IMG/VR virus record: IMGVR_UViG_3300036770_003657
Span: 186,001 to 250,000 of that record
DNA length: 64,000 bases
Direction: 5' to 3' (one strand)
Shown here: one piece after another, positions 1 to 64,000 of the stretch
Layout of the letters: the number at the start of each line of letters is the position of its first letter
How positions within the stretch are numbered: position 1 is the first letter of the stretch
Made by a program: the position numbers and the translations under genes
The notes under the pieces: model-generated
What the model was told of the DNA's origin: nothing
The model's input: the letters and a program-made list of their open reading frames with translations, nothing else
The model's database searches: none

Positions 1-645
1 ACTAATCATATTTTTAATAATGAGAATTTTTCTAAAATATCAGCAAAAGCAGTTAGTTCTAAAATAGATACGTTAGTCTTGCCTGCTAGTGGATTTTATT
101 CAGTTCATGCTTTTTCTCATTTTAGGCCTACTAAAATAATTTATTATGATATAGACAATGTTACTCTTAAGGCTAGAAAGTTAATTAATGAAACTTGGAA
201 TGGTGTTGATAATATTGACTTCGGCGATCTTTCTGTAAATATTTTTCAAGATAAAAATGTCAACAATATACAACTTGTTGATAATGAATGGATTAAAACT
301 AGAGAAGAAGCTTTAGAAATATGGAAAGATTTTCAAAAAGTTGACAAAGTGTACCATAATATTGATATTATAGAAGATTATGATAAACTTTTAGGAATTT
401 TGCCTGATAATAATATGTTTATTTGGTTAAATAGTATATATACTTATAGTACAAATATTTGGAACCATAGACCTAGTAAGATATTTAAATCTTATTTTTC
501 TCTTGTATATAGACTTATTGATTTCAAAAGTCAAATTTGGATAGATGTAAAAGAGCCTATGGGACAATATCGTTGTTTTGAAGTACATAAATATAGTCCA
601 GATGCTGTAGCTATGTCTTATGCTAATTATAAAAAATTTATATGA
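1..645 (+). CDS. Hypothetical protein, 5'-truncated by the window edge (possible methyltransferase-like fold)
   Basis: Frame is open from position 1 through the ORF-track start at 79. It resembles the middle region of the 1181..2728 protein (IIYYD..., F.WLNSIY.Y). Confidence 0.55.
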   Translation, partial: TNHIFNNENFSKISAKAVSSKIDTLVLPASGFYSVHAFSHFRPTKIIYYDIDNVTLKARKLINETWNGVDNIDFGDLSVNIFQDKNVNNIQLVDNEWIKTREEALEIWKDFQKVDKVYHNIDIIEDYDKLLGILPDNNMFIWLNSIYTYSTNIWNHRPSKIFKSYFSLVYRLIDFKSQIWIDVKEPMGQYRCFEVHKYSPDAVAMSYANYKKFI

Positions 646-1184
646 TTATTGCTGGTAATAAAAACTATGGGCTCGCTAAAGAATTATATAAATATTATCC
701 TGATGCCTTTTTTGCTAGTAGAACTACAGGATTTGATTTAACTAATTCTACTGATCAAAAAAAGTTAGCAGATTTAGTTTTGGAAAACAAAGTTTTTATT
801 AATTGTAGTGCTTTATGGAAGTTTAATCAAACTGTTTTATTAGACATAGTTTATAAAAAATGTTTAGAAAATAGTCATAGACCTTACATAATAAATGTTG
901 GATCAACAACAGATCGTGTAAAAAAAGGGGGGTCTTGGTTATATAATGCTGAAAAGAAAGCATTGAGAGATTATAGTAATACTTTAGGTATAAATGGAGT
1001 ATGGGATAAGGGACCGAAAGTGACCTTAATAAGTTTTGGGTCATTATCAAATGTACAGCAAAAGCATCCTAGTAGAAAATGTATTCCTATTGATATTGCT
1101 GCTTCCTATATAAAATGGATTTTAGAACAGCCTGAAAGTTTATGCATAAATGAAATAAGTATTGACCCGGTACAGTTTATATGA
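642..1184 (+). CDS. Short-chain dehydrogenase/reductase-like protein
   Basis: N-terminal IIAGNKNYGLA Rossmann-like motif, FINCS, IINVGS and catalytic YxxxK (YNAEK). Confidence 0.75.
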   Translation: MIIAGNKNYGLAKELYKYYPDAFFASRTTGFDLTNSTDQKKLADLVLENKVFINCSALWKFNQTVLLDIVYKKCLENSHRPYIINVGSTTDRVKKGGSWLYNAEKKALRDYSNTLGINGVWDKGPKVTLISFGSLSNVQQKHPSRKCIPIDIAASYIKWILEQPESLCINEISIDPVQFI

Positions 1185-2728
1185 AAATTAAAATAGGAAT
1201 ATTATTTAATGAACTAAATGTTGATAAGGAAATACTTTTTGTAAGGAATTATCTAGAAAATACATTAAGAGCATTCAATACAGATTCTTTTTTTTGGCAA
1301 AAAATTTCTGATATAGAAGAATCAGTAGACTATTTATTAGTTGTTAAAAATGATTTTGTCATTATAAATGCTGATTTATTTGTTCAAAATTTGATAAATT
1401 TATGTGATAATTCTACTTATGAAACAGAAGAGTTTGTATTTACTAAAAAAAATAATTCTGTAGAAACGAGCAAAAAGTTAGAATTATATTATTCCAGTAC
1501 TTATCTTGCATATGATAGATTCAAAAGAGAGTATGACGGTCACGGTAGTAAATTTTTTTTAAAATATTGGGCGTATAATTCTGAAGTTATACCTTATCAA
1601 ATTCCACCACGAACAGATTGCTTGCTAGTTATAGGTGCAGGATTATTGCCTTTGGCTGCTATATCGCATTTAGAAAATCCTGCTACAATAATTATAATTG
1701 ATCATAATAAAAATTGCATTGATTTTCAAAAATTTTTAATAAACAATTTTGATTACATTAAGAATAGTAATTCTTACCACAATTTAGTTGATAACTATAC
1801 AATAGAAAATAGACAAGATTATTGTAATATCAAAAATAATAATAATTTAGAAGTTATTTTAAAAAATTTAGATAAAATACGGAAAAGATTAAATGATAGT
1901 AATATTTTATATTTTTATAATGATATTACTGAACCAAATTTAGAAATATTAGATATTATAAGAAAATCTAATAACCCATATGTATATTTTAGTAATGTAT
2001 TTTGTTATACACCTACTTTATTTGAAAAATCTAATAAAGAAGTTTTTGAAACTTTTTTAAATATGTTATTAGGTTCAAATCTTAACTTAAAATGGCAAGG
2101 TGAATCCTATAATAGATGTTGGTCCACCAATTATGTTAAAAATTCTGATGAGAAATATTATTGGCCAATAAACATTCAAGTGCCTTACACAGAATTTTTG
2201 AAAGAAATTGAAGTATTAGAATCTAAAAATTTATTTGTAAAACACCGAGAAGCTGATCAATATAAGGGTATTTATTTTAATCATGGATGGGAAAGTTTTT
2301 GCATTTGCGGAATAAGTTACAATAAAACTCATGGATCCGAAAAATATGGATATACAGAGGAAACTGCTCCTTATAGGTTTACTCCTCAAGCTATGGAAAA
2401 TTGTCCTAAGCTTGTTGAATGGTTTAGAACTAACAATTTTAAAGATAGATATCATAGAGTTAGAGTAATGAAATTAAAACCTGGAGGATTAATAGGTATT
2501 CATTATGATAATGAAAACCATAATGCTGTAGCAACTAATATAGCAATTAATAATCCTGATAATTGTGAGATGCATTTTATTAATAGGAAATTTCAATATT
2601 TAGGAAAAGTTCCTTGGAAAGCAGGTGATGTTTATAAAATACGAATAGGTCTTTATCATTATGTTATTAATATGAGCAAAGAAGATAGATATCATTTAAT
2701 AGTTCATGGCACAGGTGGTATTCTATGA
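1181..2728 (+). CDS. Multidomain protein with C-terminal aspartyl/asparaginyl beta-hydroxylase-like (2OG-Fe(II)/cupin) domain
   Basis: C-terminal RVRVMKLKPGGLIGIHYD (HxD) ... HYVINMSKEDRYHLIVHG. Central GAG/IIIID region resembles a Rossmann/MTase fold. Confidence 0.7.
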   Translation: MKIKIGILFNELNVDKEILFVRNYLENTLRAFNTDSFFWQKISDIEESVDYLLVVKNDFVIINADLFVQNLINLCDNSTYETEEFVFTKKNNSVETSKKLELYYSSTYLAYDRFKREYDGHGSKFFLKYWAYNSEVIPYQIPPRTDCLLVIGAGLLPLAAISHLENPATIIIIDHNKNCIDFQKFLINNFDYIKNSNSYHNLVDNYTIENRQDYCNIKNNNNLEVILKNLDKIRKRLNDSNILYFYNDITEPNLEILDIIRKSNNPYVYFSNVFCYTPTLFEKSNKEVFETFLNMLLGSNLNLKWQGESYNRCWSTNYVKNSDEKYYWPINIQVPYTEFLKEIEVLESKNLFVKHREADQYKGIYFNHGWESFCICGISYNKTHGSEKYGYTEETAPYRFTPQAMENCPKLVEWFRTNNFKDRYHRVRVMKLKPGGLIGIHYDNENHNAVATNIAINNPDNCEMHFINRKFQYLGKVPWKAGDVYKIRIGLYHYVINMSKEDRYHLIVHGTGGIL

Positions 2729-3459
2729 TATTTGATAAAAATTTATTAGATGAAGTCAATAATAAATTTGGTGTGGTACCACTGGATGATTTAGTTATTT
2801 TAATGTATATTGTAAAACATTTAACACCATACCAACATGTTCTAGAAATTGGATCATGGTTAGGAAGAAGTGCTTATGCAATGGCTAGAATCAAGAATCC
2901 AGATGTAGTACTGCATCTTGTGGATCCTTTTCAAAGTAATCCAGATAATGGGAATTTTAAAACTACAAGTTGGGATATTTTAAATCATTACTATAAATTT
3001 AAGAAAGTCTGTAGTTATATGGATGAAAAGCTTATAGAATCTTATAGAGATAAAATTGTAGAACATAATTATGATAATTTGCCTTTAGTAAAAGAAATTT
3101 TAAGTGATTTTTCTTCTTCAATTAATTATCATAAGTGTTACAGTAAGGATTTTACAATTACATTTCATCCTGCTTTTTCTTTTGTAGATGGTGATCATAC
3201 TTATGAAGGATGCAGGGCCGATTTAGAAAAAATAGGTTTTTATGATGAATTAGTAGCGGTTCATGATTTTGACCAAAAAGAAGTTATGCAAGCTACATTA
3301 GACTATATAAAAGAAACTAAAAAAGAATTCCGAGTATTTAATAATAATAGGTTATGTATTATCTTAGATAAAGATAAGAATTGGCTTCCTATTATAAATG
3401 AATTAAGATTGCAAATTAAACTAGGATATGGATATGAATATAGGAATTTTTGGCGATAG
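2725..3459 (+). CDS. Class I SAM-dependent methyltransferase (Methyltransf_24-like)
   Basis: VLEIGSWLGRS, LVDPF, FVDGDHTYEG..D and VHD motifs. Confidence 0.8.
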   Translation: MIFDKNLLDEVNNKFGVVPLDDLVILMYIVKHLTPYQHVLEIGSWLGRSAYAMARIKNPDVVLHLVDPFQSNPDNGNFKTTSWDILNHYYKFKKVCSYMDEKLIESYRDKIVEHNYDNLPLVKEILSDFSSSINYHKCYSKDFTITFHPAFSFVDGDHTYEGCRADLEKIGFYDELVAVHDFDQKEVMQATLDYIKETKKEFRVFNNNRLCIILDKDKNWLPIINELRLQIKLGYGYEYRNFWR

Positions 3460-4135
3460 TTATGCAGTTGCTCAAAAGGAGCACGGTAATGATACTTTAT
3501 CTTGGGTTGATATTGTAGCATCACAATATAGAGTTACGAATTTAAGTCAAGCTGGGTCTGGATTATACTATATGTATACTAAATTTATTGAAAATAATCA
3601 AAAATTTGATAAAATTGTTTTTTTAATCACCAACTCAGGCAGACTTTATATAGATGAATGTAAGATTCAACAACATTTTGTAAATTATGAGCAATGTGAA
3701 TATCTTTATAGCATGGCTGAAGACCTTAAAGATAAAAAAATTATAGATGCTATAAAATCTTATTATTCTTATGTGAAACAGGATAGTTTCGATTTATTTG
3801 TGCATGATTTAATAATTGAAAAAATTAAAAGCATTAGGAATGATGTTTTATTCATACCTTGCTATTCAGAAAATTTACAATCTCTATCAAATAAAAATTG
3901 TCTTTTTCAAGCCTGTGTTATAGATTGGGCAGGATATAACATCAATGGAAATGAAGCTCATGCTAATAAACGATATGTAGATAAGCGTCATGGGCACATG
4001 AACGAACCTAATAATCGTATACTAGGTGAAGAAGTATTGAAATATTTAAGATTAGGGTCTTTTAATATAGAAAATTGTAAGTGGATATTTGATGAAAGTA
4101 AACCTTTAGAATTTTATTTTGATAAAAAATATTAA
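3428..4135 (+). CDS. SGNH/GDSL-hydrolase-like protein
   Basis: IGIFGDSY block I, NLSQAGSG block II, C-terminal GHMNEPNN. Confidence 0.6.
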   Translation: MDMNIGIFGDSYAVAQKEHGNDTLSWVDIVASQYRVTNLSQAGSGLYYMYTKFIENNQKFDKIVFLITNSGRLYIDECKIQQHFVNYEQCEYLYSMAEDLKDKKIIDAIKSYYSYVKQDSFDLFVHDLIIEKIKSIRNDVLFIPCYSENLQSLSNKNCLFQACVIDWAGYNINGNEAHANKRYVDKRHGHMNEPNNRILGEEVLKYLRLGSFNIENCKWIFDESKPLEFYFDKKY

Positions 4136-4166
4136 TAGAGTTTTAATGTAAAATAATTGGAATAAT

Positions 4167-5372
4167 ATGTCAGAAAATTTAACTTACAGTGCTTATGATT
4201 TTACCAAAATTCCTTATGATGACATTGTAAGGGTAGGCCAACGTACAATGCTATACAAAGATTTGTTTACAGTAAGTTGGTTATTAGGAAGATATTGTAA
4301 TTATAGATGCAGTTATTGCTGGCCATATGCTAGAAGTGATACAAAAGATCATAGACCTACAGAACTATGCTTAAAAACAATTGATGAAATAAAAGGACAA
4401 GCTAGGGAAAGAAATTTTAATAGTTTTCATTTTAGTTTGAGTGGTGGTGAACCAACCTTTCATCCTGGATATATCAAGATATTAGAATATTTAAATGATG
4501 ATGTTGAAAATACAAATTACACAAGTGTACATATGACAAGTAATATGAGCCGACCTATTAAATGGTTTGAAGAAAACTATTGTCCCGCTGTAAGTAAGTT
4601 TCATAGAGCTAGTATAACTGCTAGTTTACATACTGAACATGTTGATACTAAAGAAAAAATGCAAGAGTTTGCAGATAAATTAATACTATGCCAAGAGCAT
4701 GATGTACAAATTACTATCAATATGGTAATGGTTCCTGAGTGGTTCAATAAAGATTATGATAATGCGTTATTTTTTCATGAACAAGGTATTAACGTAACAC
4801 TAAAACCACAAAGTGATCCCACTGCTAGTAGAGTAGTGGATGGTTATACTAAAGAAATGTTGGCCAAATTACATAATGGAATGCCCCAGAGAGCATTCAC
4901 AGAAGATAAGGCCAATAAAGCTAAAAAGGTTAAAAGACCAGAACCAAAATTTTATAAAACTCCCGATCCTATTTTTAAAGAAGAAAATAGTAAAATTCCA
5001 CAACATTTTCAAGTTGAATTCGTAGATTCGAAAAAGAAAATTTGGTATATGGATCAAGCAGAGCGATTTAATGCTTTTAACTTCAATAGGTTTAATGGAT
5101 GGGAATGTAGCAGTGGGTATAGAGGAATAATAATCAGGGAACCTGATGGAAGTATTAAGAGGAGTTATAGTTGTTATGATAAACCTATTGGCAATATAGA
5201 GACTGGGTTTAAATTATATGATGGTCCGAAACCATGTTCTAGTCCAAGTTGTGTAAGTAGTGCAGACAGTAAAATACCTAAAAGAGCTCCAGGTACGCAA
5301 CTACCATTATGGCCAGGTGATAAAACCTATCTAAAGTCAGAAACTAGTGGAAATACTTTGGCTATTACTTGA
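4167..5372 (+). CDS. Radical SAM protein with C-terminal SPASM/twitch-like Cys motif
   Basis: CNYRCSYC (CxxxCxxC), SGGEPT, and C-terminal C..G...I..DG....C ... C....C. Confidence 0.9.
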   Translation: MSENLTYSAYDFTKIPYDDIVRVGQRTMLYKDLFTVSWLLGRYCNYRCSYCWPYARSDTKDHRPTELCLKTIDEIKGQARERNFNSFHFSLSGGEPTFHPGYIKILEYLNDDVENTNYTSVHMTSNMSRPIKWFEENYCPAVSKFHRASITASLHTEHVDTKEKMQEFADKLILCQEHDVQITINMVMVPEWFNKDYDNALFFHEQGINVTLKPQSDPTASRVVDGYTKEMLAKLHNGMPQRAFTEDKANKAKKVKRPEPKFYKTPDPIFKEENSKIPQHFQVEFVDSKKKIWYMDQAERFNAFNFNRFNGWECSSGYRGIIIREPDGSIKRSYSCYDKPIGNIETGFKLYDGPKPCSSPSCVSSADSKIPKRAPGTQLPLWPGDKTYLKSETSGNTLAIT

Positions 5373-6001
5373 GCACAAACTCTAGCAATTGCCTGATGCT
5401 CCAATTGAGTGCCATTAGCACTGCGTAGTTCAACATAGTGTATCCAACTACGCAAAGTACCATTCATGTATAACTTACTTTCCATAATACCCTCAGGCAA
5501 TACAGCACGAGCTTGTTCTTTAGCTATGCCATTATTGACAGCCCAAGTGTAGGCTTTTCTAGCGGCCTTAATGACTTCTTCTTGTTGTTGAATCCACTGT
5601 TCTCTGAGTACACTATGTTCAATGGTAGCATCGAGTTCAATACTGTTTTGTCTATTTTTGGTGTCCTGCAAGCGGGCTTCTCTAAATACGAACGAGAGGT
5701 CTTTAGTAGGGTCAGCGTATCGCTGGCTGAATTCTTGGAAACTAAAACTTCTGTGTCTGAGTATTTGTCGGGCAATGTCTCTTGTGGTTGTAATTTCGAG
5801 GCAGGCACTGACCATTTCCAGCGGGCTCCAGTGTTGGTGGTTAACCAAGTATCTGATGAGTCGTTGGCTTGTCTCCGTGTTGAGCTGATTGCTTGGATTG
5901 GAGACACGGGCGCAGAAAGCAACAAGGTCCTGCGCATCCTCGATACCGTGAGATCTAAATTCCTCAGTGGGTTGGGAGTAGGAGACAAGTTTAACATTCA
6001 T
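5327..6001 (-). CDS. thyX: Flavin-dependent thymidylate synthase
   Basis: HWSPLE and the ThyX motif RQILRHRSFSFQEFSQRY, plus EQARAVLP and TQLEH. Confidence 0.96.
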   Translation of the reverse strand: MNVKLVSYSQPTEEFRSHGIEDAQDLVAFCARVSNPSNQLNTETSQRLIRYLVNHQHWSPLEMVSACLEITTTRDIARQILRHRSFSFQEFSQRYADPTKDLSFVFREARLQDTKNRQNSIELDATIEHSVLREQWIQQQEEVIKAARKAYTWAVNNGIAKEQARAVLPEGIMESKLYMNGTLRSWIHYVELRSANGTQLEHQAIARVCAQVIAKVFPLVSDFR

Positions 6002-6312
6002 TTGAGCCTTCTTTTAAGAAATTTATTAGTTTGCTTGGTTACATCACGCTTAATTTTATCTGTATCTAATTTAAAATCTATGCTATCAATATGACGTTTA
6101 TAATTCATTATGATTTCATATATGTTTTGTTCTATAGATTGCCAATTTTCGTTTCTAAATTCTGGTTTAATATCAATGTTCCAAACTCTTTTATCTTTGA
6201 ATTTAACATGTACACCAGACAAATATTGAATTGGTACTACATTTAACTTTACTTCATCAAAAATCTCAGGCCAACTTTCCACGACATCCTTACTTAGTTT
6301 TTTTATTAGCAT
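5998..6312 (-). CDS. Hypothetical protein
   Basis: ORF tightly overlapping its neighbours in the operon. Confidence 0.6.
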   Translation of the reverse strand: MLIKKLSKDVVESWPEIFDEVKLNVVPIQYLSGVHVKFKDKRVWNIDIKPEFRNENWQSIEQNIYEIIMNYKRHIDSIDFKLDTDKIKRDVTKQTNKFLKRRLK

Positions 6313-6916
6313 TTCGTTTGGTAGGCACCAGCTCTTCGGCTTGCCGTCTTAGGTCAGCGGCCTGTTTGCTAAGTTTATCAGCTTCACCTCTCAACTTAGT
6401 GGCACGTTGTTCAATAGTTAAAACTGGCTCTACTACCGGTTGCTCCGTTAATTCAGTTTCAGTATTAGTTACAGGAACTTCGTTAACCTGTGCTATATCC
6501 TGCACCTCAACATTTGGATCTTTTGCAGTTTCAGTTAAGGCTAAATCATTTACAGCTACCCCTTTTTGTTCTGCAATCATCATATTAAGCTCATCAAGCC
6601 TAATAGTTGTTTGAAAGTTGGGGATCATTTCAACTTCATCGGTAGGAACTTTAACTAGCTTGCCTTGTTTGTGTAAACTTGCTAACATAACACTACCATC
6701 TGTAAAGTGATTTCTTGCTAGCACTTCAGCAAATTCGAAACTATTTTGAGCTGCATTACTTTCGACCAAACTGATCAAAGTGTCATGATAGGAATCTTGA
6801 ACAGCTTCTGTAGGAATTACTAAACAATTATATGCATCACCAGGTAATGTTCTGTATGCAACAATACATTTCCTCTTATTCTTAACAAATCTGCCTATGT
6901 GTTTTAAATTAGTCAT
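6290..6916 (-). CDS. Hypothetical protein with C-terminal coiled coil
   Basis: 208-aa ORF in operon context. Confidence 0.65.
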   Translation of the reverse strand: MTNLKHIGRFVKNKRKCIVAYRTLPGDAYNCLVIPTEAVQDSYHDTLISLVESNAAQNSFEFAEVLARNHFTDGSVMLASLHKQGKLVKVPTDEVEMIPNFQTTIRLDELNMMIAEQKGVAVNDLALTETAKDPNVEVQDIAQVNEVPVTNTETELTEQPVVEPVLTIEQRATKLRGEADKLSKQAADLRRQAEELVPTKRNANKKTK

Positions 6917-7124
6917 TACCTTGTCCCTTTGATTGATCTAAAAACTTAGCTAACTTATTATACACCCTACCAACTGCTTCCATTTCATTAGCCTTAAATG
7001 ATCCTCTACTATTCGTAATTTCAATAATTTGCTTTAGTGCATTTAGATCATTAATATTTAGGTCATCGTTTGATTGTTCTGGCTCACGCTCTGGTTCTTT
7101 TTCTGGAATAGATTTTGTAACCAT
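6909..7124 (-). CDS. Hypothetical protein
   Basis: GAGGAG RBS upstream; overlaps the next gene. Confidence 0.6.
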   Translation of the reverse strand: MVTKSIPEKEPEREPEQSNDDLNINDLNALKQIIEITNSRGSFKANEMEAVGRVYNKLAKFLDQSKGQGND

Positions 7125-7171
7125 ATTATCTCCTCAGTATATATCTATATATCTGGTTTAGGATAAAATGT

Positions 7172-7450
7172 TTACAATTCTGAATATCCTAATAAAAAGA
7201 AACTTAATTCTTTCTGTTCTTCAAAACCAATCTTAGTTGCGTAGGTAATAGTATTAGTGCTATCTAAAATTAAAGTTTGGCCAATGTAATATCTACCATT
7301 CAAATTTTGATATATCCAATCATCTACACTCATACTACGATTAGGATTGTAGCGATTTCTAGTGGTATAATGAAAATGGCGAGCCGGAAACCGCACTCGC
7401 CGCAAATCCAACAAATTTAAAGGATTTGGCTTGCCATGCTTAAGAGCCAT
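7172..7450 (-). CDS. Hypothetical protein
   Basis: TAATG coupling with the upstream VWA gene. Confidence 0.6.
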   Translation of the reverse strand: MALKHGKPNPLNLLDLRRVRFPARHFHYTTRNRYNPNRSMSVDDWIYQNLNGRYYIGQTLILDSTNTITYATKIGFEEQKELSFFLLGYSEL

Positions 7451-8634
7451 TATGCTTGAGCCTCTTCCTCATAGTAAGCATAAGCACCAAAGGGAGGAAC
7501 AATACTGGTAGTACCGTGTATAATAAACAAGGTATCGCAATAGTTCTCATCACCCCATGATCCAAAAGGATAGCCATCAGTAAACATAATAAACTTTTTA
7601 GGACTATAGTCTGTTTCCTTCATATAGTTCCAGTTAGCCTCAAAGTCAGTACCACCACCACCTTTGAGTTCATAGCCTAAAATGTCATCATTGTATCCAT
7701 CAAAGTCCGCCTCATTGTATACTCTAGTATCAAAACACCATACTTTGATCTTAAAGTCTTTGTACTCATCCATAATGCCTTTGATCTCGCTGAGGAAGTC
7801 TTTAGCCATACTATCGCTAATACTACCACTCATATCAATACCAACAGCAATATCAATAGTCTCATCGTTCTTAAGACCTGGAAGTATAGCACCAGTATGC
7901 CAACCTTTACGATTAGGACGCTGAAAACTGTAGTCATTCTTAATCAAACTTTGAATCTGCTGACGTAGCATTTGACGCCAATTGATCTTGGGCTCAGTAA
8001 GATCCTTAATAAGTCGTGCTACACTGGCGGGAGTATTACCAGCACCCGCAGCATTAGCAGCCTGCATAGTAGCCTCACGAACTTCATCACGAATCTGTTT
8101 AAGTTCTTCTTTAGTGTATTGTGGACGACTACCTTTACCGTCACTATCACCCTCCCAGTCAATATGCTCGTCTAATAACTTACCCAATGCTTCAAGTTCT
8201 TCCTCATCATACTTTTCCATCAGTTCATCATAGACCTGTTCCGCACTCTTACCATAATGAGTCTGATCATGAAAGATTGGAATCTTAGGAGGTTGATCGC
8301 CAATCTTGTCACGAATTAATTGACCGTTTACACAATAGTCTGCGGCAATGTTGTAGATTTTAGGATTGCGACTTTCACGACGACCCATATGATCGAACAC
8401 GTTATGGAGAATCTCATGAGCAACTACGAACTCTACATTCTTAGTAGAGAGTTCTTCAAAAAATTGTCGATTGTAGTATAGAGCACGTCCATCAGTGGCC
8501 GCAGTTTGACACCAATCGCTAGCATCAATGATCTTCAAGCGAGTAGCCATATTGCCAAAAAACGGGTGACGTAATAGTAAGCCAACACGGGCAATAATAA
8601 TCTTGTCTATTACGGGATCTAAACTATGTTGCAT
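7450..8634 (-). CDS. DUF2201-like metallopeptidase + VWA domain protein
   Basis: TAATDG, HExxH (AHEILH), MIDAS DMSGS, GGGGTDF and FTDG. Confidence 0.88.
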   Translation of the reverse strand: MQHSLDPVIDKIIIARVGLLLRHPFFGNMATRLKIIDASDWCQTAATDGRALYYNRQFFEELSTKNVEFVVAHEILHNVFDHMGRRESRNPKIYNIAADYCVNGQLIRDKIGDQPPKIPIFHDQTHYGKSAEQVYDELMEKYDEEELEALGKLLDEHIDWEGDSDGKGSRPQYTKEELKQIRDEVREATMQAANAAGAGNTPASVARLIKDLTEPKINWRQMLRQQIQSLIKNDYSFQRPNRKGWHTGAILPGLKNDETIDIAVGIDMSGSISDSMAKDFLSEIKGIMDEYKDFKIKVWCFDTRVYNEADFDGYNDDILGYELKGGGGTDFEANWNYMKETDYSPKKFIMFTDGYPFGSWGDENYCDTLFIIHGTTSIVPPFGAYAYYEEEAQA

Positions 8635-8656
8635 GATATCTCCTTAACAAAAGCAT

Positions 8657-8685
8657 ATTATAACAGGGGTCTGTGCCCCTGTCAA
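8657..8685 (-). promoter_or_regulatory. Consensus sigma70 early promoter (TTGACA-N17-TATAAT); spacer contains an ACAGGGG/CCCCTGT hairpin
   Basis: tgtcaa at 8680-8685 and attata at 8657-8662 on the + strand, 17-nt spacer. Confidence 0.85.
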
Positions 8686-8686
8686 T

Positions 8687-9778
8687 TTATTTGCGCTCAG
8701 TAGCGGCACTAATATACTTACCAAACTTAGCGTGGAAGTCATCAAAGCATTCAATCTCATCTGGATCTAACGGAAGTTGATATTGGGTAAGAGCAAGTTT
8801 AGTGCTCATAATAACCAATTCAGTCTCAAAGTTCTCCATAATAAAGCCAAAGAAGTTATTGACCTGCTTGTTCCAATTCTTAGCCTTCTTGTCTGCTGAA
8901 TCCTTAAGCTCATAACACAATGAAACTGCCAAACTGTACATAGCACTGATCTCTTTTGACTCCATTTTCTTAACCTTACCGCTAAGGATGTCAGTGGGGT
9001 CAGGCATCTTGCTGGCAACTTTGCGATGTGCCATAAACTTAAGTGCCAAACCTTCACCTACTGCGCCTGAGATAAGGTCAGTTAAGGTGTTCTCATCACA
9101 GTCATCATCCTCAAGTAACTCGCTAACAAAGGTCCAGCTACGTGGAGTAGCAAAAGCACGGCTTGAACTCTTAGGATCAAAGTCATAAAGATCTTTCTTT
9201 GAGAAGGTCAAGTAGCCAACTACATCCTTATGGATACGATTCTCGGTAGCCCAAAAACTGTAGTCTTCCCAATCTACCTTCATCTCCAAGTGTACAAAAC
9301 GATTGGCTAACGGAGCAGGCATACGATAAGTTACACCCTTATCACCCTCACGGTTACCAGCAGCCACCAATACTACATTTTTTGGAAGCACATAAGTACC
9401 TACACGGCGGTTAAGTACCAATTGATAAGCCGCTGCCTGTACAGCAGGAGGAGCACTATTCATTTCATCCATAAAGAGGATGATCTTGTCGTGCTGTGAT
9501 GCCATCTCAGCATCAGGCAATTCTACTGGGGGAGCCCAAACCATTTTGCTGGTGTTGCTGTCAAAGTATGGGATACCTTTAATATCAGTGGGTTCCCAAA
9601 GAGAGAGACGAACATCGATAACGTGAGCACCGATATCTGCTCCAATTTGTTTAACAATGTCTGACTTGCCAATACCTGGAGGACCCCACAAGAACAAGGG
9701 ACGCTGTTTAGCAAAGCCTTTGAGAATAGCTTTTTTGGCGCCACGGGGGCCTACAGTGCGGCTTACAATCTCGGTCAT
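8687..9778 (-). CDS. MoxR-like AAA+ ATPase
   Basis: Walker A GPPGIGKS, Walker B ILFMDE, AAGN, LANRF and TPRSW; adjacent to the VWA gene. Confidence 0.9.
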   Translation of the reverse strand: MTEIVSRTVGPRGAKKAILKGFAKQRPLFLWGPPGIGKSDIVKQIGADIGAHVIDVRLSLWEPTDIKGIPYFDSNTSKMVWAPPVELPDAEMASQHDKIILFMDEMNSAPPAVQAAAYQLVLNRRVGTYVLPKNVVLVAAGNREGDKGVTYRMPAPLANRFVHLEMKVDWEDYSFWATENRIHKDVVGYLTFSKKDLYDFDPKSSSRAFATPRSWTFVSELLEDDDCDENTLTDLISGAVGEGLALKFMAHRKVASKMPDPTDILSGKVKKMESKEISAMYSLAVSLCYELKDSADKKAKNWNKQVNNFFGFIMENFETELVIMSTKLALTQYQLPLDPDEIECFDDFHAKFGKYISAATERK

Positions 9779-9821
9779 TTTTGCTTCCTTATTAAAGTTG
9801 AAATAGTGTTGCTATGTTCGT

Positions 9822-9850
9822 ATTATACGACAGGTCCACTATCTAGTCAA
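9822..9850 (-). promoter_or_regulatory. sigma70 early promoter (TTGACT-N17-TATAAT)
   Basis: agtcaa at 9845-9850 and attata at 9822-9827. Confidence 0.8.
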
Positions 9851-10241
9851 GCAAATCAGCCTCTTTTTGTTGCTTTTTGAGCGCCTTCATTAAGCCAAAT
9901 TTGCGTATATCGTCAGCGAAGAAGTGTAGTTCAAATGCCTTTTTTTCACTGAAAACGGTGAGGCTGTGTCTGGTTAAGTAGTATGGGCAATCCAAAAATT
10001 GATCGAAAAAGATAATCAATTGTGGATTCAATTCGATTTCTTCGGTAAATGGTACTGTATAGTCTTTTAATTTCATTTCCGAAATCAAATATTCGCAGCC
10101 TTTTTCGGTAAGCCTAAGTCCACCTACTTCTTTGGTGCGTGTATTCATAAACCAAGTTTTATGATATATTCGAACGTTGGCTTCGTCTATACTCTTATTT
10201 TGAGTTTGAAGGAATATTTTGGTATAGGTCTTACTATTCAT
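9843..10241 (-). CDS. Hypothetical protein
   Basis: 132-aa ORF in operon. Confidence 0.6.
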   Translation of the reverse strand: MNSKTYTKIFLQTQNKSIDEANVRIYHKTWFMNTRTKEVGGLRLTEKGCEYLISEMKLKDYTVPFTEEIELNPQLIIFFDQFLDCPYYLTRHSLTVFSEKKAFELHFFADDIRKFGLMKALKKQQKEADLLD

Positions 10242-10524
10242 TTTTTAGAGTCGGTCCACTATTCAAAACTACTACAGTGAAGTCTCTACAATCGAATTGG
10301 AGGTTTAATTTTTTGGCAAGATTGATAGCATGTCCAGGATTACTAAATGCTACCTTTTTATATTTAGGTCCTGGATAGCTGATCATACTACTAAAACTTT
10401 TTAAATTGAATGGACGATTTTTATAGAATACAGCCCAAATAGCTTCTGCTTCCAAAATTTGATCTGTTTTGAAATTCTTTTTGCTGGTATTTTCTAATAA
10501 AACTTTTGGTTTTGGTCTACTCAT
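10234..10524 (-). CDS. Hypothetical protein (likely start MSRPKPK at 10524)
   Basis: ORF in operon; GATAAATA late-type box at 10550-10557 upstream. Confidence 0.6.
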   Translation of the reverse strand: MSRPKPKVLLENTSKKNFKTDQILEAEAIWAVFYKNRPFNLKSFSSMISYPGPKYKKVAFSNPGHAINLAKKLNLQFDCRDFTVVVLNSGPTLKNE

Positions 10525-10563
10525 ATATGTATACTCAATTATACACACATATTTATCCAAATT

Positions 10564-10800
10564 TTATTTAAATCCGCCACCGTCCATTCGTAGTTCTATG
10601 ACTTCATTATTATTAGATTGTAGCTTAGTAAGTAATTCGTTATAATCTTGATTTACTTTGGCTAGTACTTCTCCAATATTATATGCTAAGATTCTTGCCG
10701 TCTTAATATCTAACTTAATTTCTTTTTGGTTAGTCATTTCGGCAATTCGTATATTCTCCAAAAATTGCTGTACTGGATACGTATTAATATCATTTGGCAT
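10564..10800 (-). CDS. Hypothetical protein
   Basis: ORF overlapping the upstream gene. Confidence 0.55.
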   Translation of the reverse strand: MPNDINTYPVQQFLENIRIAEMTNQKEIKLDIKTARILAYNIGEVLAKVNQDYNELLTKLQSNNNEVIELRMDGGGFK

Positions 10801-11263
10801 GACTCAACGCCTCTTTAGCTTCCTCTTCTGTTTTAAATGGACCATGATATGGATAACGTTCAATAGTAATAAGTTTAGGACAAAAACTTCGTACCCAATT
10901 CTTCGGAAACTTAATTATATAGTGGCCAGCACAGAAAAGACTTTTGCTTTGATTACTCTTAGTAAACAAAGGGAGACGTTTTCTAATATTATACATGCTC
11001 TTATGTGGCTTCCACTTAGTAGGATATCCGTGACAGTCATAGTTTTCTACTTTACTTACAGTAGTTTCTATATCCTTTAAAAAGAATTCCTTACCAAACT
11101 GTTTAGTAACATCACTTTTACGATTGAAGAATAACTCACCATGTTTGGTACTAAACATATAGTGATTGTTTTCTTTCTTATGTAGTGTGCCTACTCTAAC
11201 ACCATCTTTTTCTACTACCCATAATACACCATCTACTACAGGTTTTGCGTGAATATCCGTCAT
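10790..11263 (-). CDS. Hypothetical protein
   Basis: 157-aa ORF, TAATG-coupled to the exonuclease gene. Confidence 0.6.
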   Translation of the reverse strand: MTDIHAKPVVDGVLWVVEKDGVRVGTLHKKENNHYMFSTKHGELFFNRKSDVTKQFGKEFFLKDIETTVSKVENYDCHGYPTKWKPHKSMYNIRKRLPLFTKSNQSKSLFCAGHYIIKFPKNWVRSFCPKLITIERYPYHGPFKTEEEAKEALSHAK

Positions 11264-12240
11264 TATGCCTCCACAGGTTCTGGATAATTAGCTTGAAAAG
11301 GTTCGCTATATTGTTGAATATTATCGCTGATCTTTTTCAAGTCATATAAGTTACAAAATTTTAACAGCCTAATACCAACTTGTGTAATATTTTTTGGTTT
11401 ACTACCTTCTTTAATTGTGTTTTCAATAGTAGACCTAATGTCCTCAGGTTGATAACTTAGATCAATTAGTCTACGATTACGATTATAGCAGTCCAATACT
11501 CTTTGTTCTACTCCATTATGGTCAACCCATCGTTGTAGCATGAGATTATTCCAAGCAAAGCCCTGACGCTTACGATCATTAAATGCTTCCTCCAATTTAT
11601 TCTTACGTACTTTTGGATAAGCACTGAATACATTATCAGTAGGATCACCACGCATACATTTTTCAAATAAAATCCACTCTGGATCTGGAATAGCCTTTTC
11701 TGTATTAGTCTTTTTATCTACTACTCGTTTACCTTTTTTATCAAATATACCATCAATAGTTACAGTTTGTTCAGTCACTCCGTTGTATTGACGCACATTA
11801 GGAGCAATGAGTTGATAAAAATCACTATCAGTGCTTATGATGACATGATCACTATCAGGATGGCTTTGAATAAAACCAGCAATAAGATCGTCAGCCTCAA
11901 GAGTGGGATGTTGGAGTACCGTGGCATTCGTCTTCTCAATTAAGAACTCCTTAAAAGTATCAAAGGCCTCCCAAAAGATTCGATCTTCTTCTTGCTCACG
12001 TTCAGTAGCAGCCGCACGAGCCTCAGCACGGTTACGCTTGTAGGGCTCGTAATAGTCCTTACGCCAAGATCTACCCTCTAAACAGAATACAAGATGGGCA
12101 CCATCAAAGTCTTGCCAAGCCTTTTTCACACTGTTAAGAGTAATATGGAATGCCATACCCAACTTAATATCAGCACTGCCATTGATTACATGGCGGCTAC
12201 GGAAGAAAGTATTAGCAGTATCAATCAAAATGTAGGTCAT
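11263..12240 (-). CDS. 5'-3' exonuclease / T4 RNase H-like (FEN/PIN family)
   Basis: LIDTAN, WRKDYYEPYKRNR, EADDLI, ISTDSDFYQL and GDPTDNV. Confidence 0.9.
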   Translation of the reverse strand: MTYILIDTANTFFRSRHVINGSADIKLGMAFHITLNSVKKAWQDFDGAHLVFCLEGRSWRKDYYEPYKRNRAEARAAATEREQEEDRIFWEAFDTFKEFLIEKTNATVLQHPTLEADDLIAGFIQSHPDSDHVIISTDSDFYQLIAPNVRQYNGVTEQTVTIDGIFDKKGKRVVDKKTNTEKAIPDPEWILFEKCMRGDPTDNVFSAYPKVRKNKLEEAFNDRKRQGFAWNNLMLQRWVDHNGVEQRVLDCYNRNRRLIDLSYQPEDIRSTIENTIKEGSKPKNITQVGIRLLKFCNLYDLKKISDNIQQYSEPFQANYPEPVEA

Positions 12241-12686
12241 TTTACCTCAGACTTAGTGTCGTTTAGTTTAGTTACGTTAATAAACCCTGCACCGCGGGAA
12301 ATATCTTGACCTTCTTCAGCCAAAATGTTGCGTACAATATCTCTAAACCAGCGATCCACGATTTCTTCCTCTTTATCACCTTCAAAACCATATCCAGCTT
12401 CACGTAATTGTACTATAAAATACTCGTTCCAGTCAAGCTCAAAGAAGCCATTTCTGATATTATCTTTATTTACATGCGTGTCTAATACACTGACCCAAGG
12501 TTCTTTACGACGTGTAGCACGATCTTTGGCTGTAAGTTTGGCTTCTTCTTGTTCTTCTAATGCTTTTTGAGCAGCGGCTTCTGCTTCTGCTTTAACCCTT
12601 TCTGCCTCTGCTACTCGTTCTCTGGTTTCAGCAATAGCCTTTTCCATTTCATCAATACCAAATAGCTTACGTAGTATTTTTTTCAT
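12237..12686 (-). CDS. Hypothetical protein
   Basis: Coiled-coil N-terminus and FELDWN motif; ATGA-coupled. Confidence 0.6.
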   Translation of the reverse strand: MKKILRKLFGIDEMEKAIAETRERVAEAERVKAEAEAAAQKALEEQEEAKLTAKDRATRRKEPWVSVLDTHVNKDNIRNGFFELDWNEYFIVQLREAGYGFEGDKEEEIVDRWFRDIVRNILAEEGQDISRGAGFINVTKLNDTKSEVK

Positions 12687-12688
12687 GT

Positions 12689-13360
12689 TTAGCCTAATGG
12701 GTTAGGATATGGATTTGGTCTAAGCCATTTTGCCTGACCCTTAGTAAAAGTGACCATACTGTTATGGAAGCTTACACTGCCAATGTCTCCAAAGTTTTTC
12801 ATAATGAAATCAGTTTCTGGAGTAATCATACCTTGCCAATGGTTTAGATTAACAATATCCACTAGCTTTTTACTAAACTCCATAAAGGTATGACCATGTA
12901 ATAGGCCATTGCCCCAATCCATATAGTAACTAGTATGAGTATCTTCTACCATATATACACCGCCTACACGAATTTTGGGCCATACAGTGAGCATGGTATC
13001 AATTTGATGTTTCATTTGATGACTACCATCATCTAAGAAAACGTCCACAGTGCCTAACTTGGGTAATACTTCAGTCCAAAAGTTGGGGTCACCTTGGTCA
13101 CCAATAAACAGTTCTACATTTTCAGCACGACGTTCCAATACTTTGGGATCAATGTCCATACCAATAATACGGGCCTTGTTACCAAAGTACTTACGCCACA
13201 TTTCTAAACTACCACCACCCTGTACACCTACTTCTACAAAGGTTAAGTCAGTATTTCTATAACCACTAAAGAAGTGTTCATACACTGGAAAGTATGGAAG
13301 GTACTTGTCACAGTGTAAGGTTAAATCATTAATAAAAATTTCCAGTAAACTCTTTTGCAT
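12689..13360 (-). CDS. Class I SAM-dependent methyltransferase (sugar O-methyltransferase-like)
   Basis: VEVGVQGGGS, GMDID, GDQ, LDDGSH and GGVYMVED; start M at 13360 is coupled to the queE stop. Confidence 0.82.
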   Translation of the reverse strand: MQKSLLEIFINDLTLHCDKYLPYFPVYEHFFSGYRNTDLTFVEVGVQGGGSLEMWRKYFGNKARIIGMDIDPKVLERRAENVELFIGDQGDPNFWTEVLPKLGTVDVFLDDGSHQMKHQIDTMLTVWPKIRVGGVYMVEDTHTSYYMDWGNGLLHGHTFMEFSKKLVDIVNLNHWQGMITPETDFIMKNFGDIGSVSFHNSMVTFTKGQAKWLRPNPYPNPLG

Positions 13361-14205
13361 TAGGTTCCCCATTCATTCTTGAATAATGGCACTTGTAGCC
13401 TATCACTATAGCGTACACCACATTGCATGGCCAGTTCAGCTACACGACGATTGTTCATACTATATACACTTTCCACACCACCTACTGGCATCAAATAGAC
13501 ATCACCATTAAATCCAGCTTTTCTATATTGTAGGCTAGCAACAAGAGCATCTTTAGCATCGTCCTCAGTGGCCACTACAAACTTCAAATATACATGACCG
13601 ACTTGTGCGTATTCACATACTACTTCAGGTAGGATAGCTTCTTCCCACTTTTCACCACTGCTAGGAAGTTTAGCACTTACACTAAAAGTAATTTCTCTGT
13701 CATCCCAGTCAGCCCATTCACCTAAATACTTTTTAAAATCAGCTGTAAGTTTTTGAGTACCATTAGTTTCAAAAGTTAATTGCTTCAAAGGCTGCATGAA
13801 CGCATGTTCTAATAGGTCAGGGTAACTGCGTTGCCAACCTAATAAAGGTTCACCACCAGTAATAACAAGATGTTCTCTAGTCCAGCGTTTAAATGGCAGT
13901 AAATCCATAATACTCTGTGCTATGCTGGCAGTGTCCAATACAGGACTAAAGTCCTTAAACCTTGGATCCCAACTAGCATAACTGTCACAGCCAGTATGTA
14001 CTAAGGGAAGATCCTTATAAGTTTTAAACTCTAGGATATGATCTGCGGCTTGGTCACGTTCTGTGCTGCGTAGACCACGTGCCATTCCAAATCCATCACA
14101 GGTAAAGTTACAGCCAAATGTGCGTAAGAACACACTGGGTACTCCCATAAACCTACCTTCACCCTGTAGGCTATAAAATAATTCACTTATCTTTAGTTTT
14201 GACAT
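13360..14205 (-). CDS. queE: 7-carboxy-7-deazaguanine synthase (radical SAM)
   Basis: ISELFYSLQGEG, FLRTFGCNFTC...CDS, ITGGEPL, FETNGT and LMP. Confidence 0.9.
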   Translation of the reverse strand: MSKLKISELFYSLQGEGRFMGVPSVFLRTFGCNFTCDGFGMARGLRSTERDQAADHILEFKTYKDLPLVHTGCDSYASWDPRFKDFSPVLDTASIAQSIMDLLPFKRWTREHLVITGGEPLLGWQRSYPDLLEHAFMQPLKQLTFETNGTQKLTADFKKYLGEWADWDDREITFSVSAKLPSSGEKWEEAILPEVVCEYAQVGHVYLKFVVATEDDAKDALVASLQYRKAGFNGDVYLMPVGGVESVYSMNNRRVAELAMQCGVRYSDRLQVPLFKNEWGT

Positions 14206-14533
14206 TTTGTTCTCTAAAAGTTTCTACATCTTTAATAGCAGATTGTAACACACTAGCATAGTTTAATGCTGCCTGTTTGGAAAGAATAATAGTGCTTTCT
14301 CTACTAATATATCCAGTGAACAGTAGTTTAAAAATATGACTCCATCTATCCTTACTCCAAAAGTTTGTTTTAGTATTAGTATAGATATAGACAGTAACGT
14401 CACTGTCATCTGCTTCAATGTCAATGGTATGGGTATGATCCAAGTCGCCACAGTGGCAAACAGCCTGATACATTTTGCTACTACCCCAGTCATTTACTCG
14501 TAATATACCCTGTGCTGGAGTTTCTGGTGTCAT
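14183..14533 (-). CDS. Hypothetical protein (CHC...H possible metal site)
   Basis: ORF in operon. Confidence 0.55.
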   Translation of the reverse strand: MTPETPAQGILRVNDWGSSKMYQAVCHCGDLDHTHTIDIEADDSDVTVYIYTNTKTNFWSKDRWSHIFKLLFTGYISRESTIILSKQAALNYASVLQSAIKDVETFREQNVKTKDK

Positions 14534-14814
14534 GTCTTCAAACTTTCCAATGTAGCGATTTTAGCAATACGTTCCCCAAAGTCTTGATCGTTGGTAATAA
14601 TATAGGTAGTAGTATGACTACGATCTATTTTACGATCGTAGTACCTAAACTCCACTACTCGACCACCAACAGCAGGGAATACTTTAAAATTAAGTATTGG
14701 ATCAGAACCAACACTTTCACTGTCAGCACTTAAAATCATACCTTCGCGAGCAAGTTTAGGCTCATTATTATAATCATTGACCCATTTGGCTAATTTGCGT
14801 TTAAGCCATCTCAT
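14530..14814 (-). CDS. Hypothetical protein
   Basis: ATGA-coupled ORF. Confidence 0.55.
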   Translation of the reverse strand: MRWLKRKLAKWVNDYNNEPKLAREGMILSADSESVGSDPILNFKVFPAVGGRVVEFRYYDRKIDRSHTTTYIITNDQDFGERIAKIATLESLKT

Positions 14815-14960
14815 TTTTGTGCCTGTGGTGTTTGTTTAGCGTTATGTTCAGCAAGTTTGGCTTGATATTGTGCTTCTGTAAGATTGTGCCAACCAATACA
14901 ATTTCCAGTGGGGCTACGTCCGCAGCCACAAGTACCTTTGGGTTTTTCATTTTGTGTCAT
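14811..14960 (-). CDS. Small CDGSH-type iron-sulfur-like protein
   Basis: CGCGRSPTGNCIGWH matches the 3Cys-1His CDGSH pattern. Confidence 0.65.
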   Translation of the reverse strand: MTQNEKPKGTCGCGRSPTGNCIGWHNLTEAQYQAKLAEHNAKQTPQAQK

Positions 14961-15174
14961 AGTAAAATTCCTTTTCTTTAAAATATGTTTCAAGTACCTC
15001 TAATTTATCCTTGTATTCTGCCATACAATGAATCTCTAGTTCCAAAGCCGCCATAATATCTGTATGTTCATGAATAGCTATTGGATTTGCCAACATTACT
15101 TCAACATTCATACGATGTTTATTAATGTTGCTATGAAAGTGTTGACTTAATGCGTTTAATAGTTCTGTTCTCAT
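14947..15174 (-). CDS. Hypothetical protein
   Basis: ATGA-coupled to folE. Confidence 0.55.
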   Translation of the reverse strand: MRTELLNALSQHFHSNINKHRMNVEVMLANPIAIHEHTDIMAALELEIHCMAEYKDKLEVLETYFKEKEFYYDTK

Positions 15175-15944
15175 CTTGGTGCAAAGTCCTGTTGTAGTTT
15201 AATATTATCAAAAAACTCTTTTTTAGTGCCATGGTCTACTTCAAAAGCACCTTTTAATACTGTAGTTTGTGTAAGACTACTATGTGCCATAATGCCTCTA
15301 TTCTCACAGCATCCATGAGTGGCCTGTATATAAACACCTACATTAGGACTACCTGTAGCCTTTTCAATTTCACGAGCAATTACATTACATAGTTCTTCCT
15401 GTAGAGTTCCTCTACGGGCACACCATTGTGCTATACGAGTATACTTACTTAGGCCTATTACACGACCATTAGGAATAATTCCTATATATGCTACGCCGTT
15501 TACAGGTTGATGATGATGACTACACATACTGCGTAATTCACTACGAACTACCAGCATACCCTTATAAGCATTTTCCCCCTCATTGGGAAAACTTGTAGCA
15601 TCTGGCCTTTCTTCATAACGACCACTCATAATCTCATAAACATACATCTTAGCCAGTCTACGTGCTGTACCTTGGCTGTTTGGATCATTGACTCGATCAA
15701 TTACTAAACTATCTAATACACCTTCGAACTTAGTGGTAAGTTCGTCAATGAGTAGTTCACGTTCATCTTCATTGATGTATTCACTAATATTATCACCAGC
15801 AAAGTACCTACCACCGCCTAGTTTAATACGATCTCTAATAACACGGCTTAAAGGCTTGCCAACAGGATCGTTAAAAATAGCACCCTCATATCCAGGATGA
15901 TATGGTGCTTCTTCTACAAGTTTATTATTCAATTCAATTTCCAT
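15171..15944 (-). CDS. folE: GTP cyclohydrolase I
   Basis: TARRLAKMY, SMCSHH, IGLSKYTR, LQEEL and HGCCENRG. Confidence 0.94.
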   Translation of the reverse strand: MEIELNNKLVEEAPYHPGYEGAIFNDPVGKPLSRVIRDRIKLGGGRYFAGDNISEYINEDERELLIDELTTKFEGVLDSLVIDRVNDPNSQGTARRLAKMYVYEIMSGRYEERPDATSFPNEGENAYKGMLVVRSELRSMCSHHHQPVNGVAYIGIIPNGRVIGLSKYTRIAQWCARRGTLQEELCNVIAREIEKATGSPNVGVYIQATHGCCENRGIMAHSSLTQTTVLKGAFEVDHGTKKEFFDNIKLQQDFAPR

Positions 15945-16444
15945 TATATAATTTTCTCCGCTACTACAGTAAAGCTATGATTTAAGTCTTTATCTCCATG
16001 TAGTATATTAACATATTTTTTATGTTGTAAATAGTCGTTAATTTGCTCAAAAGTTAGAGCATGGATATGTTTGGGATTATTCCAAGGACGCCAATATTGC
16101 TGGTCATAGTGTGGAAGATATAAAAATAGCACTCCATTCTTTTTTAATCGAGTGGTCCAATGATCTAGAGCAGTTACCCAGTTAGGTAAGTGTTCCAAAC
16201 AATGGCTACTAAAAATATAATCTACCTGACGGTCTGGTAAGTTATAGGCATCGTAACCATCATTATAATTTAAGTCTATGCCTTGAGCACCTGGAAAACA
16301 CCACTCTGGTCTATTACAACCAATATCAAATCCATCACCCTTACAAAAGCGTTGAGCAAAAGTCCAACAGAATTGACTACTAAATCCTTCAGCTTGAAAC
16401 TTAGGATAACGCCATGGGCCAAAATTAATAAATTCTATGCTCAC
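15944..16444 (-). CDS. Methyltransferase type 11-like protein
   Basis: DIGC, DYIFSSHCLEH and LKKNGVLFLYLP. Confidence 0.75.
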   Translation of the reverse strand: MSIEFINFGPWRYPKFQAEGFSSQFCWTFAQRFCKGDGFDIGCNRPEWCFPGAQGIDLNYNDGYDAYNLPDRQVDYIFSSHCLEHLPNWVTALDHWTTRLKKNGVLFLYLPHYDQQYWRPWNNPKHIHALTFEQINDYLQHKKYVNILHGDKDLNHSFTVVAEKII

Positions 16445-16845
16445 CAGTTTACACTCTCCACTATAGGTTGTTCTATTACTTTTTTATAGTTACCCTTTTC
16501 TGGGATAACGTGTCTTACACCGCCTCTGGGATCAGCCATATCACCTTTACGACGTGGTATCATATGTACGTGAGGATACATTACTGTTTGACCAGCAACC
16601 TCCCCAATGTTTTGACCAATGTTAAATCCGTCCCACTTTTCATTTTGGACTCCTTCATAGCCAAACTTGTATGCTCCTCTGTAGCATTCAAATAAAGCGT
16701 CCGGTGTTTGGCTGGTAGGCACAAATAGCAAATGCCCTTGGGTAACTGGGTACGCATCTCTGAAAACCCAGAAGTTACGGGTTCTGTATTCAATCTCTGT
16801 CCACGGTGCTGTTTTTTCATTAAGTGCCTTTTCTAAATCAGTCAT
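16441..16845 (-). CDS. HIT family nucleotide hydrolase
   Basis: DAYPVTQGHLLFVP and GFNIGQNIGEVAGQTVMYPHVHMIPRRKGD. Confidence 0.9.
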   Translation of the reverse strand: MTDLEKALNEKTAPWTEIEYRTRNFWVFRDAYPVTQGHLLFVPTSQTPDALFECYRGAYKFGYEGVQNEKWDGFNIGQNIGEVAGQTVMYPHVHMIPRRKGDMADPRGGVRHVIPEKGNYKKVIEQPIVESVNW

Positions 16846-17033
16846 GATAAATCCTTAAACATTTTTTTACGATTTGCTATACCTAAATGGTTGTCATATA
16901 TTTCCTTGGCACTTATCATCATGCAACTAGCCATCATAAGTAAGTCTTCTGTATTATCGCACATCATGACGGCTTTGTCAATAGGTTCGAACAGTTCTCT
17001 CATTCGTTTTAAATCTTGTTCTCTATCACGCAT
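16842..17033 (-). CDS. Hypothetical protein
   Basis: Likely start MRDREQ, overlapping the upstream stop. Confidence 0.5.
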   Translation of the reverse strand: MRDREQDLKRMRELFEPIDKAVMMCDNTEDLLMMASCMMISAKEIYDNHLGIANRKKMFKDLS

Positions 17034-17376
17034 CTTTAAGTTTCTTCCAAGTTCTATATTTTTCCAATTCCCGTATATAAGCATCATAGGCTTTTTTCAG
17101 TTTGGGAAATTCTTTTTCCAACTCTGGGTCACGCTCAGGTATCATTAATACTCTTTCAATAGTTTCCAATCTTTCTTCCAAGTCTCTACCGTTATGAACA
17201 ATTTTACCTTTAACTTCTAAACTAGCTGGGCTGTTATTAATTTTAATATGTTCGCCTAAACTATATCCACTGGCATTAGTAGTAGTATAAGTATAGCCAC
17301 TGGTGCTAGCACCGTTATTGGCAGCGATGTATACTTGATTAGGGTTGGAGTTTACGGGAAGCGAGGTATTGCTCAT
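17026..17376 (-). CDS. Hypothetical protein
   Basis: Low-complexity N-terminus and helical C-terminus. Confidence 0.55.
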   Translation of the reverse strand: MSNTSLPVNSNPNQVYIAANNGASTSGYTYTTTNASGYSLGEHIKINNSPASLEVKGKIVHNGRDLEERLETIERVLMIPERDPELEKEFPKLKKAYDAYIRELEKYRTWKKLKDA

Positions 17377-17824
17377 TAGGTATCCATTTATTCTTTACCA
17401 GGAATCCCCATTCTTTACGCTGTGGGCCTGGCATAAACAGCGTCCAACAAGTAATGTCTGGATCAAGTTCTATACGGTGATAACTACTGGCCTTACTAAA
17501 ACGAAAATGCCCTGCACCACGCCAATGTGCTATTTCGTTTACCTTACGACCTTGCTCATCAAACTGTGGGATCCATTCCCAATAGCCGCCTCTAAGTATA
17601 AAAGTAGCATAGGGCCAAGGATGATCGTGTACATCATCTGGATCACTCTTGAGGAATTTGTGTAGGAATATGTTAAATGGAAACCATTTACGATCTTTTA
17701 GGAAAACATAATAGCGTTCCAAATAAGGTTCCTCACTAACACGATCCAGTATGATACGCTTGCGTCCCATACGATCAAGTAAGTTTAAGAATTTATCTTT
17801 TAGGCGTTGGGTTATCATAGTCAT
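17339..17824 (-). CDS. Cupin-fold (dioxygenase-like) protein
   Basis: HKF..SD.DD.HDHPW, GGYWEW, YHRIEL and WTLF cupin-type motifs. Confidence 0.65.
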   Translation of the reverse strand: MTMITQRLKDKFLNLLDRMGRKRIILDRVSEEPYLERYYVFLKDRKWFPFNIFLHKFLKSDPDDVHDHPWPYATFILRGGYWEWIPQFDEQGRKVNEIAHWRGAGHFRFSKASSYHRIELDPDITCWTLFMPGPQRKEWGFLVKNKWIPNEQYLASRKLQP

Positions 17825-18299
17825 CCTTGACCAAGGTATAAACGGTTGATAAATTTTCTAATGCTTTCTTAATAGCAGGATACTTTTTGGCCATATCCTG
17901 CATCTTATACCAAGCAGGCCAAGTGTCAACAAATTCCTCTTGTTGTGGCCAATGTATCTTAGTATAATCTGTACCTGTACCTAAAGCACCAATCTGGGCT
18001 GTATTTAAAGTAGCCCACTGACTAGTATCTAAAGGCTGTATTGTTATTAGATCATTAAATTGAGCACCTTCAATTGGTGCATTATATGTATAAGTTGGTG
18101 TAGGCCCATTTAAATCAATACCACTCAAAGTAATACTACTCAAATCAATTGCTTGTATTTGATCTGTGGTCAATGCAGGTATTTGCGTATTCATATTAAT
18201 CCAACTATTATCGCTACCAGCACTAATAGTTAGAGTTTCTGTAGCCGTAAAATCACTTAAGGTTATTGTATAAGGGCTGTGCTGAGAAGAATCGTTCAC
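17793..18299 (-). CDS. Hypothetical protein
   Basis: T/S/I-rich ORF in operon. Confidence 0.55.
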   Translation of the reverse strand: MNDSSQHSPYTITLSDFTATETLTISAGSDNSWINMNTQIPALTTDQIQAIDLSSITLSGIDLNGPTPTYTYNAPIEGAQFNDLITIQPLDTSQWATLNTAQIGALGTGTDYTKIHWPQQEEFVDTWPAWYKMQDMAKKYPAIKKALENLSTVYTLVKDDYDNPTPKR

Positions 18300-19311
18300 T
18301 TAGTTGTTCCTTTTGTTGTTGTAATAGTTTCAACCTAGTACTGTAATTATCCATATGTTGTATAATAGTATAACATAATTTTTGACGATGTGTCAAATAA
18401 TACTCATAATTTTCAGTACATACTGATGGATATTTAAATGTATCAAAATACATTTCAGTATAACTTAGGCGATCTGGAACCAATGGGATAGCATCTAACA
18501 CCACACCCTCATAACAACTTATACCCAATGTTTCCTGTAGGTTAGCACTGAATACCATCTTAGCCTCACCTAATAATGTATGGTATTCGTGTTTAGTAAG
18601 ATTCAATTCTTGGCATACTACAAATTCGTATTGAGGCAAGTGTGTAGCAAGGTCTTTGAATATCTCTACCTGCTTCTCTGGTGTTATACGATGTGGGAAA
18701 AGAATTAGGTCACGCTTGGTTAATCCTTTATATGGAAGAAGCATAGTTTCCATATATTCCATTGGCCACCCAGATCGAATAACTTTGTTTTCATCGTAAT
18801 CAACTACATTATGTAATAAATTATGATCAAACATATTGATATGAAACTGTGTGGCAAAATAATTATGATCTATAGCATGAAAGAATGCTTTTTCGCTATG
18901 TCTCACCCACGGGGCATTACCAATAAGCCTGCCTAAAAAGTCTTGGGGATCATATGATCCAGCATGCCATAATGCGTGAATTCTTACAGGAATCTGTAAT
19001 AGTTCACTCATATATTTTAAGTTTATGATACCTGGGTGCCAAGCATCAGTAAAAATAAAATGGTCGCCAGGTGTGATGCGTCCCTCGCAAAACAATCTGC
19101 TAATTGTAGCGACTTGGTGAGACTTGTAGATATTAGTGCCGCCAAAATTAAGAAAGGCACCAGGAGTAGTGGCTTTAGGAATATCCTCTGGACCAACAAT
19201 AACTTCAACTTCATGTCCTAAACTCCGTAATTTTCTTGGTAGAGCACTTTTCCACTCGATGGTATATCGAGTGGAAACGCTTTCCAGATCAACCAGAAAT
19301 ATTTTGCTCAT
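18253..19311 (-). CDS. Glycosyltransferase (GT-B, GT4-like)
   Basis: FPHRITPEKQ and ETLGISCYE (ExxGxxxxE) motifs plus LVPDRLSY.E; likely start MSKIF at 19311. Confidence 0.8.
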   Translation of the reverse strand: MSKIFLVDLESVSTRYTIEWKSALPRKLRSLGHEVEVIVGPEDIPKATTPGAFLNFGGTNIYKSHQVATISRLFCEGRITPGDHFIFTDAWHPGIINLKYMSELLQIPVRIHALWHAGSYDPQDFLGRLIGNAPWVRHSEKAFFHAIDHNYFATQFHINMFDHNLLHNVVDYDENKVIRSGWPMEYMETMLLPYKGLTKRDLILFPHRITPEKQVEIFKDLATHLPQYEFVVCQELNLTKHEYHTLLGEAKMVFSANLQETLGISCYEGVVLDAIPLVPDRLSYTEMYFDTFKYPSVCTENYEYYLTHRQKLCYTIIQHMDNYSTRLKLLQQQKEQLSERFFSAQPLYNNLK

Positions 19312-19531
19312 TACGCTTTTTTCCAGTACGAGTCTGGTTATTGTATGGTCGCTTGGGCCGTTTACTGGCCAAGTACGCACTATACACTGGGCTGTTCTTA
19401 CGATAAAGTTCAGCCTCATTAAAGGGTGCTAGTTCCCAACGACACCAGTCATGATATGCTTCGAGGTCTTCGAAAATTTTAGTAACCTCTGGCTTCATAA
19501 CCAGATACTTGTTAAGCCAACTTGCTGCCAT
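19289..19531 (-). CDS. Hypothetical protein
   Basis: AAGGAAG RBS; ORF in operon. Confidence 0.6.
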   Translation of the reverse strand: MAASWLNKYLVMKPEVTKIFEDLEAYHDWCRWELAPFNEAELYRKNSPVYSAYLASKRPKRPYNNQTRTGKKRNEQNISG

Positions 19532-19564
19532 TTTTACTTCCTTTGTTTATGTTGATTAAAAAAA

Positions 19565-19942
19565 TTAAGGTTTATATTCAATAATGCCGTCTGATTCACC
19601 ATCTTCTGAAACAGTTATTTCATAGTATCTCTCTCCGTACTTGGGTAATAAATGATTTTCTAAAATATCAGTGGCAATCATTTCACAACTTTTATGATTC
19701 ATATTGCCACCTTGGATGAACTCAGCCAGTGCCCATTTTACTAAAAAGAATTCTAACTCTCTATCTAAATGGTTAACACTGATCTTTACTTCTACTTTGA
19801 ACATATGTCTATGTTCATTTTCTAAAAACTTAATTCTGGGATCAATACTGCCAGCATTAGGATAATAGTGAAAACCTTCAAACTCGGTTCTCACTCTAAT
19901 ATATGTCATCTTGCTAGGCCTAACATCTTGTTTAATAATCAT
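19565..19942 (-). CDS. dpdL: QueD-paralogous T-fold protein, probable CDG decarboxylase (DpdL-like)
   Basis: FEGFH, LENEHRHMF (LxxxHRHxF instead of QueD CxxxHGH), SCEMIA and VSEDGE; sits in a dpdA/folE/queE cluster. The motif assignment is recalled from the literature and needs checking. Confidence 0.65.
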   Translation of the reverse strand: MIIKQDVRPSKMTYIRVRTEFEGFHYYPNAGSIDPRIKFLENEHRHMFKVEVKISVNHLDRELEFFLVKWALAEFIQGGNMNHKSCEMIATDILENHLLPKYGERYYEITVSEDGESDGIIEYKP

Positions 19943-20136
19943 CGTAAACCTTGTATTAGTAGTTCAATTTCTTGTTGGTTTAAAAATAGGTTGTAGGTAC
20001 TAGTATTAGTTACAAGACCTTCCTTAACTGTTTCTTGTGCAAATTCGATATTATATAGAGTTTTAGGATTATCACAAGCACGTTTGGTCATTCTAATCCT
20101 ATATTCTGGCATATTCTTAATTAATATTTGGCTCAT
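19939..20136 (-). CDS. Hypothetical protein
   Basis: ATGA-coupled ORF. Confidence 0.5.
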   Translation of the reverse strand: MSQILIKNMPEYRIRMTKRACDNPKTLYNIEFAQETVKEGLVTNTSTYNLFLNQQEIELLIQGLR

Positions 20137-20636
20137 ACTGGTGTATCTCCTTCGTATTCTTTCCAGTCTGTATATACCTCACGACTCATAAGATCGTGTA
20201 AGTAATGACACCATACTCCAGGGTTAGTGTCACCCCAAGTATTGTCGTCGATTTTTAATACTGCGTTATAGTTGTATAGTTTAATATATGGAATTTTTAC
20301 ACTGATCATAGGAATGAATCTATTACTCTCTGTAAAGCTCATTTCGTGAATTTCATCAGCATATTTTACATCAAAGTCAAGAGTGACCCAATAACCAATA
20401 TCTAATAAACCATTGATCATTTTACTCCAAGCACGCCAATCTTCAAGACTAACGGGTGTAAAACTTTGACTAGTGCCTAAATAGACGTGATCAAGGTTAT
20501 CTATTTTGCTAACTATTTCATCTACAGGTTTGACACCAACTACAAATAATGTTCTTTGGCCTTTCATTGGAGTATTTTCAACTTCAGTGCCAATAAAATA
20601 GTCTACTTGTTGTCTACCTTCTGTTCCTATGGCCAT
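20133..20636 (-). CDS. Hypothetical protein in the dpd cluster
   Basis: 167-aa globular-looking ORF (GTEVENT...TNPGVWC). Confidence 0.6.
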   Translation of the reverse strand: MAIGTEGRQQVDYFIGTEVENTPMKGQRTLFVVGVKPVDEIVSKIDNLDHVYLGTSQSFTPVSLEDWRAWSKMINGLLDIGYWVTLDFDVKYADEIHEMSFTESNRFIPMISVKIPYIKLYNYNAVLKIDDNTWGDTNPGVWCHYLHDLMSREVYTDWKEYEGDTPV

Positions 20637-21505
20637 ACTATATAACCTCTGCCGTAATTTGTTGGTCTATCAGCACCATCTTTGAAAGCCTGCTGCCACT
20701 CTGTAGTCCTATTATACGCACGAGTCCAGAACCTGTCAACATTTAATTGACCTTCCTTTATCCATTTTACAGCATATTCCATACTTTGGTGGAATGTTTT
20801 ACTACGTGGGCTTGGACGTACAGTTGTTACGCAATTCCAAAGTAAATGATCTTCAGTTTGTTTACTAGTAGCCTTACCAACAGCATTAACCAATATGCCG
20901 TTTGTAGCTATGGGATAAAGATCCTCTCCTTTAAAATCCATAATCACATCGTATTCACCATCATAGGTACTTTTATGATCCTCACCAAACAGATCAGTAT
21001 GATGATTACCCAATACATTAATATCAAAATTAAAATTACTAATCTTTAGTGTAGTATATGCCACATAACTTAAAAATCCAGTACCATTAATCAGTAGTCT
21101 CCCACCTTCTTTACGTTTGAGATGATAGTAATATTGGTTTACGCTGTTTACTCCACAGGCCACAGGTTCAATGATATAGCGTGGATGTGCTTCTGGCACC
21201 TGTACATACTCTCCACCTCTTACATTATAGAAGTCAGCATAAGCAGGTTCACCTCTGGTTGCTACAAGGTCACCAACTTGTACATCATATACAAACTTAC
21301 CTACTTCTATGACTTCACCTAAACCTTCGTGTCCCTGCATACCTAATGGTAATGGACCAAAGTTGCCCTGCATCATATCAATATCACTACGACATACGCC
21401 GGTCATAATGCTACGCACACGAATACCTGTACTTGGAGTAGGTTCTAATGCTATACGTGTTTCAAAAAACTCACCGTTGCCGGTAGTGGCTAATAGTTTA
21501 TTCAT
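20627..21505 (-). CDS. Zinc-dependent (MDR) alcohol/sugar dehydrogenase
   Basis: GVCRSD and GHEGLGEV catalytic-Zn motifs, EPVAC, Rossmann GTGFL. Confidence 0.85.
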   Translation of the reverse strand: MNKLLATTGNGEFFETRIALEPTPSTGIRVRSIMTGVCRSDIDMMQGNFGPLPLGMQGHEGLGEVIEVGKFVYDVQVGDLVATRGEPAYADFYNVRGGEYVQVPEAHPRYIIEPVACGVNSVNQYYYHLKRKEGGRLLINGTGFLSYVAYTTLKISNFNFDINVLGNHHTDLFGEDHKSTYDGEYDVIMDFKGEDLYPIATNGILVNAVGKATSKQTEDHLLWNCVTTVRPSPRSKTFHQSMEYAVKWIKEGQLNVDRFWTRAYNRTTEWQQAFKDGADRPTNYGRGYIVWP

Positions 21506-22395
21506 AATTTCTCGATTTTACTGTGTATCCAACTGTCCATAAAATATTGATTATCCCAAAACTCTTGGTTATTGATATTGTTTAGTGCTGTTTCAATCAT
21601 TGTTCTATAGGCACTTTCTGGACAAAGACCTAATGGAACAAAATGTTTATGTCCTGTAAATAATTGAAAGTGGATACCAATGTCAGCAGGGTTTAGGCTA
21701 CGCCAATCTGCTGTCAGTGTCCACATAGTTTCAGCACCAAGGAATCCTAGTCTACAATAGTCATCTACATTGTACACACCATCTGGATTGACCTTTCCAT
21801 AACTGGTATTTGTGAGGTCTGCCAAAGTCCAGCGTTGTTTTACATCTTTGCGGGTACGATCTGCGTCGTAATATTGTGGGTCCATAACGCACCAAATACT
21901 TAATAAGTGTGGCATAAGGTCACGGCTAACTCCACCCCAAGCAAGTTCACGGTTAGTAAACCAACTACCTGGACTTGGCACACGATCATCATTGATCCAA
22001 TTTACGTCAACTATAACACTGGCACTGGCCAAATGTTTTATTTCATCAATATTATCTCTATATTGATTATTCTTGACCATCATAATTCGTGTATTAGGGT
22101 GGCTTTCTACAAGTAAATCCCAAGCTTCACTGGTGGGTAATCCTGGTTTCTCAATAAACAATATACTAGTATGATCAACTACTTCAAGTGCTATAGTACC
22201 GTGTGTAAAGTTAGGTGTACAAATATGTGCTGTATCAAACTTATCATTGTCCTCTAGTGCTTGATTTAGACTAGTGTAATCAGCATGGCATAATGGGTTA
22301 GTATCTACAGTGACCACAGTATGTCCCATACTTTCCAATACATCCTTGTATAGTTGACCTATACCCATACCAATGACCAGACTAGTTTTGCTCAT
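21502..22395 (-). CDS. Gfo/Idh/MocA family oxidoreductase
   Basis: IGMGIG, ICTPNFTH, IEKP and GGVSRDLMPH. Confidence 0.85.
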   Translation of the reverse strand: MSKTSLVIGMGIGQLYKDVLESMGHTVVTVDTNPLCHADYTSLNQALEDNDKFDTAHICTPNFTHGTIALEVVDHTSILFIEKPGLPTSEAWDLLVESHPNTRIMMVKNNQYRDNIDEIKHLASASVIVDVNWINDDRVPSPGSWFTNRELAWGGVSRDLMPHLLSIWCVMDPQYYDADRTRKDVKQRWTLADLTNTSYGKVNPDGVYNVDDYCRLGFLGAETMWTLTADWRSLNPADIGIHFQLFTGHKHFVPLGLCPESAYRTMIETALNNINNQEFWDNQYFMDSWIHSKIEKL

Positions 22396-22636
22396 TTTTA
22401 CTGTCCTCGTATTTCATAAACATACGTGTCACAGGTTCCATTTCTTTAGCAAAATCATTAGGCATATGTATAGTCATCATTTCCAAATGATAATCAGTAG
22501 GGTAGTGCTTTAATAAATTCCTAGCACGTTCACGTACAACCTTTGGAACCTTTGGAGTCATAAGTGGACTAGTAAGTTCCATTAGAAACTTTCTAGTTTG
22601 AACAATATTACGATAGCGTTCGTCAGGCAGTGTCAT
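22382..22636 (-). CDS. BPSL0761-like small protein
   Basis: MTLPDER...FL.EL...VRERARNLLKHYP pattern. Confidence 0.55.
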   Translation of the reverse strand: MTLPDERYRNIVQTRKFLMELTSPLMTPKVPKVVRERARNLLKHYPTDYHLEMMTIHMPNDFAKEMEPVTRMFMKYEDSKNEQN

Positions 22637-24173
22637 CTTCTACTTCCATTTCTAAGGTTTCCAAGTTATCAATTTCGTCATCACTAAATTCACCTTCTTC
22701 TAATTGTACAGGATTATCCTCTACAAAGTCAAAGAATTTATTGAATAATGGTTTAAATGCTCTTGGACCACTATCCCCTCTAGTGCCAATAACTTGATCA
22801 TAAAATTTGCCAAAGTCATCTATAATTTCTAAAGCTACTTGTTTATTACTAGTAGAAAATACAGCATTCACTATATCTCTAAAATATGTTCTATCTATTT
22901 TTTCTTTAACTAACATAGCAGGACATATTCCAGCATCATATTGGCGGTTAGCTTCTTGTACAGCATTAATATGATGCCAAATATTGTGACACATCATTAT
23001 ACCGTAGCTAAAACTATCCCAACTTGTTTTATTACTTTGTCCAAACTTATTCAAGTCACCTGGGCCGTATACACATATGTCTCCAACTTGTATTTTATCC
23101 ATAGGTGGACTATTTTCAAATACTGGTAATATGCCATCCTGTACTACTGCGTCCTTATAGAACCTTTGATCATTTTTATATTTTTTGTCATCCAAACCAG
23201 CACTCATTCTATAGGTCCATTTTTTACGATCAATGGTTTCAGTTTGATAATAAATTTGACCATTAGCAGTGGCTAGGAAAGGACTGGCACAATCAAAAGT
23301 AATAGTAAAATTTGGATTATGATATTTTCTTACTGCTCTCTGTAGGTCAGTTAATAATACAGCCCATTCTAATTTACTGGTTCCAAGAAAGTGCATATAG
23401 TCTTGATAGCCTTTTTCTAAAAGACCATCAAACCTTAATGCTACAAGTCTCTTTAACACAAGGTGGATATCACACATATTTTGTCCACCCATAGCCCAAC
23501 CATTAAAATGTTCATTAGGATATTGTTTTGGGTCACTGTATTTTTTCATTTCCTGATACCAACGTTCTGCTTCGGTATGGTCTTCACCTTGTAGAACGTT
23601 CAGGAATTTACAATTACCATTACGATTACGTATAAAGTATTCGTTATTAATATGTGTGCCGGCTACAGCATCATCAAAGTCTTCAATTTTTGTTTTTTTA
23701 ACTGCTTCTTTAAAATTGCCAATCCAACTAGGAATATCTAAAATCATTCCATAGTCCATCAGCGTATCCATCCAAGTTAATACTTGATAACGCTTTTTAG
23801 CCGCTTTAGGACAATTTGGGTCTTTCCAATTGCCTTCCCATTTGCCCTTACCTATTTGGAAACCACCGCTATCACCAAGTACCCAACTTGTCTTACGATC
23901 ACGATTGCGAAACATATCCTCACGCCAACTTACTTTAGTCAAGTCTAAATTAGCGTGTCCAGCACTGTACAAACACCATTGATAATAAAACTCACCCTTT
24001 ACCGGGTCTAAAAAGTTCAAACTTTCCATACCATTACCAAAAGCTTTTGGTATACGAGCAGGATCTACATAGTTAAAATAACGCTGTTTACCTATAAAAG
24101 TAGCATAAAAGGTGCTAGTAGCTGGCAGAAACTTTGCATAATCTAGTTGGGTACTGGTTAAGTCTTTATTCAT
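22623..24173 (-). CDS. dpdA: TGT-family transglycosylase, DpdA-like (deazaguanine insertion into DNA)
   Basis: LGDSGGFQ, ILDIP, VLQG, GWAMGG, HFLG and TFDCASP TGT-fold motifs; no C-terminal Zn-binding CxCxxC of tRNA TGTs; next to clamp/PolB and folE/queE. Confidence 0.8.
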   Translation of the reverse strand: MNKDLTSTQLDYAKFLPATSTFYATFIGKQRYFNYVDPARIPKAFGNGMESLNFLDPVKGEFYYQWCLYSAGHANLDLTKVSWREDMFRNRDRKTSWVLGDSGGFQIGKGKWEGNWKDPNCPKAAKKRYQVLTWMDTLMDYGMILDIPSWIGNFKEAVKKTKIEDFDDAVAGTHINNEYFIRNRNGNCKFLNVLQGEDHTEAERWYQEMKKYSDPKQYPNEHFNGWAMGGQNMCDIHLVLKRLVALRFDGLLEKGYQDYMHFLGTSKLEWAVLLTDLQRAVRKYHNPNFTITFDCASPFLATANGQIYYQTETIDRKKWTYRMSAGLDDKKYKNDQRFYKDAVVQDGILPVFENSPPMDKIQVGDICVYGPGDLNKFGQSNKTSWDSFSYGIMMCHNIWHHINAVQEANRQYDAGICPAMLVKEKIDRTYFRDIVNAVFSTSNKQVALEIIDDFGKFYDQVIGTRGDSGPRAFKPLFNKFFDFVEDNPVQLEEGEFSDDEIDNLETLEMEVEDDTA

Positions 24174-24366
24174 TAACTTCTTTCAAATAGTCTATATGCT
24201 GATTAATCAGCAATATTTTAATGCTAGTAGGATCAACGGCATTATTTCTTTCTATACTTAAATGAACCAGTACATTTTGTTTGTGGAGAGTCACTAGTGT
24301 ATCATTAATTAATGATACACAGTCCTTCAACATTTTTACTTGTTCTTTAATTTGAGGATCCATCAT
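24166..24366 (-). CDS. Hypothetical protein
   Basis: ATGA-coupled ORF. Confidence 0.5.
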   Translation of the reverse strand: MMDPQIKEQVKMLKDCVSLINDTLVTLHKQNVLVHLSIERNNAVDPTSIKILLINQHIDYLKEVNE

Positions 24367-25097
24367 TTGCTCTGTGCTGGTAAGATATAGTTGTATTCGG
24401 CAATACCACTATCTACAGTAATCATCATAGCACCTTGGTCACTGATCTTCATAGTCATGTCACCGTCTAAGTTTAGAATACTAAGAACTTGTTGTACTGG
24501 CCAACTCCATTCTTGCTTAAGTTTACCTGTGACCTTAGGTTGAAAAACAAAACTACCTGCGTGAGTACTAGCATCTCCAAAGCTTACTACAAGGTCTTTA
24601 TTCTCCACTTTAACTTGGAAAATAGTTTCTTCATTATGAACTTGTGCCTGTAGCTTGAGCCGTTGTGTACTACTTAGGCTAGGTGTAAATTCAATATCCC
24701 AACTTGATCCTTTAAACTTTACACTTTTTAGTTTTTCATTAATGATTTGTGTACTCATAAACCTATAGTCATTAACATAGTCCCTATCTTCATTTTCAAA
24801 GTGTAAGCCTGTAGGAATATCTTCACCATTGCGATTACTGACCACTACGTCAATACTAGCGTTTTCTTTATACTCTGGATTTTTCAATAGTAAATTAAGT
24901 TTATCCAAGTTAGGCATACCAAATATACCTTGAAAATCACCTACTGGGTTATGTGTTTTAGCTGTTAAAATTACGCTACGATCTTCTGCCATACTTTCAA
25001 TAGTAGTATCTGTACCTTCACCTGTAATTTTTACTAAGGGTAAAAATCCTAAACTATGAGTATGTGTTACAATATCTGTTAAAATGTCTTTAATCAT
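24363..25097 (-). CDS. DNA polymerase sliding clamp (gp45/PCNA-like)
   Basis: 244-aa beta-rich protein immediately downstream of PolB, ending in the clamp-like ...GIAEYNYILPA. Confidence 0.7.
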   Translation of the reverse strand: MIKDILTDIVTHTHSLGFLPLVKITGEGTDTTIESMAEDRSVILTAKTHNPVGDFQGIFGMPNLDKLNLLLKNPEYKENASIDVVVSNRNGEDIPTGLHFENEDRDYVNDYRFMSTQIINEKLKSVKFKGSSWDIEFTPSLSSTQRLKLQAQVHNEETIFQVKVENKDLVVSFGDASTHAGSFVFQPKVTGKLKQEWSWPVQQVLSILNLDGDMTMKISDQGAMMITVDSGIAEYNYILPAQSK

Positions 25098-25114
25098 TGT
25101 TATCTCCTTCGTTA

Positions 25115-25143
25115 ATTATATTTAGAAAAATGTTATTTGTCAA
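25115..25143 (-). promoter_or_regulatory. Consensus sigma70 promoter (TTGACA-N17-TATAAT) upstream of the clamp/dpd operon
   Basis: tgtcaa at 25138-25143 and attata at 25115-25120. Confidence 0.85.
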
Positions 25144-27809
25144 GCTTCAAATTCAAATAGTTGATTGAATGTGTTCGATTCCTGCGTGTTTATAATCTTC
25201 CATTTTAGAACACCGATAAGATTTTCTAATTTACTATCTATAATGGTGTCTTCCATGGCAGCATGGTCAAAAGGTAACTCCTTAAACCATTGTGGCAATC
25301 TTAATTCATCTACAGGATATGCTACGCTGGTATAATTTAATGGATTAGGTTTTAGTTTACATACTACTACTTTCATACCGTCAACAATATTCATTGAATA
25401 TTTGTCACCATTCATACGTTTAAGAGTGTTCCAGTTAATAGCAGCTCTAACGTGTCCTGGCATATTGGCCTTACCCTGTTTGCGCTCTTTTTCCTCATAG
25501 TCAGTAATATTATTGGCACGACGTGGACTACCTTTTTCCCAACCAGGACGTGACTTAAAGTTTAGTCTAAATTCAGTAATATAGTCTAATACACTGGTTT
25601 CGTCATGTCCAGTAAGCACCATCTCTAGTACTTGACTTAAAAAGTCCTGTATGAATTCTGGAGTATCAGATCTTTTAAGATCCAGTCCCATGGCCTTGAT
25701 CTTGCCTGGTTTATCTTCTAAGTCCTGTCGTTTACCTTCTTTATCATAATACAGTACACTATAGCGTTTTTTGGTAATGAATAATCCTTTACTGGCCACT
25801 AGTTCACGTCCTGCCTTAATTACACTGCCTCTTGATTTAGGACAATGAAATGCTTGCATCATAAAGTCTGGGAATGAAGTATTCACTACATCTGCTACAC
25901 CATCATACAATTGTATAACAGTTTCTTTGGTCCAAGGTATGATACCTTTATCTATATCTTTTTTCAGCGTACGATAAGCACTAAAGTAGGCACTGTCAGT
26001 ATCACCATAAATTATGCTACGACCAACATGATCATAGTCACCAGTGATAACCTCATTTATCTTAGCAGCCATGTGCTTGGTAATTTGCCTGCCACTAAGG
26101 GTAGTACTTTGCCCAATACGCTTATCAAAAAACCTACACCCAGGATTAAGAATAGCGCCATAAAGACTGTTAAGGTTAATCTTCTTAACCAACTGTCGTT
26201 TATCCCAGTATTCTTCCTCAATTTTATTTCCAGCATTTATAGCCTCCTTAAGTTTGGCCTGCATTTCTTTACGTTCTTTGTACCAACGTTCAAGTAATCC
26301 TGGAATTACTCCTTCCTTCTCATAGGTGAATATTGTACCGTTAGCACTGAGCATCCATGGTTGATTGCTGTCAAAGATCAGTTTATATGCTTCAGCAGCA
26401 CTAACTATGTCATGACCACCTTCTTCCCAGTCAATAATAATTTCAGTACCAATCTCCTTATTCATTACTGCGTCATATTCCATGCTACCAAAACGACCTT
26501 CCCATGACCCAGCAAAGCTCTTACCCTTGGCCATTTGCTCGTTCATATAAGTATCAGTCATTGTTTGACGTAGTTGACCAACGATAGTTTCTGGACCCAT
26601 GTTAAGAGCACGAATAGCACTGGGATATAGACTGTTAATGTCCACACTGCCTATCCAATCGTGTATACCTTCTTTGGGATGAGCTACATAAGCACCAGCA
26701 GCACTACCATCATCACGTTCAGCTTTTCTAGTACGATTAGGAACTACTAGTCCTCTACGATGTGCTTCATTGATAATGGCCTGTTCTGTGACTGCCACAG
26801 CGCCCATTGTAGTTTGTAGCAGTACAGTGTTTTCATGGGCTAGTGTATTGGCTAGATCAATAAATCTTAGTTTACGATCTAGCTTATCTAATAAGGCACA
26901 GTCTTGACGATTGTATTCAATAAACTTGGCAAAGTCAGTATTGTAAAGTTGATCCAGTGTACCTTCATATACTGTCTTACGTTCTCCTACTTCCATCTCA
27001 CCAATAGCATCCAGTCTATAAGTATGTCTTTCTTCATAAGTATATCTGCGATAAAGTTCTAAACTATCAAGATGCACTCGACCAACTAGGTCATAGGTTG
27101 TAGCAGTTTTTCCAAACTTTTCATATTCTCTACGTTTGGGATAATGGTTCCATAAACAAAAGCGTCTTGTATCATCTTTACTCAATACTTTGGTAACACG
27201 ATTTACAGTGTAGGGGATATCATAGCCTTCACTGTTCCAACCTGTTAATACATCAGCATCTTCAATCAAGTTTAAAAAAGTATCCAACATATCAGCTTCA
27301 TTATCAAAGAGGTGTGTATTAGGAAAGTCTTTGACTAACTTTTCTGCCTCTTTAATATTTAGGCCTTTAGGTGGAATAGCCAGTGTGACCAATGTATCGA
27401 GCCATTGTAAATGTACACTGATGGCAGTGATGGGCATAAAAGCATCATCTGGACTAGCATATCCACGTTCTGGATCAAAGTCTACCTCAATGTCAAAAAA
27501 TGCTACCTGTAGTTTTGGTGCTTCAGCATTGAGATATTGATCACTTAAACAGACAAATATTTGGTTAATATCTGCTTCATAGATCTTTTTATTTGAGTTA
27601 ATTTTAAGTTCTTTGTGGAAATCCTTTTGTGTTTTACAAATAGTTCTACTTACTGGGGTTCCATATATACTGGTATATTTTCCTTTGGAGTCGTCCGAGT
27701 AAAATACGAACTTAGCAGGATATTCTTTAAAAACACGTTGACCCTTGCGGTCACGTTCCACGACCTTGACAATATCATTGTCCCGATCAAAATAGGCATC
27801 TACATACAT
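25140..27809 (-). CDS. polB: Family B DNA polymerase
   Basis: Exo FDIE, GWNSEGYD and YNRQD; pol DINSLYPS, KINLNSLYG, YGDTDS and KKRY. Confidence 0.97.
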   Translation of the reverse strand: MYVDAYFDRDNDIVKVVERDRKGQRVFKEYPAKFVFYSDDSKGKYTSIYGTPVSRTICKTQKDFHKELKINSNKKIYEADINQIFVCLSDQYLNAEAPKLQVAFFDIEVDFDPERGYASPDDAFMPITAISVHLQWLDTLVTLAIPPKGLNIKEAEKLVKDFPNTHLFDNEADMLDTFLNLIEDADVLTGWNSEGYDIPYTVNRVTKVLSKDDTRRFCLWNHYPKRREYEKFGKTATTYDLVGRVHLDSLELYRRYTYEERHTYRLDAIGEMEVGERKTVYEGTLDQLYNTDFAKFIEYNRQDCALLDKLDRKLRFIDLANTLAHENTVLLQTTMGAVAVTEQAIINEAHRRGLVVPNRTRKAERDDGSAAGAYVAHPKEGIHDWIGSVDINSLYPSAIRALNMGPETIVGQLRQTMTDTYMNEQMAKGKSFAGSWEGRFGSMEYDAVMNKEIGTEIIIDWEEGGHDIVSAAEAYKLIFDSNQPWMLSANGTIFTYEKEGVIPGLLERWYKERKEMQAKLKEAINAGNKIEEEYWDKRQLVKKINLNSLYGAILNPGCRFFDKRIGQSTTLSGRQITKHMAAKINEVITGDYDHVGRSIIYGDTDSAYFSAYRTLKKDIDKGIIPWTKETVIQLYDGVADVVNTSFPDFMMQAFHCPKSRGSVIKAGRELVASKGLFITKKRYSVLYYDKEGKRQDLEDKPGKIKAMGLDLKRSDTPEFIQDFLSQVLEMVLTGHDETSVLDYITEFRLNFKSRPGWEKGSPRRANNITDYEEKERKQGKANMPGHVRAAINWNTLKRMNGDKYSMNIVDGMKVVVCKLKPNPLNYTSVAYPVDELRLPQWFKELPFDHAAMEDTIIDSKLENLIGVLKWKIINTQESNTFNQLFEFEA

Positions 27810-27820
27810 TATAATCTCCC

Positions 27821-27868
27821 TTGTGATTTGAGGCTCACAAATACCATTGTAGTGACTTATGGCTCACT
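27821..27868 (-). promoter_or_regulatory. Tandem RNA hairpins directly upstream of the polB Shine-Dalgarno (putative translational operator)
   Basis: ttgtga-N8-tcacaa (27821-27840) and agtga-N8-tcact (27851-27868). Confidence 0.6.
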
Positions 27869-27873
27869 GGGCC

Positions 27874-28089
27874 TTACATATATACTTTAATTATGCCTAC
27901 AACATAGATTAAAGTAATAACTATCTGCATTACTGTTAGGCTCCACTTGCGCCATATTACACCTAGTATTACCCAACCAAGATTTCCTATCAACAATACC
28001 CAAAGGTTTAAGGGAAATATATTGAAACTAGTTAGAGCAACACCTGCTAGTAATACAATGGTACAGAGCCATTCAAATGCTGTCAGCAT
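27874..28089 (-). CDS. Small membrane protein (about 3 TM)
   Basis: Hydrophobic segments; start MLTAFEW is coupled to the upstream stop. Confidence 0.6.
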   Translation of the reverse strand: MLTAFEWLCTIVLLAGVALTSFNIFPLNLWVLLIGNLGWVILGVIWRKWSLTVMQIVITLIYVVGIIKVYM

Positions 28090-28346
28090 TAGATTTTTTT
28101 GGTAATATCCAAAATTGCTTCTACTTCTTTCCAATCATTATCGTAGTTGCTCCAATCACCCTTATGTGCGATTTTGATAGCACGATTGATAACACTGGTT
28201 TTTACGTTTAGTTCTTCGGCTACTGCTTTAACGGTTTCTTTAAGACCTTCTTGGAGATCTTCAATTTCACGAAGAACAGTGCTGCCTTCGTTAATCAATT
28301 TCTCCAATTTTGCTTTTTCTTCAGGTCCGTAAATTCTTGTGGTCAT
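28089..28346 (-). CDS. dsDNA-binding protein (T4 DsbA/GapR-like)
   Basis: Helical EIEDLQEGLKETVKAVAEEL...INRAIKIAHK pattern; GAGGA RBS. Confidence 0.55.
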   Translation of the reverse strand: MTTRIYGPEEKAKLEKLINEGSTVLREIEDLQEGLKETVKAVAEELNVKTSVINRAIKIAHKGDWSNYDNDWKEVEAILDITKKI

Positions 28347-28398
28347 TGACAATCCTCTAAAGTGAATATATAATACATGTATTGTTAACTTAAGTCAA
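28346..28398. promoter_or_regulatory. Overlapping oppositely oriented sigma70 promoters
   Basis: + strand: TTGACA 28346-28351 / TATAAT 28369-28374. - strand: TTGACT 28398-28393 / TATTAT 28375-28370. Both have 17-nt spacers. Confidence 0.75.
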
Positions 28399-28406
28399 GG
28401 TGTTCT

Positions 28407-28730
28407 ATGAAAAAAGTCATTGCTAGTTTACTCGTTGCTTATTCCAGTGCCAGTTTAGCCTATTTGGGCACTTGGAATGATCCCTTGAAGCCATTTGATG
28501 CTACAAAAAATGATATCAGCAAAATGAGCATAACTTGGAAAATTACTGATGATGTAGTTGGCGAATGTAATAAGGCAAATAGGGCTATGGGATTTACCAA
28601 ACCATTAGGTCCTTTGACTGCCTGTAGTTTTTGGAAATTTGATACTTGTACCATTATCACCAGTAAAACTCCTACCATGCATGAAGTTGGGCATGAGCTT
28701 AGGCATTGCTACCAAGGAAATTGGCATTAA
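28407..28730 (+). CDS. Small secreted HExxH protein (mini-zincin-like)
   Basis: Signal peptide MKKVIASLLVAYSSASLA, Cys residues, C-terminal HEVGHELRHC. Confidence 0.6.
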   Translation: MKKVIASLLVAYSSASLAYLGTWNDPLKPFDATKNDISKMSITWKITDDVVGECNKANRAMGFTKPLGPLTACSFWKFDTCTIITSKTPTMHEVGHELRHCYQGNWH

Positions 28731-28751
28731 AAATCTTTTTTGCCTTTTTCT

Positions 28752-29744
28752 CTACGATTTTGCTGGTCTTGGTGCTGATTTAGCACCACTATCACCGCCA
28801 GGGTTAGGAATTCCGCCATTACCTCTTAATTTAGTATGTCTCAGAAGTAATTTATCAACATCTGGATTGCGGCCCATATGCTTGCCTAATTTATCTGCTA
28901 ATAAGGCTAATTCTTGTTCTTCTTCTGGGCTTAATCCACCTGCACCTGCTGCGGCAGGATTAGCAGCAATACCACCTGGTTTACCACCTGGTTTACCACC
29001 TGGAGTATTAGTGCTACCATCTGGACGTGCTCCGTAAAGTGCTAGGCCCCCTGCTGCTGCTAGGGCTGCTGCCGACTTAGCAACATTGTTATTAGATGGA
29101 GTTCTGCCTGTTGGAATCTGTTTGATTAGTTCATCAGCACTTGGTTCTACTTTAGATGTTGCGGCACGACCTATATCATCTGCACTTGAAGCTGCTCCTT
29201 TGAGCCCTGCTTGAGCACTGTATCTAGCTAGAAGGTCATCCAAACCTTGTTTTCCTATATTTGTTACTGTTGGAAATACTTCTGCTCCAATAGCTGCCGC
29301 TTTAGGTGCAAATTGTTCATCTATCTGTGCTAGTTTAGTTCTAATTGCCTTAATTTGATCTACACTATTCATATTAAAATCTTCTTTGACATCTTTTTTT
29401 GTCTGGTTATCTTTATACCATTGTTGTATATCTCTACCAACGTTGGCGGCATCTCCCATGCCACCAAGCGTCCAACCTCCAGGACCAGGAATAAGATATC
29501 CTGCTGCGGCTAATGCTGAAATGACTGCACCGGTTCTATCACCTTTTTGAAACCTATCCCAAGCGTTCTTTAGTGCTAGACCACTGCCTAATCCTGGAAC
29601 CATTTTAGCTAATTGTTTTGTTCCTAGTTCTTTACCAACCACTGCCATACCAGCTGCACCTGCACCTGCATCTTTAGCCAAGTCTAATGCCCCGTAGCCA
29701 GTATCATCTTCTACTAAAGAAATATAATTTTTTATGCTTTTCAT
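28752..29744 (-). CDS. Putative capsid-internal/ejection protein with Gly/Ala-rich hydrophobic segments
   Basis: CTS-like start MKSIKNYISLVE; hydrophobic hairpin-like stretches. Confidence 0.5.
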   Translation of the reverse strand: MKSIKNYISLVEDDTGYGALDLAKDAGAGAAGMAVVGKELGTKQLAKMVPGLGSGLALKNAWDRFQKGDRTGAVISALAAAGYLIPGPGGWTLGGMGDAANVGRDIQQWYKDNQTKKDVKEDFNMNSVDQIKAIRTKLAQIDEQFAPKAAAIGAEVFPTVTNIGKQGLDDLLARYSAQAGLKGAASSADDIGRAATSKVEPSADELIKQIPTGRTPSNNNVAKSAAALAAAGGLALYGARPDGSTNTPGGKPGGKPGGIAANPAAAGAGGLSPEEEQELALLADKLGKHMGRNPDVDKLLLRHTKLRGNGGIPNPGGDSGAKSAPRPAKS

Positions 29745-31069
29745 ATTTTAAAGGCCCTAATTCTATCTAATATTATATCATCGGCTAGGCGATCTACTGA
29801 TTCCTTTTGTGCCTGAGCTGGTGCTGCTGGACTTGCTGCTTGACCGTCTTCTGGAAATGGTTTAAATGTGTACGATCTTCCTGTACGTTCCCAATATCCC
29901 ATTTTTCCAGTTCTTCGATCTCTCGCAGCAGGTTCTCCGTTTGGTCCTTTTTGTGGTGCCGTTGCTGGTGCCGCCGGTGCTGCTGGTGCTGCTGGTGCTG
30001 CTGGCGGCATAGTACCTTGCATGACATGTGGACTAGTTGCTGCCCCAGGAGGTGGATTAGCTGCTCCTCCACCACTCATACCTCTGGCAATTTTGTCCAT
30101 AGTGTCACCTGCTTTTACTACATAAGTACCACCACCTGGCATTTTTAATTGTTGACCAGGATATATTTTATTAATATCTTTGATTTGTGGATTTAATTTA
30201 TGTATGGCCTGTGCCCCTGCACTGCCCTTATATCCTTGTGCAGCAGGTTTATTAGTCTGTTGACTCGCAGGTGGATTAGCAGCACCTCCTGCACCTTTTT
30301 CTAATTTATCTAATAGTTCACCAAATCTTTTTACATCGTTAGGATCAATAGTTCCTGGATCTTCCTCACCTTGATTATTAGTTGATCCAGGAACTTCAGC
30401 AGCAGACGGAGGATTAGTAGCAATACCACCTGGTTCTTGCCAATTAGCTAAATCAGTTCCAGGATTACCTGGTTGTATGTCTGGACTGCGTACTGGATGT
30501 GATGTTGCTACAGGAGCATTGCTACCAGCGTATCCATAATTTTCTGGATCTTCACCACCACCTGCGTCTGCATCGTCAGCCCCTATAGTAGTTGGTGGAA
30601 CATATTCACCTGGATTGGCAGCTATACCTTGATGTTCTTGTCCACCACTCATCACAGGTTGTCCATCACTACTTCTAACTATTTGTCCATCGCTACCACG
30701 TAATGGTTCACGTCGAATATTTGGTGGTTGTGTTTCTCCATCTTCATCTACTCCCATATCCTGCATAAGAGCTTTGGCGATACTACCTCTAAATTCTGGC
30801 ATTGGTGTAGTTTGACTTTGTTTAGCTACCATTCTATAGTCAGGGTGTACTTGAGCTAGACTTTTTTCTGCATCAGCAGCAGCTTGACTAAATCCTTGAG
30901 CTCTTAATTTTTTAATATGTGCTAACCAAGCAGCCACTTTAGCAGCAGCAGTGCCACCCACAAATTCATCTACTTGACCATCTAACGCCATTGGACTAGC
31001 ATCTTCTTTTAGAACTTTTTTACTTTCAATAGCATCCATACGTGCTATCATTGATTTCATATCCATCAT
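29741..31069 (-). CDS. LysM-domain, low-complexity putative virion protein
   Basis: LNPQIKDINKIYPGQQLKMP and YVVKAGDTMDKIA LysM motifs. Confidence 0.7.
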   Translation of the reverse strand: MMDMKSMIARMDAIESKKVLKEDASPMALDGQVDEFVGGTAAAKVAAWLAHIKKLRAQGFSQAAADAEKSLAQVHPDYRMVAKQSQTTPMPEFRGSIAKALMQDMGVDEDGETQPPNIRREPLRGSDGQIVRSSDGQPVMSGGQEHQGIAANPGEYVPPTTIGADDADAGGGEDPENYGYAGSNAPVATSHPVRSPDIQPGNPGTDLANWQEPGGIATNPPSAAEVPGSTNNQGEEDPGTIDPNDVKRFGELLDKLEKGAGGAANPPASQQTNKPAAQGYKGSAGAQAIHKLNPQIKDINKIYPGQQLKMPGGGTYVVKAGDTMDKIARGMSGGGAANPPPGAATSPHVMQGTMPPAAPAAPAAPAAPATAPQKGPNGEPAARDRRTGKMGYWERTGRSYTFKPFPEDGQAASPAAPAQAQKESVDRLADDIILDRIRAFKI

Positions 31070-33061
31070 TTAATCCTTGTCTGATCCATCAGCCTTTTTA
31101 TGACTCTTATAGCCTTTGTTTTTCATATGCCAGGCCAATGCCCATGGGTTCTTTTCCTTACCATCTTTAGTTTTACCCTTGGTTAGTTCAGGATGTTTTT
31201 TCATAGCCTTTACCGTGCCCTTAAAACCAGGTGGGCTTACTTCTTTAAGGCCAAAACTCTGTAGTATACCTTCACTAATGCTTTCCATCTTAACACAATT
31301 GTCTACAGTTTTGCCACCTTTCTTTTTAGTGCCCATACGCTTATAGCCTTTCCAGCAGGCTTTACCGTCTACACCTTTTTGTTTTTCTTCCGCCACACCT
31401 TGCTCTTTGATCTTGTCTTGAATCTTTTTGTAGCGATGAAAGTTAGCATCTTTATCAGCATCAGTCTTGCCAAACTTACCAGCGTCCATCTTCTTATCAA
31501 TTTCACGCTTGGCATATCCTGGAACAACCTTGCGTAGAGTCTGTGGCAAGCCTTCCGCCACACCTTGCTCTGGCAAATTAGGTTTACGATGTTTTCCATG
31601 TGCATTTTTAATACTGGCTTTCAGACTGTTTATCTGGTCTCTGGATGGGAGACCTTTTCTATTGCCAGCAAGATTAAGGCTATGTTTGATGCCGCTACGA
31701 CCAATGCCCTGCCCCTTTTTCAATAGATCATCGTTATCGAATTCACTGCCTACACCACCCATCCTGCGCTTTTGACCCGGATCGTTTTCTGGACGCTCAG
31801 GAAAATCGTAGCCGTACCCAATGCTGTCATAATCGTCGCTATCCCCGGGCTCTTGAGTATACAATCTGTCTTTGTATTTAGGATCACGCCATTTGGCCGC
31901 TTCCGCCACACCTTGCTCTTTGATGTTTAGTTGCTTTTTTGTATAGGCCACTGCGTCATCCAATGCGGCCAACCCTTTCTGTTCTGAATTCTTACTTAAT
32001 CCAGTATCATATAGTTCATCACCGTTATAGATACGCACCTGCCAGCCCATTCCTGTATCAACCAAATCGTGTCTAAAGTTGCCCACCTTGACAGATTTTA
32101 CTACATTCTTTCCCAAGCCTTCCGCCACAGCCTTCTTTTCATCCTTTTTCTTCTCAGGCTTAACAGGTTTAGCCACATCCTTATCACTTACTGGATAGTC
32201 TCTTAAATGACGAGTAGTAGCATTAGGTTTTTTCACAGCCTCTCTAAGCATTTGAATAAGTTTTGGTAGTGATTTACCTTTAAAACTAGCAGACGTTAGA
32301 TCTGGATATTTGTCTAACAAACGATTAATAGTCTGTTGTCTCATTTTATTACTAAAGTCTTGATCATTTGGACCGTCTCTATCTATACGATCTGTACGTG
32401 GCATACGACCACTTTGACTAAATTGATCATCTCTATTACGACCAAACCTACTCTCTGCTGCGCCACCTACCAGTTTACCTTTAGGATAACCTGTTGGTCC
32501 TGGACTACGTAATTGTCCAGCCTGTCCAATTTTGTGTTTACCTAAACCAGCAAAAGGTATACTATTTTCATCTAAGTTTTTACCTTTATGTTTTTCTTTA
32601 CCCTGCTTTTGATCTTTCTTTTTGTCTTTATGTTTGCCTGCTCCAGTTTGTGGACGTAATGGACCTTGTCTTGGCTTTTGCGGCACACGAGCATCTTCCA
32701 TCATACGTTGTACAATACTACGAACTTGTTCTGTACTCTCATAAGATTCTTGTGATGGTAAAGGAGCAGGTGGACGTGGTCGTTGTCTTGGACTAATACT
32801 ATCTAGTGCTTTCTTTGTAGCAGGCCCAATTTGATCAGCACCTACATAGTCAGTCATCTCTCTGCCACCAGTTACGGTGACTATTTGATAAGCATCAGGT
32901 ATTTTTTGACTGATTAAGATCATTTTATTACTTTGCTGATCTAGTACGCCAGCCATACCGTTATAACGTATGTTAGCAAAGCCATCACCCAACTGGCCTA
33001 TTATTTGCATATTAGGGATGTCAGCCTGCTCAACTAGTTGGATGAAGTTTTTAATAGTCAT
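31070..33061 (-). CDS. Modular basic putative capsid-internal polyprotein with EQGVAE linkers
   Basis: Repeated (E)QGVAE/AVAE and hydrophobic-X-E motifs separating K/R-rich modules. Confidence 0.6.
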   Translation of the reverse strand: MTIKNFIQLVEQADIPNMQIIGQLGDGFANIRYNGMAGVLDQQSNKMILISQKIPDAYQIVTVTGGREMTDYVGADQIGPATKKALDSISPRQRPRPPAPLPSQESYESTEQVRSIVQRMMEDARVPQKPRQGPLRPQTGAGKHKDKKKDQKQGKEKHKGKNLDENSIPFAGLGKHKIGQAGQLRSPGPTGYPKGKLVGGAAESRFGRNRDDQFSQSGRMPRTDRIDRDGPNDQDFSNKMRQQTINRLLDKYPDLTSASFKGKSLPKLIQMLREAVKKPNATTRHLRDYPVSDKDVAKPVKPEKKKDEKKAVAEGLGKNVVKSVKVGNFRHDLVDTGMGWQVRIYNGDELYDTGLSKNSEQKGLAALDDAVAYTKKQLNIKEQGVAEAAKWRDPKYKDRLYTQEPGDSDDYDSIGYGYDFPERPENDPGQKRRMGGVGSEFDNDDLLKKGQGIGRSGIKHSLNLAGNRKGLPSRDQINSLKASIKNAHGKHRKPNLPEQGVAEGLPQTLRKVVPGYAKREIDKKMDAGKFGKTDADKDANFHRYKKIQDKIKEQGVAEEKQKGVDGKACWKGYKRMGTKKKGGKTVDNCVKMESISEGILQSFGLKEVSPPGFKGTVKAMKKHPELTKGKTKDGKEKNPWALAWHMKNKGYKSHKKADGSDKD
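31387..32129. repeat. Dispersed 20-bp direct repeat CTTCCGCCACACCTTGCTCT (3 exact copies plus 1 partial), in frame
   Basis: Copies at 31387-31406, 31552-31571 and 31900-31919; partial CTTCCGCCACA at 32119-32129; periods 165, 348 and 219 nt. Confidence 0.9.
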
Positions 33062-34272
33062 TATGCTACCGCTTTCTTCTTTTTAGCAATGGCAATAGCA
33101 GCTTGTTGTTTAGCATTTGCTGCTTCTGTTTTCAAACGACCATCTCGCTCAGCACTCTTTAACAGAGCTGCTCGATCTCCATAACTGCCACGCTTAACAT
33201 CCCTAGCAGCATCCTTTTCACCCTTTGTTGGATTCTTTACGTGCTTCAAAGGATTAAATGCTTCTTTCATACTACACTCTTTCATACCGTGTACTGGACA
33301 ACTTTTACCTTTGGCTGTATGATTACACTTGGCTGATTCGCTAACTTTTTTATCCTTCACAGCCTTCTTCATTGGCTCTTTTTTATTGCCATCCTTGTCC
33401 ATATCTAAAAAGTCTGGTTTAGCCTTTTTACCTTCTTCAAATGGCTTACCTGACTTGGCTGCTGCCTTAGCACGACTGCCCCATACTTCATCTTTAGGAC
33501 TTTCTTTCTTGCCATCACCATCATAATCTTTTTTACTTACTTTCTGACCTTCTCTGGTTTTTACATTTTTGCCTGGAGGTGGAGCAGTAGCACCATCTGG
33601 AGGACTTGGAATATTACCAGTTACACCACCTTTAGGATATAGTTTATTAGTGGGCTTTGGTTGTGCCATTGTATTTTCACTAGTTTTCTTACGTATGCTA
33701 TCTACACTGTAGCCTTGACTCTTATGATCACGACCTGCACGATCTCTTACTTCGCTTTCGCTTTCACCTTCATCTGCATCATAGTGTACATTTTTAGATT
33801 TATTGCCATCTTTGTGCATGAGTTTTACGCTGTACTGACTCTTAGTACTAGTATCAACTTTGCCCTTACGCTTGTCCTTAGCAGTAAAGCCAGTAGCCTC
33901 ATCTACCTTTTCATCCTTTTTCTTCATCTTTTCAGCCTGGGCCTTTTTAAGGGCTTTCATTTTGTCCTTGGCTTCCATTAGTTTGTTTCTAAGGATACGT
34001 TTTTCTTCGGTAGTGTACATATCACTCATTTCAAGTTTTTGTCCATATTCATTGAACTTCATCTCATACTCTAAATAGTGATATACGCTAGCCATATAGT
34101 CTGCTGCTTTAGTAATTTTAGCCTGTATCCACCCTTCTAGTTGGGCATTATCATCCATCATTTTAAATAGTTTTAATGCGTATCTAGCAGTTTTATAAAG
34201 GTCAGCCTTGGCCATTTTACCTTCATCTTCATTCTCTGGGGCGGGCAAACTGCCCTGCATAATAGGATCCAT
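33061..34272 (-). CDS. Modular basic putative capsid-internal protein
   Basis: Short modules (DYDGDGKKES, KPDFLDMDKDGNKKEPMKKA, CNH...CPVHG..EC) separated by x-x-E sites; late box at 34293-34300. Confidence 0.55.
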   Translation of the reverse strand: MDPIMQGSLPAPENEDEGKMAKADLYKTARYALKLFKMMDDNAQLEGWIQAKITKAADYMASVYHYLEYEMKFNEYGQKLEMSDMYTTEEKRILRNKLMEAKDKMKALKKAQAEKMKKKDEKVDEATGFTAKDKRKGKVDTSTKSQYSVKLMHKDGNKSKNVHYDADEGESESEVRDRAGRDHKSQGYSVDSIRKKTSENTMAQPKPTNKLYPKGGVTGNIPSPPDGATAPPPGKNVKTREGQKVSKKDYDGDGKKESPKDEVWGSRAKAAAKSGKPFEEGKKAKPDFLDMDKDGNKKEPMKKAVKDKKVSESAKCNHTAKGKSCPVHGMKECSMKEAFNPLKHVKNPTKGEKDAARDVKRGSYGDRAALLKSAERDGRLKTEAANAKQQAAIAIAKKKKAVA

Positions 34273-34295
34273 ATCTTACTCCGAATTTGTAATAT

Positions 34296-34502
34296 TTATC
34301 GTTTTAACATTGTTCCGCCAAATAAGCTAATATCACTATCTAGTGCATTTTTGGCTGTTCCATTTTTATTTTTTAATGTTTCTACTTTAACTAACTTTGG
34401 TTTTCCGCCTTTATTAGTTATATGTGGGTTGGCTATGGCAACTACATTACCAGCACTGGTGGCTCCTCCGCTTGCTGTTTCATACAGTTCCCTTAGTCTC
34501 AT
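34296..34502 (-). CDS. Small putative capsid-internal protein
   Basis: CTS-like start MRLRELYE. Confidence 0.55.
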   Translation of the reverse strand: MRLRELYETASGGATSAGNVVAIANPHITNKGGKPKLVKVETLKNKNGTAKNALDSDISLFGGTMLKR

Positions 34503-34880
34503 TTATACTCCATATTGATTACGTTTGATTTTTGCTACAGGGCTTACTGTATTTGTGCTTTTCAGTTCTAAGCTACGCATATCACCTTTGTTTAAATCTT
34601 TGTGATTTGCACCTACAGCTTTACTGGCTTTAACAAACATTTCATGTTCTACTTCTGTATAAGGATGTATAGTTTTCTTTTTACCAAACCAACTCTTGGC
34701 ATCTATATCAGGAACACTTTTTCCATCAGTACTGGCCATAGCTTGTCCTAACTTAAAAGCCACGTAGTCGCTATTGGCTCTTTCTGCGTCACTGTAAATG
34801 CTTACACCGCGTGTAGACTCTTTTTGACGTTTAGTCAATTTGCCTTGTTTACGCTCTGCCAGTATTTCTCTAATCTTCAT
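34503..34880 (-). CDS. Putative capsid-internal protein
   Basis: CTS-like start MKIREILAE. Confidence 0.55.
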   Translation of the reverse strand: MKIREILAERKQGKLTKRQKESTRGVSIYSDAERANSDYVAFKLGQAMASTDGKSVPDIDAKSWFGKKKTIHPYTEVEHEMFVKASKAVGANHKDLNKGDMRSLELKSTNTVSPVAKIKRNQYGV

Positions 34881-36238
34881 TGCTTGAACATATCCTTAGA
34901 TCCAAATACTTGGCCAAACTTATCACCTAACATATTCTTTAACTTAGTACGTTGATCCGCTCTAAGTACAATCATACCATTATCAAACTTGTAGCCCATG
35001 TCACGTAATTTGGGCATTAGGTCAGTAGCCAACAATTTGTACCTAAATACATCTGGTTGTGCCACAGCATGACCACCCATTTGGCTATTTGGTTTACCAG
35101 GTATGGGCGCACGACGTCGTTTACCATCTAGACCAACGACAAAATGATCTACACCTTTAGGTTTAGTTTCTGGTTCTACCCCAGCATCTTTACCTTTATA
35201 CAGTTTAAAGCGTTCATCAGCACCACCACCTATAAGGCTTTTTAATTCCTTTAGTTCAGGTCCAAAGTCACTGCGTAGAGCACTTAGAGGGAATACAAGT
35301 TCAGCAGCCTCGCCACCAATAAAGTCCACGTCACGTATAGCATCTTCTAATTCACCAAGAGCACTGCTGGCATCAGTAAATTCAAAGTTCACTCTAAGTG
35401 GACGACCTTTGCCACCCTTCTTATCTCTAATGCCTACATTTTGACTACGCTGTACAACTTCTTCTGGGAATGTAGCAAAGTCACCTATAACCTGTATTAG
35501 ATTAGTTCTTGGGTTTAGTTTGAATATAATGTATAGTGTGCCACTAGGCTGTTCTAATTCATATAGTCTCATTTCTTTAGCCTTCTTTTTTGGTTTAGCA
35601 GCAGCGAATTGTCCCATACGCTCCTTGGCCTTACGCATAAGATCCATAACTTGATCATCATCTATTTCTGGACTCATAGCATCACGCCATACTGCAAATT
35701 GTTCTTGTTCACTCTTAGTGGGATCTGTTAATACTTGACGCATTGGTGTAGCACGTGGGCCTTCTTCACCAGCACTAGGGTCACCTGTTTCTTGACGGGC
35801 TATAACGTCCAAGTTATCAAACTTAAATGGAATATCACCTGCCTTATTAGGTTTACCGTTATATTGTTTAAGATATTGGAATGCCTGTTTTTGATCAGCA
35901 CCAACAACCACTGTGACGTTGTTATAACCTTGTTGATTTAGGTTAGTCAATACTCTAGTTAGATCAGGCAGTTCATCTGTGGCAGTTTGAAATATATGCC
36001 CTTGTTCTGGGAATACCTTTTTGTATATGGCCAATTTTTCTTCAGGTTGTAAAGGATCATCTGGACCATATGTTCTACTCACTACAAAATATGGATCACC
36101 GCCCATCTTGTCAGCATAGGTTATAACACTACTGGCCAACATCATATGACCTTTATGACCCATACCTCTGCCCCAACCTACCACAGCAGTTGATCCTTCT
36201 CCTGTTCTATCTAGTTCAAATAATTGTCTAAGCCTCAT
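34877..36238 (-). CDS. HxGH cytidylyl/nucleotidyltransferase-like protein with extra C-terminal domain
   Basis: GWGRGMGHKGH, DPL..EEK, VVVGADQ and RATPMR; start MRLRQLFE at 36238 is ATGA-coupled. Confidence 0.72.
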   Translation of the reverse strand: MRLRQLFELDRTGEGSTAVVGWGRGMGHKGHMMLASSVITYADKMGGDPYFVVSRTYGPDDPLQPEEKLAIYKKVFPEQGHIFQTATDELPDLTRVLTNLNQQGYNNVTVVVGADQKQAFQYLKQYNGKPNKAGDIPFKFDNLDVIARQETGDPSAGEEGPRATPMRQVLTDPTKSEQEQFAVWRDAMSPEIDDDQVMDLMRKAKERMGQFAAAKPKKKAKEMRLYELEQPSGTLYIIFKLNPRTNLIQVIGDFATFPEEVVQRSQNVGIRDKKGGKGRPLRVNFEFTDASSALGELEDAIRDVDFIGGEAAELVFPLSALRSDFGPELKELKSLIGGGADERFKLYKGKDAGVEPETKPKGVDHFVVGLDGKRRRAPIPGKPNSQMGGHAVAQPDVFRYKLLATDLMPKLRDMGYKFDNGMIVLRADQRTKLKNMLGDKFGQVFGSKDMFKQ

Positions 36239-38115
36239 TCGCCTTTCCTTGGAGCCCAATTAGCTTGGTCAATTGCTTTGACAAATTGTCCAGGTAAATC
36301 ATTTTGAAATGCTACACCAGGATGAGCACTAACATATCCTTCTGGTTTTGTCTGTCTTATACCATTGTGTGTTCCACTGCTTAGGTTTTGAATCATTTCC
36401 AGTTTAGCTCTAGTTAGTAATTCTACAGCAGTTAATACAGCATCCATACCAGCACGATCTTTAAGTATCATATCTGCTTGTTTAGAGCTGGTATTAGCAG
36501 TGACCCAATCAATAAATTTTTGTTTAACTCCTGGAATACGTAGGTTTTGATTATAAAATTTGTACAATACATCACCTGGTTTACTTAGTCCAGGCTTAGG
36601 AGCTAGGAAGTTGTTGATTAGATTGGCATTTTCCTGTATATATGATTGAACACTATCTAAACTATTTTCTGTAAATTGTGGAGTTTGTTCAGTATACGTT
36701 GTACCCTGCACTATGGTATATGGGGTGCTCAAGCTTTCTGGGTCTGGATAACGTCCTTCATCACTGCTGCCCAAACTTTCATAAAACCCTGTAGCAGCCA
36801 CCATAACTTTGGCATTGCGAATCTTACGACCAAGATCACTATTTTTTCCTATATGGAATGTAGTAATATTTGGAGTGAACTCATACTCTTGCGTTTTTGG
36901 ATTAAGTATTGGTTTGGCACTTTGTCCATCTGGTTTAGTACCTGGATAAAATAATAATCCACCTTCTAAGAATCCATCATCTGGACTGGCCTGTTCAAAG
37001 AAGGGCCAAAGGCTGGCTAATTGTTTGGCATATTGACGTCGTTGTGCTATTTGATCAGGATCAGCTTTACCCGTACCCATTAGGAACTTTTGTACTTCTT
37101 CTGCACTGCGGGGTATGGTGCTTATGCCATTTTGTAACTCTGTCTTACCACGTTTAAGATATTCCCAAGCATTTTTAGGAATCATCATAAACTGTCCATC
37201 CTGTTTGCCCCAATATACTACAGGGCTACCATCCCATTTAAGTTCTATATTACCACCTTGTGTGCTCATATAACGAAGTCGTTCTACAGCATGTAGTCCG
37301 CCCTTGGCACCATTAGTAAAAACTAGATCTTCAATATGTTGATATTTGCGACCTATTGTTGGTGCTGCTGCTTCGAAAAACTTCTTCTCAGGTCCTTTTA
37401 ATGGCGCACTTTTCCAACTTTGTCCACTACTAGCCAAGCTATAAATTTTTTCACGTTGCGTTATAGGTAGTGCATTCATTATACTTTCTACACTGCCTAA
37501 ATCCTGACTACTTGCTCTTGGACCCAATAATTTCTGTGCTATCTCATCCATATCAGTTGATATAAGGTTAGCCTTTTTACCTTTATCGTCTCTAGCAAAT
37601 AACCCTTCATCTGGACTCCATAGCATACCTTGACTGCTAGCAAGAGCATTCATAACCATCTGTTTGTGTACACCTTTATAAGGACTATCTTTTGGTATGC
37701 TATGAACATGGTACCTATGTACCTGTTGTGCATTGGGCACAACTTTTATATCTACCTGATGAAAACTGCGTCCGAATGGTAGTTTAACATGGACCTGTGT
37801 ACCACTTTTTTTAGTATCAAGACCTTTACCTTGTAGGAATCGTTCTAACTCTACTCTAACACCTTTTGCATCTTGTTGTTGAAATACTTTAGCAGCTACA
37901 TTAGCATCTGCCATAACATCAAGATCACCACTCATAACACCTGGTGTAGGTGTTGCTCCACTGCCTATACGATATAGTTTAATGCCTGTACCCTGTAGGT
38001 AGCGTTCCAATTCTGTTTCTAACCTAGGTGCAAGACTTTGGTCAAATGGTTCAACATCGTCCCAAATATTGCCACCTTCCTTAAGTGGCCTAGCAAATAG
38101 CTCACGAAGGATCAT
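36235..38115 (-). CDS. Two-domain protein: Pol-beta-type nucleotidyltransferase + ligase-like (KxDG) domain
   Basis: IGSG...SGDLDV...HQVDI in the N-terminal half; HIED, ELKWDGSP and PEGYV in the C-terminal half. Confidence 0.62.
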   Translation of the reverse strand: MILRELFARPLKEGGNIWDDVEPFDQSLAPRLETELERYLQGTGIKLYRIGSGATPTPGVMSGDLDVMADANVAAKVFQQQDAKGVRVELERFLQGKGLDTKKSGTQVHVKLPFGRSFHQVDIKVVPNAQQVHRYHVHSIPKDSPYKGVHKQMVMNALASSQGMLWSPDEGLFARDDKGKKANLISTDMDEIAQKLLGPRASSQDLGSVESIMNALPITQREKIYSLASSGQSWKSAPLKGPEKKFFEAAAPTIGRKYQHIEDLVFTNGAKGGLHAVERLRYMSTQGGNIELKWDGSPVVYWGKQDGQFMMIPKNAWEYLKRGKTELQNGISTIPRSAEEVQKFLMGTGKADPDQIAQRRQYAKQLASLWPFFEQASPDDGFLEGGLLFYPGTKPDGQSAKPILNPKTQEYEFTPNITTFHIGKNSDLGRKIRNAKVMVAATGFYESLGSSDEGRYPDPESLSTPYTIVQGTTYTEQTPQFTENSLDSVQSYIQENANLINNFLAPKPGLSKPGDVLYKFYNQNLRIPGVKQKFIDWVTANTSSKQADMILKDRAGMDAVLTAVELLTRAKLEMIQNLSSGTHNGIRQTKPEGYVSAHPGVAFQNDLPGQFVKAIDQANWAPRKGE

Positions 38116-38498
38116 TTATATAAACCATCCTTAATATTTTGTATTTCAGTTTCGTAGATATGATGTGCTACTTGCTCTTTAAAATCTTCTTCTAAATTAT
38201 CATCTAGTTCTCTTACTGGAAATTCTTTTTTATATTCATCGTAGGCTTTTTCGATAACTTTTTTAAACACTCTGTGGCTAAATTCTCCACCACTTTCATA
38301 TTGAGCTTTACAGGTTTTTAGTATAGGAAAAAAGTGACGACGATAAAAGTCATCATTGTGATGCATGAAAAATACAAGATCTTCTGCTAGATCAAATTCA
38401 TATTTTCCTTGATCATCCTTAATAATTTTACTGGGACCAGTGTTTAACATGTCCTCAATGGGCATTTCCTTATTCCCAAACATTTCAAATAGTTTCAT
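38112..38498 (-). CDS. Hypothetical protein (CTS-like start MKLFEMF)
   Basis: GGTGAT RBS; late box at 38550-38557. Confidence 0.55.
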   Translation of the reverse strand: MKLFEMFGNKEMPIEDMLNTGPSKIIKDDQGKYEFDLAEDLVFFMHHNDDFYRRHFFPILKTCKAQYESGGEFSHRVFKKVIEKAYDEYKKEFPVRELDDNLEEDFKEQVAHHIYETEIQNIKDGLYK

Positions 38499-38549
38499 AT
38501 CACCAAGCCTTATCATGCTATGTTAATAACCATAGCCAGTCTTACTTAA

Positions 38550-38557
38550 TATTTATC
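38550..38557 (-). promoter_or_regulatory. T4-like late promoter box GATAAATA
   Basis: Same 8-mer in intergenic/5' positions at 10550, 34293, 47887 and 55876; TAAATA variants at 42801, 43861, 54670 and 61945. Confidence 0.6.
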
Positions 38558-38579
38558 AATGTCTGTTTATTGGGAATGT

Positions 38580-39227
38580 CTATTTTTCGCTGATGACTCG
38601 ATCTATACGCTGTATATTTGAGCCAATAAACATCTGTACCATGCTCAAACTTTTGGCATCTTTAACATAAAAGTAACTGTCACCTACTCTGTAACCACGC
38701 TTTACGTGGCGTTGACAGCGTTCTGGCATACGAATTTTGTCATTATCCCTACACCAATTAAAAAAGCTTTCATTATTATCTATACGATTACTAATGGTCA
38801 CTTTATAGTCATAGTTAATACGTTTGAGATATATTGTATTCTTTTCTAAAACTGGAGTAGTTTCAGAAGGGATACTAATATATTTAATTTGATTTTTAAG
38901 ATTTTTGCTAACTGAATAAAAATCATCGTAGCTATCTGTGTAATAACTTACAAAAGGGCTACTGACCATTACTTTGTATTCGTGGCCAGCAGTCTGAAAA
39001 GTTCTTGCTATTAATAATGATATATCATAATCTGACTTCTCTCCACTCCAAATATAGGGAGGAAATTTATCTACACTTTTCCAATATAATATTTTACTAA
39101 CAATTAATTCCATATCCTTATTCCTAAACATAGGCGCAAATTTAGTTACAAGAACTATTTTGTACCTATATTTGTCTAGGAATAGTTTATTGGTTCTCTT
39201 CGTGGGTAACAATGTTAGGTGATTCAT
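38580..39227 (-). CDS. Hypothetical protein
   Basis: 215-aa ORF downstream of clpA. Confidence 0.55.
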   Translation of the reverse strand: MNHLTLLPTKRTNKLFLDKYRYKIVLVTKFAPMFRNKDMELIVSKILYWKSVDKFPPYIWSGEKSDYDISLLIARTFQTAGHEYKVMVSSPFVSYYTDSYDDFYSVSKNLKNQIKYISIPSETTPVLEKNTIYLKRINYDYKVTISNRIDNNESFFNWCRDNDKIRMPERCQRHVKRGYRVGDSYFYVKDAKSLSMVQMFIGSNIQRIDRVISEK

Positions 39228-41451
39228 TTTCAGTTACTTTACTAGTTCTTACACGTTTTGTCACGGTGATTTGGTCATTTTCCAAACCAATTACTGCCGA
39301 ACCACCATCCTTAAGTTCACCAAACAGCATCATACGGCTTAGGGGACGTTTAATCTCCTTGTCTATAACACGTTGTAGTGGACGGGCACCCATTTTACTA
39401 TCAAACCCCTTTTCAATCAAGTTATTTATAGCAGCATCGTTAATACGTATGCGAATGCCCTTGTCTGATACTTGTCGTTTAAGTTCATCAATAAACTTAA
39501 CAACAACCTTATACATTGTATCTTTATTCAACTTGGTAAATGTGATTATGGCATCCAAACGATTTCTAAACTCAGGAGCAAAGAATTTCTTTAGATCCTT
39601 GTCATCATAGTCTTTTTCCTGCTTACCAAAACCAATTTGATTCTTTTCAGCAGCTTGGGCACCAGCATTAGTAGTAAGGATTAGGATAATGTTTCTACAA
39701 TCTGCTTTCTTACCATTGCTACCAGTTACAAACCCATTGTCCATCATCTGTAATAGTATTGTACTAACATCTGGATGACTCTTTTCTACTTCGTCAAAAA
39801 GTAACACACAGTATGGATTTTCTTGTAATTGAGTGATAAGTAATCCTGCATTTTCCTCAAAGCCAACATATCCTGGAGGAGATCCAATCAACTTGCTCAC
39901 GCTGTGCTTTTCTTGATACTCACTCATATCAAAGCGTATAAGTTTTACACCAAGATGTTTGGCTAATGTTTTAGCTGTTTCTGTTTTACCACAACCAGTT
40001 GGCCCCATAAAAACAAATGATCCAATAGGCTTGTTTTCAGGCTTAAGACCAGCACGAGCGACTAGTATTTTATCTACAAGTTCTGTAACAGCATCATTCT
40101 GCCCAAATACTTCATCATTGATTTGCTTTTCAAGATTAGCCAAGTTATTGCTCTCTGTTTCAGCAATTTGTTCTTCAGGCATTTGAATAGCCTGACTTAG
40201 CTCAAATTGAATTTCGTGTTCACCAATAATACGTTCCTGATCTAATTTAAGATTAAATCTACTACAGGCACAATCAATAAGATCAATTGCTTTATCAGGC
40301 AACTTTTTCTCTGTTTGATACTTTATGCTAAGTTTTACAGCAGCTTGAATAGCATCATCTGTAATTTTAACTTTATGGAACTGCTCGTAGTATTTTTTAA
40401 CACCTTTAAGGATTTGAATAGTTACGTCGTATGTTGGTTCATCCACCGTGATACGTTGGAACCTACGCATTAGAGCACGATCTTTTTCAAAGTACTTGCG
40501 ATATTCCTCCCAAGTTGTACTGGCCACTACTTTGATATTACCCTTGCTTAGAGCAGGTTTCATCATGTTAGCAAGGTCATTAGCACTATTACCTGCACTG
40601 CCTGCTCCGCTGATCATATGAGCTTCATCAATAAACAATATTGTTTTACCCTTGGTCTGTAGGCCTTTGAGCACTAGTTTAAAACGTTCTTCAAAATCTC
40701 CACGATATTTACTACCAGCTAACATGCTGCTAATATCCAAACTATAAACCTTGTAATCCTTTAAAAACTCCGGTACATGACCTTTTTCAATATTAAAAGC
40801 CAGTCCTTCTGCAATAGCAGTTTTACCAACACCTGGATCACCGACAAGCATAACATTATTTTTATTGCGACGTCCCATGGCTAAGGCAATATTTTCCAAT
40901 TCTGTCACTCTGCCTACCACTGGATCAACTTTATTACGTTTGACAAGATCATTCAAATTTGTAGTAAATGCTTTTATGGCACGATCTACTTGATGATCAG
41001 TGACTTCTTCTTCTTCAGTTTGTACTTCACTATTGAGATAATCTGCAAACTTATTCTTATCTACCCCAGCCTGTTGAATATAATAACTGGCATAGCTACG
41101 CTTCTCACTCATAATGCTTAGGAACACGTCACTAAGTTCCATAGTTTGTCGGCCATTAAATAGGGCCTGTGTAAATGCACGATTCAATACACGCTCTACT
41201 GCCTGTGTCTTTTTTGGTTTAGTGGCTTCTTCTTTAATAATATCATCAAGTTTATTCTTTAAGTAGTGCTCTAAATTCTTTTTAATGTATTCTGAATCAG
41301 CGCCATATGTTTGTATAGTATTAACAAAATGCTCTTCACCTAACATTGAGTATAATAAATGTTCTAATGTTAAGTATTCATGTTTATAGTTTTTAGCTAG
41401 TTCGATGGCCTGTTCAAAAACTTTTTTAAGATTGTCGCTGGGCTCTACCAT
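39187..41451 (-). CDS. clpA: ClpA-like Hsp100 ATPase
   Basis: Clp-N HEYLTLEHLL; two AAA modules GDPGVGKT and GPTGCGKT; RFDMSEY, IGF loop and GARPL. Confidence 0.92.
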   Translation of the reverse strand: MVEPSDNLKKVFEQAIELAKNYKHEYLTLEHLLYSMLGEEHFVNTIQTYGADSEYIKKNLEHYLKNKLDDIIKEEATKPKKTQAVERVLNRAFTQALFNGRQTMELSDVFLSIMSEKRSYASYYIQQAGVDKNKFADYLNSEVQTEEEEVTDHQVDRAIKAFTTNLNDLVKRNKVDPVVGRVTELENIALAMGRRNKNNVMLVGDPGVGKTAIAEGLAFNIEKGHVPEFLKDYKVYSLDISSMLAGSKYRGDFEERFKLVLKGLQTKGKTILFIDEAHMISGAGSAGNSANDLANMMKPALSKGNIKVVASTTWEEYRKYFEKDRALMRRFQRITVDEPTYDVTIQILKGVKKYYEQFHKVKITDDAIQAAVKLSIKYQTEKKLPDKAIDLIDCACSRFNLKLDQERIIGEHEIQFELSQAIQMPEEQIAETESNNLANLEKQINDEVFGQNDAVTELVDKILVARAGLKPENKPIGSFVFMGPTGCGKTETAKTLAKHLGVKLIRFDMSEYQEKHSVSKLIGSPPGYVGFEENAGLLITQLQENPYCVLLFDEVEKSHPDVSTILLQMMDNGFVTGSNGKKADCRNIILILTTNAGAQAAEKNQIGFGKQEKDYDDKDLKKFFAPEFRNRLDAIITFTKLNKDTMYKVVVKFIDELKRQVSDKGIRIRINDAAINNLIEKGFDSKMGARPLQRVIDKEIKRPLSRMMLFGELKDGGSAVIGLENDQITVTKRVRTSKVTENESPNIVTHEENQ

Positions 41452-41953
41452 ATTTTTTCCTTATTTTGTCGAATTTTTTCATAGCCATACTTTGCTTGAG
41501 TTTACTTACACGATCTGTAAAACAGATACCATCTAAGTGATCTAGTTCATGTAAAAAACATTTAGCATCTATGTCATGTAGTGATATTACACAATTATTG
41601 CCATCGCTGTCAAGATACTCGGCAACAACAATTTTTGGTCTTTTAACTGGAATAAGCATTTTAGGAAAGCTCAAACATCCTTCAATTGACTCCAATAATT
41701 GATCACTTGCTGCCTGTAGCCTTGGGTTAAACATGGCAAATGGTCCTGTTTCTAAACTAATGTCTCTAGGAAAGATAGTAATTACTCTAGCTCTAAGCCC
41801 AACTTGATTTCCACTAAGACCTATACCTCTTTCTTTAACCATTAGTTCTATCATTTCTTTTTCAATTTGTTTTGGATCCATTATGGGATTCTCAAAATCA
41901 AAATCAGGCATTTGTTCTCTTAGTATGTCATTTGGAAAGGTTATTAAGTTCAT
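41426..41953 (-). CDS. def: Peptide deformylase
   Basis: GIGLSGNQ, EGCLS and HELDHLDG. Confidence 0.92.
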   Translation of the reverse strand: MNLITFPNDILREQMPDFDFENPIMDPKQIEKEMIELMVKERGIGLSGNQVGLRARVITIFPRDISLETGPFAMFNPRLQAASDQLLESIEGCLSFPKMLIPVKRPKIVVAEYLDSDGNNCVISLHDIDAKCFLHELDHLDGICFTDRVSKLKQSMAMKKFDKIRKKYGRAQRQS

Positions 41954-42770
41954 TTTTTATATCCAATAATTTTTTCTTTATCTTTTCATCGTGTATTGTA
42001 GGAATTTTAATATAAATTATAATTACAAAATCTCCTTGTTGTCCAGTAGTAATATTTGTGAATCCTAGTCCTTTAGATGAATATTCGCCACCGTGTGTCA
42101 TTCCTGGACGTACTTTGATATTTAATAATCTACCATCTATTGTTTCCACTGGTTTATTACATCCTATCATAGCTTCAATAGCATCAATTTCTATGATAGT
42201 AGTTATGTCGTTATTTCTTCTAGTAAAATTTAAATCCTCTGCTACCAAGATACTAACATTTAAATCCCCACGAGCCAATTGAGGATATGTGTCATCACCC
42301 ATACCTTTAAATTTTAGTATATGTCCACTTTCAATTCCAGGTGGTATATTAATTACCACTGTTTCTTTACGTCCAGAAGGTAAAGCATAACTAGCTTCAA
42401 TTTCCTTGCCAATAAAACTATCAAGTAGAGTAATCTTACACTTGATATTAAGATCTAAATTTTTATTTCTTACATGTCTACGACCAAAATCAAACCCTGC
42501 CCGTCCTCTAAACATATCATTAAATACGTCGTGTATATCTTCAAAACTTCTAAAGTTTCCATTAAAGTTTTGTTTAACATTGATTTCACTGTCGTATCTA
42601 TTACGTTTATTTGGGTCACCTAACGTATCGTAGGCTTGACTAATTTTTTGGAAGTGGCTTTCATCACCACCTCTATCTGGGTGATGCTCCATAGCCAATT
42701 TACGATAGGCTGTTTTTATATCTTGTGCTGTTGCTTCTCGGCTAACGCCTAATATGTCGTAGTAGTTCAT
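41928..42770 (-). CDS. dnaJ: DnaJ/CbpA-type co-chaperone (no Zn finger)
   Basis: J-domain YYDILGV...HHPDRGGD plus DnaJ C-terminal domain. Confidence 0.9.
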   Translation of the reverse strand: MNYYDILGVSREATAQDIKTAYRKLAMEHHPDRGGDESHFQKISQAYDTLGDPNKRNRYDSEINVKQNFNGNFRSFEDIHDVFNDMFRGRAGFDFGRRHVRNKNLDLNIKCKITLLDSFIGKEIEASYALPSGRKETVVINIPPGIESGHILKFKGMGDDTYPQLARGDLNVSILVAEDLNFTRRNNDITTIIEIDAIEAMIGCNKPVETIDGRLLNIKVRPGMTHGGEYSSKGLGFTNITTGQQGDFVIIIYIKIPTIHDEKIKKKLLDIKNELNNLSK

Positions 42771-42807
42771 AAAAATTAAGGCTGTGTGTAGCAGCCTTAA
42801 TATTTAA
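42771..42807 (-). terminator. Stem-loop + U-tract overlapping a late TAAATA box, just upstream of dnaJ
   Basis: ATTAAGGCTG/CAGCCTTAAT 10-bp stem (42775-42801) followed by T4 on the - strand. Confidence 0.6.
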
Positions 42808-42827
42808 CCTACTAGATTAAGATTAGT

Positions 42828-43073
42828 TTATTTTTTAACTTCTTTTTTAGCATCTTCAATCTTTGTAGCTTCGTGTTTTTGATGTGCCTTAACTTCTTTA
42901 CATTGTTGTTTAGGCTTGTTAGTTTTTGGATCCATTACTGGCTTACCATCTTTACCCTGTACATCAACACATACTTTACGTGTTTCTGGTTTAGCATCAT
43001 CCTTCTTATCTGCTGCGTAGGCAGGAATAGTTAATGCTAGACCTAATACAAATGCTGTTAAAAATTGTTTCAT
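42828..43073 (-). CDS. Small secreted protein
   Basis: Signal peptide ending AYA; two Cys; GGAG RBS. Confidence 0.6.
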   Translation of the reverse strand: MKQFLTAFVLGLALTIPAYAADKKDDAKPETRKVCVDVQGKDGKPVMDPKTNKPKQQCKEVKAHQKHEATKIEDAKKEVKK

Positions 43074-43082
43074 AATTGCTCC

Positions 43083-43556
43083 TTATAGTTCTGGAAATGG
43101 TGGTTGCCCAGGCATTGGTTTGCCTTTACTACTATTACTTACCTGTCCCCAGGCGTCTGGTTGTGTCATTGCTCCAAACTGAGTAGGTGCTCCAAACTGA
43201 GTAGGTGCTCCAAATCCACCACCACTGTATGTTGTAGTAGTTGTAGTAGGGGTCGGGCTCACTGGTGGTGGTTTATTGGCTGCTTCTAGTGCCTTGGCCT
43301 TTAAGTCCTTATCGTTACCAGCTAGCATGATGCCACTTAATGTACCTGTTAAAAATGTAGCAATAGGTACAATAAGTTCAAAAAACTTTTGATCAATTGG
43401 GCTTATAGCGTTAAGTGGTTGTGTTACAAATATTAAACTATATAATACTACAAACACAATACCAGTTAGGGTCAATGACAAGCAAATTCCAATAAAGAAT
43501 TTAAGCCTAGCCATTAATTGTTCTTCAGTATAAATTAGTGGTTCTTTACTTTCCAC
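43083..43556 (-). CDS. Two-TM membrane protein (holin-like candidate)
   Basis: Two hydrophobic helices; GTG start at 43556 with GGAGG RBS; in the lysis region. Confidence 0.5.
   Translation of the reverse strand: MESKEPLIYTEEQLMARLKFFIGICLSLTLTGIVFVVLYSLIFVTQPLNAISPIDQKFFELIVPIATFLTGTLSGIMLAGNDKDLKAKALEAANKPPPVSPTPTTTTTTYSGGGFGAPTQFGAPTQFGAMTQPDAWGQVSNSSKGKPMPGQPPFPEL
43170..43214. repeat. 18-bp coding tandem repeat (GAPTQF x2.5)
   Basis: tgctccaaactgagtagg repeated. Confidence 0.8.
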
Positions 43557-43842
43557 AATTACCTCCTTGTGTGTTCGCCCCCCAAACAGGCGTTGCAGGA
43601 CCGAGATTAGGGATTTGATTGCCATTGTTTTTTCCTAAAGTTCTTGGGTCTATTTGACCCTTAAATACGTGTTCTGGACAAGTACGTGTTACATCACATT
43701 GTGGCAGTTGACATATTGGTTTCTCCCAATTCTGCGGATCTTGGCATGGATATCGAAATCTATCTCCACCAAATGCTGCTAGTCCAACCGGTAAAAATAT
43801 CAGTAGTCCTAACCATTTAAATAACTTTTTATCCTCTGCCAT
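43546..43842 (-). CDS. Membrane-anchored Cys-rich small protein
   Basis: N-terminal TM, then RYPCQDPQNW..C....C.....CP. Confidence 0.55.
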   Translation of the reverse strand: MAEDKKLFKWLGLLIFLPVGLAAFGGDRFRYPCQDPQNWEKPICQLPQCDVTRTCPEHVFKGQIDPRTLGKNNGNQIPNLGPATPVWGANTQGGNCGK

Positions 43843-43863
43843 TATTCGCTCCCAATAATGTAT

Positions 43864-44103
43864 TTACTTTATTTCTACCGAATCCTTTAGGTCGTTATAC
43901 TTGTGTTCTGCTGCCAATAAGTCCATATCACGATCAGAAGATTTTTCAGCCCGTTTAATATCTTGTTCGTAGGCCCGTTCTATTTGAACTAGTGCCTTGG
44001 CCTGTGCTTGCCCTAGTTCTTTTCTAATACGATCGAACTCTGCTATAGCATAACGGGCCCTACGATCAGGACTTAAAAATAAGTTTAGTAAAGCTTCAAA
44101 CAT
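43864..44103 (-). CDS. Hypothetical protein
   Basis: Likely start MFEALL. Confidence 0.45.
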   Translation of the reverse strand: MFEALLNLFLSPDRRARYAIAEFDRIRKELGQAQAKALVQIERAYEQDIKRAEKSSDRDMDLLAAEHKYNDLKDSVEIK

Positions 44104-44104
44104 A

Positions 44105-45019
44105 TTACTGACATACACCGTTAGTTAAAATTTGACTTACTGGACATACATTATTGTTAGTACTGGTAGTATTGGTAGTTGTAGTAGTTGTTGTAGTAGT
44201 CGTGCCACTTAACTTACTTATTGCCGTATCTAAAGCACTACGGTATCCGCCAGTTACAGTAGTAAGATTATTACTGGCCTGTGTGCCAAGACTAGTTATA
44301 GTAGTGTTAGCATTGTTAGTAGCAGTAATAAGTCCATTTATACTAGTCGTGCCTAAATTAGTTGTAGCAGTAAGTCCAGCATTAGCAGCATTATTAACAC
44401 CTGTGATACCTGCTGTACTTATGCTTGTAGCTGCCGATAATCCTTCTTTAGATGTACTTGTAACACCGGTAATACCATTATTAGCTACATTAGTTACTGC
44501 GGTCATTGAACTGTTTGCTATGGTTGTAATAGCAGTGTTAGCAGCACCTACTGCATCAAAACCAGCCTTAGCAATATTTGTATTACTGTTGGCCATATTT
44601 GTACTCATAGTAGCAAATGTATTATTGGTGCTTTGAGCAGTAGCAGCGGCATTATTACTTTGTGTGACTGCTATTTGTCTTTGACTGTGTATGCCATAAA
44701 TTTGTGTAACACTTGGTAATAGTACACCTGCCCATTTAAGAAGTTTTGTATCCCAATCTTCTGGAGCAGCCACCTGTTGCTGTGGTCTTGATCCTGCGCC
44801 ACCCTGTCCCATTTGTATACTTAATACTGCGGCTACTTTGGCAGCACTATCACCGTTCTTGGCTATTTCAAGTAGTGCATTATATCTTGCTGTATCTGCA
44901 ATAGCATTGGCCTGTGCAATTTTAGCCTGGGTGTCTGCATAAAGTTGATATGAGCTTGGGCCAGAAGCACAGCTGGCCAATAATATTGTGGTTCCGAGAA
45001 CTAAAATTGACTTTTTCAT
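44105..45019 (-). CDS. Thr/Ala/Asn-rich lipoprotein
   Basis: Lipobox LASC; long low-complexity amphipathic repeats. Confidence 0.65.
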   Translation of the reverse strand: MKKSILVLGTTILLASCASGPSSYQLYADTQAKIAQANAIADTARYNALLEIAKNGDSAAKVAAVLSIQMGQGGAGSRPQQQVAAPEDWDTKLLKWAGVLLPSVTQIYGIHSQRQIAVTQSNNAAATAQSTNNTFATMSTNMANSNTNIAKAGFDAVGAANTAITTIANSSMTAVTNVANNGITGVTSTSKEGLSAATSISTAGITGVNNAANAGLTATTNLGTTSINGLITATNNANTTITSLGTQASNNLTTVTGGYRSALDTAISKLSGTTTTTTTTTTNTTSTNNNVCPVSQILTNGVCQ

Positions 45020-45020
45020 A

Positions 45021-45311
45021 TTAATCCTTCCATTTATGAGTTTGCCATTCTTTACGATTTAATTCGTACCATTCTTTCCATTGATCATTTTTTAAACTAC
45101 ATTCGTAGTATAAACCATAATTTTTAACTATTGATTGTAATAGTTCAGTTATTGCAACTTTATCACCCTCAATTTTTTGTAAGTCAGGACAAGATTGTAA
45201 TAATGAAGTATTTTTCTGTTCAGGAAACTTACGCCAAGTAGGCAAATATTGAGTCATACTTGCACAACTAGACAGTATTAAACAGGCTAGAGCTATACTT
45301 AATTTTTTCAT
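45021..45311 (-). CDS. o-spanin (Rz1-like lipoprotein)
   Basis: Lipobox LSSC, P...LL..CP.L and NY..Y.EC; follows the i-spanin. Confidence 0.72.
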   Translation of the reverse strand: MKKLSIALACLILSSCASMTQYLPTWRKFPEQKNTSLLQSCPDLQKIEGDKVAITELLQSIVKNYGLYYECSLKNDQWKEWYELNRKEWQTHKWKD

Positions 45312-45919
45312 TTTTTAGCTCCCCTATCTGTTATTGTTTGATTAATTTCATCTATAACTCTTTTGGGAACAGGGCAATTTTTAAGTGAATCCAATAATTC
45401 ATTTATTTGACCTTCATATTCCTTTTTCTTTTCTTCATTCATATTTTCATATTTTTTACGCTCTTCATCACTTAGATTTTGTATTACAACCTGAGGCGAT
45501 GGAGGTACTCCGTTATTAGTACCATTTTTTAATGCTTCTTTTAAAGCATTATCAAGTTTACCTATGTCCTTATTTCTTTTATCATTAGCAATCTTTAAGT
45601 CATTAGCAGCTTTTTGTTGAGCCTGTGCTAACTTAATATTTTTTTCTTCTAGTTCTTTATCTTTCTTTTCAGCCTCTAGCCTAGCCTTTTCTATACGATC
45701 CTGCCATATATCATTTATAGCAGTACCACCATACATAAAAACACTGACTATTATAATTAATCCGCCGACAGGTTTGACAAACATCATATAAGGGCGTAAA
45801 GGTGGTATATGACTAAACATACTGGCAAAGAAAAATGCTAAAAATCCTACGACAGCCAGTGCGATCCAAAATTCACTTGGTAAATTAAGTAACCAATGCT
45901 CTACTAACCACATCAACAT
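45308..45919 (-). CDS. i-spanin (Rz-like)
   Basis: N-terminal TMs, coiled coil and C-terminal CPVP..VI; directly after the endolysin. Confidence 0.7.
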   Translation of the reverse strand: MLMWLVEHWLLNLPSEFWIALAVVGFLAFFFASMFSHIPPLRPYMMFVKPVGGLIIIVSVFMYGGTAINDIWQDRIEKARLEAEKKDKELEEKNIKLAQAQQKAANDLKIANDKRNKDIGKLDNALKEALKNGTNNGVPPSPQVVIQNLSDEERKKYENMNEEKKKEYEGQINELLDSLKNCPVPKRVIDEINQTITDRGAKK

Positions 45920-46548
45920 TATGCTACTCCGAATACGTGTAAAGCGTGTTTATAATGCTTTTCACGATCTGCTAGTCCAATAGTACCACCGTTAATCTTT
46001 TTGGTCAATGTTAATATATCACCTTGGTCAGCCCAAGTGTTTAGATTATTCATCTCCCAAAAGAAGCAACCACTTTGTACAGCACCTTCAAATGTTTCTA
46101 AATATTCACTTGCTTCTTCAATTGGAATATCCAAACTACCAGCAAAGAAAGTGTAATTATTTTTACCAGTAAGTTGTATAAGTCCTCTGCCACAATACCT
46201 ATAACCATCTCCACTAGCCTCATCACCGTTGCCCATACGATTAGCATATACACGATTGGCAATACGTTCTGGTTTTCTTTCATATTCTCTAGCAAGATCA
46301 TCTGTTGGAAAATATTTTGGGAACACTTTACGTAGGCTAGCTGCTCTATAATTTAAGTTTTCTTTTAGAAATTTAAAGCCACCACTTTCATGAGCACATT
46401 GAGCAATGAAGGCTGCTACTCGTTGTGGGGTATTAATTTGATATTCAGGTAGTATAGTATGTAAGGCATTGTACCAATATTCAGTGTAAGGGTTACCTGG
46501 TATCATTTGTTTTAATTGTTCTTTTGTAAAGTCAAAAGTAAAACTCAT
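45919..46548 (-). CDS. Glycoside hydrolase family 19 endolysin
   Basis: FIAQCAHESGGF, ENLNY, RGLIQLTGKNNY and KINGG. Confidence 0.92.
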   Translation of the reverse strand: MSFTFDFTKEQLKQMIPGNPYTEYWYNALHTILPEYQINTPQRVAAFIAQCAHESGGFKFLKENLNYRAASLRKVFPKYFPTDDLAREYERKPERIANRVYANRMGNGDEASGDGYRYCGRGLIQLTGKNNYTFFAGSLDIPIEEASEYLETFEGAVQSGCFFWEMNNLNTWADQGDILTLTKKINGGTIGLADREKHYKHALHVFGVA

Positions 46549-47279
46549 CTCGCTCTCTCCAATACAAGGGCACGATTTTCATTTTCAAATACATACACAT
46601 CGTTGACCTTGGTTATGTTATAATTTCCTAAATATTTTGTATAAAAAATACTTTCACTAATAGCTCTAGTACCAATGTCAATACGTCCACCTAATCGTTG
46701 ATATACTTCATTAGTTGGACCAAAGTCTTTAATACGCATAATTACACTTTCGGCAAACATTTTATGGAATGTTATATCATCTTCTAACACTTCTATATTA
46801 TCTACATAACTGCGACTAAAAAAGTTACTAAAGTTGTTTAATCTATTTTCCTTAATACTTATTGAGTAAGCATCCTTATCTAATGGTACAGTATTTCTAA
46901 TATGTTGTTCATCTGCTGGTTGTGTTCTAAAACTTTTATAATACCTAAACCTAAAATTTTCTATATTAGTTAATTTTTTTACAGCATCTAATAGTTCTAT
47001 CAAACGCTCTGGAATATGTTTATTACGCTCTAATTCAACAAATACTTTATATTTGCCAGTATCAATGGGACCATCAGTGGCATCAGCATCCACAACCCAA
47101 TCAAATCCAAGTTCTAAAAAACGTGCCAGATCATCAGCAGGTTCTTTATCATCTACATTAAAACTGAGTACAACCATTTTTTCGTCGTCACCAATTTTAC
47201 TTTTATAACTATCAATTTCAACTACGCTGCTAACTAATAGTCTAAGATCACCTGCTAGTAATGTTTCATTGATCTGCAT
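46545..47279 (-). CDS. Hypothetical protein
   Basis: 244-aa ORF in late operon. Confidence 0.6.
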   Translation of the reverse strand: MQINETLLAGDLRLLVSSVVEIDSYKSKIGDDEKMVVLSFNVDDKEPADDLARFLELGFDWVVDADATDGPIDTGKYKVFVELERNKHIPERLIELLDAVKKLTNIENFRFRYYKSFRTQPADEQHIRNTVPLDKDAYSISIKENRLNNFSNFFSRSYVDNIEVLEDDITFHKMFAESVIMRIKDFGPTNEVYQRLGGRIDIGTRAISESIFYTKYLGNYNITKVNDVYVFENENRALVLERAR

Positions 47280-47863
47280 TACATCGGTGCTCCTGCTACT
47301 GGTGCTGCCATAGGTGCTGCTGGTGCCATACCTGGTTGAGCTGGCATCATACCTGGTTGAGCTGGCATCATACCTGGTTGCATTGGTGGAGCCATTGGTG
47401 TAGGTTGTTGTTTCTTCTCGTCACCTTTACGTTCTTCTCTGATACGATCCATATAACTGTTAAAGATATCAAATACTAGCTTTTTAGGCATTAGTATTTT
47501 CACAACCCATACAGGATGTGCGTCTAGTTTACCCTTTTTAGTACCTGGTCTAAAATCATCTGGGCTACGTATTTTACGTGGCTCTATTAGTTCATCTCTG
47601 GTAAACTTTACTCTACAGCCTATTTCTATAAGACGTCGAGCACCATCAGGATCAGGCATTTTATTCTTTGGCCACATAAATTCAGCACTGACCCAATGCC
47701 TACTGATTTTGGGACCGCTGAGTAATTCACCATCTAACCAGTTTTTATATACGTAGATATCCATTTCATCCAATACACGTTCAAAGTCTTTAAGTACAGC
47801 CAAAGTACTATTGTTGTTATAGATGGTATCTACGTTGCGAATAACGTCTAAAATATCTTTCAT
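47279..47863 (-). CDS. Hypothetical protein with Pro/Met/Ala-rich tail
   Basis: Late box at 47887-47894 upstream; 21-bp tandem repeat 47327-47380 (QPGMMPA). Confidence 0.6.
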   Translation of the reverse strand: MKDILDVIRNVDTIYNNNSTLAVLKDFERVLDEMDIYVYKNWLDGELLSGPKISRHWVSAEFMWPKNKMPDPDGARRLIEIGCRVKFTRDELIEPRKIRSPDDFRPGTKKGKLDAHPVWVVKILMPKKLVFDIFNSYMDRIREERKGDEKKQQPTPMAPPMQPGMMPAQPGMMPAQPGMAPAAPMAAPVAGAPM

Positions 47864-47949
47864 AATGGGCCCAGAATTTACTATATTATTTATCGTGTTA
47901 GAATTCTAGCGTAACCTTATGATAATTCCGCAGAAGGTTAAATAAAATT

Positions 47950-48005
47950 GTAGGACCTCTGTAGATATCGGGCGGTACTACAAGTCCTACTTTTCTAAGT
48001 AGGAG
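47950..48005 (+). promoter_or_regulatory. Structured 5' leader of phoH with alternative pairings
   Basis: GTAGGAC/GTCCTAC stem versus TCCTACTT/AAGTAGGA stem covering the SD. Confidence 0.5.
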
Positions 48006-48012
48006 TTACTGG

Positions 48013-48729
48013 ATGAGCAAAAGAGTGAAAAAACGCTTTACCTCAAATGTGAATGTGATTGATTTTAACACATTCATCCCGCAAAAAAATTGCAGGGTAC
48101 ATCTTTACCCTCGCAATGAAGCACAAAAAATCTATATTCAAAAGCTACAAAATGAAGATAATAGTATATTATTTGCCATAGGACCAGCAGGTACAGGCAA
48201 AACATTACTAGCAGTTCAAGCTGGAATAAAGTTTTTTCAAGAGGGCAAGGTAGACAAGCTCATAGTTACAAGACCCGCCGTTAGTGTAGATGAAGATCTT
48301 GGCTTTTTGCCAGGCACATTAAATCAAAAGATGGAGCCATGGACCAAGCCTATATTTGACGTTTTAGGAGAATATTATAGTCAAAGAGATATAGTAGAAA
48401 TGTTAAGTGAAGGAGTAATAGAGATCAGCCCCTTGGCCTATATGAGAGGACGCACATTTAAGCGTGCCTGGATTATAGCCGATGAGATGCAGAATGCTAC
48501 AGCAAATCAAATGAAAATGCTGCTAACAAGATTGGGAGATCAAAGCCGTATGGTAGTCACAGGAGATTTGGCACAAGCAGATCGTCTTGCTGACAACGGG
48601 TTGATCGAATTTTGCAACCTACTGGGAAATCGCAAAAGAACAGAACACATCGATATCGTTAGGTTTGAAGCCAAAGATATCGAGCGTCATCAAGCCGTAA
48701 AGGAGGTATTAGAGATATACGGTGATTAA
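48013..48729 (+). CDS. phoH: PhoH family ATPase
   Basis: GPAGTGKT, LGFLPG, PLAYMRGRTF, DEMQN and TGD..Q.D. Confidence 0.95.
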   Translation: MSKRVKKRFTSNVNVIDFNTFIPQKNCRVHLYPRNEAQKIYIQKLQNEDNSILFAIGPAGTGKTLLAVQAGIKFFQEGKVDKLIVTRPAVSVDEDLGFLPGTLNQKMEPWTKPIFDVLGEYYSQRDIVEMLSEGVIEISPLAYMRGRTFKRAWIIADEMQNATANQMKMLLTRLGDQSRMVVTGDLAQADRLADNGLIEFCNLLGNRKRTEHIDIVRFEAKDIERHQAVKEVLEIYGD

Positions 48730-49220
48730 TTAACAGGTTCGCCTTGGGCGTCTACTTCTATCCATGAATAGTCGCCCAACCATTTAACTCTAGTAATATA
48801 TTCATATTCAACTGGAGGTGCCGTGGCCCAATCATCAGGTCCCAGCATACTTAATCTTGTACAACTATGTTTGTTATCGTACAAGAGCCAATACACTTTC
48901 CCATGAAAAATCTGAAACTGATACTTAGCAGCATGAACAGCATCAGTAACTTCCAGCCTACGTTTGATCTGATCTGCCTGAGCCTGTAATACTGCCACAA
49001 GATCCATAATGCGTTTATATTCCTGCTGAGCATGTAGACGTGCTACATTGACCATTATATCCTTTTGTTTCTCAATAGGTATAAGATCAAACTTTGGAGC
49101 ACCTACATCAGTAGGATAAGGAGTTACATTTTTATTAAAAAAGTTTACAAGTCCCGTGCCTAACTCTGCATCAAAACTTGTACGTCCCTTGGCACTATTT
49201 GGTCTATCAGTCATTAACAT
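48726..49220 (-). CDS. Hypothetical protein (DUF2452-like)
   Basis: YPT..GAPKF; QQEY.RI; G.VY.LL; L.DYSW. Confidence 0.55.
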   Translation of the reverse strand: MLMTDRPNSAKGRTSFDAELGTGLVNFFNKNVTPYPTDVGAPKFDLIPIEKQKDIMVNVARLHAQQEYKRIMDLVAVLQAQADQIKRRLEVTDAVHAAKYQFQIFHGKVYWLLYDNKHSCTRLSMLGPDDWATAPPVEYEYITRVKWLGDYSWIEVDAQGEPVN

Positions 49221-50127
49221 GAGCCAATCTTATAAGTGTAGCAGCAAGATTAATTTCTGGATCACTGACCAATGTATGATCTACCAGTCCTTGTTTGATA
49301 ATCAGAATAGCTTTCTCTTGTTTAGCATCGTCACCAAATAAGGTGACATTATCATAAAGCCAACGATAAATGTCTTCCATTTCTTCTGGTCTAGCTTGGC
49401 TACAAACTAGTTTACGAGCATCACCAATTTTACCTGCTTTAAATAATTGTACCATTTCTATTTTATAGTCAGATTCAGTATTGTCATCCGCATCTGGTGG
49501 TAGTAATACATTATTAATACAATTCATTTGTACACTGTTAATACATTTCCGCAAGTCAGGATATGAAGCCTTTACTATAGTATCTAAAGTATCTAGTTCA
49601 AATTCTATATTTTCTTCAACAAGAATTGTGGCTACCCTAGCTGTAAATTCTGTTTGATCTATACGTTCAATATGAAAGCCTTGACAACGACTATGTAGAG
49701 CAGGAATAACACGATTAGGATAATTACAGGTTAAAATAAATCTTGCTGTGGTATGATATTCTTCCATCACACCACGTAGAGCTGCCTGTGCGTTAACACT
49801 TAAGTAGTCAGCCTCGTCAAGTAGTATAACCTTAAAATCACCAAATGGAATCATTTGTGCAAAGTTAACAATACGTCCACGAACATCATCTACGCTATTA
49901 ACACGACTAGCGTTGATTTCTAAAATATCTAAATCATTTATTTCTAATTCATTCAGTAAGATTTTAGCCAGTGTAGTTTTACCAATACCAGCATTACCAC
50001 TGAATAATAGATGTGGAATAGTACGATCTTTTACCCAAGTTTCAACTTGTTTACGTTGATGATCATCTCTAAAGACATACTCAGAAAGAGTACGGGGTCT
50101 ATATTTTTCTACCCAAAGTTCACGCAT
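49207..50127 (-). CDS. Clamp loader ATPase subunit (gp44/RFC-small-like)
   Basis: LWVEKYRP, GNAGIGKT, EINAS, LDEADYL, LHSRC and DLRKCIN. Confidence 0.93.
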   Translation of the reverse strand: MRELWVEKYRPRTLSEYVFRDDHQRKQVETWVKDRTIPHLLFSGNAGIGKTTLAKILLNELEINDLDILEINASRVNSVDDVRGRIVNFAQMIPFGDFKVILLDEADYLSVNAQAALRGVMEEYHTTARFILTCNYPNRVIPALHSRCQGFHIERIDQTEFTARVATILVEENIEFELDTLDTIVKASYPDLRKCINSVQMNCINNVLLPPDADDNTESDYKIEMVQLFKAGKIGDARKLVCSQARPEEMEDIYRWLYDNVTLFGDDAKQEKAILIIKQGLVDHTLVSDPEINLAATLIRLAHVND

Positions 50128-50165
50128 AATTACCTCTTAAAAAAGTTTTTAACAGCAGTGAATAA

Positions 50166-50194
50166 ATTATAAAATCTTAAGTGATGATTGTCAA
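50166..50194 (-). promoter_or_regulatory. Consensus sigma70 promoter (TTGACA-N17-TATAAT)
   Basis: tgtcaa at 50189-50194 and attata at 50166-50171. Confidence 0.85.
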
Positions 50195-50220
50195 GAAAAC
50201 TTGGATGATGTGGACATCTT

Positions 50221-50244
50221 CCCTGCCTATAATCACAGGCAGGG
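50221..50244. terminator. GC-rich hairpin downstream of groES
   Basis: CCCTGCCT-N8-AGGCAGGG; no clear U-tract. Confidence 0.45.
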
Positions 50245-50271
50245 CTATATTCCTTACGGCAAATATTACAT

Positions 50272-50589
50272 TTAAAACTCTGAGGGTCGCTCATCAGCTA
50301 CAGCCAAAATACAATCATTATCAATACGGCGAATAGTTTCTTCACCATTGGCAGTTTCAACATTAATGCCTCGGGTCCAACGGCCGTGTTCAACTAGAAC
50401 CCAATCACCAATTTTGACATCTTGCTGTTCATCACCCACAGCCCAAACACGACCCCATCTTGGTCTAATGCCTTCTGTTTTCCCATCATCATTTAATAAA
50501 AGAATTCCAGTACTGGTAGTTCTATTATCAAAATCCATATTGGATACTAGTACATTATCACGAATTGGAGTAATTTTTCCTTTAATCAT
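50272..50589 (-). CDS. groES: Co-chaperonin GroES-like
   Basis: PIRDNVLV, TSTGILL, GRVWAVG, VKIGDWVL and ILAV. Confidence 0.85.
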   Translation of the reverse strand: MIKGKITPIRDNVLVSNMDFDNRTTSTGILLLNDDGKTEGIRPRWGRVWAVGDEQQDVKIGDWVLVEHGRWTRGINVETANGEETIRRIDNDCILAVADERPSEF

Positions 50590-50598
50590 AAGTGCCTC

Positions 50599-50799
50599 TT
50601 AGTTAGTTCCTTTATAATATTTGTCCTGAATTTCCTCTCTACGACGAACAATTTTACCACCTGGACCAAGTTCGTCACCTCGAGCATTCATTTTGGCATT
50701 GCCTACAGCCACAGTGTTCTCATTCATAGTACGAAGTTTTTCCATATCAACTTCTCTGCCCTGCATACTTCTATAAACTTTTTTTGGACCTTCTTTCAT
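50599..50799 (-). CDS. Hypothetical protein
   Basis: AVGN..MNARGDELGPGG motif; AGGAG RBS. Confidence 0.6.
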   Translation of the reverse strand: MKEGPKKVYRSMQGREVDMEKLRTMNENTVAVGNAKMNARGDELGPGGKIVRRREEIQDKYYKGTN

Positions 50800-50809
50800 A
50801 GTATTCTCC

Positions 50810-51304
50810 TTACCTTAAAAATTCCCACCAATCTAAATCATATTTAATTGGATCAATTTTATGTACACCTATTAAGTATAAAACATAACTGGCTACACTA
50901 CTGCCTCGACCCACGCCCCAAACTATATTGTTAGCTCTTGCTGTATCAACAAAGTACTTGAGCCAACGTAATAGATCCATCATATTCCTTACTTCAAACT
51001 CAAACAATTCATCTCTGAGTCTTTGGTTACGATCATCCCAAGGGGGGATTTGATTGTACAACCAAGTTTCTATATCCATTTCTTTATACTTATCAGGCAT
51101 TAGCCATTCGCTTTGACAAATACTATCATAGTCTTCGATATTGATTTCATATAACGAATTATCAATAGTTTTAGTCTCAGTATCTAAAATTTCTAGTTTA
51201 TTGTCTGTGTAAACTAGTTTTATTAGATCAGTTTTATTTTGGTAAACAAGCTCTAATAGATCTTGTTCTTCGTAGATGCAGTGACCAAATTTATCAGTTT
51301 TCAT
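50810..51304 (-). CDS. Stand-alone fragment of a DnaE (Pol III alpha)-like NTPase domain
   Basis: VWGVGRGSSVASYVLYLIGVHKIDPIKYDL..EFLR; ends before the PDID catalytic motif. Confidence 0.75.
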   Translation of the reverse strand: MKTDKFGHCIYEEQDLLELVYQNKTDLIKLVYTDNKLEILDTETKTIDNSLYEINIEDYDSICQSEWLMPDKYKEMDIETWLYNQIPPWDDRNQRLRDELFEFEVRNMMDLLRWLKYFVDTARANNIVWGVGRGSSVASYVLYLIGVHKIDPIKYDLDWWEFLR

Positions 51305-51309
51305 GCTAT

Positions 51310-51338
51310 ATTTTAGTTTACACTGATTAAATTGTCAA
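51310..51338 (-). promoter_or_regulatory. sigma70 promoter (TTGACA-N17-TAAAAT), probably giving a leaderless mRNA
   Basis: tgtcaa at 51333-51338, atttta at 51310-51315; ATG at 51304. Confidence 0.6.
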
Positions 51339-51543
51339 GTCCTTTATCACTATTTTTCTTAAATTGTTCTTCGTAAGTTCGCATTCTGCGTTCTTGTAAT
51401 TCCATTTTATGCAAATCAATTAGTTGAATAATTTGATACTTTAGTTCTCCACTCATTGGCATAAAATATTTTCTACTTAATTCCTGTATTTTATCTTCTA
51501 ATTGATTATCTGTTAATTTGGTTAAGTCTACTAATGGATTCAT
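51313..51543 (-). CDS. Hypothetical protein
   Basis: TAATG-coupled ORF. Confidence 0.55.
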   Translation of the reverse strand: MNPLVDLTKLTDNQLEDKIQELSRKYFMPMSGELKYQIIQLIDLHKMELQERRMRTYEEQFKKNSDKGLDNLISVN

Positions 51544-52217
51544 TATATACCTATAAATTTATTAATATAGTTCACGAATACTGTTAACCCTCCATCGTAA
51601 CTCCAAACTTCTAAAACGTGTTCATAATCATTTAGATTTTCGCTTAGGTCTACAATAATACTAGGTCTCAAAAACCAAATATATTTATTAGTGACTATAT
51701 TGAATTCATATTCTAATGGGCTAGCACCTTTTATAATACCACCCACTTCTGTAGCAAAGTTTAGTCTATAATTAAATTTATTAGGATCAGTATAGTCAAT
51801 ATTAAAGACTACATGTAATATTAATTTTTGAAATCTTCCTTGAGTAGTAGTTTCGGGCCAATTAGTAAATTTTAAAGTAGTGTTACCTATAATGCCTATT
51901 TTTTGTGCCATACCGTTTTGGAGGTTGACTATGACTTGTGATCCTGATAGATTTTGCTGACCGTTAAAATAACTTTGTCCAGAATAATCAATAATGCTAT
52001 CTCTGATTACATTGCCCTGAAAGTCATTATACAATAGATTGTCCTCAATTATTGTAACACCTTGAGCAGTGGATGATTCTAAATTTTCAATTTCATTTCT
52101 TGCTACGTTAAGAGCATTCTTAATAGCTAAAAAATTATCTCTAAATCCTTGGCTAGGATTGTCCTCACCTAATATAGGAAAATTTTCATCTATTACTGCA
52201 TAATTTATATTACTCAT
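51543..52217 (-). CDS. Putative baseplate/tail structural protein
   Basis: DENFP..G.DN.SQGFRDNF..IK N-terminus; beta-rich C-terminus. Confidence 0.55.
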   Translation of the reverse strand: MSNINYAVIDENFPILGEDNPSQGFRDNFLAIKNALNVARNEIENLESSTAQGVTIIEDNLLYNDFQGNVIRDSIIDYSGQSYFNGQQNLSGSQVIVNLQNGMAQKIGIIGNTTLKFTNWPETTTQGRFQKLILHVVFNIDYTDPNKFNYRLNFATEVGGIIKGASPLEYEFNIVTNKYIWFLRPSIIVDLSENLNDYEHVLEVWSYDGGLTVFVNYINKFIGI

Positions 52218-54652
52218 AATACTACCTCTTTGTCTTTAAATACCAAATATTTGTCTTCACTATAGCCATTTACACTATCGATGATATATCTATCTACAGT
52301 ATAGTCTAATAGTTTAAAATTAAACTCACTGTTTTTAATGTTTAATACTATTTCACTAGCAGCACCTTCAATACAATAACATAATGGCATGGCTAATACA
52401 AATCCTAGTTCCTGTCTATTATCTTGAAAACTACGCATCCATAATGGAAGATACTTTGGTTGATATACTACGCCTTCTCCATTAGGAGTAGTATAACTTT
52501 TGATGCGTCTACGCCAATTAGTATATGTGTTTGGATATCTATTTCTAGATTTAAAGTCACTGACCTGTAAATCAGTACGATCAATTGTTATACGTTCTAT
52601 AGGTCTTCTACTATATGGTTCTTTATCTTTAATGAAAAGTTCTTCTTCATCACTACGCCAAATATAATTGCTAGCATCTGTACTAATAACATTATTAGCT
52701 TTGCTTAATTTAATTTTTAGATCTAGGTTTCTTTTGTTAAAATCGTCTATAGTTAAATTTAAAGGTAGTTTATCATCTTTAAAGTCTTGATGATCTACCA
52801 TTTGGATATAAACAACTTCATATACAACATCATTGGTTCCTGGAATCTTGGCCTGTGCTGTCCTTATATCACCAAATCTAAAACGTTTTCTTTTGTGATT
52901 TAGGCCAATCATACTGATATATTCGCTAGCATCTATAGTTTCTATACCAGCAAACATCAACATTCTAAGATCTTTTCTGATTCCAAAGTTTACATCATTT
53001 TGTCTGTAGATTAAATCTTTAGGAAATATACCTTCATTATTGATAAAGTCACTAAAATATTGTCTCTTAGTTTGTGGCATATAGGTAGTAACATATATAT
53101 TACTATAAAGTTTATTATCTGGGGTTCCAATTTCTAAGGTAAATTCTTGATCAATAGCACTGTATATACTCTGATCTGTGGCTCTAACAATGAACTTATA
53201 AATCTTATCTACAGTGGTTTGATTATTATCAAATGTTAGGTTGCTTACACGTTGTCCATTTACCACGTCATAAAATGTGGTTAGGCCTAGTGTAGTATTA
53301 TTAGGATATTGATTTATTTTGCCTATGATTTCACCATTGTTCAATAATGTTAACCCTGGAGGTAAAGTTCCACTAATCAGTCTATAATCTATTCTAGCAT
53401 TAGCTATACTGGTTGTTGCTTGAATTTTTAGTGTACTTATTAGGTTAACATCTAATATACCTAAGTCACTATCACTGAGCCAAGTCATATTACTATCGAC
53501 TTCTCCTAGTGTTTGTATGGTAAAGGTTCTACTTACGCTACCAGTTTCAACTCTGCCAAACCTAGTTGCAGTAATTGTGAATTGGTACGTTTTTATATAA
53601 TCGGATTGATAAGGGATTATACCAAATACTTCACCGCTGCGTATATCCAGTTTCATTCCAGGTGGTAGTTGACTTTTAGGACTGGTTAAATCATTTGGTG
53701 TTAAGTTGGGTTCTAAATAATATTGTACGCTGCCATATGCTATCATATCAACAATATCTAGTTTAATTATATGATAGTTATTGGCTCTTATTACGCCCAA
53801 ATTAGCAGGAGTAATCCAAATTGGTGTTCTTACATCAGTATTATCTGCACGATAAAAGTTTGTTCCTGCTTTGGTAAGTGTATTATCTGCTTTTAAAAAG
53901 TCTTCACCTACTACATATATTCTAAATTTTCGTTTTTTTGGAGTAGTATGTCCATCACTCACTGTAATAATGAATTCATAATTTCTGTTTAATTTTTTTG
54001 GAACACGTAATGGTTCAAAATAATCAAAGGTTATAACATCATAATTAAAGGTATCAAATCCATTATCAGTGATTATGCCATAATCAAAACCGTATCCATC
54101 AAATCTATTACTATCATATCCACCATTACGATCTTTAATAAACACACTGAGTAAGGGATCTATTAGCCCAGTAATCTTTCCGCTATTGCTCAGTTCAAGT
54201 CCAGGAGGCAACGTACCATCTCCGCTACTAATAAAATAGCGTAGTTCTTGTCCTGCTGCTGTGTCAAAGTCTATAGCTTGTATTTGAAATTCTACAGGCG
54301 TTCTATCTAATACAAAAAATGTTTGATTAGGTCCTACAGGTAAAAGATCAGGTGGAGTTATGATTTCTGGTTCATCAGAACCTTCTATAGTGATGAAAAA
54401 CGTTCGATCGGTGATTAGATTATTTTTACTGGCCCTTATAACAAATTTAAATGTCTTCGGCTCAACAACTTCTTTAGCACTACCTTTTATACTATTGCTT
54501 TCTAATCTTAGCCCATCTGGTAATTTACCACTTATTATTTCAAATTTTAGATCTGTAATGTTAGAATTTAAGGGTAAAGGTAGATTAAGTGGAACATTTT
54601 CTTGATGTGTTCCAAAGGTATAACCACTAAGTTGTGTCCAAACATTGAGCAT
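52214..54652 (-). CDS. Ig-like (He_PIG-type) repeat structural protein, probable baseplate component
   Basis: Repeated SG.LP.GL.L...G.I.G motifs. Confidence 0.65.
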   Translation of the reverse strand: MLNVWTQLSGYTFGTHQENVPLNLPLPLNSNITDLKFEIISGKLPDGLRLESNSIKGSAKEVVEPKTFKFVIRASKNNLITDRTFFITIEGSDEPEIITPPDLLPVGPNQTFFVLDRTPVEFQIQAIDFDTAAGQELRYFISSGDGTLPPGLELSNSGKITGLIDPLLSVFIKDRNGGYDSNRFDGYGFDYGIITDNGFDTFNYDVITFDYFEPLRVPKKLNRNYEFIITVSDGHTTPKKRKFRIYVVGEDFLKADNTLTKAGTNFYRADNTDVRTPIWITPANLGVIRANNYHIIKLDIVDMIAYGSVQYYLEPNLTPNDLTSPKSQLPPGMKLDIRSGEVFGIIPYQSDYIKTYQFTITATRFGRVETGSVSRTFTIQTLGEVDSNMTWLSDSDLGILDVNLISTLKIQATTSIANARIDYRLISGTLPPGLTLLNNGEIIGKINQYPNNTTLGLTTFYDVVNGQRVSNLTFDNNQTTVDKIYKFIVRATDQSIYSAIDQEFTLEIGTPDNKLYSNIYVTTYMPQTKRQYFSDFINNEGIFPKDLIYRQNDVNFGIRKDLRMLMFAGIETIDASEYISMIGLNHKRKRFRFGDIRTAQAKIPGTNDVVYEVVYIQMVDHQDFKDDKLPLNLTIDDFNKRNLDLKIKLSKANNVISTDASNYIWRSDEEELFIKDKEPYSRRPIERITIDRTDLQVSDFKSRNRYPNTYTNWRRRIKSYTTPNGEGVVYQPKYLPLWMRSFQDNRQELGFVLAMPLCYCIEGAASEIVLNIKNSEFNFKLLDYTVDRYIIDSVNGYSEDKYLVFKDKEVVL

Positions 54653-54658
54653 TTTAGG

Positions 54659-54681
54659 ATCCTATAGTATATTTATAGGAT
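54659..54681 (-). promoter_or_regulatory. T4-consensus late promoter TATAAATA embedded in an inverted repeat
   Basis: tatttata at 54670-54677; atcctata/tataggat arms. Confidence 0.65.
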
Positions 54682-54682
54682 T

Positions 54683-55357
54683 CTAGCTGTCTACTTTACT
54701 CCGTATACTGGGCATGAACACGTTGTTTCCGCCATATGGTTGAGCACTTCCTGGTAATATGTGTAGTTTAAGATCATTCATTCCTGCTGCTAGAGGGAAA
54801 CTAAGTTGATCCCTACTACTACTCTGTACAATGATATCCCACCAATTTAACATAGCAGCCTGTACTCGAGGACTATTACGATATATAAAGCTAGTCATCT
54901 CATATAATCCAGCATGAGCAGGCCAATTACATCGACGAAATACGTCGTGCATGGCATTTAGGCTTTCCACAGTATCAAACTTACTCAATGCCACAATATG
55001 TATTTCCTCATATACACAATCTCTACTGGCATGTTTGAAGACGCCCATATCATTATCCCCAATCTGCTCTATAATTAGTTTTGGGTCAGTTTGGACTTCA
55101 CAATAATGATCGTGCCAAATATAGTAATCGTATCCTGGTATCATCATAAAACCAAGTACTTTGGGCAGTTTAGCATTACGTCTTGCTGCGTATACTGGGT
55201 CTTTACTGAATTCTATTATAGGACGCTGTCGCCATACCTTAACGTCGTGTAGTCTATCTACATAGGCATAATAGTCTACACCTTCAAACCCACCATTACT
55301 GGGATCACGTAGAGTGGAATTAAGTCCTGATAAACTGGTTATTACTGCTACTTTCAA
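54683..55357 (-). CDS. DUF616 (TOD1/MUCI70-like) glycosyltransferase-like protein
   Basis: KVAVITS..G, YDYYIWHD, FKHASRDCVYEE and SRDQLSF; GGAGG RBS. Confidence 0.75.
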   Translation of the reverse strand: MKVAVITSLSGLNSTLRDPSNGGFEGVDYYAYVDRLHDVKVWRQRPIIEFSKDPVYAARRNAKLPKVLGFMMIPGYDYYIWHDHYCEVQTDPKLIIEQIGDNDMGVFKHASRDCVYEEIHIVALSKFDTVESLNAMHDVFRRCNWPAHAGLYEMTSFIYRNSPRVQAAMLNWWDIIVQSSSRDQLSFPLAAGMNDLKLHILPGSAQPYGGNNVFMPSIRSKVDS

Positions 55358-55368
55358 CCTGCCTCCAA

Positions 55369-55860
55369 TTATAAACTATTGTCAGCATATCCTCCGTCGA
55401 TTATAGCACCATCATCTAGAATAAAAATTGCTGATGCAGCGCCACCATCTAATGTGCTAAATGCTGCATTTACTGGTCCAGGTTGCCATATACCATCTTT
55501 AAATACAAGACCGTCACCGCTACTTGGTGGTTGATCATATATAACATCGCTTAATCCTTCTAAGCTATGATTGCTAATATCAGTTATTTGACCAATAAAA
55601 CTAGCAGCTTGTAAGGCACCTGTTACTGTAAACTTGCTAGTATTTAATGTGACAGGGCTACTGCTATATAAATTCTTACCGTTTAAGTTTAAATCACCAC
55701 CTAAAGTGGGATTAGTATCCTCTGCTAGGCTACTAGGTAAAGCTTCTTGAATTAGGCCAAAGTTAGCATTTACTTTTTCAAATGCTGTACGTAGGTCATC
55801 ACCTGTGCCATCATTGGCATAGTCACCTAGGTTAACTTGTTGTAGTGTGATTTGTGGCAT
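55369..55860 (-). CDS. Baseplate/fibre protein with T4 gp9/gp10-like N-terminus
   Basis: VNLG..ANDGTGDDLRTAFEKVNANF; P.LGGDLNLNG. Confidence 0.65.
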   Translation of the reverse strand: MPQITLQQVNLGDYANDGTGDDLRTAFEKVNANFGLIQEALPSSLAEDTNPTLGGDLNLNGKNLYSSSPVTLNTSKFTVTGALQAASFIGQITDISNHSLEGLSDVIYDQPPSSGDGLVFKDGIWQPGPVNAAFSTLDGGAASAIFILDDGAIIDGGYADNSL

Positions 55861-55881
55861 AGTTCGCTCCCCTAGTATTTA

Positions 55882-56631
55882 TCATAGCCCATACTTGGCT
55901 TTATCAGCATTGTAATTTTGTAATACTTCTGCACTGCTCAATGATGTATTATATATTCTCACTATACCAATCTGTCCGTCAAACCATTGTGGATACTCGC
56001 CACCGTTATAACTGCCTATATATAAGTTATTTGTAGTATTCAATACGCTGGCTAAACTATGATTTACTGAACCTATACTGGCACCATTAACAAATGTTTC
56101 AAAGGTTTTAGTTCCACCGTTTTTCCAAACATAGGCCAATTGACGCCAAGTGTTTAATGTAGCAGAGTGACTTGTGCTGTTTTGATATAGAGTGGATCCA
56201 CTGCCACTACCACTAGCATATTGAGCATAATAAGAATTACTAGTAGTTCTTATACTATAGCCTACATTTTGTGTAAGACCGCCTGGGTCAAACTTACCTA
56301 ATACTACATCATTGCCTGCTACAATTTGTTTGACCCAAACTTCTATAGTCCAATCACCACTACCAGGTTCTAAAGCAATGTCATCAGGTACACTTATTTG
56401 ACTACTTGTTCCATTATAGGTAAAGTAATTAGCACTGGCAGTAATGTCACTCATAGTTCCAGTATGACTTGAGTTGGCCAAATTGTTTATTGTTGTTCCA
56501 CTACCAGGATAACTTAATGGGTTACTGGGGTCATAATGTAATACTAGTCCTGAACTTATAGGCAGTATAACAGATATAAGTTTAGGCCTACGACTTAATG
56601 AACCACCTATGCTGCGAAAGTTTCTAAACAT
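55882..56631 (-). CDS. LamG/concanavalin A-like lectin domain protein
   Basis: GLVLHYD....SYPGSG, WTIEVWVK and FDGQIGIVRIYNTSLS..EV.QNY. Confidence 0.8.
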   Translation of the reverse strand: MFRNFRSIGGSLSRRPKLISVILPISSGLVLHYDPSNPLSYPGSGTTINNLANSSHTGTMSDITASANYFTYNGTSSQISVPDDIALEPGSGDWTIEVWVKQIVAGNDVVLGKFDPGGLTQNVGYSIRTTSNSYYAQYASGSGSGSTLYQNSTSHSATLNTWRQLAYVWKNGGTKTFETFVNGASIGSVNHSLASVLNTTNNLYIGSYNGGEYPQWFDGQIGIVRIYNTSLSSAEVLQNYNADKAKYGL

Positions 56632-56652
56632 AATTATGCAGTCGTTAAATTC

Positions 56653-57237
56653 TTAAGTTGTAGTTAGTGTAATATAATCCACCATAGGACCATGATTACC
56701 TGCCCAAAACCCATTATCTATTCCTGAAATACTTATATCTACAGTGGCTATTGTGTTAAAAGTTGAGGGTATTTCGATTCTATTAAGAACTAATGAGATA
56801 TCAGTATAATTTTGTGGAGCATTTACAGTTCCAGTAGTCTTAGTTATTATGCTTGTACCCCCACTATTTTTAAAATTTAGAGTAAAATTATAAGTATCTA
56901 TCAGGGAATAAGTAGCAGCATCACTTTTTTCTCTATGCTTTATGTTACATATACCAGTAAATGAATTAACTTGACTAATAATACTGCTAACTGATACTGA
57001 TTGACTTACAGTACGATTTACATAACTAAAATATAGGATACCACTATCTACTGCTGCTTGGTTTCCGCCGCTATAATTATAAGTTTGAAATCCCCCTGTG
57101 GCAGTCCAACCTGTAGTACCATTATCAAAACTGCTGTTTGTTACTAATTGTTGAACTATACCTGAAGCAGGAGCATAAACTATAGGATTTATGCTTCTAC
57201 CTATTTTACCTCTAAAAGATTTAAAAGACTTAAACAT
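56653..57237 (-). CDS. Carbohydrate-binding-like virion protein
   Basis: LVTNSSFDNGTTGW; G.DNGFWAGNHGP.VD. Confidence 0.55.
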   Translation of the reverse strand: MFKSFKSFRGKIGRSINPIVYAPASGIVQQLVTNSSFDNGTTGWTATGGFQTYNYSGGNQAAVDSGILYFSYVNRTVSQSVSVSSIISQVNSFTGICNIKHREKSDAATYSLIDTYNFTLNFKNSGGTSIITKTTGTVNAPQNYTDISLVLNRIEIPSTFNTIATVDISISGIDNGFWAGNHGPMVDYITLTTT

Positions 57238-58751
57238 TAACCAAAGCTTACCAATTGACCTAATACAGTATAAGTTCCTGCTACATTCAATATGCTAAAA
57301 CTCATTACATCTTTCTTATTACTATTGCCTGTTGGGGCACTGCTACTACCTTGCCAGTTTATAGTTTGTGCTACACCACCTATTTGTAGTGCGTTACAAA
57401 TATAAGCAGTAGCACCTTGATTAAGAACCAAGGTAATGTTAGTGGCCGTACCAGCAGCCAAGTTTAAATTAGTCAAGTCAGCAGTAAAATCAGCACTAAT
57501 TGAACTGTGAACAAATACTTTATTAGTAGCACAATCATGAGTAACTACACCTGTGGCAGTGCTCTTTGATTCAAATCCATCATCAGGCACTGCTGTCAAA
57601 TAGCCTGCGCCGGAGTGATCACCCCAACCATAAGCAGTATCCCAGTTACCTACCTTGGTAGTTGTTATACTGGCATCAGCAGTGTTTAAGAATGGATCTA
57701 AAAAGTTTATACTACCATCTGTGGCAAAACTCCATTTTTTCTGTATAAATGCTGGAGTAGGAGTGGCTCCGTCGTCACCGTTAATACTAATAACTACTGC
57801 TGCTGCACCATTATCAGTTTCTATTGTATTAGCAGTAAAGGTAAAGTCACCAGTGCTTGCACCACCTAAACCAGTAGTACTGTTTATGCTAGTACCATCA
57901 CTAAATGTAATAGTAGTATCAACACCTGCTTGACCAATATTAACAGTGTCAGTCCGAGATCTACCAATATTAACTGTTCCGTTAACATCATCTAAACCAT
58001 TTCTGCCTCCATCAATCCATACATCTCCTGGTAGTCTGCCAGAAACACTTGCATCTGAACCTGTAATAAAGAATGGTGTTGTTTTGTTACTACCGGTAAC
58101 ATGATCGTTAGTTATGGGAGATATTTCTATGCCATCGTTCCAGGCAACAGATAATTCAGGTCCTGTACCTATATTATTCCAACTTGGACGCAAATTAACT
58201 CCATAATCTCCAAATACAGTGGGGTCACTGCCATTGCCGTAGGAGTTGCCTGGAAGAACTAGTTTGCCATCGGTATTAAATGTCCATTGGTTATTATTTG
58301 ATTTAATATATACAGTAGGATCAACTCCGCTGGCTACCCTAAGGTTGCTGTTTTCTCCACCTATTATTAACTCAGCATTTGAGTTATCAATAGCACCACC
58401 AGCACGTAGATGTATATGTCCTGGATCAGTAGGATCTACAATAAGGTATTGATCGTTACCGTAACTACCAGCACTATAGTGTAGAGCAGAGTCTGGAATA
58501 AGTTTGATTGTGTCAGCACCGCTACCGTCTCCTGCGTCACCATTGCTACCATATAATACGCCAGGCTCTAATACCTTGCTACGAAGGTGTGTCCTAACTC
58601 CGTCGTGTATGGTCAATACGGGTTTATTTGTGGGTCCGTTGCCGTCTATATAGATCGCCGCCTCGCCAAAGGGGCGGATTTCATCGTCGTTGGTATTGTT
58701 AACTTCTCTGCCTTCAACTTGGCTTACATTTATTCTTCTTACTCGTGTCAT
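57237..58751 (-). CDS. Tail fibre protein
   Basis: G/T/D-rich fibre motifs (WTFNTDGKL, WDTAYGWGDH) and C-terminal beta domain. Confidence 0.65.
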   Translation of the reverse strand: MTRVRRINVSQVEGREVNNTNDDEIRPFGEAAIYIDGNGPTNKPVLTIHDGVRTHLRSKVLEPGVLYGSNGDAGDGSGADTIKLIPDSALHYSAGSYGNDQYLIVDPTDPGHIHLRAGGAIDNSNAELIIGGENSNLRVASGVDPTVYIKSNNNQWTFNTDGKLVLPGNSYGNGSDPTVFGDYGVNLRPSWNNIGTGPELSVAWNDGIEISPITNDHVTGSNKTTPFFITGSDASVSGRLPGDVWIDGGRNGLDDVNGTVNIGRSRTDTVNIGQAGVDTTITFSDGTSINSTTGLGGASTGDFTFTANTIETDNGAAAVVISINGDDGATPTPAFIQKKWSFATDGSINFLDPFLNTADASITTTKVGNWDTAYGWGDHSGAGYLTAVPDDGFESKSTATGVVTHDCATNKVFVHSSISADFTADLTNLNLAAGTATNITLVLNQGATAYICNALQIGGVAQTINWQGSSSAPTGNSNKKDVMSFSILNVAGTYTVLGQLVSFG

Positions 58752-58765
58752 TTATCTGCCCCTAA

Positions 58766-59506
58766 TTAATCGTATAATTCTGAACCGTAGAACACTTTTG
58801 CGGCCCAATGTATTTTTAGTGTTTTTTCTTCACCGTCTATCCTGCGATAACTGATGGTGCCTTCATTTTGTACTACCCAGAGGTCATCGTTATCACCGTC
58901 GGTGCCACCACTGGCAACTTCGCTGTGGGTGATGTTTTCTTCACCGTCGTCGTCTACAATGTGTATTGTGCCTATTATTGTTGATTCGCCAGTATAGGCA
59001 TGGTAATCTATAATAGCACCTCTAAAATTAGTACCACCTCCAGGTAAACTATTTTTATCCCACCATACTTGTGGTTGTGCTCCTGTTGTAATTCTTAGGT
59101 AAACTGTGTTGTCTTCTGTCTGTGAAACATAAGAATTATTATTTTCATAATAGAACCAATACTCTGTTGCTTGGATACTTGAAAACCAACCTGGTAGATA
59201 TGTTATATTATCAAAAGATATCTCAAAAGTAGCACCACCGTTATCATATATTGGTTGTAATATTGCGTCTAACTCTAGAGTACGTTTTACAAAAATTTCA
59301 TAGTTAGTTGTAGTGGTTCTAGCACTAGCACCTGTGTAATCGGTGGTTATTCTTTCTGTGACTGAAATGGTGTTATTGCCTGTAACTTCTTCGATTCTAC
59401 GATCTTCGCTAGCTGTTGATTTTACACTACCAACACCGGCTGCTGTGGTCATTGATGTACCATCTGCGAATTCTAACCCATCTTGAACTTTAAATTTGTC
59501 TGCCAT
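58766..59506 (-). CDS. Putative tail-associated protein
   Basis: GLEFADGTSMTTA fibre motif; tail cluster context. Confidence 0.5.
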   Translation of the reverse strand: MADKFKVQDGLEFADGTSMTTAAGVGSVKSTASEDRRIEEVTGNNTISVTERITTDYTGASARTTTTNYEIFVKRTLELDAILQPIYDNGGATFEISFDNITYLPGWFSSIQATEYWFYYENNNSYVSQTEDNTVYLRITTGAQPQVWWDKNSLPGGGTNFRGAIIDYHAYTGESTIIGTIHIVDDDGEENITHSEVASGGTDGDNDDLWVVQNEGTISYRRIDGEEKTLKIHWAAKVFYGSELYD

Positions 59507-59516
59507 TTTATTTTCC

Positions 59517-61373
59517 TTATATTGCTATAATTTGTGCAATAACCTTAAATCTTACTGTTGCAATACTATTAGGTACTGTAGCATTTAATTCTAAATTACT
59601 ACCATTGATTACGGTATCCAATGTGTAAAGAGGAGTAGCACTAGTATGAATAACTGCATAAACTGTTGACTTATGACTAGTATTAGAATTTAGGGTTAAC
59701 AACACTTCACAGGTATGTGTATCACCAGTACTAAGATCACGACCCCTTACTATTAACTTAGCTCCATCTACTGAATTTGTTGGTATATCCCAAATAGTTA
59801 CAGTGGCACCACCATCTACATTTCTATTTTCTATAACAGGTAATATGTTATTAGTATCAGTAAACTGAGCTACATCATCTTGTACTAAGTTCTTAAGAAA
59901 CTTCACTGAATCTAAAACTGTATTTGCCAGTGCAGCAGTACCAACTCCTACATTAAAAATAGTGTTACTGACACCGTTTGGACTGCTATTAATACTAGTT
60001 ACTATTAAACGGCCTGTATTAGAAGTATTATAATAACCAATAATAGTATCACTAATCTTTAAATTGCTCAGTGTTGTAAATAATGTAGAACTATTGTCAA
60101 CATTACTAAACAATACAGTGTTATCGGTTCTCCATTCAATATAATTTACATCAGGAGCACTGCCTGTAAGTTCTTGACCTATTTCAAGTTTATTATCTGG
60201 ATTTACACTTACGATGGTATCTCCTAAATAAATTGAACTAGAGCTTAGATATAAGTCTCTAAACCTTTTAGTTGGGCTACCTAAATCATAAGTTATGTCT
60301 GTGGTAGGTAATATATCTTGTGCTACACTGGCTAAATTTGGTACAGATGGTTTATTCTTAATAAAGTCACTAGCAGTATTATCACTTTGGCTCCAATCAC
60401 TTTGTAGAGCAGCTGGAGTTAGACCAATATTACTCTGTGCTACTAGTTTTTGTGTAGGTGTTAGTGTTTGTACATCATCAAATCTTACTCTATTGCCTAA
60501 GGCTGTAGTTGTTGTAGTAGCAAAATTTTCATCATCCGCTACAGCAGCAGCTAATTCATTTAAGGTATCTAGTAAGCCTGGTGCTCCATCAATGATATTA
60601 CTTATAGCATTATCAACATAAGTTGTTGTTGCATATCCAGTTAAATTAAGTGGAGCACTCCATTGTAGTTCACCTGAACCATTTGTTGTCAAGTAATTAC
60701 CACTACTTCCATCTGTTGTGGGCCAATTTAAGTTATTAATCTTAATGCGGCCTGTACCATTAGATAGTATTTCAAAATCACCATCAGTAGTAACTGCACT
60801 AATTTTATTTGAGTATAATACACCTAAACTATCAATTTTAGTGACAGATCTTAGTGTTCCTGTGTTATCTACAGTTTGAAAATCAAAACTTCCTGGGCAA
60901 AAATTTGTTCCTACAGATGAATCTACTTTAACACTTAATACTGCGGCTGTGCCAAATGTATTTCCAGCTTGACCTATAAAAGCTATATCAGCTATATCAT
61001 CTCCCACTTGCACTGGTTGAGGATTAGTAAAAGTTCCTCTACTTCTATATAATACAATATTATTCGCATCTACATTATCATGACGTTGCATTAGTCTTAG
61101 AATTGGGGTAGATACATATGCATTTTGGTTTATATCTAAAGATCCAAGTCCCAGATCAGATCGGTCACCAATTGTGACTCCGTTAATCGGAGTCATTATG
61201 TATCTATTGTCTACCAGAGCAATTGGATATGGTGTTTCAGATGGTATGCCGCCTACCGTACTACCGTCACCTACATATATTTTTTTAGTATCTGTCGTAT
61301 AAATTAACTCACCTTCAGCAGGAGTTATTGTTAATCGTTCTGCGTCTGTTCCGCGTCTTATTTTAAATGCCAT
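59517..61373 (-). CDS. Tail fibre protein (Mtd/hyaluronidase-type N-terminus)
   Basis: IRRGT...GELIYTTDTKKIYVGDG.T.GG; GAP..LDTL.ELAAA; YDLGSPTKRFRDLYLS. Confidence 0.72.
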   Translation of the reverse strand: MAFKIRRGTDAERLTITPAEGELIYTTDTKKIYVGDGSTVGGIPSETPYPIALVDNRYIMTPINGVTIGDRSDLGLGSLDINQNAYVSTPILRLMQRHDNVDANNIVLYRSRGTFTNPQPVQVGDDIADIAFIGQAGNTFGTAAVLSVKVDSSVGTNFCPGSFDFQTVDNTGTLRSVTKIDSLGVLYSNKISAVTTDGDFEILSNGTGRIKINNLNWPTTDGSSGNYLTTNGSGELQWSAPLNLTGYATTTYVDNAISNIIDGAPGLLDTLNELAAAVADDENFATTTTTALGNRVRFDDVQTLTPTQKLVAQSNIGLTPAALQSDWSQSDNTASDFIKNKPSVPNLASVAQDILPTTDITYDLGSPTKRFRDLYLSSSSIYLGDTIVSVNPDNKLEIGQELTGSAPDVNYIEWRTDNTVLFSNVDNSSTLFTTLSNLKISDTIIGYYNTSNTGRLIVTSINSSPNGVSNTIFNVGVGTAALANTVLDSVKFLKNLVQDDVAQFTDTNNILPVIENRNVDGGATVTIWDIPTNSVDGAKLIVRGRDLSTGDTHTCEVLLTLNSNTSHKSTVYAVIHTSATPLYTLDTVINGSNLELNATVPNSIATVRFKVIAQIIAI

Positions 61374-61375
61374 TT

Positions 61376-61939
61376 CTAGCTCCCTAAATCAATTGGACCT
61401 GCATCGTGGTTAATGTTTACAGGTTGAGTTATAGTTCCATTATCAATATCAATTGATAATAATATCCATTCTATTTTTGTTGCTACATTAGTACCTATTA
61501 TAGTACCAAAATCAAAACCAATTAAACTTTCAGCAATTGAATTAAATTGTCTTACAATGCCTAATTGATCGGTAGTATCAGTTATTTGGCTTAAATCTGT
61601 TGGTATAAATGGTTTATCTGTTAAATCATCATAGTTACCACTAGTAGCCACACTGGCAAAGTTGGGCTTACCAGTTAGATCTGCATAATCACCGCTAAAG
61701 CGTTCTGGTATAATATTCCAACTTATATTGCCATCACCATCATTGGCTAAGTATCCTTCAGCATTGGGTGGTAATTCTAAAGTTTTTATATAGGGTAAAT
61801 TGCTCCAAGTATTAATACCGTCACCAATTTTTACCCTACCACTATCAATTTCAAAACCAGGTTCACCTTGACTCAGAACAGGATTAACATTGTTCCAAGC
61901 AATTGATGAATCTCGTCTTAGTTGTATTAAATTGGCCAT
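61376..61939 (-). CDS. Tail fibre-associated protein (Mtd-N-like)
   Basis: IQLRRD...W...NPVL.QGEPG.E.D....KIGDG...W..LPY. Confidence 0.7.
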   Translation of the reverse strand: MANLIQLRRDSSIAWNNVNPVLSQGEPGFEIDSGRVKIGDGINTWSNLPYIKTLELPPNAEGYLANDGDGNISWNIIPERFSGDYADLTGKPNFASVATSGNYDDLTDKPFIPTDLSQITDTTDQLGIVRQFNSIAESLIGFDFGTIIGTNVATKIEWILLSIDIDNGTITQPVNINHDAGPIDLGS

Positions 61940-61947
61940 TTTAATAT

Positions 61948-62244
61948 TTACTCTATATTGCCTGCATCATAGTCTATTAAAGTGGGATCTGTAATATAGC
62001 CTAAGTCTATAGTGCTTGTTAAAAATAATAATTGTAAAGGACTTGTAATATTATTAAGTTGAATTTTACCAAAATCAAACTCGTTTACACTGTTAGCACC
62101 ATTTATGGCAGCAACATTAAATGTTAAATCTTCTACAATATTATCTAAGTCTTGAAAGTTCTTATTAATTTTATCAAATGCTGTACGAATTGGATCCCCA
62201 TTACCCTTATCAGCCTGTCCAATATTAACTATTCTTACGGTCAT
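61948..62244 (-). CDS. Small baseplate/fibre protein with gp9/gp10-like N-terminus
   Basis: VNIG..DKGNGDPIRTAFDKINKNF. Confidence 0.6.
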   Translation of the reverse strand: MTVRIVNIGQADKGNGDPIRTAFDKINKNFQDLDNIVEDLTFNVAAINGANSVNEFDFGKIQLNNITSPLQLLFLTSTIDLGYITDPTLIDYDAGNIE

Positions 62245-64000
62245 TACATTCTCCCTACAGCCACTTCAATAACACCTGTACCTAAGCTATCTTTATCTTC
62301 AAGAGCTTTACCTATAATTGATCCTAATACTGGGTTGCTGGCCTTAATAGCATATCCAGCAGTGGCACTAGTTGTCAATAAGTCTCCTTTTCTTATCCTG
62401 CCTATTACACGACAAGGCACTCTACCCTGTAATGCTATACATACTGTATTAGGTTGATCAGCAAGTTTATTATTCATAGTATAAGCAGGATCAGTAGTCA
62501 CTATACCTGCTACTCTTGTGTCAGCAAATATGTTTGTACTAGTAGTTTCTCTAGAACCACCAAATATTAATACTACACCTGGTTCATATTTTCCATCACT
62601 AGTATACCATTCTGCCAAGTCAGCATAAGTGGCCTGTAAACTACTACCATCAGTTAGAGCCCAAGCACCAGTAATAGTGCCAGCTATACTTGATCCACCT
62701 GTACTTATTTCTGTTAAACTTGTTAAACTAGTATGAGTATGTTCTGCACTAGCAGCTCCTAGACTATTATAACTTATGGTTACAGCATTAGAACCATTAA
62801 ATGATGAACCACTATTCACACCAGATCCATCATCACTAAATGTTAACGCATTGGCTAGACTAGCCGCAGTACCCACGCTTAGGTCACTAACATTGGCCCA
62901 ACTTGGGTCACTATTAGCTCCATTAGTTCTAAGAATTTGTCCTGATGTACCTGGAGCCAGTAATGCAGTAGCATTAGCAGCTGATTGATATAATATTGAA
63001 CCTTGTACACCACCGTTAATATTATTTGCACTTTCGGCACTGGTAGCATGTAGACTAGCACTATCTCCAGCAGTCCATTGACCCATATACACTACTGGAG
63101 TGGCCGTTATATCGTCACCACTAAATGTAAGTACAGGTATTCCATCATTTGTTTCTATGCCAGTTAGTTGGGTACGTCCATTATTTTTTCTTTGAACTAT
63201 TGTATTGGCTGTAGCATTTGTAGTATACTCTACAGCAGCTTGAGTACTATTTTCTTCCTCCGTTAATTGTAAACTGCCCCACACATATCTTCTAGCAGGT
63301 ATTACACCAGCATTAGTTAAGCTATCTCTAAAACCTTTTTGAAACACTGTAGCGAATGGTATACTGGTTGGAGAGCTAGCAGTGCTAGTTTCATTCCCTA
63401 GTACTGATCTTGCGGCAACATCATCTATATCACTGTGTGCTACACCCTTACTTTTTATTCTAACAAATCCGCGATCTACTTCAAAGTTAAGATCACTAAA
63501 GTTAGCTAATCCACAATCTTCTTGATCTTTATCAGTTTTAGCCCAACCATTATCAGCGTCATCTTCTGGAAATGTTTCAGCTAGCCTCATTGATAATTTG
63601 CTTTGTAATATACCGGCATTGACATTTACGTCAGCATTAACTATAGATCCTGCACGAATTTGTTGATTAAGTTCTAGTTTGTTTAAACTAATAACAGTAG
63701 CACCTGTACTGTGTGATCTTGTAAATCCATTATTAAATTTTGCATTAATATCAGCATCTTCTAAGCTCAACCTTGTTACTATTTGAAGATCATTGCCAGT
63801 TTTATTACCGTAATAGAAAACTTCTTCATCTATTAATACATATCCTTCAACTGGGAAATCACTAGCATCAACTAAAGTTATTTCATTAATAGATCCAGTA
63901 GCTGGTATAGCTACATTTAGTGTACTTGTAGCGCCACTAGTTATGCTTGATTCTAAGTCTCCTGCAACTTTGGCACTTGCAAATCCTTTAATTACTTCAC
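62244..64000 (-). CDS. Long tail fibre protein with C-terminal intramolecular-chaperone/peptidase-G2-like domain; starts beyond the window
   Basis: YADLAEWY...GVVL.FGG...GRVPCRV.G...KGDLL...IIGKALE; frame stays open upstream of 63770. Confidence 0.7.
   Translation of the reverse strand, partial: EVIKGFASAKVAGDLESSITSGATSTLNVAIPATGSINEITLVDASDFPVEGYVLIDEEVFYYGNKTGNDLQIVTRLSLEDADINAKFNNGFTRSHSTGATVISLNKLELNQQIRAGSIVNADVNVNAGILQSKLSMRLAETFPEDDADNGWAKTDKDQEDCGLANFSDLNFEVDRGFVRIKSKGVAHSDIDDVAARSVLGNETSTASSPTSIPFATVFQKGFRDSLTNAGVIPARRYVWGSLQLTEEENSTQAAVEYTTNATANTIVQRKNNGRTQLTGIETNDGIPVLTFSGDDITATPVVYMGQWTAGDSASLHATSAESANNINGGVQGSILYQSAANATALLAPGTSGQILRTNGANSDPSWANVSDLSVGTAASLANALTFSDDGSGVNSGSSFNGSNAVTISYNSLGAASAEHTHTSLTSLTEISTGGSSIAGTITGAWALTDGSSLQATYADLAEWYTSDGKYEPGVVLIFGGSRETTSTNIFADTRVAGIVTTDPAYTMNNKLADQPNTVCIALQGRVPCRVIGRIRKGDLLTTSATAGYAIKASNPVLGSIIGKALEDKDSLGTGVIEVAVGRM

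Follow-up and report, generated by a model that had tools for sequence, protein, structure and literature searches.

A conserved 21-nucleotide joint between in-frame cassettes of freshwater phages: a probable recombination point and candidate proteolytic site

The key feature of the gene described here is a short sequence that recurs, always in the same frame, between unrelated segments of one coding sequence. The window, a stretch of 64,000 nucleotides from an uncultured phage (positions 186,001 to 250,000 of the virus record IMGVR_UViG_3300036770_003657, contig Ga0310126_0000016), holds a carrier gene for a 663-aa protein in which the 20-mer CTTCCGCCACACCTTGCTCT occurs three times exactly and once in a degenerate form (Table 1). 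The exact 20-mer is found in at least 120 viral contigs, from uncultured and mostly freshwater phages, and the joints border approximately 147 unrelated module families, counted in 200 loci. We consider it very likely that the joint is a recombination point for in-frame cassette exchange, since related loci carry different cassette sets, break at joints and in one case combine a 99.5% identical cassette with a backbone of only 82% identity. That the joint also encodes a proteolytic site is probable, judging from the residues that are kept around it, though far less firmly so. A literature search found no prior description of the joint motif or of phage polyproteins made of packaged proteins.

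The carrier protein is composed of a leader, an N-domain, three cassettes and a C-terminal module, and in the ORF list for this gene none of the cassettes has its own start or stop codon. An earlier note on this DNA had reported three exact repeats and a partial fourth, spacings divisible by three, mutually unrelated modules between the repeats, some modules GC-richer than their flanks, and GTG GCG codons atypical of the genome, and closer analysis agreed on each point. The spacings are 165, 348 and 219 nt, the segments between the repeats are unrelated when compared with one another, and 100 dinucleotide-preserving shuffles give an expectation of 0 copies of the 20-mer. All copies lie within a single minus-strand ORF and encode (K/P)EQGVAE(A/G/E) or KAVAEG. 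The 20-mer makes up the core of a joint of approximately 21 nt, GAG CAA GGT GTG GCG GAA GGC (E-Q-G-V-A-E-G). The GC3 of the N-terminal domain is 0.13–0.25, typical of the genome (median 0.23), while that of the cassette array is 0.37–0.52, about twice the backbone value; elsewhere in joint-bearing ORFs GTG makes up 20% of V codons and GCG 10% of A codons.

Table 1. Positions in the window of the carrier gene, its parts and its neighbours, in the direction of transcription
Feature	Positions	Strand	Basis or remark
Nicotinamide mononucleotide adenylyltransferase (NMNAT)/cytidylyltransferase-like gene, likely start MRLRQLFE...	34877..36259	-	PHROG match
Upstream neighbour, 403 aa, basic	33061..34272	-	
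Carrier gene, 663 aa (P0001)	31070..33061	-	ORF list
CTS-like leader MTIKNFIQLVE, aa 1-11	33029..33061	-	hydrophobic-x-Glu at end
N-domain, aa 12-315	32117..33028	-	33.7 kDa, pI 9.97
Degenerate joint, KAVAEG	32119..32138	-	16/20 against the 20-mer; first 11 nt (32119-32129) exact
73-aa cassette, aa 316-387	31901..32116	-	folded domain, four strands and one helix (predicted)
Joint copy 3, KEQGVAEA	31900..31919	-	exact 20-mer
116-aa cassette, aa 388-503	31553..31900	-	mostly disordered, short motifs conserved
Joint copy 2, PEQGVAEG	31552..31571	-	exact 20-mer
55-aa cassette, aa 504-558	31388..31552	-	
Joint copy 1, KEQGVAEE	31387..31406	-	exact 20-mer
C-terminal module, aa 559-663	31070..31387	-	11.6 kDa, pI 9.9, Cys motif CWKGYKRMGTKKKGGKTVDNCV
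Two downstream low-complexity genes	28752..31069	-	LysM in the 442-aa gene; leader MKSIKNYISLVE in the 330-aa gene

The 663-aa protein has 333 partial homologues, whose coverage of it is mosaic. A Pfam search of the whole protein and of each part gave no family, and the homologue family is itself almost without Pfam domains, a few members carrying NMNAT-like or GNAT parts. The carrier resembles the polyvalent proteins (Iyer et al. 2017) in having many unrelated modules in one polypeptide, but those contain recognisable enzymatic effector domains and often a peptidase of their own, whereas here there is almost no known domain, no embedded peptidase and a uniform joint between modules. Queried with the entire protein, tblastn returned no match in 50,697 phage records, and blastn matched only two module patches of approximately 100 nt, both in cyanophages, so no cultured phage can be used as a model. 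The Cys motif of the C-terminal module has 75–81% nucleotide identity to genes of T4-like cyanophages. The ESM Atlas offered a low-confidence model and matches to viral hypothetical clusters only.

The joint is conserved as nucleotides well beyond the peptide. Among the matches listed, 133 of 133 exact copies of the 20-mer share one reading frame. Across 481 unique contexts the synonymous sites of the joint are 90–96% fixed and conservation ends beyond 21 nt, values for which it should be borne in mind that loci fetched by the exact 20-mer lean towards the consensus, with a codon-degenerate scan as a partial control. That scan recovered the same core at 45 of 84 sites in 80 loci that it alone had found, against an expectation of 1/256. 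Codon identity at identical residues is 0.80–0.94 in the joints across all identity bins, compared with 0.47–0.53 in module bodies (pairs with 30–60% amino-acid identity). The synonymous positions, which the earlier note had called identical, are thus fixed to this extent and do not vary freely. Such strict conservation is explained only weakly by recombination alone, so the joint sequence may have another function at the nucleic-acid level.

Exchange is visible in the syntenic orthologues, which differ in cassette set and order and whose DNA breakpoints lie at joints. Homology to loci L203 and L202 stops at 32119/32121 (degenerate joint), against L201 the break falls at 31900 (joint copy 3), and homology to L202 and L201 restarts at 31404/31405 (joint copy 1). 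Indel and replacement breakpoints in related genomes thus fall within the joint, the pattern of linker shuffling; breakpoints outside joints are also seen, for example at 31291 against L203. The N-domain, kept among syntenic orthologues and partly mosaic itself, has 91% nucleotide identity to L203 as far as aa 314, and the C-terminal module is 90–93% identical in orthologues. In the close relative L120 the cassettes are 99.5–100% identical to those of the window phage despite a backbone of 81.6% identity; the block that runs from joint to joint, 31387-31571, is 99.5% identical, and L120 has two joints without the 116-aa cassette between them.

The same cassettes also occur in unrelated loci, where their matches extend from joint to joint. 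The 55-aa cassette is 90–93% identical in L049, L051 and L072. The 73-aa cassette has nucleotide matches at 6 other loci, all of which stop at a joint, and is 77–88% identical in 42 proteins with unrelated flanks (alignment A3). Contigs of 4 metagenomes branch at joints and skips are seen there too, with loose ends at 31899/31900 (joint copy 3), and with both loose ends and joined forms at joint copy 2 in 4 metagenomes. No back-joined, circular forms were seen, although contigs would not reveal them anyway. The proposal that cassettes are swapped in frame between phages is therefore supported, since orthologues differ in cassettes at the repeat and the synonymous sites of the linker are constrained. 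Two observations had been set beforehand as counting against the idea, namely the same modules in all orthologues and free synonymous variation in the linker; both were examined and the idea survived.

The joint peptide keeps a distinct residue pattern. At the boundary of the 116-aa cassette (52 sequences) every sequence has Glu at P1 (52/52) and A, S or G at P1' (52/52), V/M/L stands at P3 in 46/52 and P2 is variable. Hydrophobic-x-Glu stands in 64 of 69 distinct contexts upstream of modules, against a background of 15%, and these contexts include degenerate sites and N-terminal leaders ahead of the same module. The pattern of hydrophobic-x-Glu followed by a small residue is kept where the DNA joint has decayed. 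The prohead protease gp21 of T4 cuts after Glu at L/I-X-E (PMC9026906), so the rule of hydrophobic-X-E quoted for T4 in the earlier note has to be narrowed; P3 at the joints is mostly Val and Met, which would extend that rule. In T4, Asp in place of the Glu prevents processing. An AF2 model of the 73-aa cassette has a core pLDDT of approximately 90 and values below 50 at both joint ends, so that prediction makes the joints disordered linkers. The idea of a V-A-E cleavage linker gains indirect support from the residue pattern, with its invariant P1 Glu, from the predicted disorder, and from the leaders and virion homologues described below.

A less probable alternative, which nevertheless deserves serious weight, is that the joint serves recombination only, its peptide being a tolerated flexible linker in an uncut beads-on-a-string protein that may or may not be packaged. 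The evidence at the DNA level fits this equally well, as does the predicted disorder of the linkers, and the glycine-rich motifs (GRMs) of the gp38 adhesin are in-frame recombination linkers that are not cut (PMC3157838). It is harder to reconcile with a Glu at P1, a hydrophobic residue at P3 and a small one at P1' that outlast decay of the DNA joint while P2 varies freely, or with the position of the same modules after leaders that end in hydrophobic-x-Glu. The gp38 GRMs, like the His boxes in the tail fibres of T-even phages, are in-frame conserved motifs that act as crossover points between hypervariable segments (PMC3157838). The GRMs, however, keep a fixed order and build the core of a single domain whose variable parts are loops, whereas here a disordered linker joins unrelated domains or disordered modules that vary in number and order.

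The carrier protein begins with a leader like the capsid-targeting sequence (CTS) of T4. In T4 the CTS is formed by the first ~10 residues, of which residues 8 and 10 set processing (PMC9026906), and the leader of the 663-aa protein has this length and ends in hydrophobic-x-Glu. In 5 of the 7 genes of the block the leader Glu is at residue 8–12. CTS-like N-termini occur in 46 of 87 family members (53%), compared with 31% of other window genes (p=0.02) and 26% of internal windows, which is a modest enrichment. Cluster genes homologous to those of the window are virion proteins in cyanophage S-SCSM1. The 403-aa neighbour shares a KPDFLDxDKDGNKKEPMKKA module with S-SCSM1 ORF92, annotated 'virion protein', and the NMNAT-like gene matches the S-SCSM1 NMNAT (BLASTP, 28.5% identity, E 2.5e-14), which was detected in the virion by proteomics (PMC9602691). 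Packaging of the carrier protein we put at slightly better than even. At the orthologous loci the two downstream low-complexity genes are replaced by genes of other lengths; a second motif in them, GGIA(A/T)NP, turned out to be confined to the window phage.

The window phage is a T4-related freshwater jumbo phage of group 2, and its DNA polymerase places it nearest Atu_ph07/Phosso. Group 2 jumbo phages encode a gp21 orthologue together with UvsX/Y/W (PMC7824862), so a gp21-type prohead protease is expected in its genome. Its protease and capsid genes were not found in the window or within approximately 10 kb past each end, where baseplate and radical-SAM genes lie. The gene neighbourhoods of carrier contigs are heterogeneous, and a Glu-specific protease may not be encoded on every one of them.

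Two groups of packaged proteins are close comparisons. The T4 internal proteins (IPI/II/III, Alt) have a short leader ending in hydrophobic-x-Glu, are cut after Glu to small and mostly basic products, and are highly diverse, with only the targeting and processing motif in common (PMC3012670, PMC9026906). They are encoded by separate genes with their own leaders, whereas the cassettes here are fused in one ORF with a repeated internal site that is conserved as nucleotides across many phages. The inner-body and ejection proteins of phiKZ, 201phi2-1 and SPN3US receive multiple X-x-Glu cuts by a gp21-related protease (PMC5694885, PMC9026906); these belong to group 1 phages, as opposed to group 2 here, with an S/A/G-x-E motif and long propeptides, and no cassette exchange or nucleotide-conserved sites are reported for them.

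The model that we favour, at about the confidence given to the proteolytic site itself, is that the joint works both as a DNA recombination patch and as a protease-cut linker. Comparison of related loci shows that at this short patch of identity cassettes are inserted, deleted and exchanged in frame, most likely through general homologous recombination by the phage; frequent exchange with gene conversion would keep the joints identical. The CTS-like leader would bring the whole protein into the prohead, where a gp21-type protease would cut after each Glu of the exposed linkers. The products, of approximately 34, 8, 13, 6 and 12 kDa and 4 of 5 basic, would remain with the DNA and accompany it into the host. 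The earlier note had placed release at injection, which does not agree with cutting in the prohead at maturation in T4-type phages (PMC9026906). A wider form of the model, which we regard as somewhat less than an even prospect, is one 21-nt adaptor common to unrelated freshwater phages that combines in-frame capture of any cassette out of a large shared pool, leader-driven packaging and proteolytic release in the capsid, perhaps by way of mini-circles or an unrecognised enzyme that reads the 21-mer.

If the model is correct, the adaptor would be a protein-level analogue of the integron for injected effectors, explaining how phages can replace the proteins they inject so fast: a new module would need only a joint and could do without a promoter, a start codon and a targeting peptide. 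The 21-mer would be a search handle for hundreds of candidate injected modules in metagenomes and an unusually clear example from nature of a short sequence acting in both DNA and protein, and engineers might use it as a ready-made in-frame adaptor to load cargo into T4-type capsids. Anti-defence functions are usually looked for in small modules of this kind, and such a role for the cassettes is a tentative suggestion. When the 73-aa cassette was compared with the PDB by Foldseek, no match reached E<=0.001, and its resemblance to MmoD and AcrF1 was kept as a lead only. The 116-aa cassette has an AF2 pLDDT of 56; alignment A1, built from partial sequences of the mosaic family, proved misaligned and was left out of folding.

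The earlier description of the array as integron-like captures exchangeable cassettes between recurrent sequences, drawn from a large common pool. Integrons, however, have an IntI integrase, attC hairpins, separate ORFs and a Pc promoter, whereas the cassettes here are in frame in one protein. Neither an integrase nor any other gene with a consistent link to the joint was found among the window genes scanned and the 25 commonest families of 149 neighbour genes, and the PHROG summary of neighbouring genes, whose families are heterogeneous, contains no linked recombinase. The joint has no attC-type inverted repeat, the 21-mer being non-palindromic and its flanks at background. As neither an integrase nor an attC-like structure was found, the term holds as an analogy only, and since nothing integron-specific was found and some breakpoints lie outside joints, general homologous recombination is the likelier mechanism. 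The promoter-early stem-loop (PeSL) cassettes of T4-type phages, likened to integrons by their own authors, also have short conserved flanks (here the 21-nt joint around variable modules), indel and replacement breakpoints in the element and no dedicated recombinase (PMC2839356). They differ in that PeSL is an intergenic promoter-terminator that moves whole genes, whereas the joint is intragenic, in frame, approximately 21 nt long and peptide-coding, with no stem-loop.

It is improbable that a dedicated enzyme reads the 21-mer, whether a site-specific recombinase, a homing-type endonuclease, a nucleic-acid-guided system or a strict integron. Nucleotide conservation far beyond what the peptide needs would suit such an enzyme, and endonuclease families do recur in the gene neighbourhoods (4 of 149 neighbour genes each). 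Against it stand the lack of a consistently linked gene among the window genes scanned and the 149 neighbour genes, the non-palindromic joint with unconserved flanks, some breakpoints beyond joints, and the PeSL precedent, which works without a dedicated enzyme (PMC2839356).

More doubtful still is a signal at the level of RNA or translation, in which a ribosome pause at the rare GTG GCG, or at a Shine-Dalgarno-like AAGGUG, helps stepwise folding. AGGUG can pair with the anti-Shine-Dalgarno sequence, and rare GTG and GCG are indeed fixed although the genes are otherwise AT-rich. However, CAA, GGT and GAA, which are common codons, are fixed equally strictly, and a rare-codon pause does not need this. 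Conserved structure is also lacking in the flanks, and a pause leaves joint breakpoints and joint-to-joint transfers unexplained. Chimeric assembly across the repeat, or plain internal tandem duplication, can practically be dismissed, for metagenome assemblies can collapse repeats but assembly k-mers are longer than the 21-nt joint, independent JGI, ENA and Logan assemblies show the same architecture, and the cassettes share no relationship among themselves, unlike the homologous units of a duplication.

A genome scan gave 8 matches, mostly chance ones in GC-rich MAGs, with no clue to the host. The joint also resembles the 5' part of class II tRNA-Leu, which we take to be a coincidence.

The exact 20-mer CTTCCGCCACACCTTGCTCT is present three times in the window, where no copy is expected by chance, and a fourth, degenerate copy matches it at 16 of 20 positions. 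Successive copies are 165, 348 and 219 nt apart, distances all divisible by 3, and every copy lies inside a single minus-strand ORF (31070-33061, 663 aa), confirming the three exact copies and partial fourth that the earlier note had described. The peptide at the copies is (K/P)EQGVAE(A/G/E), or KAVAEG at the degenerate copy, and no EQGVAE-type motif was found in the remaining ORFs of the window. We refer to the in-frame repeat as the joint, to the protein modules between joints as cassettes and to the 663-aa protein as the carrier.

Order of parts along the carrier protein, with the joint copies in its gene
Feature	Position	Strand	Remark
Leader	aa 1-11	-	
N-domain	aa 12-315	-	
Degenerate joint copy	32119-32138	-	16/20
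73-aa cassette		-	
Joint 3	31900 (start)	-	exact
116-aa cassette		-	
Joint 2	31552 (start)	-	exact
55-aa cassette		-	
Joint 1	31387 (start)	-	exact
105-aa C-terminal module		-	

A large protein search with the carrier returned 333 matches, mostly with 60-95% identity over 12-48% of the query, each containing between 0 and 7 copies of xQGVAE(G/A/E). In an all-against-all BLASTP the internal alignment starts cluster 4-5 residues ahead of the motif Glu and the ends 0-3 residues past it, with 27-39% of alignment ends falling within 12 residues of a motif compared with 11% at random positions. Cutting the proteins at the motif gives modules of fixed length (116, 73, 55, 50 and 48 aa) that recur with varied neighbours. 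The 170 unique joint-bounded segments form approximately 147 unrelated families, in agreement with the suggestion that the modules between repeats are mutually unrelated. Nucleotide and translated searches of phage records found no cultured phage with this family.

An exact scan of IMG/VR identified the 20-mer in at least 120 contigs of 4-400 kb, and among the matches listed the reading frame is identical in 133 of 133 copies. A codon-degenerate scan for E-Q-G-V-A-E-G served to sample sites without bias; among the 80 loci unique to it the core CAAGGTGTGGCGGAAGG is identical at 45 of 84 sites, against an expectation of 1/256 under free synonymous choice, and most of the others are one base off. 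Comparison of 481 unique contexts delimits a conserved block of 21 nt, GAG CAA GGT GTG GCG GAA GGC, with third positions 90-95% fixed rather than freely varying, and flanks at background. GTG and GCG, singled out earlier as atypical, are indeed minority codons in the carrier ORFs (20% and 10%). Where two homologous modules share a residue, the codon identity is 0.47-0.53 in module bodies (pairs with 30-60% amino-acid identity) and 0.80-0.94 at joints in every identity bin. Because the segments are unrelated and codon identity is high at the joints but not in the bodies, conservation of the joint is not due to shared ancestry. The joint is essentially viral, being found in only 8 of 185,579 species genomes, mostly as chance matches in GC-rich MAGs.

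Three orthologous loci (L201, L202 and L203) share the window's gene order from ClpB through DUF6267, a 403/360-aa gene and the carrier to DNA polymerase, and differ in their cassettes: N|60|53|73|61|269|105 in L201, N|74|105 in L202 and N with an unrelated 330-aa insert in L203. DNA homology to the window stops at 31900 and restarts at 31405 in L201, and stops at 32121 and restarts at 31404 in L202, all at joint copies; in L203 (94.7%) it stops at the joint copy at 32119, and one further breakpoint, 31291, is not at a joint. In unrelated loci, every nucleotide match to the 73-aa cassette stops at a joint and those to the 55-aa cassette span joint to joint. The clearest case of exchange is another locus, L120, whose backbone (DNA polymerase region included) matches the window at 81.6% identity, while 31387-31571 (joint, 55-aa cassette and joint) is 99.5%, the end of the 73-aa cassette 100% and the C-terminal module 89.9% identical. 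L120 lacks the 116-aa cassette, so a single joint is common to its 73-aa and 55-aa cassettes. In four aquatic or subsurface metagenomes, Logan contigs agree with the carrier gene as far as a joint and diverge beyond it into other sequence, one having the N-domain fused straight to the 55-aa cassette; since the assembly k of 31 exceeds the joint length, this branching is not repeat collapse. No contig matched the core of the 116-aa cassette (31611-31812) at ≥95% identity in four runs, including X1, which covers 82% of the stretch and is possibly the sample of origin. GC3 in the cassette array is 0.37-0.52, roughly double the value in the N-domain and genome (median 0.23), which is compatible with import from a common pool.

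Recombination at joints is therefore well supported, and the swapping of cassettes between phages proposed in the earlier note is borne out by the orthologues and by L120. The proposed likeness to an integron does not hold in the strict sense, as no recombinase is consistently linked to joint loci among neighbouring genes and breakpoint 31291 lies outside a joint; the exchange is thus most likely driven by general homologous recombination. UvsX/Y/W are present in group 2 jumbo phages (PMC7824862). The system combines known elements, namely capsid-targeting sequences (CTS) as borne by T4 internal proteins and resembled by the leader here, conserved-linker shuffling as in PeSLs and gp38 GRMs, and polyvalent proteins, although we found no description of the joint/cassette arrangement in the literature.

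The residues at module boundaries suggest what the joint may do in the protein. Among 52 sequences of the 116-aa cassette, the upstream boundary has Glu at P1 and A/S/G at P1' in all 52, V/M/L at P3 in 46, and nine different residues at P2; the pattern is kept where QGVA has decayed (LDE|S, MKE|A, LGE|A). Across seven modules, hydrophobic-x-Glu lies within 6 residues in 64 of 69 distinct upstream contexts, against a background of 15%. One and the same module occurs behind three kinds of site: a canonical joint (QGVAE|EKQRLDPKCW), a degenerate site inside the protein (HMME|IKQRLDAKCW) and a leader at the N-terminus (MKINEILTE|AVRQRLDPECW). T4 gp21 cuts after Glu at L/I-X-E, a Glu-Ala bond being the first observed, and the T4 CTS is the first ~10 residues (PMC9026906; PMC5694885). 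At the level of sequence, hydrophobic-x-Glu plus a small residue follows the gp21 rule, except that Val and Met rather than L/I dominate at P3. The best-supported reading is that a Glu-specific prohead protease would cut the carrier at joints and the products would be delivered with the DNA; the suggested V-A-E cleavage linker stands as a site pattern, and the cutting itself as a prediction. The predicted products are 33.7, 7.9, 12.9, 6.3 and 11.6 kDa; all but one are basic (pI 9.1-10.0), like T4 internal proteins. No prohead protease gene was met in the window or the stretches of contig just beyond its ends. A MoxR-type AAA+ ATPase (363 aa) adjoins a 394-aa DUF2201_N (putative metallopeptidase) and DUF2201 (vWA-like) protein at 7450-9778, the latter labelled ‘HNH endonuclease’ by PHROG; this pair supplies a second candidate for a processing protease.

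The 73-aa cassette is 77-88% identical across 42 proteins with unrelated flanks. It is confidently predicted to fold into four strands and one helix (core pLDDT ~90), with pLDDT below 50 in the joints at both ends. The fold resembles free-standing, uncharacterised phage proteins of 60-75 aa (best E 5e-4, target TM-score ≤0.86), and a structure search of the PDB gave no significant match. The 116-aa cassette is predicted to be largely disordered.

In the T4-like cyanophage S-SCSM1, mass spectrometry of virions identified NMNAT (nicotinamide mononucleotide adenylyltransferase) as well as the products of the neighbouring ORF89, 90, 92 and 93 (PMC9602691). The S-SCSM1 NMNAT has the leader MKSFLQFLKE; its homologue in the window (E 2.5e-14) has the likely start MRLRQLFE, and the 403-aa gene has one module in common with ORF92. 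Leader-like N-termini are modestly enriched in the family (53%, against 31% of other window genes, p=0.02). By analogy, we infer that the carrier would be packaged in the virion. Two modules, at 33350-33438 (KPDFLDxDKDGNKKEPMKKA) and 31289-31393 (Cys motif CWKGYKxxGxKxKGGKxVDNCV), have 75-85% nucleotide identity to genes of marine T4-like cyanophages (S-SCSM1, S-PM2, P-TIM68 and others) in unrelated surroundings.

The window spans positions 186,001-250,000 of a viral contig of 399,796 bp with 36% GC. Its family-B DNA polymerase is nearest to that of Sinorhizobium phage Phosso (51%), followed by those of Agrobacterium phage Atu_ph07 (47%) and ~350-kb E. coli jumbo phages (43%). Other genes in the window specify ClpB, DnaJ, peptide deformylase and the MoxR/vWA-metallopeptidase pair; a review names DnaJ co-chaperones and MoxR/vWA pairs as characteristic of the T4-related jumbo phages of group 2.2 (PMC7824862). 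The chaperone cluster (39187-42770) consists of a ClpB-like double AAA+ ATPase, the deformylase and DnaJ. The carrier gene lies within a block of basic or low-complexity genes (403, 663, 442 and 330 aa), with the NMNAT/cytidylyltransferase-like gene and a DUF6267 gene upstream.

Many family proteins (P0033-P0079) have recurring C-terminal motifs, ...ARIKSLALLK/R, ...RRMMEIAGISR and ...AYATAWKAKNKAKK, which suggests conserved terminal modules that may have a role of their own. A 68-aa ORF (34296-34502) begins MRLRELYE|TASGGATSAGNV, and its ...Y-x-LE|(S/T)ATSGATS... motif also makes up the N-terminal region of the larger family proteins P0020, P0055, P0060 and P0100. Both genes downstream of the carrier contain a 33-nt stretch for (K/E)PGGIA(A/T)NP (28950-28982 and 30404-30436) that did not turn up in any of the other loci or matches, with weaker GGAANP copies in the 442-aa gene. 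At least seven radical-SAM genes lie in a run over positions 1-5372 and the adjoining L215:452-8613 (contig 177-191 kb), accompanied by genes for an Asp/Arg hydroxylase and a methyltransferase-like protein, in the region of lowest GC in the window (0.25-0.33). Two neighbouring tail-fibre-like ORFs (618 and 187 aa, 59517-61939) have an Mtd_N domain, known from the N-terminus of the Bordetella phage tropism determinant, and a gp9/10-like protein of 2379 aa is encoded just outside the window (L214:2557-9696).

What the first reader, a model, noticed from the sequence alone, without database searches (positions are those of the whole stretch)
34877..38115. Three nucleotidyl-transfer domains from different superfamilies in two coupled, apparently virion-packaged proteins
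Seen: 36235..38115 has a Pol-beta-type GS..DxD..D domain and a ligase-like KWDG domain, joined by a probable F-F-E cleavage site. The ATGA-coupled 34877..36238 has an HxGH transferase domain. Both carry CTS-like starts. Inference: this could be an injected enzyme set acting before phage gene expression, for example in RNA/tRNA end repair, NAD or nucleotide-signal manipulation, or protein nucleotidylation against host defence.
Basis: partly seen in the sequence, partly recalled or inferred. Interest (0 to 1): 0.68.

Follow-up and report, generated by a model that had tools for sequence, protein, structure and literature searches.

The report
Polymerase-ligase-adenylyltransferase cargo of a jumbo phage
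Two overlapping genes of a 400-kb T4-related phage encode a minimal family-X-type polymerase fused to a previously unrecognised ligase (DUF6267), followed by an NMNAT-like transferase. All three carry T4-style capsid-targeting leaders and protease sites, so they look like a nucleic-acid repair kit that may be shipped inside the virion.

Summary
P0001 (window 36235-38115, minus strand, 626 aa) has an N-terminal domain whose confident model matches family-X DNA polymerase palm+thumb (Pol beta Z 11.2-11.4, ASFV Pol X Z 10.9). Its GS/DxD/D residues are invariant in 44 homologues. Its C-terminal DUF6267 domain has a polynucleotide-ligase fold: all top 20 matches are ligases, led by RNA ligases (Z 5-7), with invariant KxDG, EG and K motifs.

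P0002 (34877-36238, 453 aa) starts with a CTP_transf_like (HxGH, NMNAT-like) domain, followed by an unknown module.

The three enzymes are linked. The transferase gene follows the polymerase-ligase gene in 77 of 77 loci. In relatives they are fused in several different orders, sometimes with HAD phosphatases.

The phage has a T4 gp21-type prohead protease. Every domain boundary keeps a [LIVMF]-x-E site, and the leaders resemble the T4 capsid-targeting sequence. Published virion proteomes of two cyanophages contain the homologous transferase.

Packaging of these particular proteins and their substrate (DNA or RNA) remain inferred. I read it as a probably virion-delivered break-repair module: a new variant of T4-type internal proteins.

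The parts
38077..38115 (-). P0001 leader, aa 1-13 (M-I-L-R-E-L-F ... L-K-E). Putative capsid-targeting propeptide ending in an L-x-E site just before GGNIW.
   Evidence: L3, R4, E5, F7 and E13 are invariant in 31 homologues. Synonymous codon variation is present. Model confidence is low. [LIVMF]xE lies directly before GGN in 134/135 unique contexts.
37408..38076 (-). Family-X-polymerase-like domain (palm + thumb), aa 14-236. Catalytic residues G51-S52, D64, D66, D122.
   Evidence: AF2 pLDDT 94. VIA-align: Pol beta Z 11.2-11.4, ASFV Pol X Z 10.9 (161 aa, rmsd 3.1), Pol lambda 10.7, TdT 10.7; other NTases reach at most 8.9, mostly over only about 100 aa. Foldseek: Pol lambda E 2e-8. Invariant residues.
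37360..37407 (-). Inter-domain linker, aa 237-252, with F-F-E248 followed by AAAP. Putative prohead-protease site.
   Evidence: E248 is at least 90% conserved, with a hydrophobic residue at -2 in every sequence and otherwise variable flanks. It aligns with the end of the N-terminal leader of stand-alone DUF6267 proteins.
36238..37359 (-). DUF6267 domain, aa 253-626: a polynucleotide-ligase-type covalent nucleotidyltransferase. It has motif I K293-W-D-G, motif IV E592-G-Y-V and motif V K613, with a helical insert of about 100 aa and no OB domain.
   Evidence: Pfam PF19782. AF2 pLDDT 93. The VIA-align top 20 are all ligases: Naegleria Rnl Z 7.0, REL1 6.2, Trl1 6.0, T4 Rnl2 5.8, T4 Rnl1 5.5, DNA ligases 5.0-5.6. 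Invariant residues.
36215..36238 (-). P0002 leader, aa 1-8 (M-R-L-R-Q-L-F-E). The start codon overlaps the P0001 stop (ATGA).
   Evidence: The same start is found in 73 separate-gene loci. In the 4 fused loci it is replaced by ..N-[IL]-Q-E before NINRTGEG.
35603..36214 (-). CTP_transf_like (HxGH) nucleotidyltransferase domain, aa 9-212. NMNAT-like.
   Evidence: PHROG 3041 E 6e-22 and PHROG 395 E 6e-9, both 'cytidyltransferase'. Atlas structure TM 0.72-0.78 to viral PF01467 clusters. Homologues S-CREM2 gp154 and the S-PRM1 protein pass the PF01467 threshold. BLAST to the S-SCSM1 NMNAT-like protein: E 2e-16.
34880..35572 (-). Second module of P0002, aa 223-453. It opens with its own internal leader (M-R-L-Y-E-L-E). 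Fold and function unknown.
   Evidence: No family or structure lead was found. This position is variable in homologues, which carry ParB, sigma-70 region 4, GNAT or other modules instead.
38112..38516 (-). Upstream 134-aa gene, ATGA-coupled to P0001 and strictly syntenic. Function unknown.
   Evidence: Present in 80/80 loci. Overlap shown. No family hit.
34503..34880 (-). Downstream 125-aa gene with leader M-K-I-R-E-I-L-A-E. Its C-terminal motif is the C-terminus of the fused 984-aa homologues.
   Evidence: Found in 54 of 80 loci.
34296..34502 (-). 68-aa gene: leader M-R-L-R-E-L-Y-E followed by a copy of the predicted mature N-terminus of the phage's major capsid protein.
   Evidence: The T4 gp23 cleavage context was used for comparison.
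33061..34272 (-). 403-aa lysine-rich protein. It shares a 23-aa motif (91% identity) with S-SCSM1 gp280, which is annotated as a virion protein.
31070..33061 (-). 663-aa modular protein with three Q-G-V-A-E sites. This same repeated linker separates the modules in the C-terminal extensions of transferase homologues.

Best explanation
P0001 and P0002 are a translationally coupled enzyme set of a Rak2-like, T4-related jumbo phage.

Shown by computation:
- P0001 is a minimal family-X-type polymerase (palm+thumb, like ASFV Pol X) fused to DUF6267.
- DUF6267 is a divergent polynucleotide ligase of the lysine-nucleotidyl (KxDG) superfamily.
- P0002 begins with a HIGH-motif, NMNAT-like nucleotidyltransferase.
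- The three act together. They are always adjacent, and in relatives they are fused in several orders, sometimes with HAD phosphatases. In HTVC008M a P-loop (Zeta/AAA_33) kinase gene sits between the ligase and transferase genes, and other viral clusters fuse the transferase to such kinases.

Inferred:
- The set heals and seals broken nucleic-acid ends: 3'-end extension or gap filling, then ligation. It would work like LigD or the Pol beta/ligase III pathway.
- The transferase probably supplies or regenerates a nucleotide cofactor such as NAD+.
- The conserved N-terminal leaders and the [LIVMF]-x-E sites at every domain boundary are T4-type capsid-targeting and gp21-protease signals. If so, the proteins are loaded into the prohead core, cut into single enzymes and delivered with the DNA, ready to act before phage genes are expressed.
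For: Folds and catalytic residues.

Coupling:
- Three successive ATGA overlaps.
- The transferase gene follows the ligase in 77/77 loci, and 4 loci are fused in frame.
- Architectures seen in relatives: NT-LIG-CT, LIG-CT, CT-NT-LIG, CT-HAD-NT-LIG and NT-LIG-...-NT5C.
- HTVC008M has a Zeta/AAA_33 kinase gene between DUF6267 and the transferase.

Packaging signals:
- The genome encodes a Peptidase_S77 (gp21-type) protease and a gp23-type capsid protein.
- T4 gp21 cuts after L/I-x-E, and the T4 CTS is the first 10 residues of IPIII (PMC9026906; T4 sequences read).
- [LIVMF]xE precedes the ligase domain in 134/150 unique contexts (background 12%) and the transferase domain in 76/78 (background 20%).
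- 34 of 44 stand-alone ligases carry an N-terminal leader with such a site, most of them 8-10 aa of the form M-[KR]-x-x-[EDQ]-[LF]-[LI]-x-E; 10 have none.
- Fusion junctions keep I-A-E, I-Q-E, V-R-E or M-N-E.
- An 80-aa ORF at the position and size of T4 gp67 has the same MILRELF start.
- The leader is disordered in the model yet invariant, with synonymous codon change.

Virion evidence in relatives:
- S-CREM2 gp154 (start MKNFSSFLTE) and S-SCSM1 ORF91 (start MKSFLQFLKE) are homologues of P0002-N (E 2e-12 and 2e-16). Both were found in purified virions by mass spectrometry (PMC10665884, PMC9602691).
- The window's 403-aa protein shares a motif with another S-SCSM1 virion protein.
Against: - No virion proteome, transcript timing or enzyme assay exists for this phage.
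- [LIVMF]-x-E is a short, common motif. A loose test for it near N-termini across the genome is not significant after correction for the number of windows.
- The authors of the cyanophage proteomes themselves warn that abundant soluble proteins may co-purify with virions.
- The leaderless short DUF6267 proteins of S-CREM2 and S-SCSM1 carry no 'virion protein' note in the records. The ligase is therefore not intrinsically a virion protein.
- The genes lie beside replication genes: a family B DNA polymerase at 25140-27809 here, and gp41/UvsX in cyanophages.
- Ligase Z-scores are middling (5-7), and there is no sequence-level PDB hit.
- The substrate (DNA or RNA) and the transferase's substrate are unknown.
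Confidence: 0.5

Rival explanations
1. The proteins are ordinary cytoplasmic replication/repair enzymes and are not packaged. Under this reading the Pol X-like domain fills gaps and DUF6267 seals nicks (Okazaki-fragment maturation or repair) during replication. The N-terminal motifs would be incidental or serve another purpose.
For: - The genes lie near the family B DNA polymerase gene. In cyanophages and HTVC008M the homologous cluster follows the gp41 primase-helicase and UvsX genes.
- The three Kyanoviridae records tested have no PF01068 ligase (NAD-dependent ligases were not tested there), but all have DUF6267.
- DUF6267 occurs in 468 phage records.
- The leaderless DUF6267 proteins of S-CREM2 and S-SCSM1 are not annotated as virion proteins.
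Against: - This genome already encodes a canonical ATP-dependent DNA ligase.
- The leaders are invariant, disordered and optional among homologues, and they end in protease-type sites.
- The transferase homologues were repeatedly detected in virions.
- The surrounding operon encodes modular low-complexity proteins with repeated QGVAE sites, and one has a motif shared with a virion protein.
Confidence: 0.3
2. The set repairs RNA rather than DNA. Under this reading it restores tRNAs cut by host anticodon nucleases, as T4 Pnkp plus Rnl1 do, with the Pol X-like domain rebuilding 3' ends. This is compatible with packaging.
For: - The best structural matches of DUF6267 are RNA ligases: Naegleria Rnl, REL1, Trl1, T4 Rnl2 and T4 Rnl1.
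- There is no OB domain.
- Relatives associate the ligase and transferase with AAA_33/Zeta-type kinases and HAD phosphatases, the end-healing activities of Pnkp and Trl1.
Against: - DNA ligases score within about 1-2 Z units of the RNA ligases, close to the stated tie margin of 1.
- The partner domain matches templated family-X DNA polymerases over palm and thumb better than it matches RNA-specific nucleotidyltransferases.
- Known RNA repair systems need no polymerase.
Confidence: 0.25
3. The set manipulates NAD+ or nucleotide signals rather than repairing polynucleotides. Under this reading the NMNAT-like enzyme rebuilds NAD+ against NAD-depleting defences, and the other two domains make or destroy signalling nucleotides or nucleotidylate proteins.
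For: - Cyanophage homologues hit NMNAT models weakly (E about 1e-3) and are called NMNAT in the literature.
- The GR...HxGH form of the motif resembles archaeal/NadR-type NMNAT (my own knowledge).
- CD-NTases appear among the weaker structural matches of the N-terminal domain.
Against: - CD-NTase, OAS and TUTase matches mostly cover only about 100 residues of palm, at Z 8.9 or less. Family-X polymerases cover 160-190 residues at Z 10.3-11.4.
- DUF6267 keeps the full ligase motif set.
- NMNAT activity alone does not explain the recurrent fusion to a polymerase and a ligase.
Confidence: 0.1

Closest known systems
T4 internal head proteins and Alt (CTS-targeted, gp21-processed, ejected with the DNA)
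   Same: - The phage has a gp21-type protease and gp23-type capsid protein.
- It has short N-terminal leaders ending in L/I-x-E, like the T4 IPII/IPIII start MKTYQEFIAE.
- The cargo is enzymatic, as with Alt.
- The genes lie outside the head-gene cluster, as in T4.
   Different: - The cargo here is a polymerase, a ligase and a HIGH-motif transferase, none of which I know as T4-type internal proteins.
- The proteins are multi-domain 'polyproteins' with sites between domains.
- Packaging is inferred, not shown.
African swine fever virus Pol X together with its DNA ligase (minimal base-excision repair pair)
   Same: The N-terminal domain matches ASFV Pol X almost end to end (161 of 176 residues, Z 10.9). 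Like ASFV Pol X it lacks the 8-kDa and fingers domains. It is paired with a ligase.
   Different: - Here the two are one polypeptide.
- The ligase has no OB domain and looks closer to RNA ligases.
- There is no sequence-level similarity to Pfam family-X models.
Bacterial LigD (polymerase + phosphoesterase + ligase) and mammalian PNKP / Pol beta / ligase III break repair
   Same: The same logic of combining a 3'-end-extending polymerase, an end-healing phosphatase or kinase and a ligase, sometimes in one chain. Examples here are P0290 (CT-HAD-NT-LIG) and P0390 (NT-LIG-...-NT5C).
   Different: The parts are not homologous to those of LigD: family-X instead of primase-polymerase, HAD instead of the LigD phosphoesterase, and an Rnl-like ligase. 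No Ku partner was looked for or seen.
T4 Pnkp + Rnl1 and fungal Trl1 (RNA end healing and sealing)
   Same: Trl1 and T4 Rnl1/Rnl2 are among the best ligase-fold matches. Relatives associate with AAA_33-type kinase and HAD phosphatase modules.
   Different: A polymerase and a HIGH-motif transferase are present. The helical region is inserted before motif IV instead of being appended at the C-terminus.
Virion-associated NMNAT-like 'cytidylyltransferases' of T4-like cyanophages (S-SCSM1 ORF91, S-CREM2 gp154)
   Same: They are homologous to P0002 residues 14-221 (29% identity, E 2e-16 and 2e-12). They carry T4-like leaders and were detected in virions (PMC9602691, PMC10665884).
   Different: In those phages the transferase is not coupled to a Pol X-ligase protein, and their DUF6267 is short and leaderless. 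Those papers make no mention of leaders, protease sites or a ligase.

Membership tests
Family X DNA polymerases (Pol beta superfamily) | Catalytic GS ... DxD ... D carboxylate triad | tested here: met
   G51, S52, D64, D66 and D122 are invariant in 44 sequences with 33% mean column identity.
Family X DNA polymerases (Pol beta superfamily) | Palm plus thumb fold superposable on Pol beta / Pol lambda / ASFV Pol X | tested here: met
   Z 10.3-11.4 over 161-188 residues for the top eight matches, all family X. Foldseek E 2e-8, probability 1.0.
Family X DNA polymerases (Pol beta superfamily) | 8-kDa (dRP lyase) and fingers helix-hairpin-helix domains | tested here: not met
   Most alignments start at Pol beta residue 142, and the domain is only about 225 aa. 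ASFV Pol X lacks these domains too.
Family X DNA polymerases (Pol beta superfamily) | Recognition by curated sequence models | tested here: not met
   There is no Pfam or NCBIfam hit to the N-terminal domain at E up to 1. The profile search against PDB sequences gives only a weak hit to the TUTase Tailor, E 0.006.
Family X DNA polymerases (Pol beta superfamily) | Template-directed nucleotide addition to a primer | not testable with these tools
   Needs an enzyme assay.
ATP/NAD-dependent polynucleotide ligases (covalent nucleotidyltransferases) | Motif I KxDG with the nucleotidylated lysine | tested here: met
   K293, D295 and G296 are invariant in 40 sequences.
ATP/NAD-dependent polynucleotide ligases (covalent nucleotidyltransferases) | Motifs IV (EG) and V (K) on the last strands | tested here: met
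   E592, G593 and K613 are invariant. They lie on strands after the helical insert.
ATP/NAD-dependent polynucleotide ligases (covalent nucleotidyltransferases) | Nucleotidyltransferase fold | tested here: inconclusive
   All top 20 of 48,161 chains are ligases, but Z is only 5.0-7.0 with rmsd 4.4-5.9. The best Foldseek E-value is 0.04.
ATP/NAD-dependent polynucleotide ligases (covalent nucleotidyltransferases) | OB-fold domain (DNA ligases and capping enzymes) | tested here: not met
   The model has a helical insert and no C-terminal beta-barrel. This is consistent with RNA-ligase-type architecture.
ATP/NAD-dependent polynucleotide ligases (covalent nucleotidyltransferases) | Lysine adenylylation and nick sealing | not testable with these tools
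   Needs an assay with ATP and with NAD+ on DNA and RNA nicks.
CTP_transf_like (PF01467, HIGH-motif nucleotidyltransferases) | HxGH motif after the first strand, and a second SxxxxR-type motif | tested here: met
   H28-K-G-H31 is present. G23, R24, G30 and H31 are at least 90% conserved, and A163 and R167 are invariant across jumbo-phage and cyanophage members.
CTP_transf_like (PF01467, HIGH-motif nucleotidyltransferases) | Match to the curated model | tested here: inconclusive
   P0002 itself has no Pfam hit at E up to 1. Its homologues S-CREM2 gp154 (22.3 bits) and the S-PRM1 protein (27.2 bits) pass the 21-bit cut-off. PHROG 3041 E 6e-22. Atlas TM 0.72-0.78.
NMN adenylyltransferase (NMNAT) | Match to NMNAT equivalog models, and NMNAT activity | tested here: inconclusive
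   Only weak hits of the cyanophage homologues (E 7e-4 to 4e-3, far below the cut-offs), and none for P0002. Activity is not testable here.
T4-type CTS-targeted, gp21-processed head proteins | Phage encodes a gp21-family prohead protease and a T4-type head module | tested here: met
   PF03420 at 89.7 bits and PF07068 at 328 bits. Gene order is portal, 80-aa ORF, [three further ORFs], protease, scaffold, capsid, broadly that of T4.
T4-type CTS-targeted, gp21-processed head proteins | Short N-terminal leader ending in L/I-x-E | tested here: met
.
T4-type CTS-targeted, gp21-processed head proteins | Presence in virions with a processed N-terminus | not testable with these tools
   Only indirect evidence: homologous transferases were detected in S-CREM2 and S-SCSM1 virions.

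The most novel reading that the evidence does not exclude
A large clade of aquatic jumbo phages packages a self-contained break-repair machine in the capsid and injects it with the genome. The machine consists of a minimal Pol X, an Rnl-like ligase, an NAD+-regenerating NMNAT-like enzyme and, in some relatives, end-healing phosphatases. It is made as a polyprotein and cut apart by the prohead protease. It would reseal the incoming DNA (or host tRNAs) cut by restriction, CRISPR or anticodon-nuclease defences before any phage gene is expressed. It would be a functional analogue of LigD, built from unrelated parts and delivered as protein.
Probability: 0.2. Interest if true: 0.85.

Novelty: new variant of a known kind. 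Interest (0 to 1): 0.66.

Why it matters
- DUF6267 has no assigned function and no paper in the searched library mentions it. It is present in about 470 phage records, mostly T4-like cyanophages. The three Kyanoviridae records tested have no canonical ATP-dependent DNA ligase (PF01068). Recognising DUF6267 as a ligase gives a testable candidate for that gap.
- I know of no phage family-X-type polymerase fused to a ligase. It extends the 'polymerase + end-healing + ligase' design of LigD and eukaryotic break repair to phages through non-homologous parts.
- If the leaders really are capsid-targeting signals, T4-style protein delivery carries a much richer enzymatic cargo than Alt and the small internal proteins. 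The leaders could then be used to predict injected proteins in uncultured phages.
- It would also explain why NMNAT-like proteins keep turning up in cyanophage virion proteomes.

Tried and rejected
- Nucleotide search of the region against phage records found no match.
- Single-sequence and profile searches against PDB sequences gave no hit for P0001 as a single sequence. P0002 gave only chance-level NifB hits (E 0.04). The ligase profile gave nothing. The transferase profile gave only insignificant RibF and ATP-sulfurylase hits.
- Pfam and NCBIfam on P0002, and on the N-terminal domain of P0001, gave nothing.
- P0002 residues 223-453 have no usable feature or structure match.
- The idea that DUF6267 is this phage's only ligase is rejected: a PF01068 ligase lies elsewhere in the genome. 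No NAD-dependent ligase and no PF09414 RNA ligase were found.
- I tried to time expression through T4-type late promoters. TATAAATA is not enriched (27 sites against about 41 expected) and is absent upstream of this operon. Inspecting intergenic regions gave no clear promoter consensus.
- A loose genome-wide test ([LIVMF]xE within the first 14 residues) has a 20% background. The operon is the top window (7 of 10 genes, P 8e-4), but this is not significant after correcting for about 450 windows. The case therefore rests on the more specific leader motif and on alignment-column conservation.
- The complex-prediction and sequencing-read tools were not used. No binding claim is made, and reads would not show packaging.

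Full report
**Setting.** The window is bases 186001-250000 of a 399,796-bp IMG/VR virus record estimated to be complete, with 36.6% G+C. Its major capsid protein is 65-70% identical to those of the Rak2/121Q-like jumbo phages and related Vibrio and Sinorhizobium phages. The genome has a T4-type head module: portal, an 80-aa ORF, three further ORFs (two of about 200 aa and an acidic 350-aa protein), a Peptidase_S77 (gp21-type) protease, scaffold, and a gp23-type capsid protein. T4 has the same core order, with gene 67 (243 bp) directly after the portal gene.

**The observation.** Both genes are on the minus strand at the stated coordinates. P0001 (36235-38115) has 626 aa and P0002 (34877-36238) has 453 aa. 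They overlap by ATGA. So do the 134-aa gene upstream and the 125-aa gene downstream.
- G51-S52, D64-x-D66 and D122 are invariant in 44 sequences.
- K293-W-D-G296, E592-G593 and K613 are invariant in 40 sequences.
- H28-K-G-H31 is conserved, and R167 is invariant.

**N-terminal domain of P0001.** A model built on 44 homologues has pLDDT 94, and only the first 13 or so residues are uncertain.
- Against 48,161 representative PDB chains, the eight best matches are all family-X DNA polymerases. They are Pol beta palm-thumb (Z 11.2-11.4, 172-188 residues), ASFV Pol X (Z 10.9, 161 of its 176 residues, rmsd 3.1), Pol lambda, TdT, Thermus Pol X and Leishmania Pol beta.
- Terminal uridylyltransferases, CD-NTases, OAS and CCA-adding enzymes follow at Z 8.9 or less, mostly over only about 100 residues of palm.
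- Foldseek gives Pol lambda at E 2e-8. In the viral library it finds family members in uncultured phages and Agrobacterium phage Atu_ph07, then giant-virus family-X polymerases.
- The domain is therefore not just 'Pol-beta-type'. It is a minimal family-X-like polymerase of the ASFV Pol X kind, without the 8-kDa and fingers domains.
- Curated sequence models do not see it.

**C-terminal domain of P0001 (DUF6267).** The model has pLDDT 93.
- The 20 best of 48,161 chains are all polynucleotide ligases: Naegleria nick-sealing RNA ligase (Z 7.0), trypanosome REL1 (6.2), fungal Trl1 (5.9-6.0), T4 Rnl2 (5.6-5.8), T4 Rnl1 (5.5) and several DNA ligases (5.0-5.6). Foldseek ranks Trl1 and archaeal RNA ligase first, but weakly (E 0.04 and above).
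- The Z-scores alone are middling. The assignment rests on three things together: the uniform hit list, the invariant motif I lysine, and the invariant EG (motif IV) and K (motif V).
- Motifs IV and V follow a helical insert of about 100 residues, and there is no OB domain.
- No paper in the searched library mentions DUF6267.

**P0002.** Residues 17-221 match the PHROG 'cytidyltransferase' families (E 6e-22 and 6e-9).
- The ESM Atlas places residues 13-222 with viral PF01467 clusters at TM 0.72-0.78. Some of those clusters are fused to Zeta/AAA_33 kinases or NT5C phosphatases.
- P0002 itself misses Pfam. Its cyanophage homologues pass the PF01467 threshold and hit NMNAT models weakly.
- Residues 223-453 begin with a second, internal leader (M-R-L-Y-E-L-E) and have no recognisable fold.
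- In homologues this position is occupied by many different modules, including ParB, sigma-70 region 4 and GNAT. These modules are separated by a repeated Q-G-V-A-E linker.

**Are the three enzymes a unit?** Yes.
- In 80 IMG/VR loci, down to 53% identity, the order DnaJ, peptide deformylase, ClpA-like ATPase, 215-aa, 134-aa, Pol X-ligase is kept.
- The transferase gene follows the ligase within a few bases in all 77 loci that extend far enough.
- Four loci, and several database proteins of 984-1072 aa, are in-frame fusions.
- Among 50%-identity representatives the domains recur as NT-LIG, LIG-CT, NT-LIG-CT, LIG...NT, CT-NT-LIG, CT-HAD-NT-LIG and NT-LIG-...-NT5C.
- In S-PRM1 the ligase and transferase genes are adjacent. 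In HTVC008M they flank a 170-aa ORF and a Zeta/AAA_33 kinase gene.
- Independent fusions in different orders are strong evidence for a shared pathway. The accessory modules (HAD phosphatase, P-loop kinase) are the end-healing activities of Pnkp, Trl1, PNKP and LigD-type repair enzymes (established knowledge).

**The leaders and the cleavage sites.**
- *The T4 precedent.* T4 gp21 cuts after L/I-x-E. The first ten residues of IPIII are sufficient to load proteins into the prohead core (PMC9026906; PMC3012670). Read from the T4 record, IPII and IPIII start MKTYQEFIAE, gp24 starts MAKINELLRE, and gp23 is cut in ..FLTE/AEIGG.
- *P0001 homologues.* All start M-x-L-R-E-[LI]-F. A variable stretch follows, then [LIV]-x-E directly before the fold begins. 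Codons vary synonymously, and the model leaves the peptide unstructured.
- *The linker.* It keeps [LIVF]-x-E before AAAP, although its other positions vary.
- *Stand-alone ligases.* Of 44 DUF6267 proteins that begin with the ligase domain, 34 carry an N-terminal leader containing such a site, in most cases 8-10 residues (M-[KR]-x-x-[EDQ]-[LF]-[LI]-x-E) ending exactly where the P0001 linker site aligns. Ten have no leader at all. An optional, disordered yet conserved N-terminal peptide behaves like a signal, not like part of the enzyme.
- *Fusion junctions.* Ligase-transferase junctions read I-A-E, I-Q-E, L-Q-E, V-R-E or M-N-E.
- *Frequencies.* A [LIVMF]-x-E site precedes the ligase domain in 134/150 unique contexts and the transferase domain in 76/78. 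Window backgrounds are 12% and 20%.
- *Within this genome.* The specific start motif is found in 7 of 458 ORFs against 0.9 expected. It occurs in P0001, the 125-aa and 68-aa genes (and in P0002, whose ATG start that ORF call missed), in the 80-aa ORF at the gp67 position, and in two genes near 387-388 kb.
- *The capsid-protein mimic.* The 68-aa protein continues after its leader with a near copy of the predicted mature N-terminus of the capsid protein.

**Experimental support from relatives.**
- S-CREM2 gp154 starts MKNFSSFLTE and has a pairwise E of 2e-12 to P0002-N. It was detected in purified virions (PMC10665884).
- S-SCSM1 ORF91 starts MKSFLQFLKE and shares 29% identity over 214 residues (E 2e-16). 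It was also detected in virions, and its flanking genes are annotated as virion proteins (PMC9602691).
- One of those flanking proteins shares a 23-residue motif (91% identity) with the 403-aa protein of this window.
- Both papers note repeated detection of such proteins in cyanophage virions. They also caution that abundant soluble proteins may co-purify.
- In the same two phages DUF6267 is a short, leaderless protein that carries no 'virion protein' note. This fits the leader idea, but it also shows that the ligase is not intrinsically a virion component.

**What it most likely does.**
- *Shown:* the three folds, their catalytic residues and their evolutionary coupling.
- *Inferred:* the polymerase extends or fills 3' ends and the ligase seals them. 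HAD and kinase modules in relatives clean the ends. The NMNAT-like enzyme supplies a nucleotide cofactor. One attractive but untested possibility is that it regenerates NAD+ from NMN for the ligase. The proteins would enter the prohead through their leaders, be separated by the protease, and be injected.
- *Substrate:* I cannot decide between DNA and RNA. The polymerase partner points to DNA. The ligase's nearest folds and the missing OB domain point to RNA.
- *Other ligases:* the genome's separate canonical DNA ligase argues that this ligase has a specialised role here. In the three Kyanoviridae records tested (S-PRM1, HTVC008M, S-CREM2), which have no PF01068 ligase, a leaderless DUF6267 may simply be the replicative ligase.

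**Verdict.** The interpretation (an injected enzyme set) is plausible and now has comparative and literature support, but it is unproven for these proteins. The system is a new variant of T4-type capsid-targeted proteins with an unprecedented enzymatic cargo. It also gives a first functional assignment for DUF6267.

Noticed in passing
window 34296-34502 (-): A 68-aa ORF has a leader (M-R-L-R-E-L-Y-E) followed by a stretch nearly identical to the predicted mature N-terminus of the phage's own gp23-type capsid protein (..Y-L-A-E / T-A-S-A-G-T-T-S-A-G-N-V..). It may be a capsid-arm mimic or a protease decoy.
   Followed up: partly
window 31070-33061 (-): A 663-aa modular protein carries three Q-G-V-A-E sites. 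It shares whole modules (including a Cys-containing C-terminal motif) with the variable C-terminal extensions of transferase homologues elsewhere. This looks like shuffling of cargo modules between polyproteins.
   Followed up: partly
window 38580-42770 (-): DnaJ, peptide deformylase, a 754-aa ClpA-like double-AAA+ ATPase (with an I-G-F loop) and a 215-aa unknown gene. The ClpA-like and 215-aa genes precede the Pol X-ligase gene in all 80 related loci, and DnaJ and deformylase wherever the contig reaches. A role for the unfoldase or chaperones in handling the leader-bearing proteins is conceivable but untested.
   Followed up: partly
G000 88994-89236 (+), outside the window: An 80-aa ORF directly after the portal gene has the same position and length as T4 gene 67 (prohead core protein). 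It starts MILRELF, like P0001.
   Followed up: partly
G000 387024-388377 (-), outside the window: Two more leader-bearing genes. One is a 273-aa protein with a peptidoglycan-binding-like repeat and a lysozyme-like C-terminus (start M-R-L-K-E-F). The other is a basic 98-aa protein (start M-K-I-Y-E-I-L-N-E).
   Followed up: no
L004, L005, L006 (S-PRM1, HTVC008M, S-CREM2 records): These T4-like cyanophage and pelagiphage genomes have no PF01068 DNA ligase, but all have DUF6267. DUF6267 occurs in 468 phage records. It is a candidate for the ligase that these phages appear to lack.
   Followed up: partly
ESM Atlas clusters: DUF6267 is fused to a Cu/Zn superoxide dismutase domain in a 65-member viral cluster.
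   Followed up: no
window 25140-27809 (-): An 889-aa family B (T4 gp43-like) DNA polymerase, judged from its sequence motifs, lies about 1 kb downstream of the end of this operon. The leader-bearing genes therefore sit next to replication genes.
   Followed up: no
window 36239-36259 (-): The longest ORF for P0002 starts at a TTG 21 bases upstream of the ATG. Homologues show the ATG (M-R-L-R-Q-L-F) is the conserved start. Some loci have long spurious upstream extensions.
   Followed up: yes
L092 (S-SCSM1 85625-93170) and L004/L005: In cyanophages a protein of about 310-440 aa with a PD-(D/E)xK-like D...S-L-K motif precedes the ligase-transferase cluster. In S-SCSM1 it is annotated as a virion protein.
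   Followed up: no
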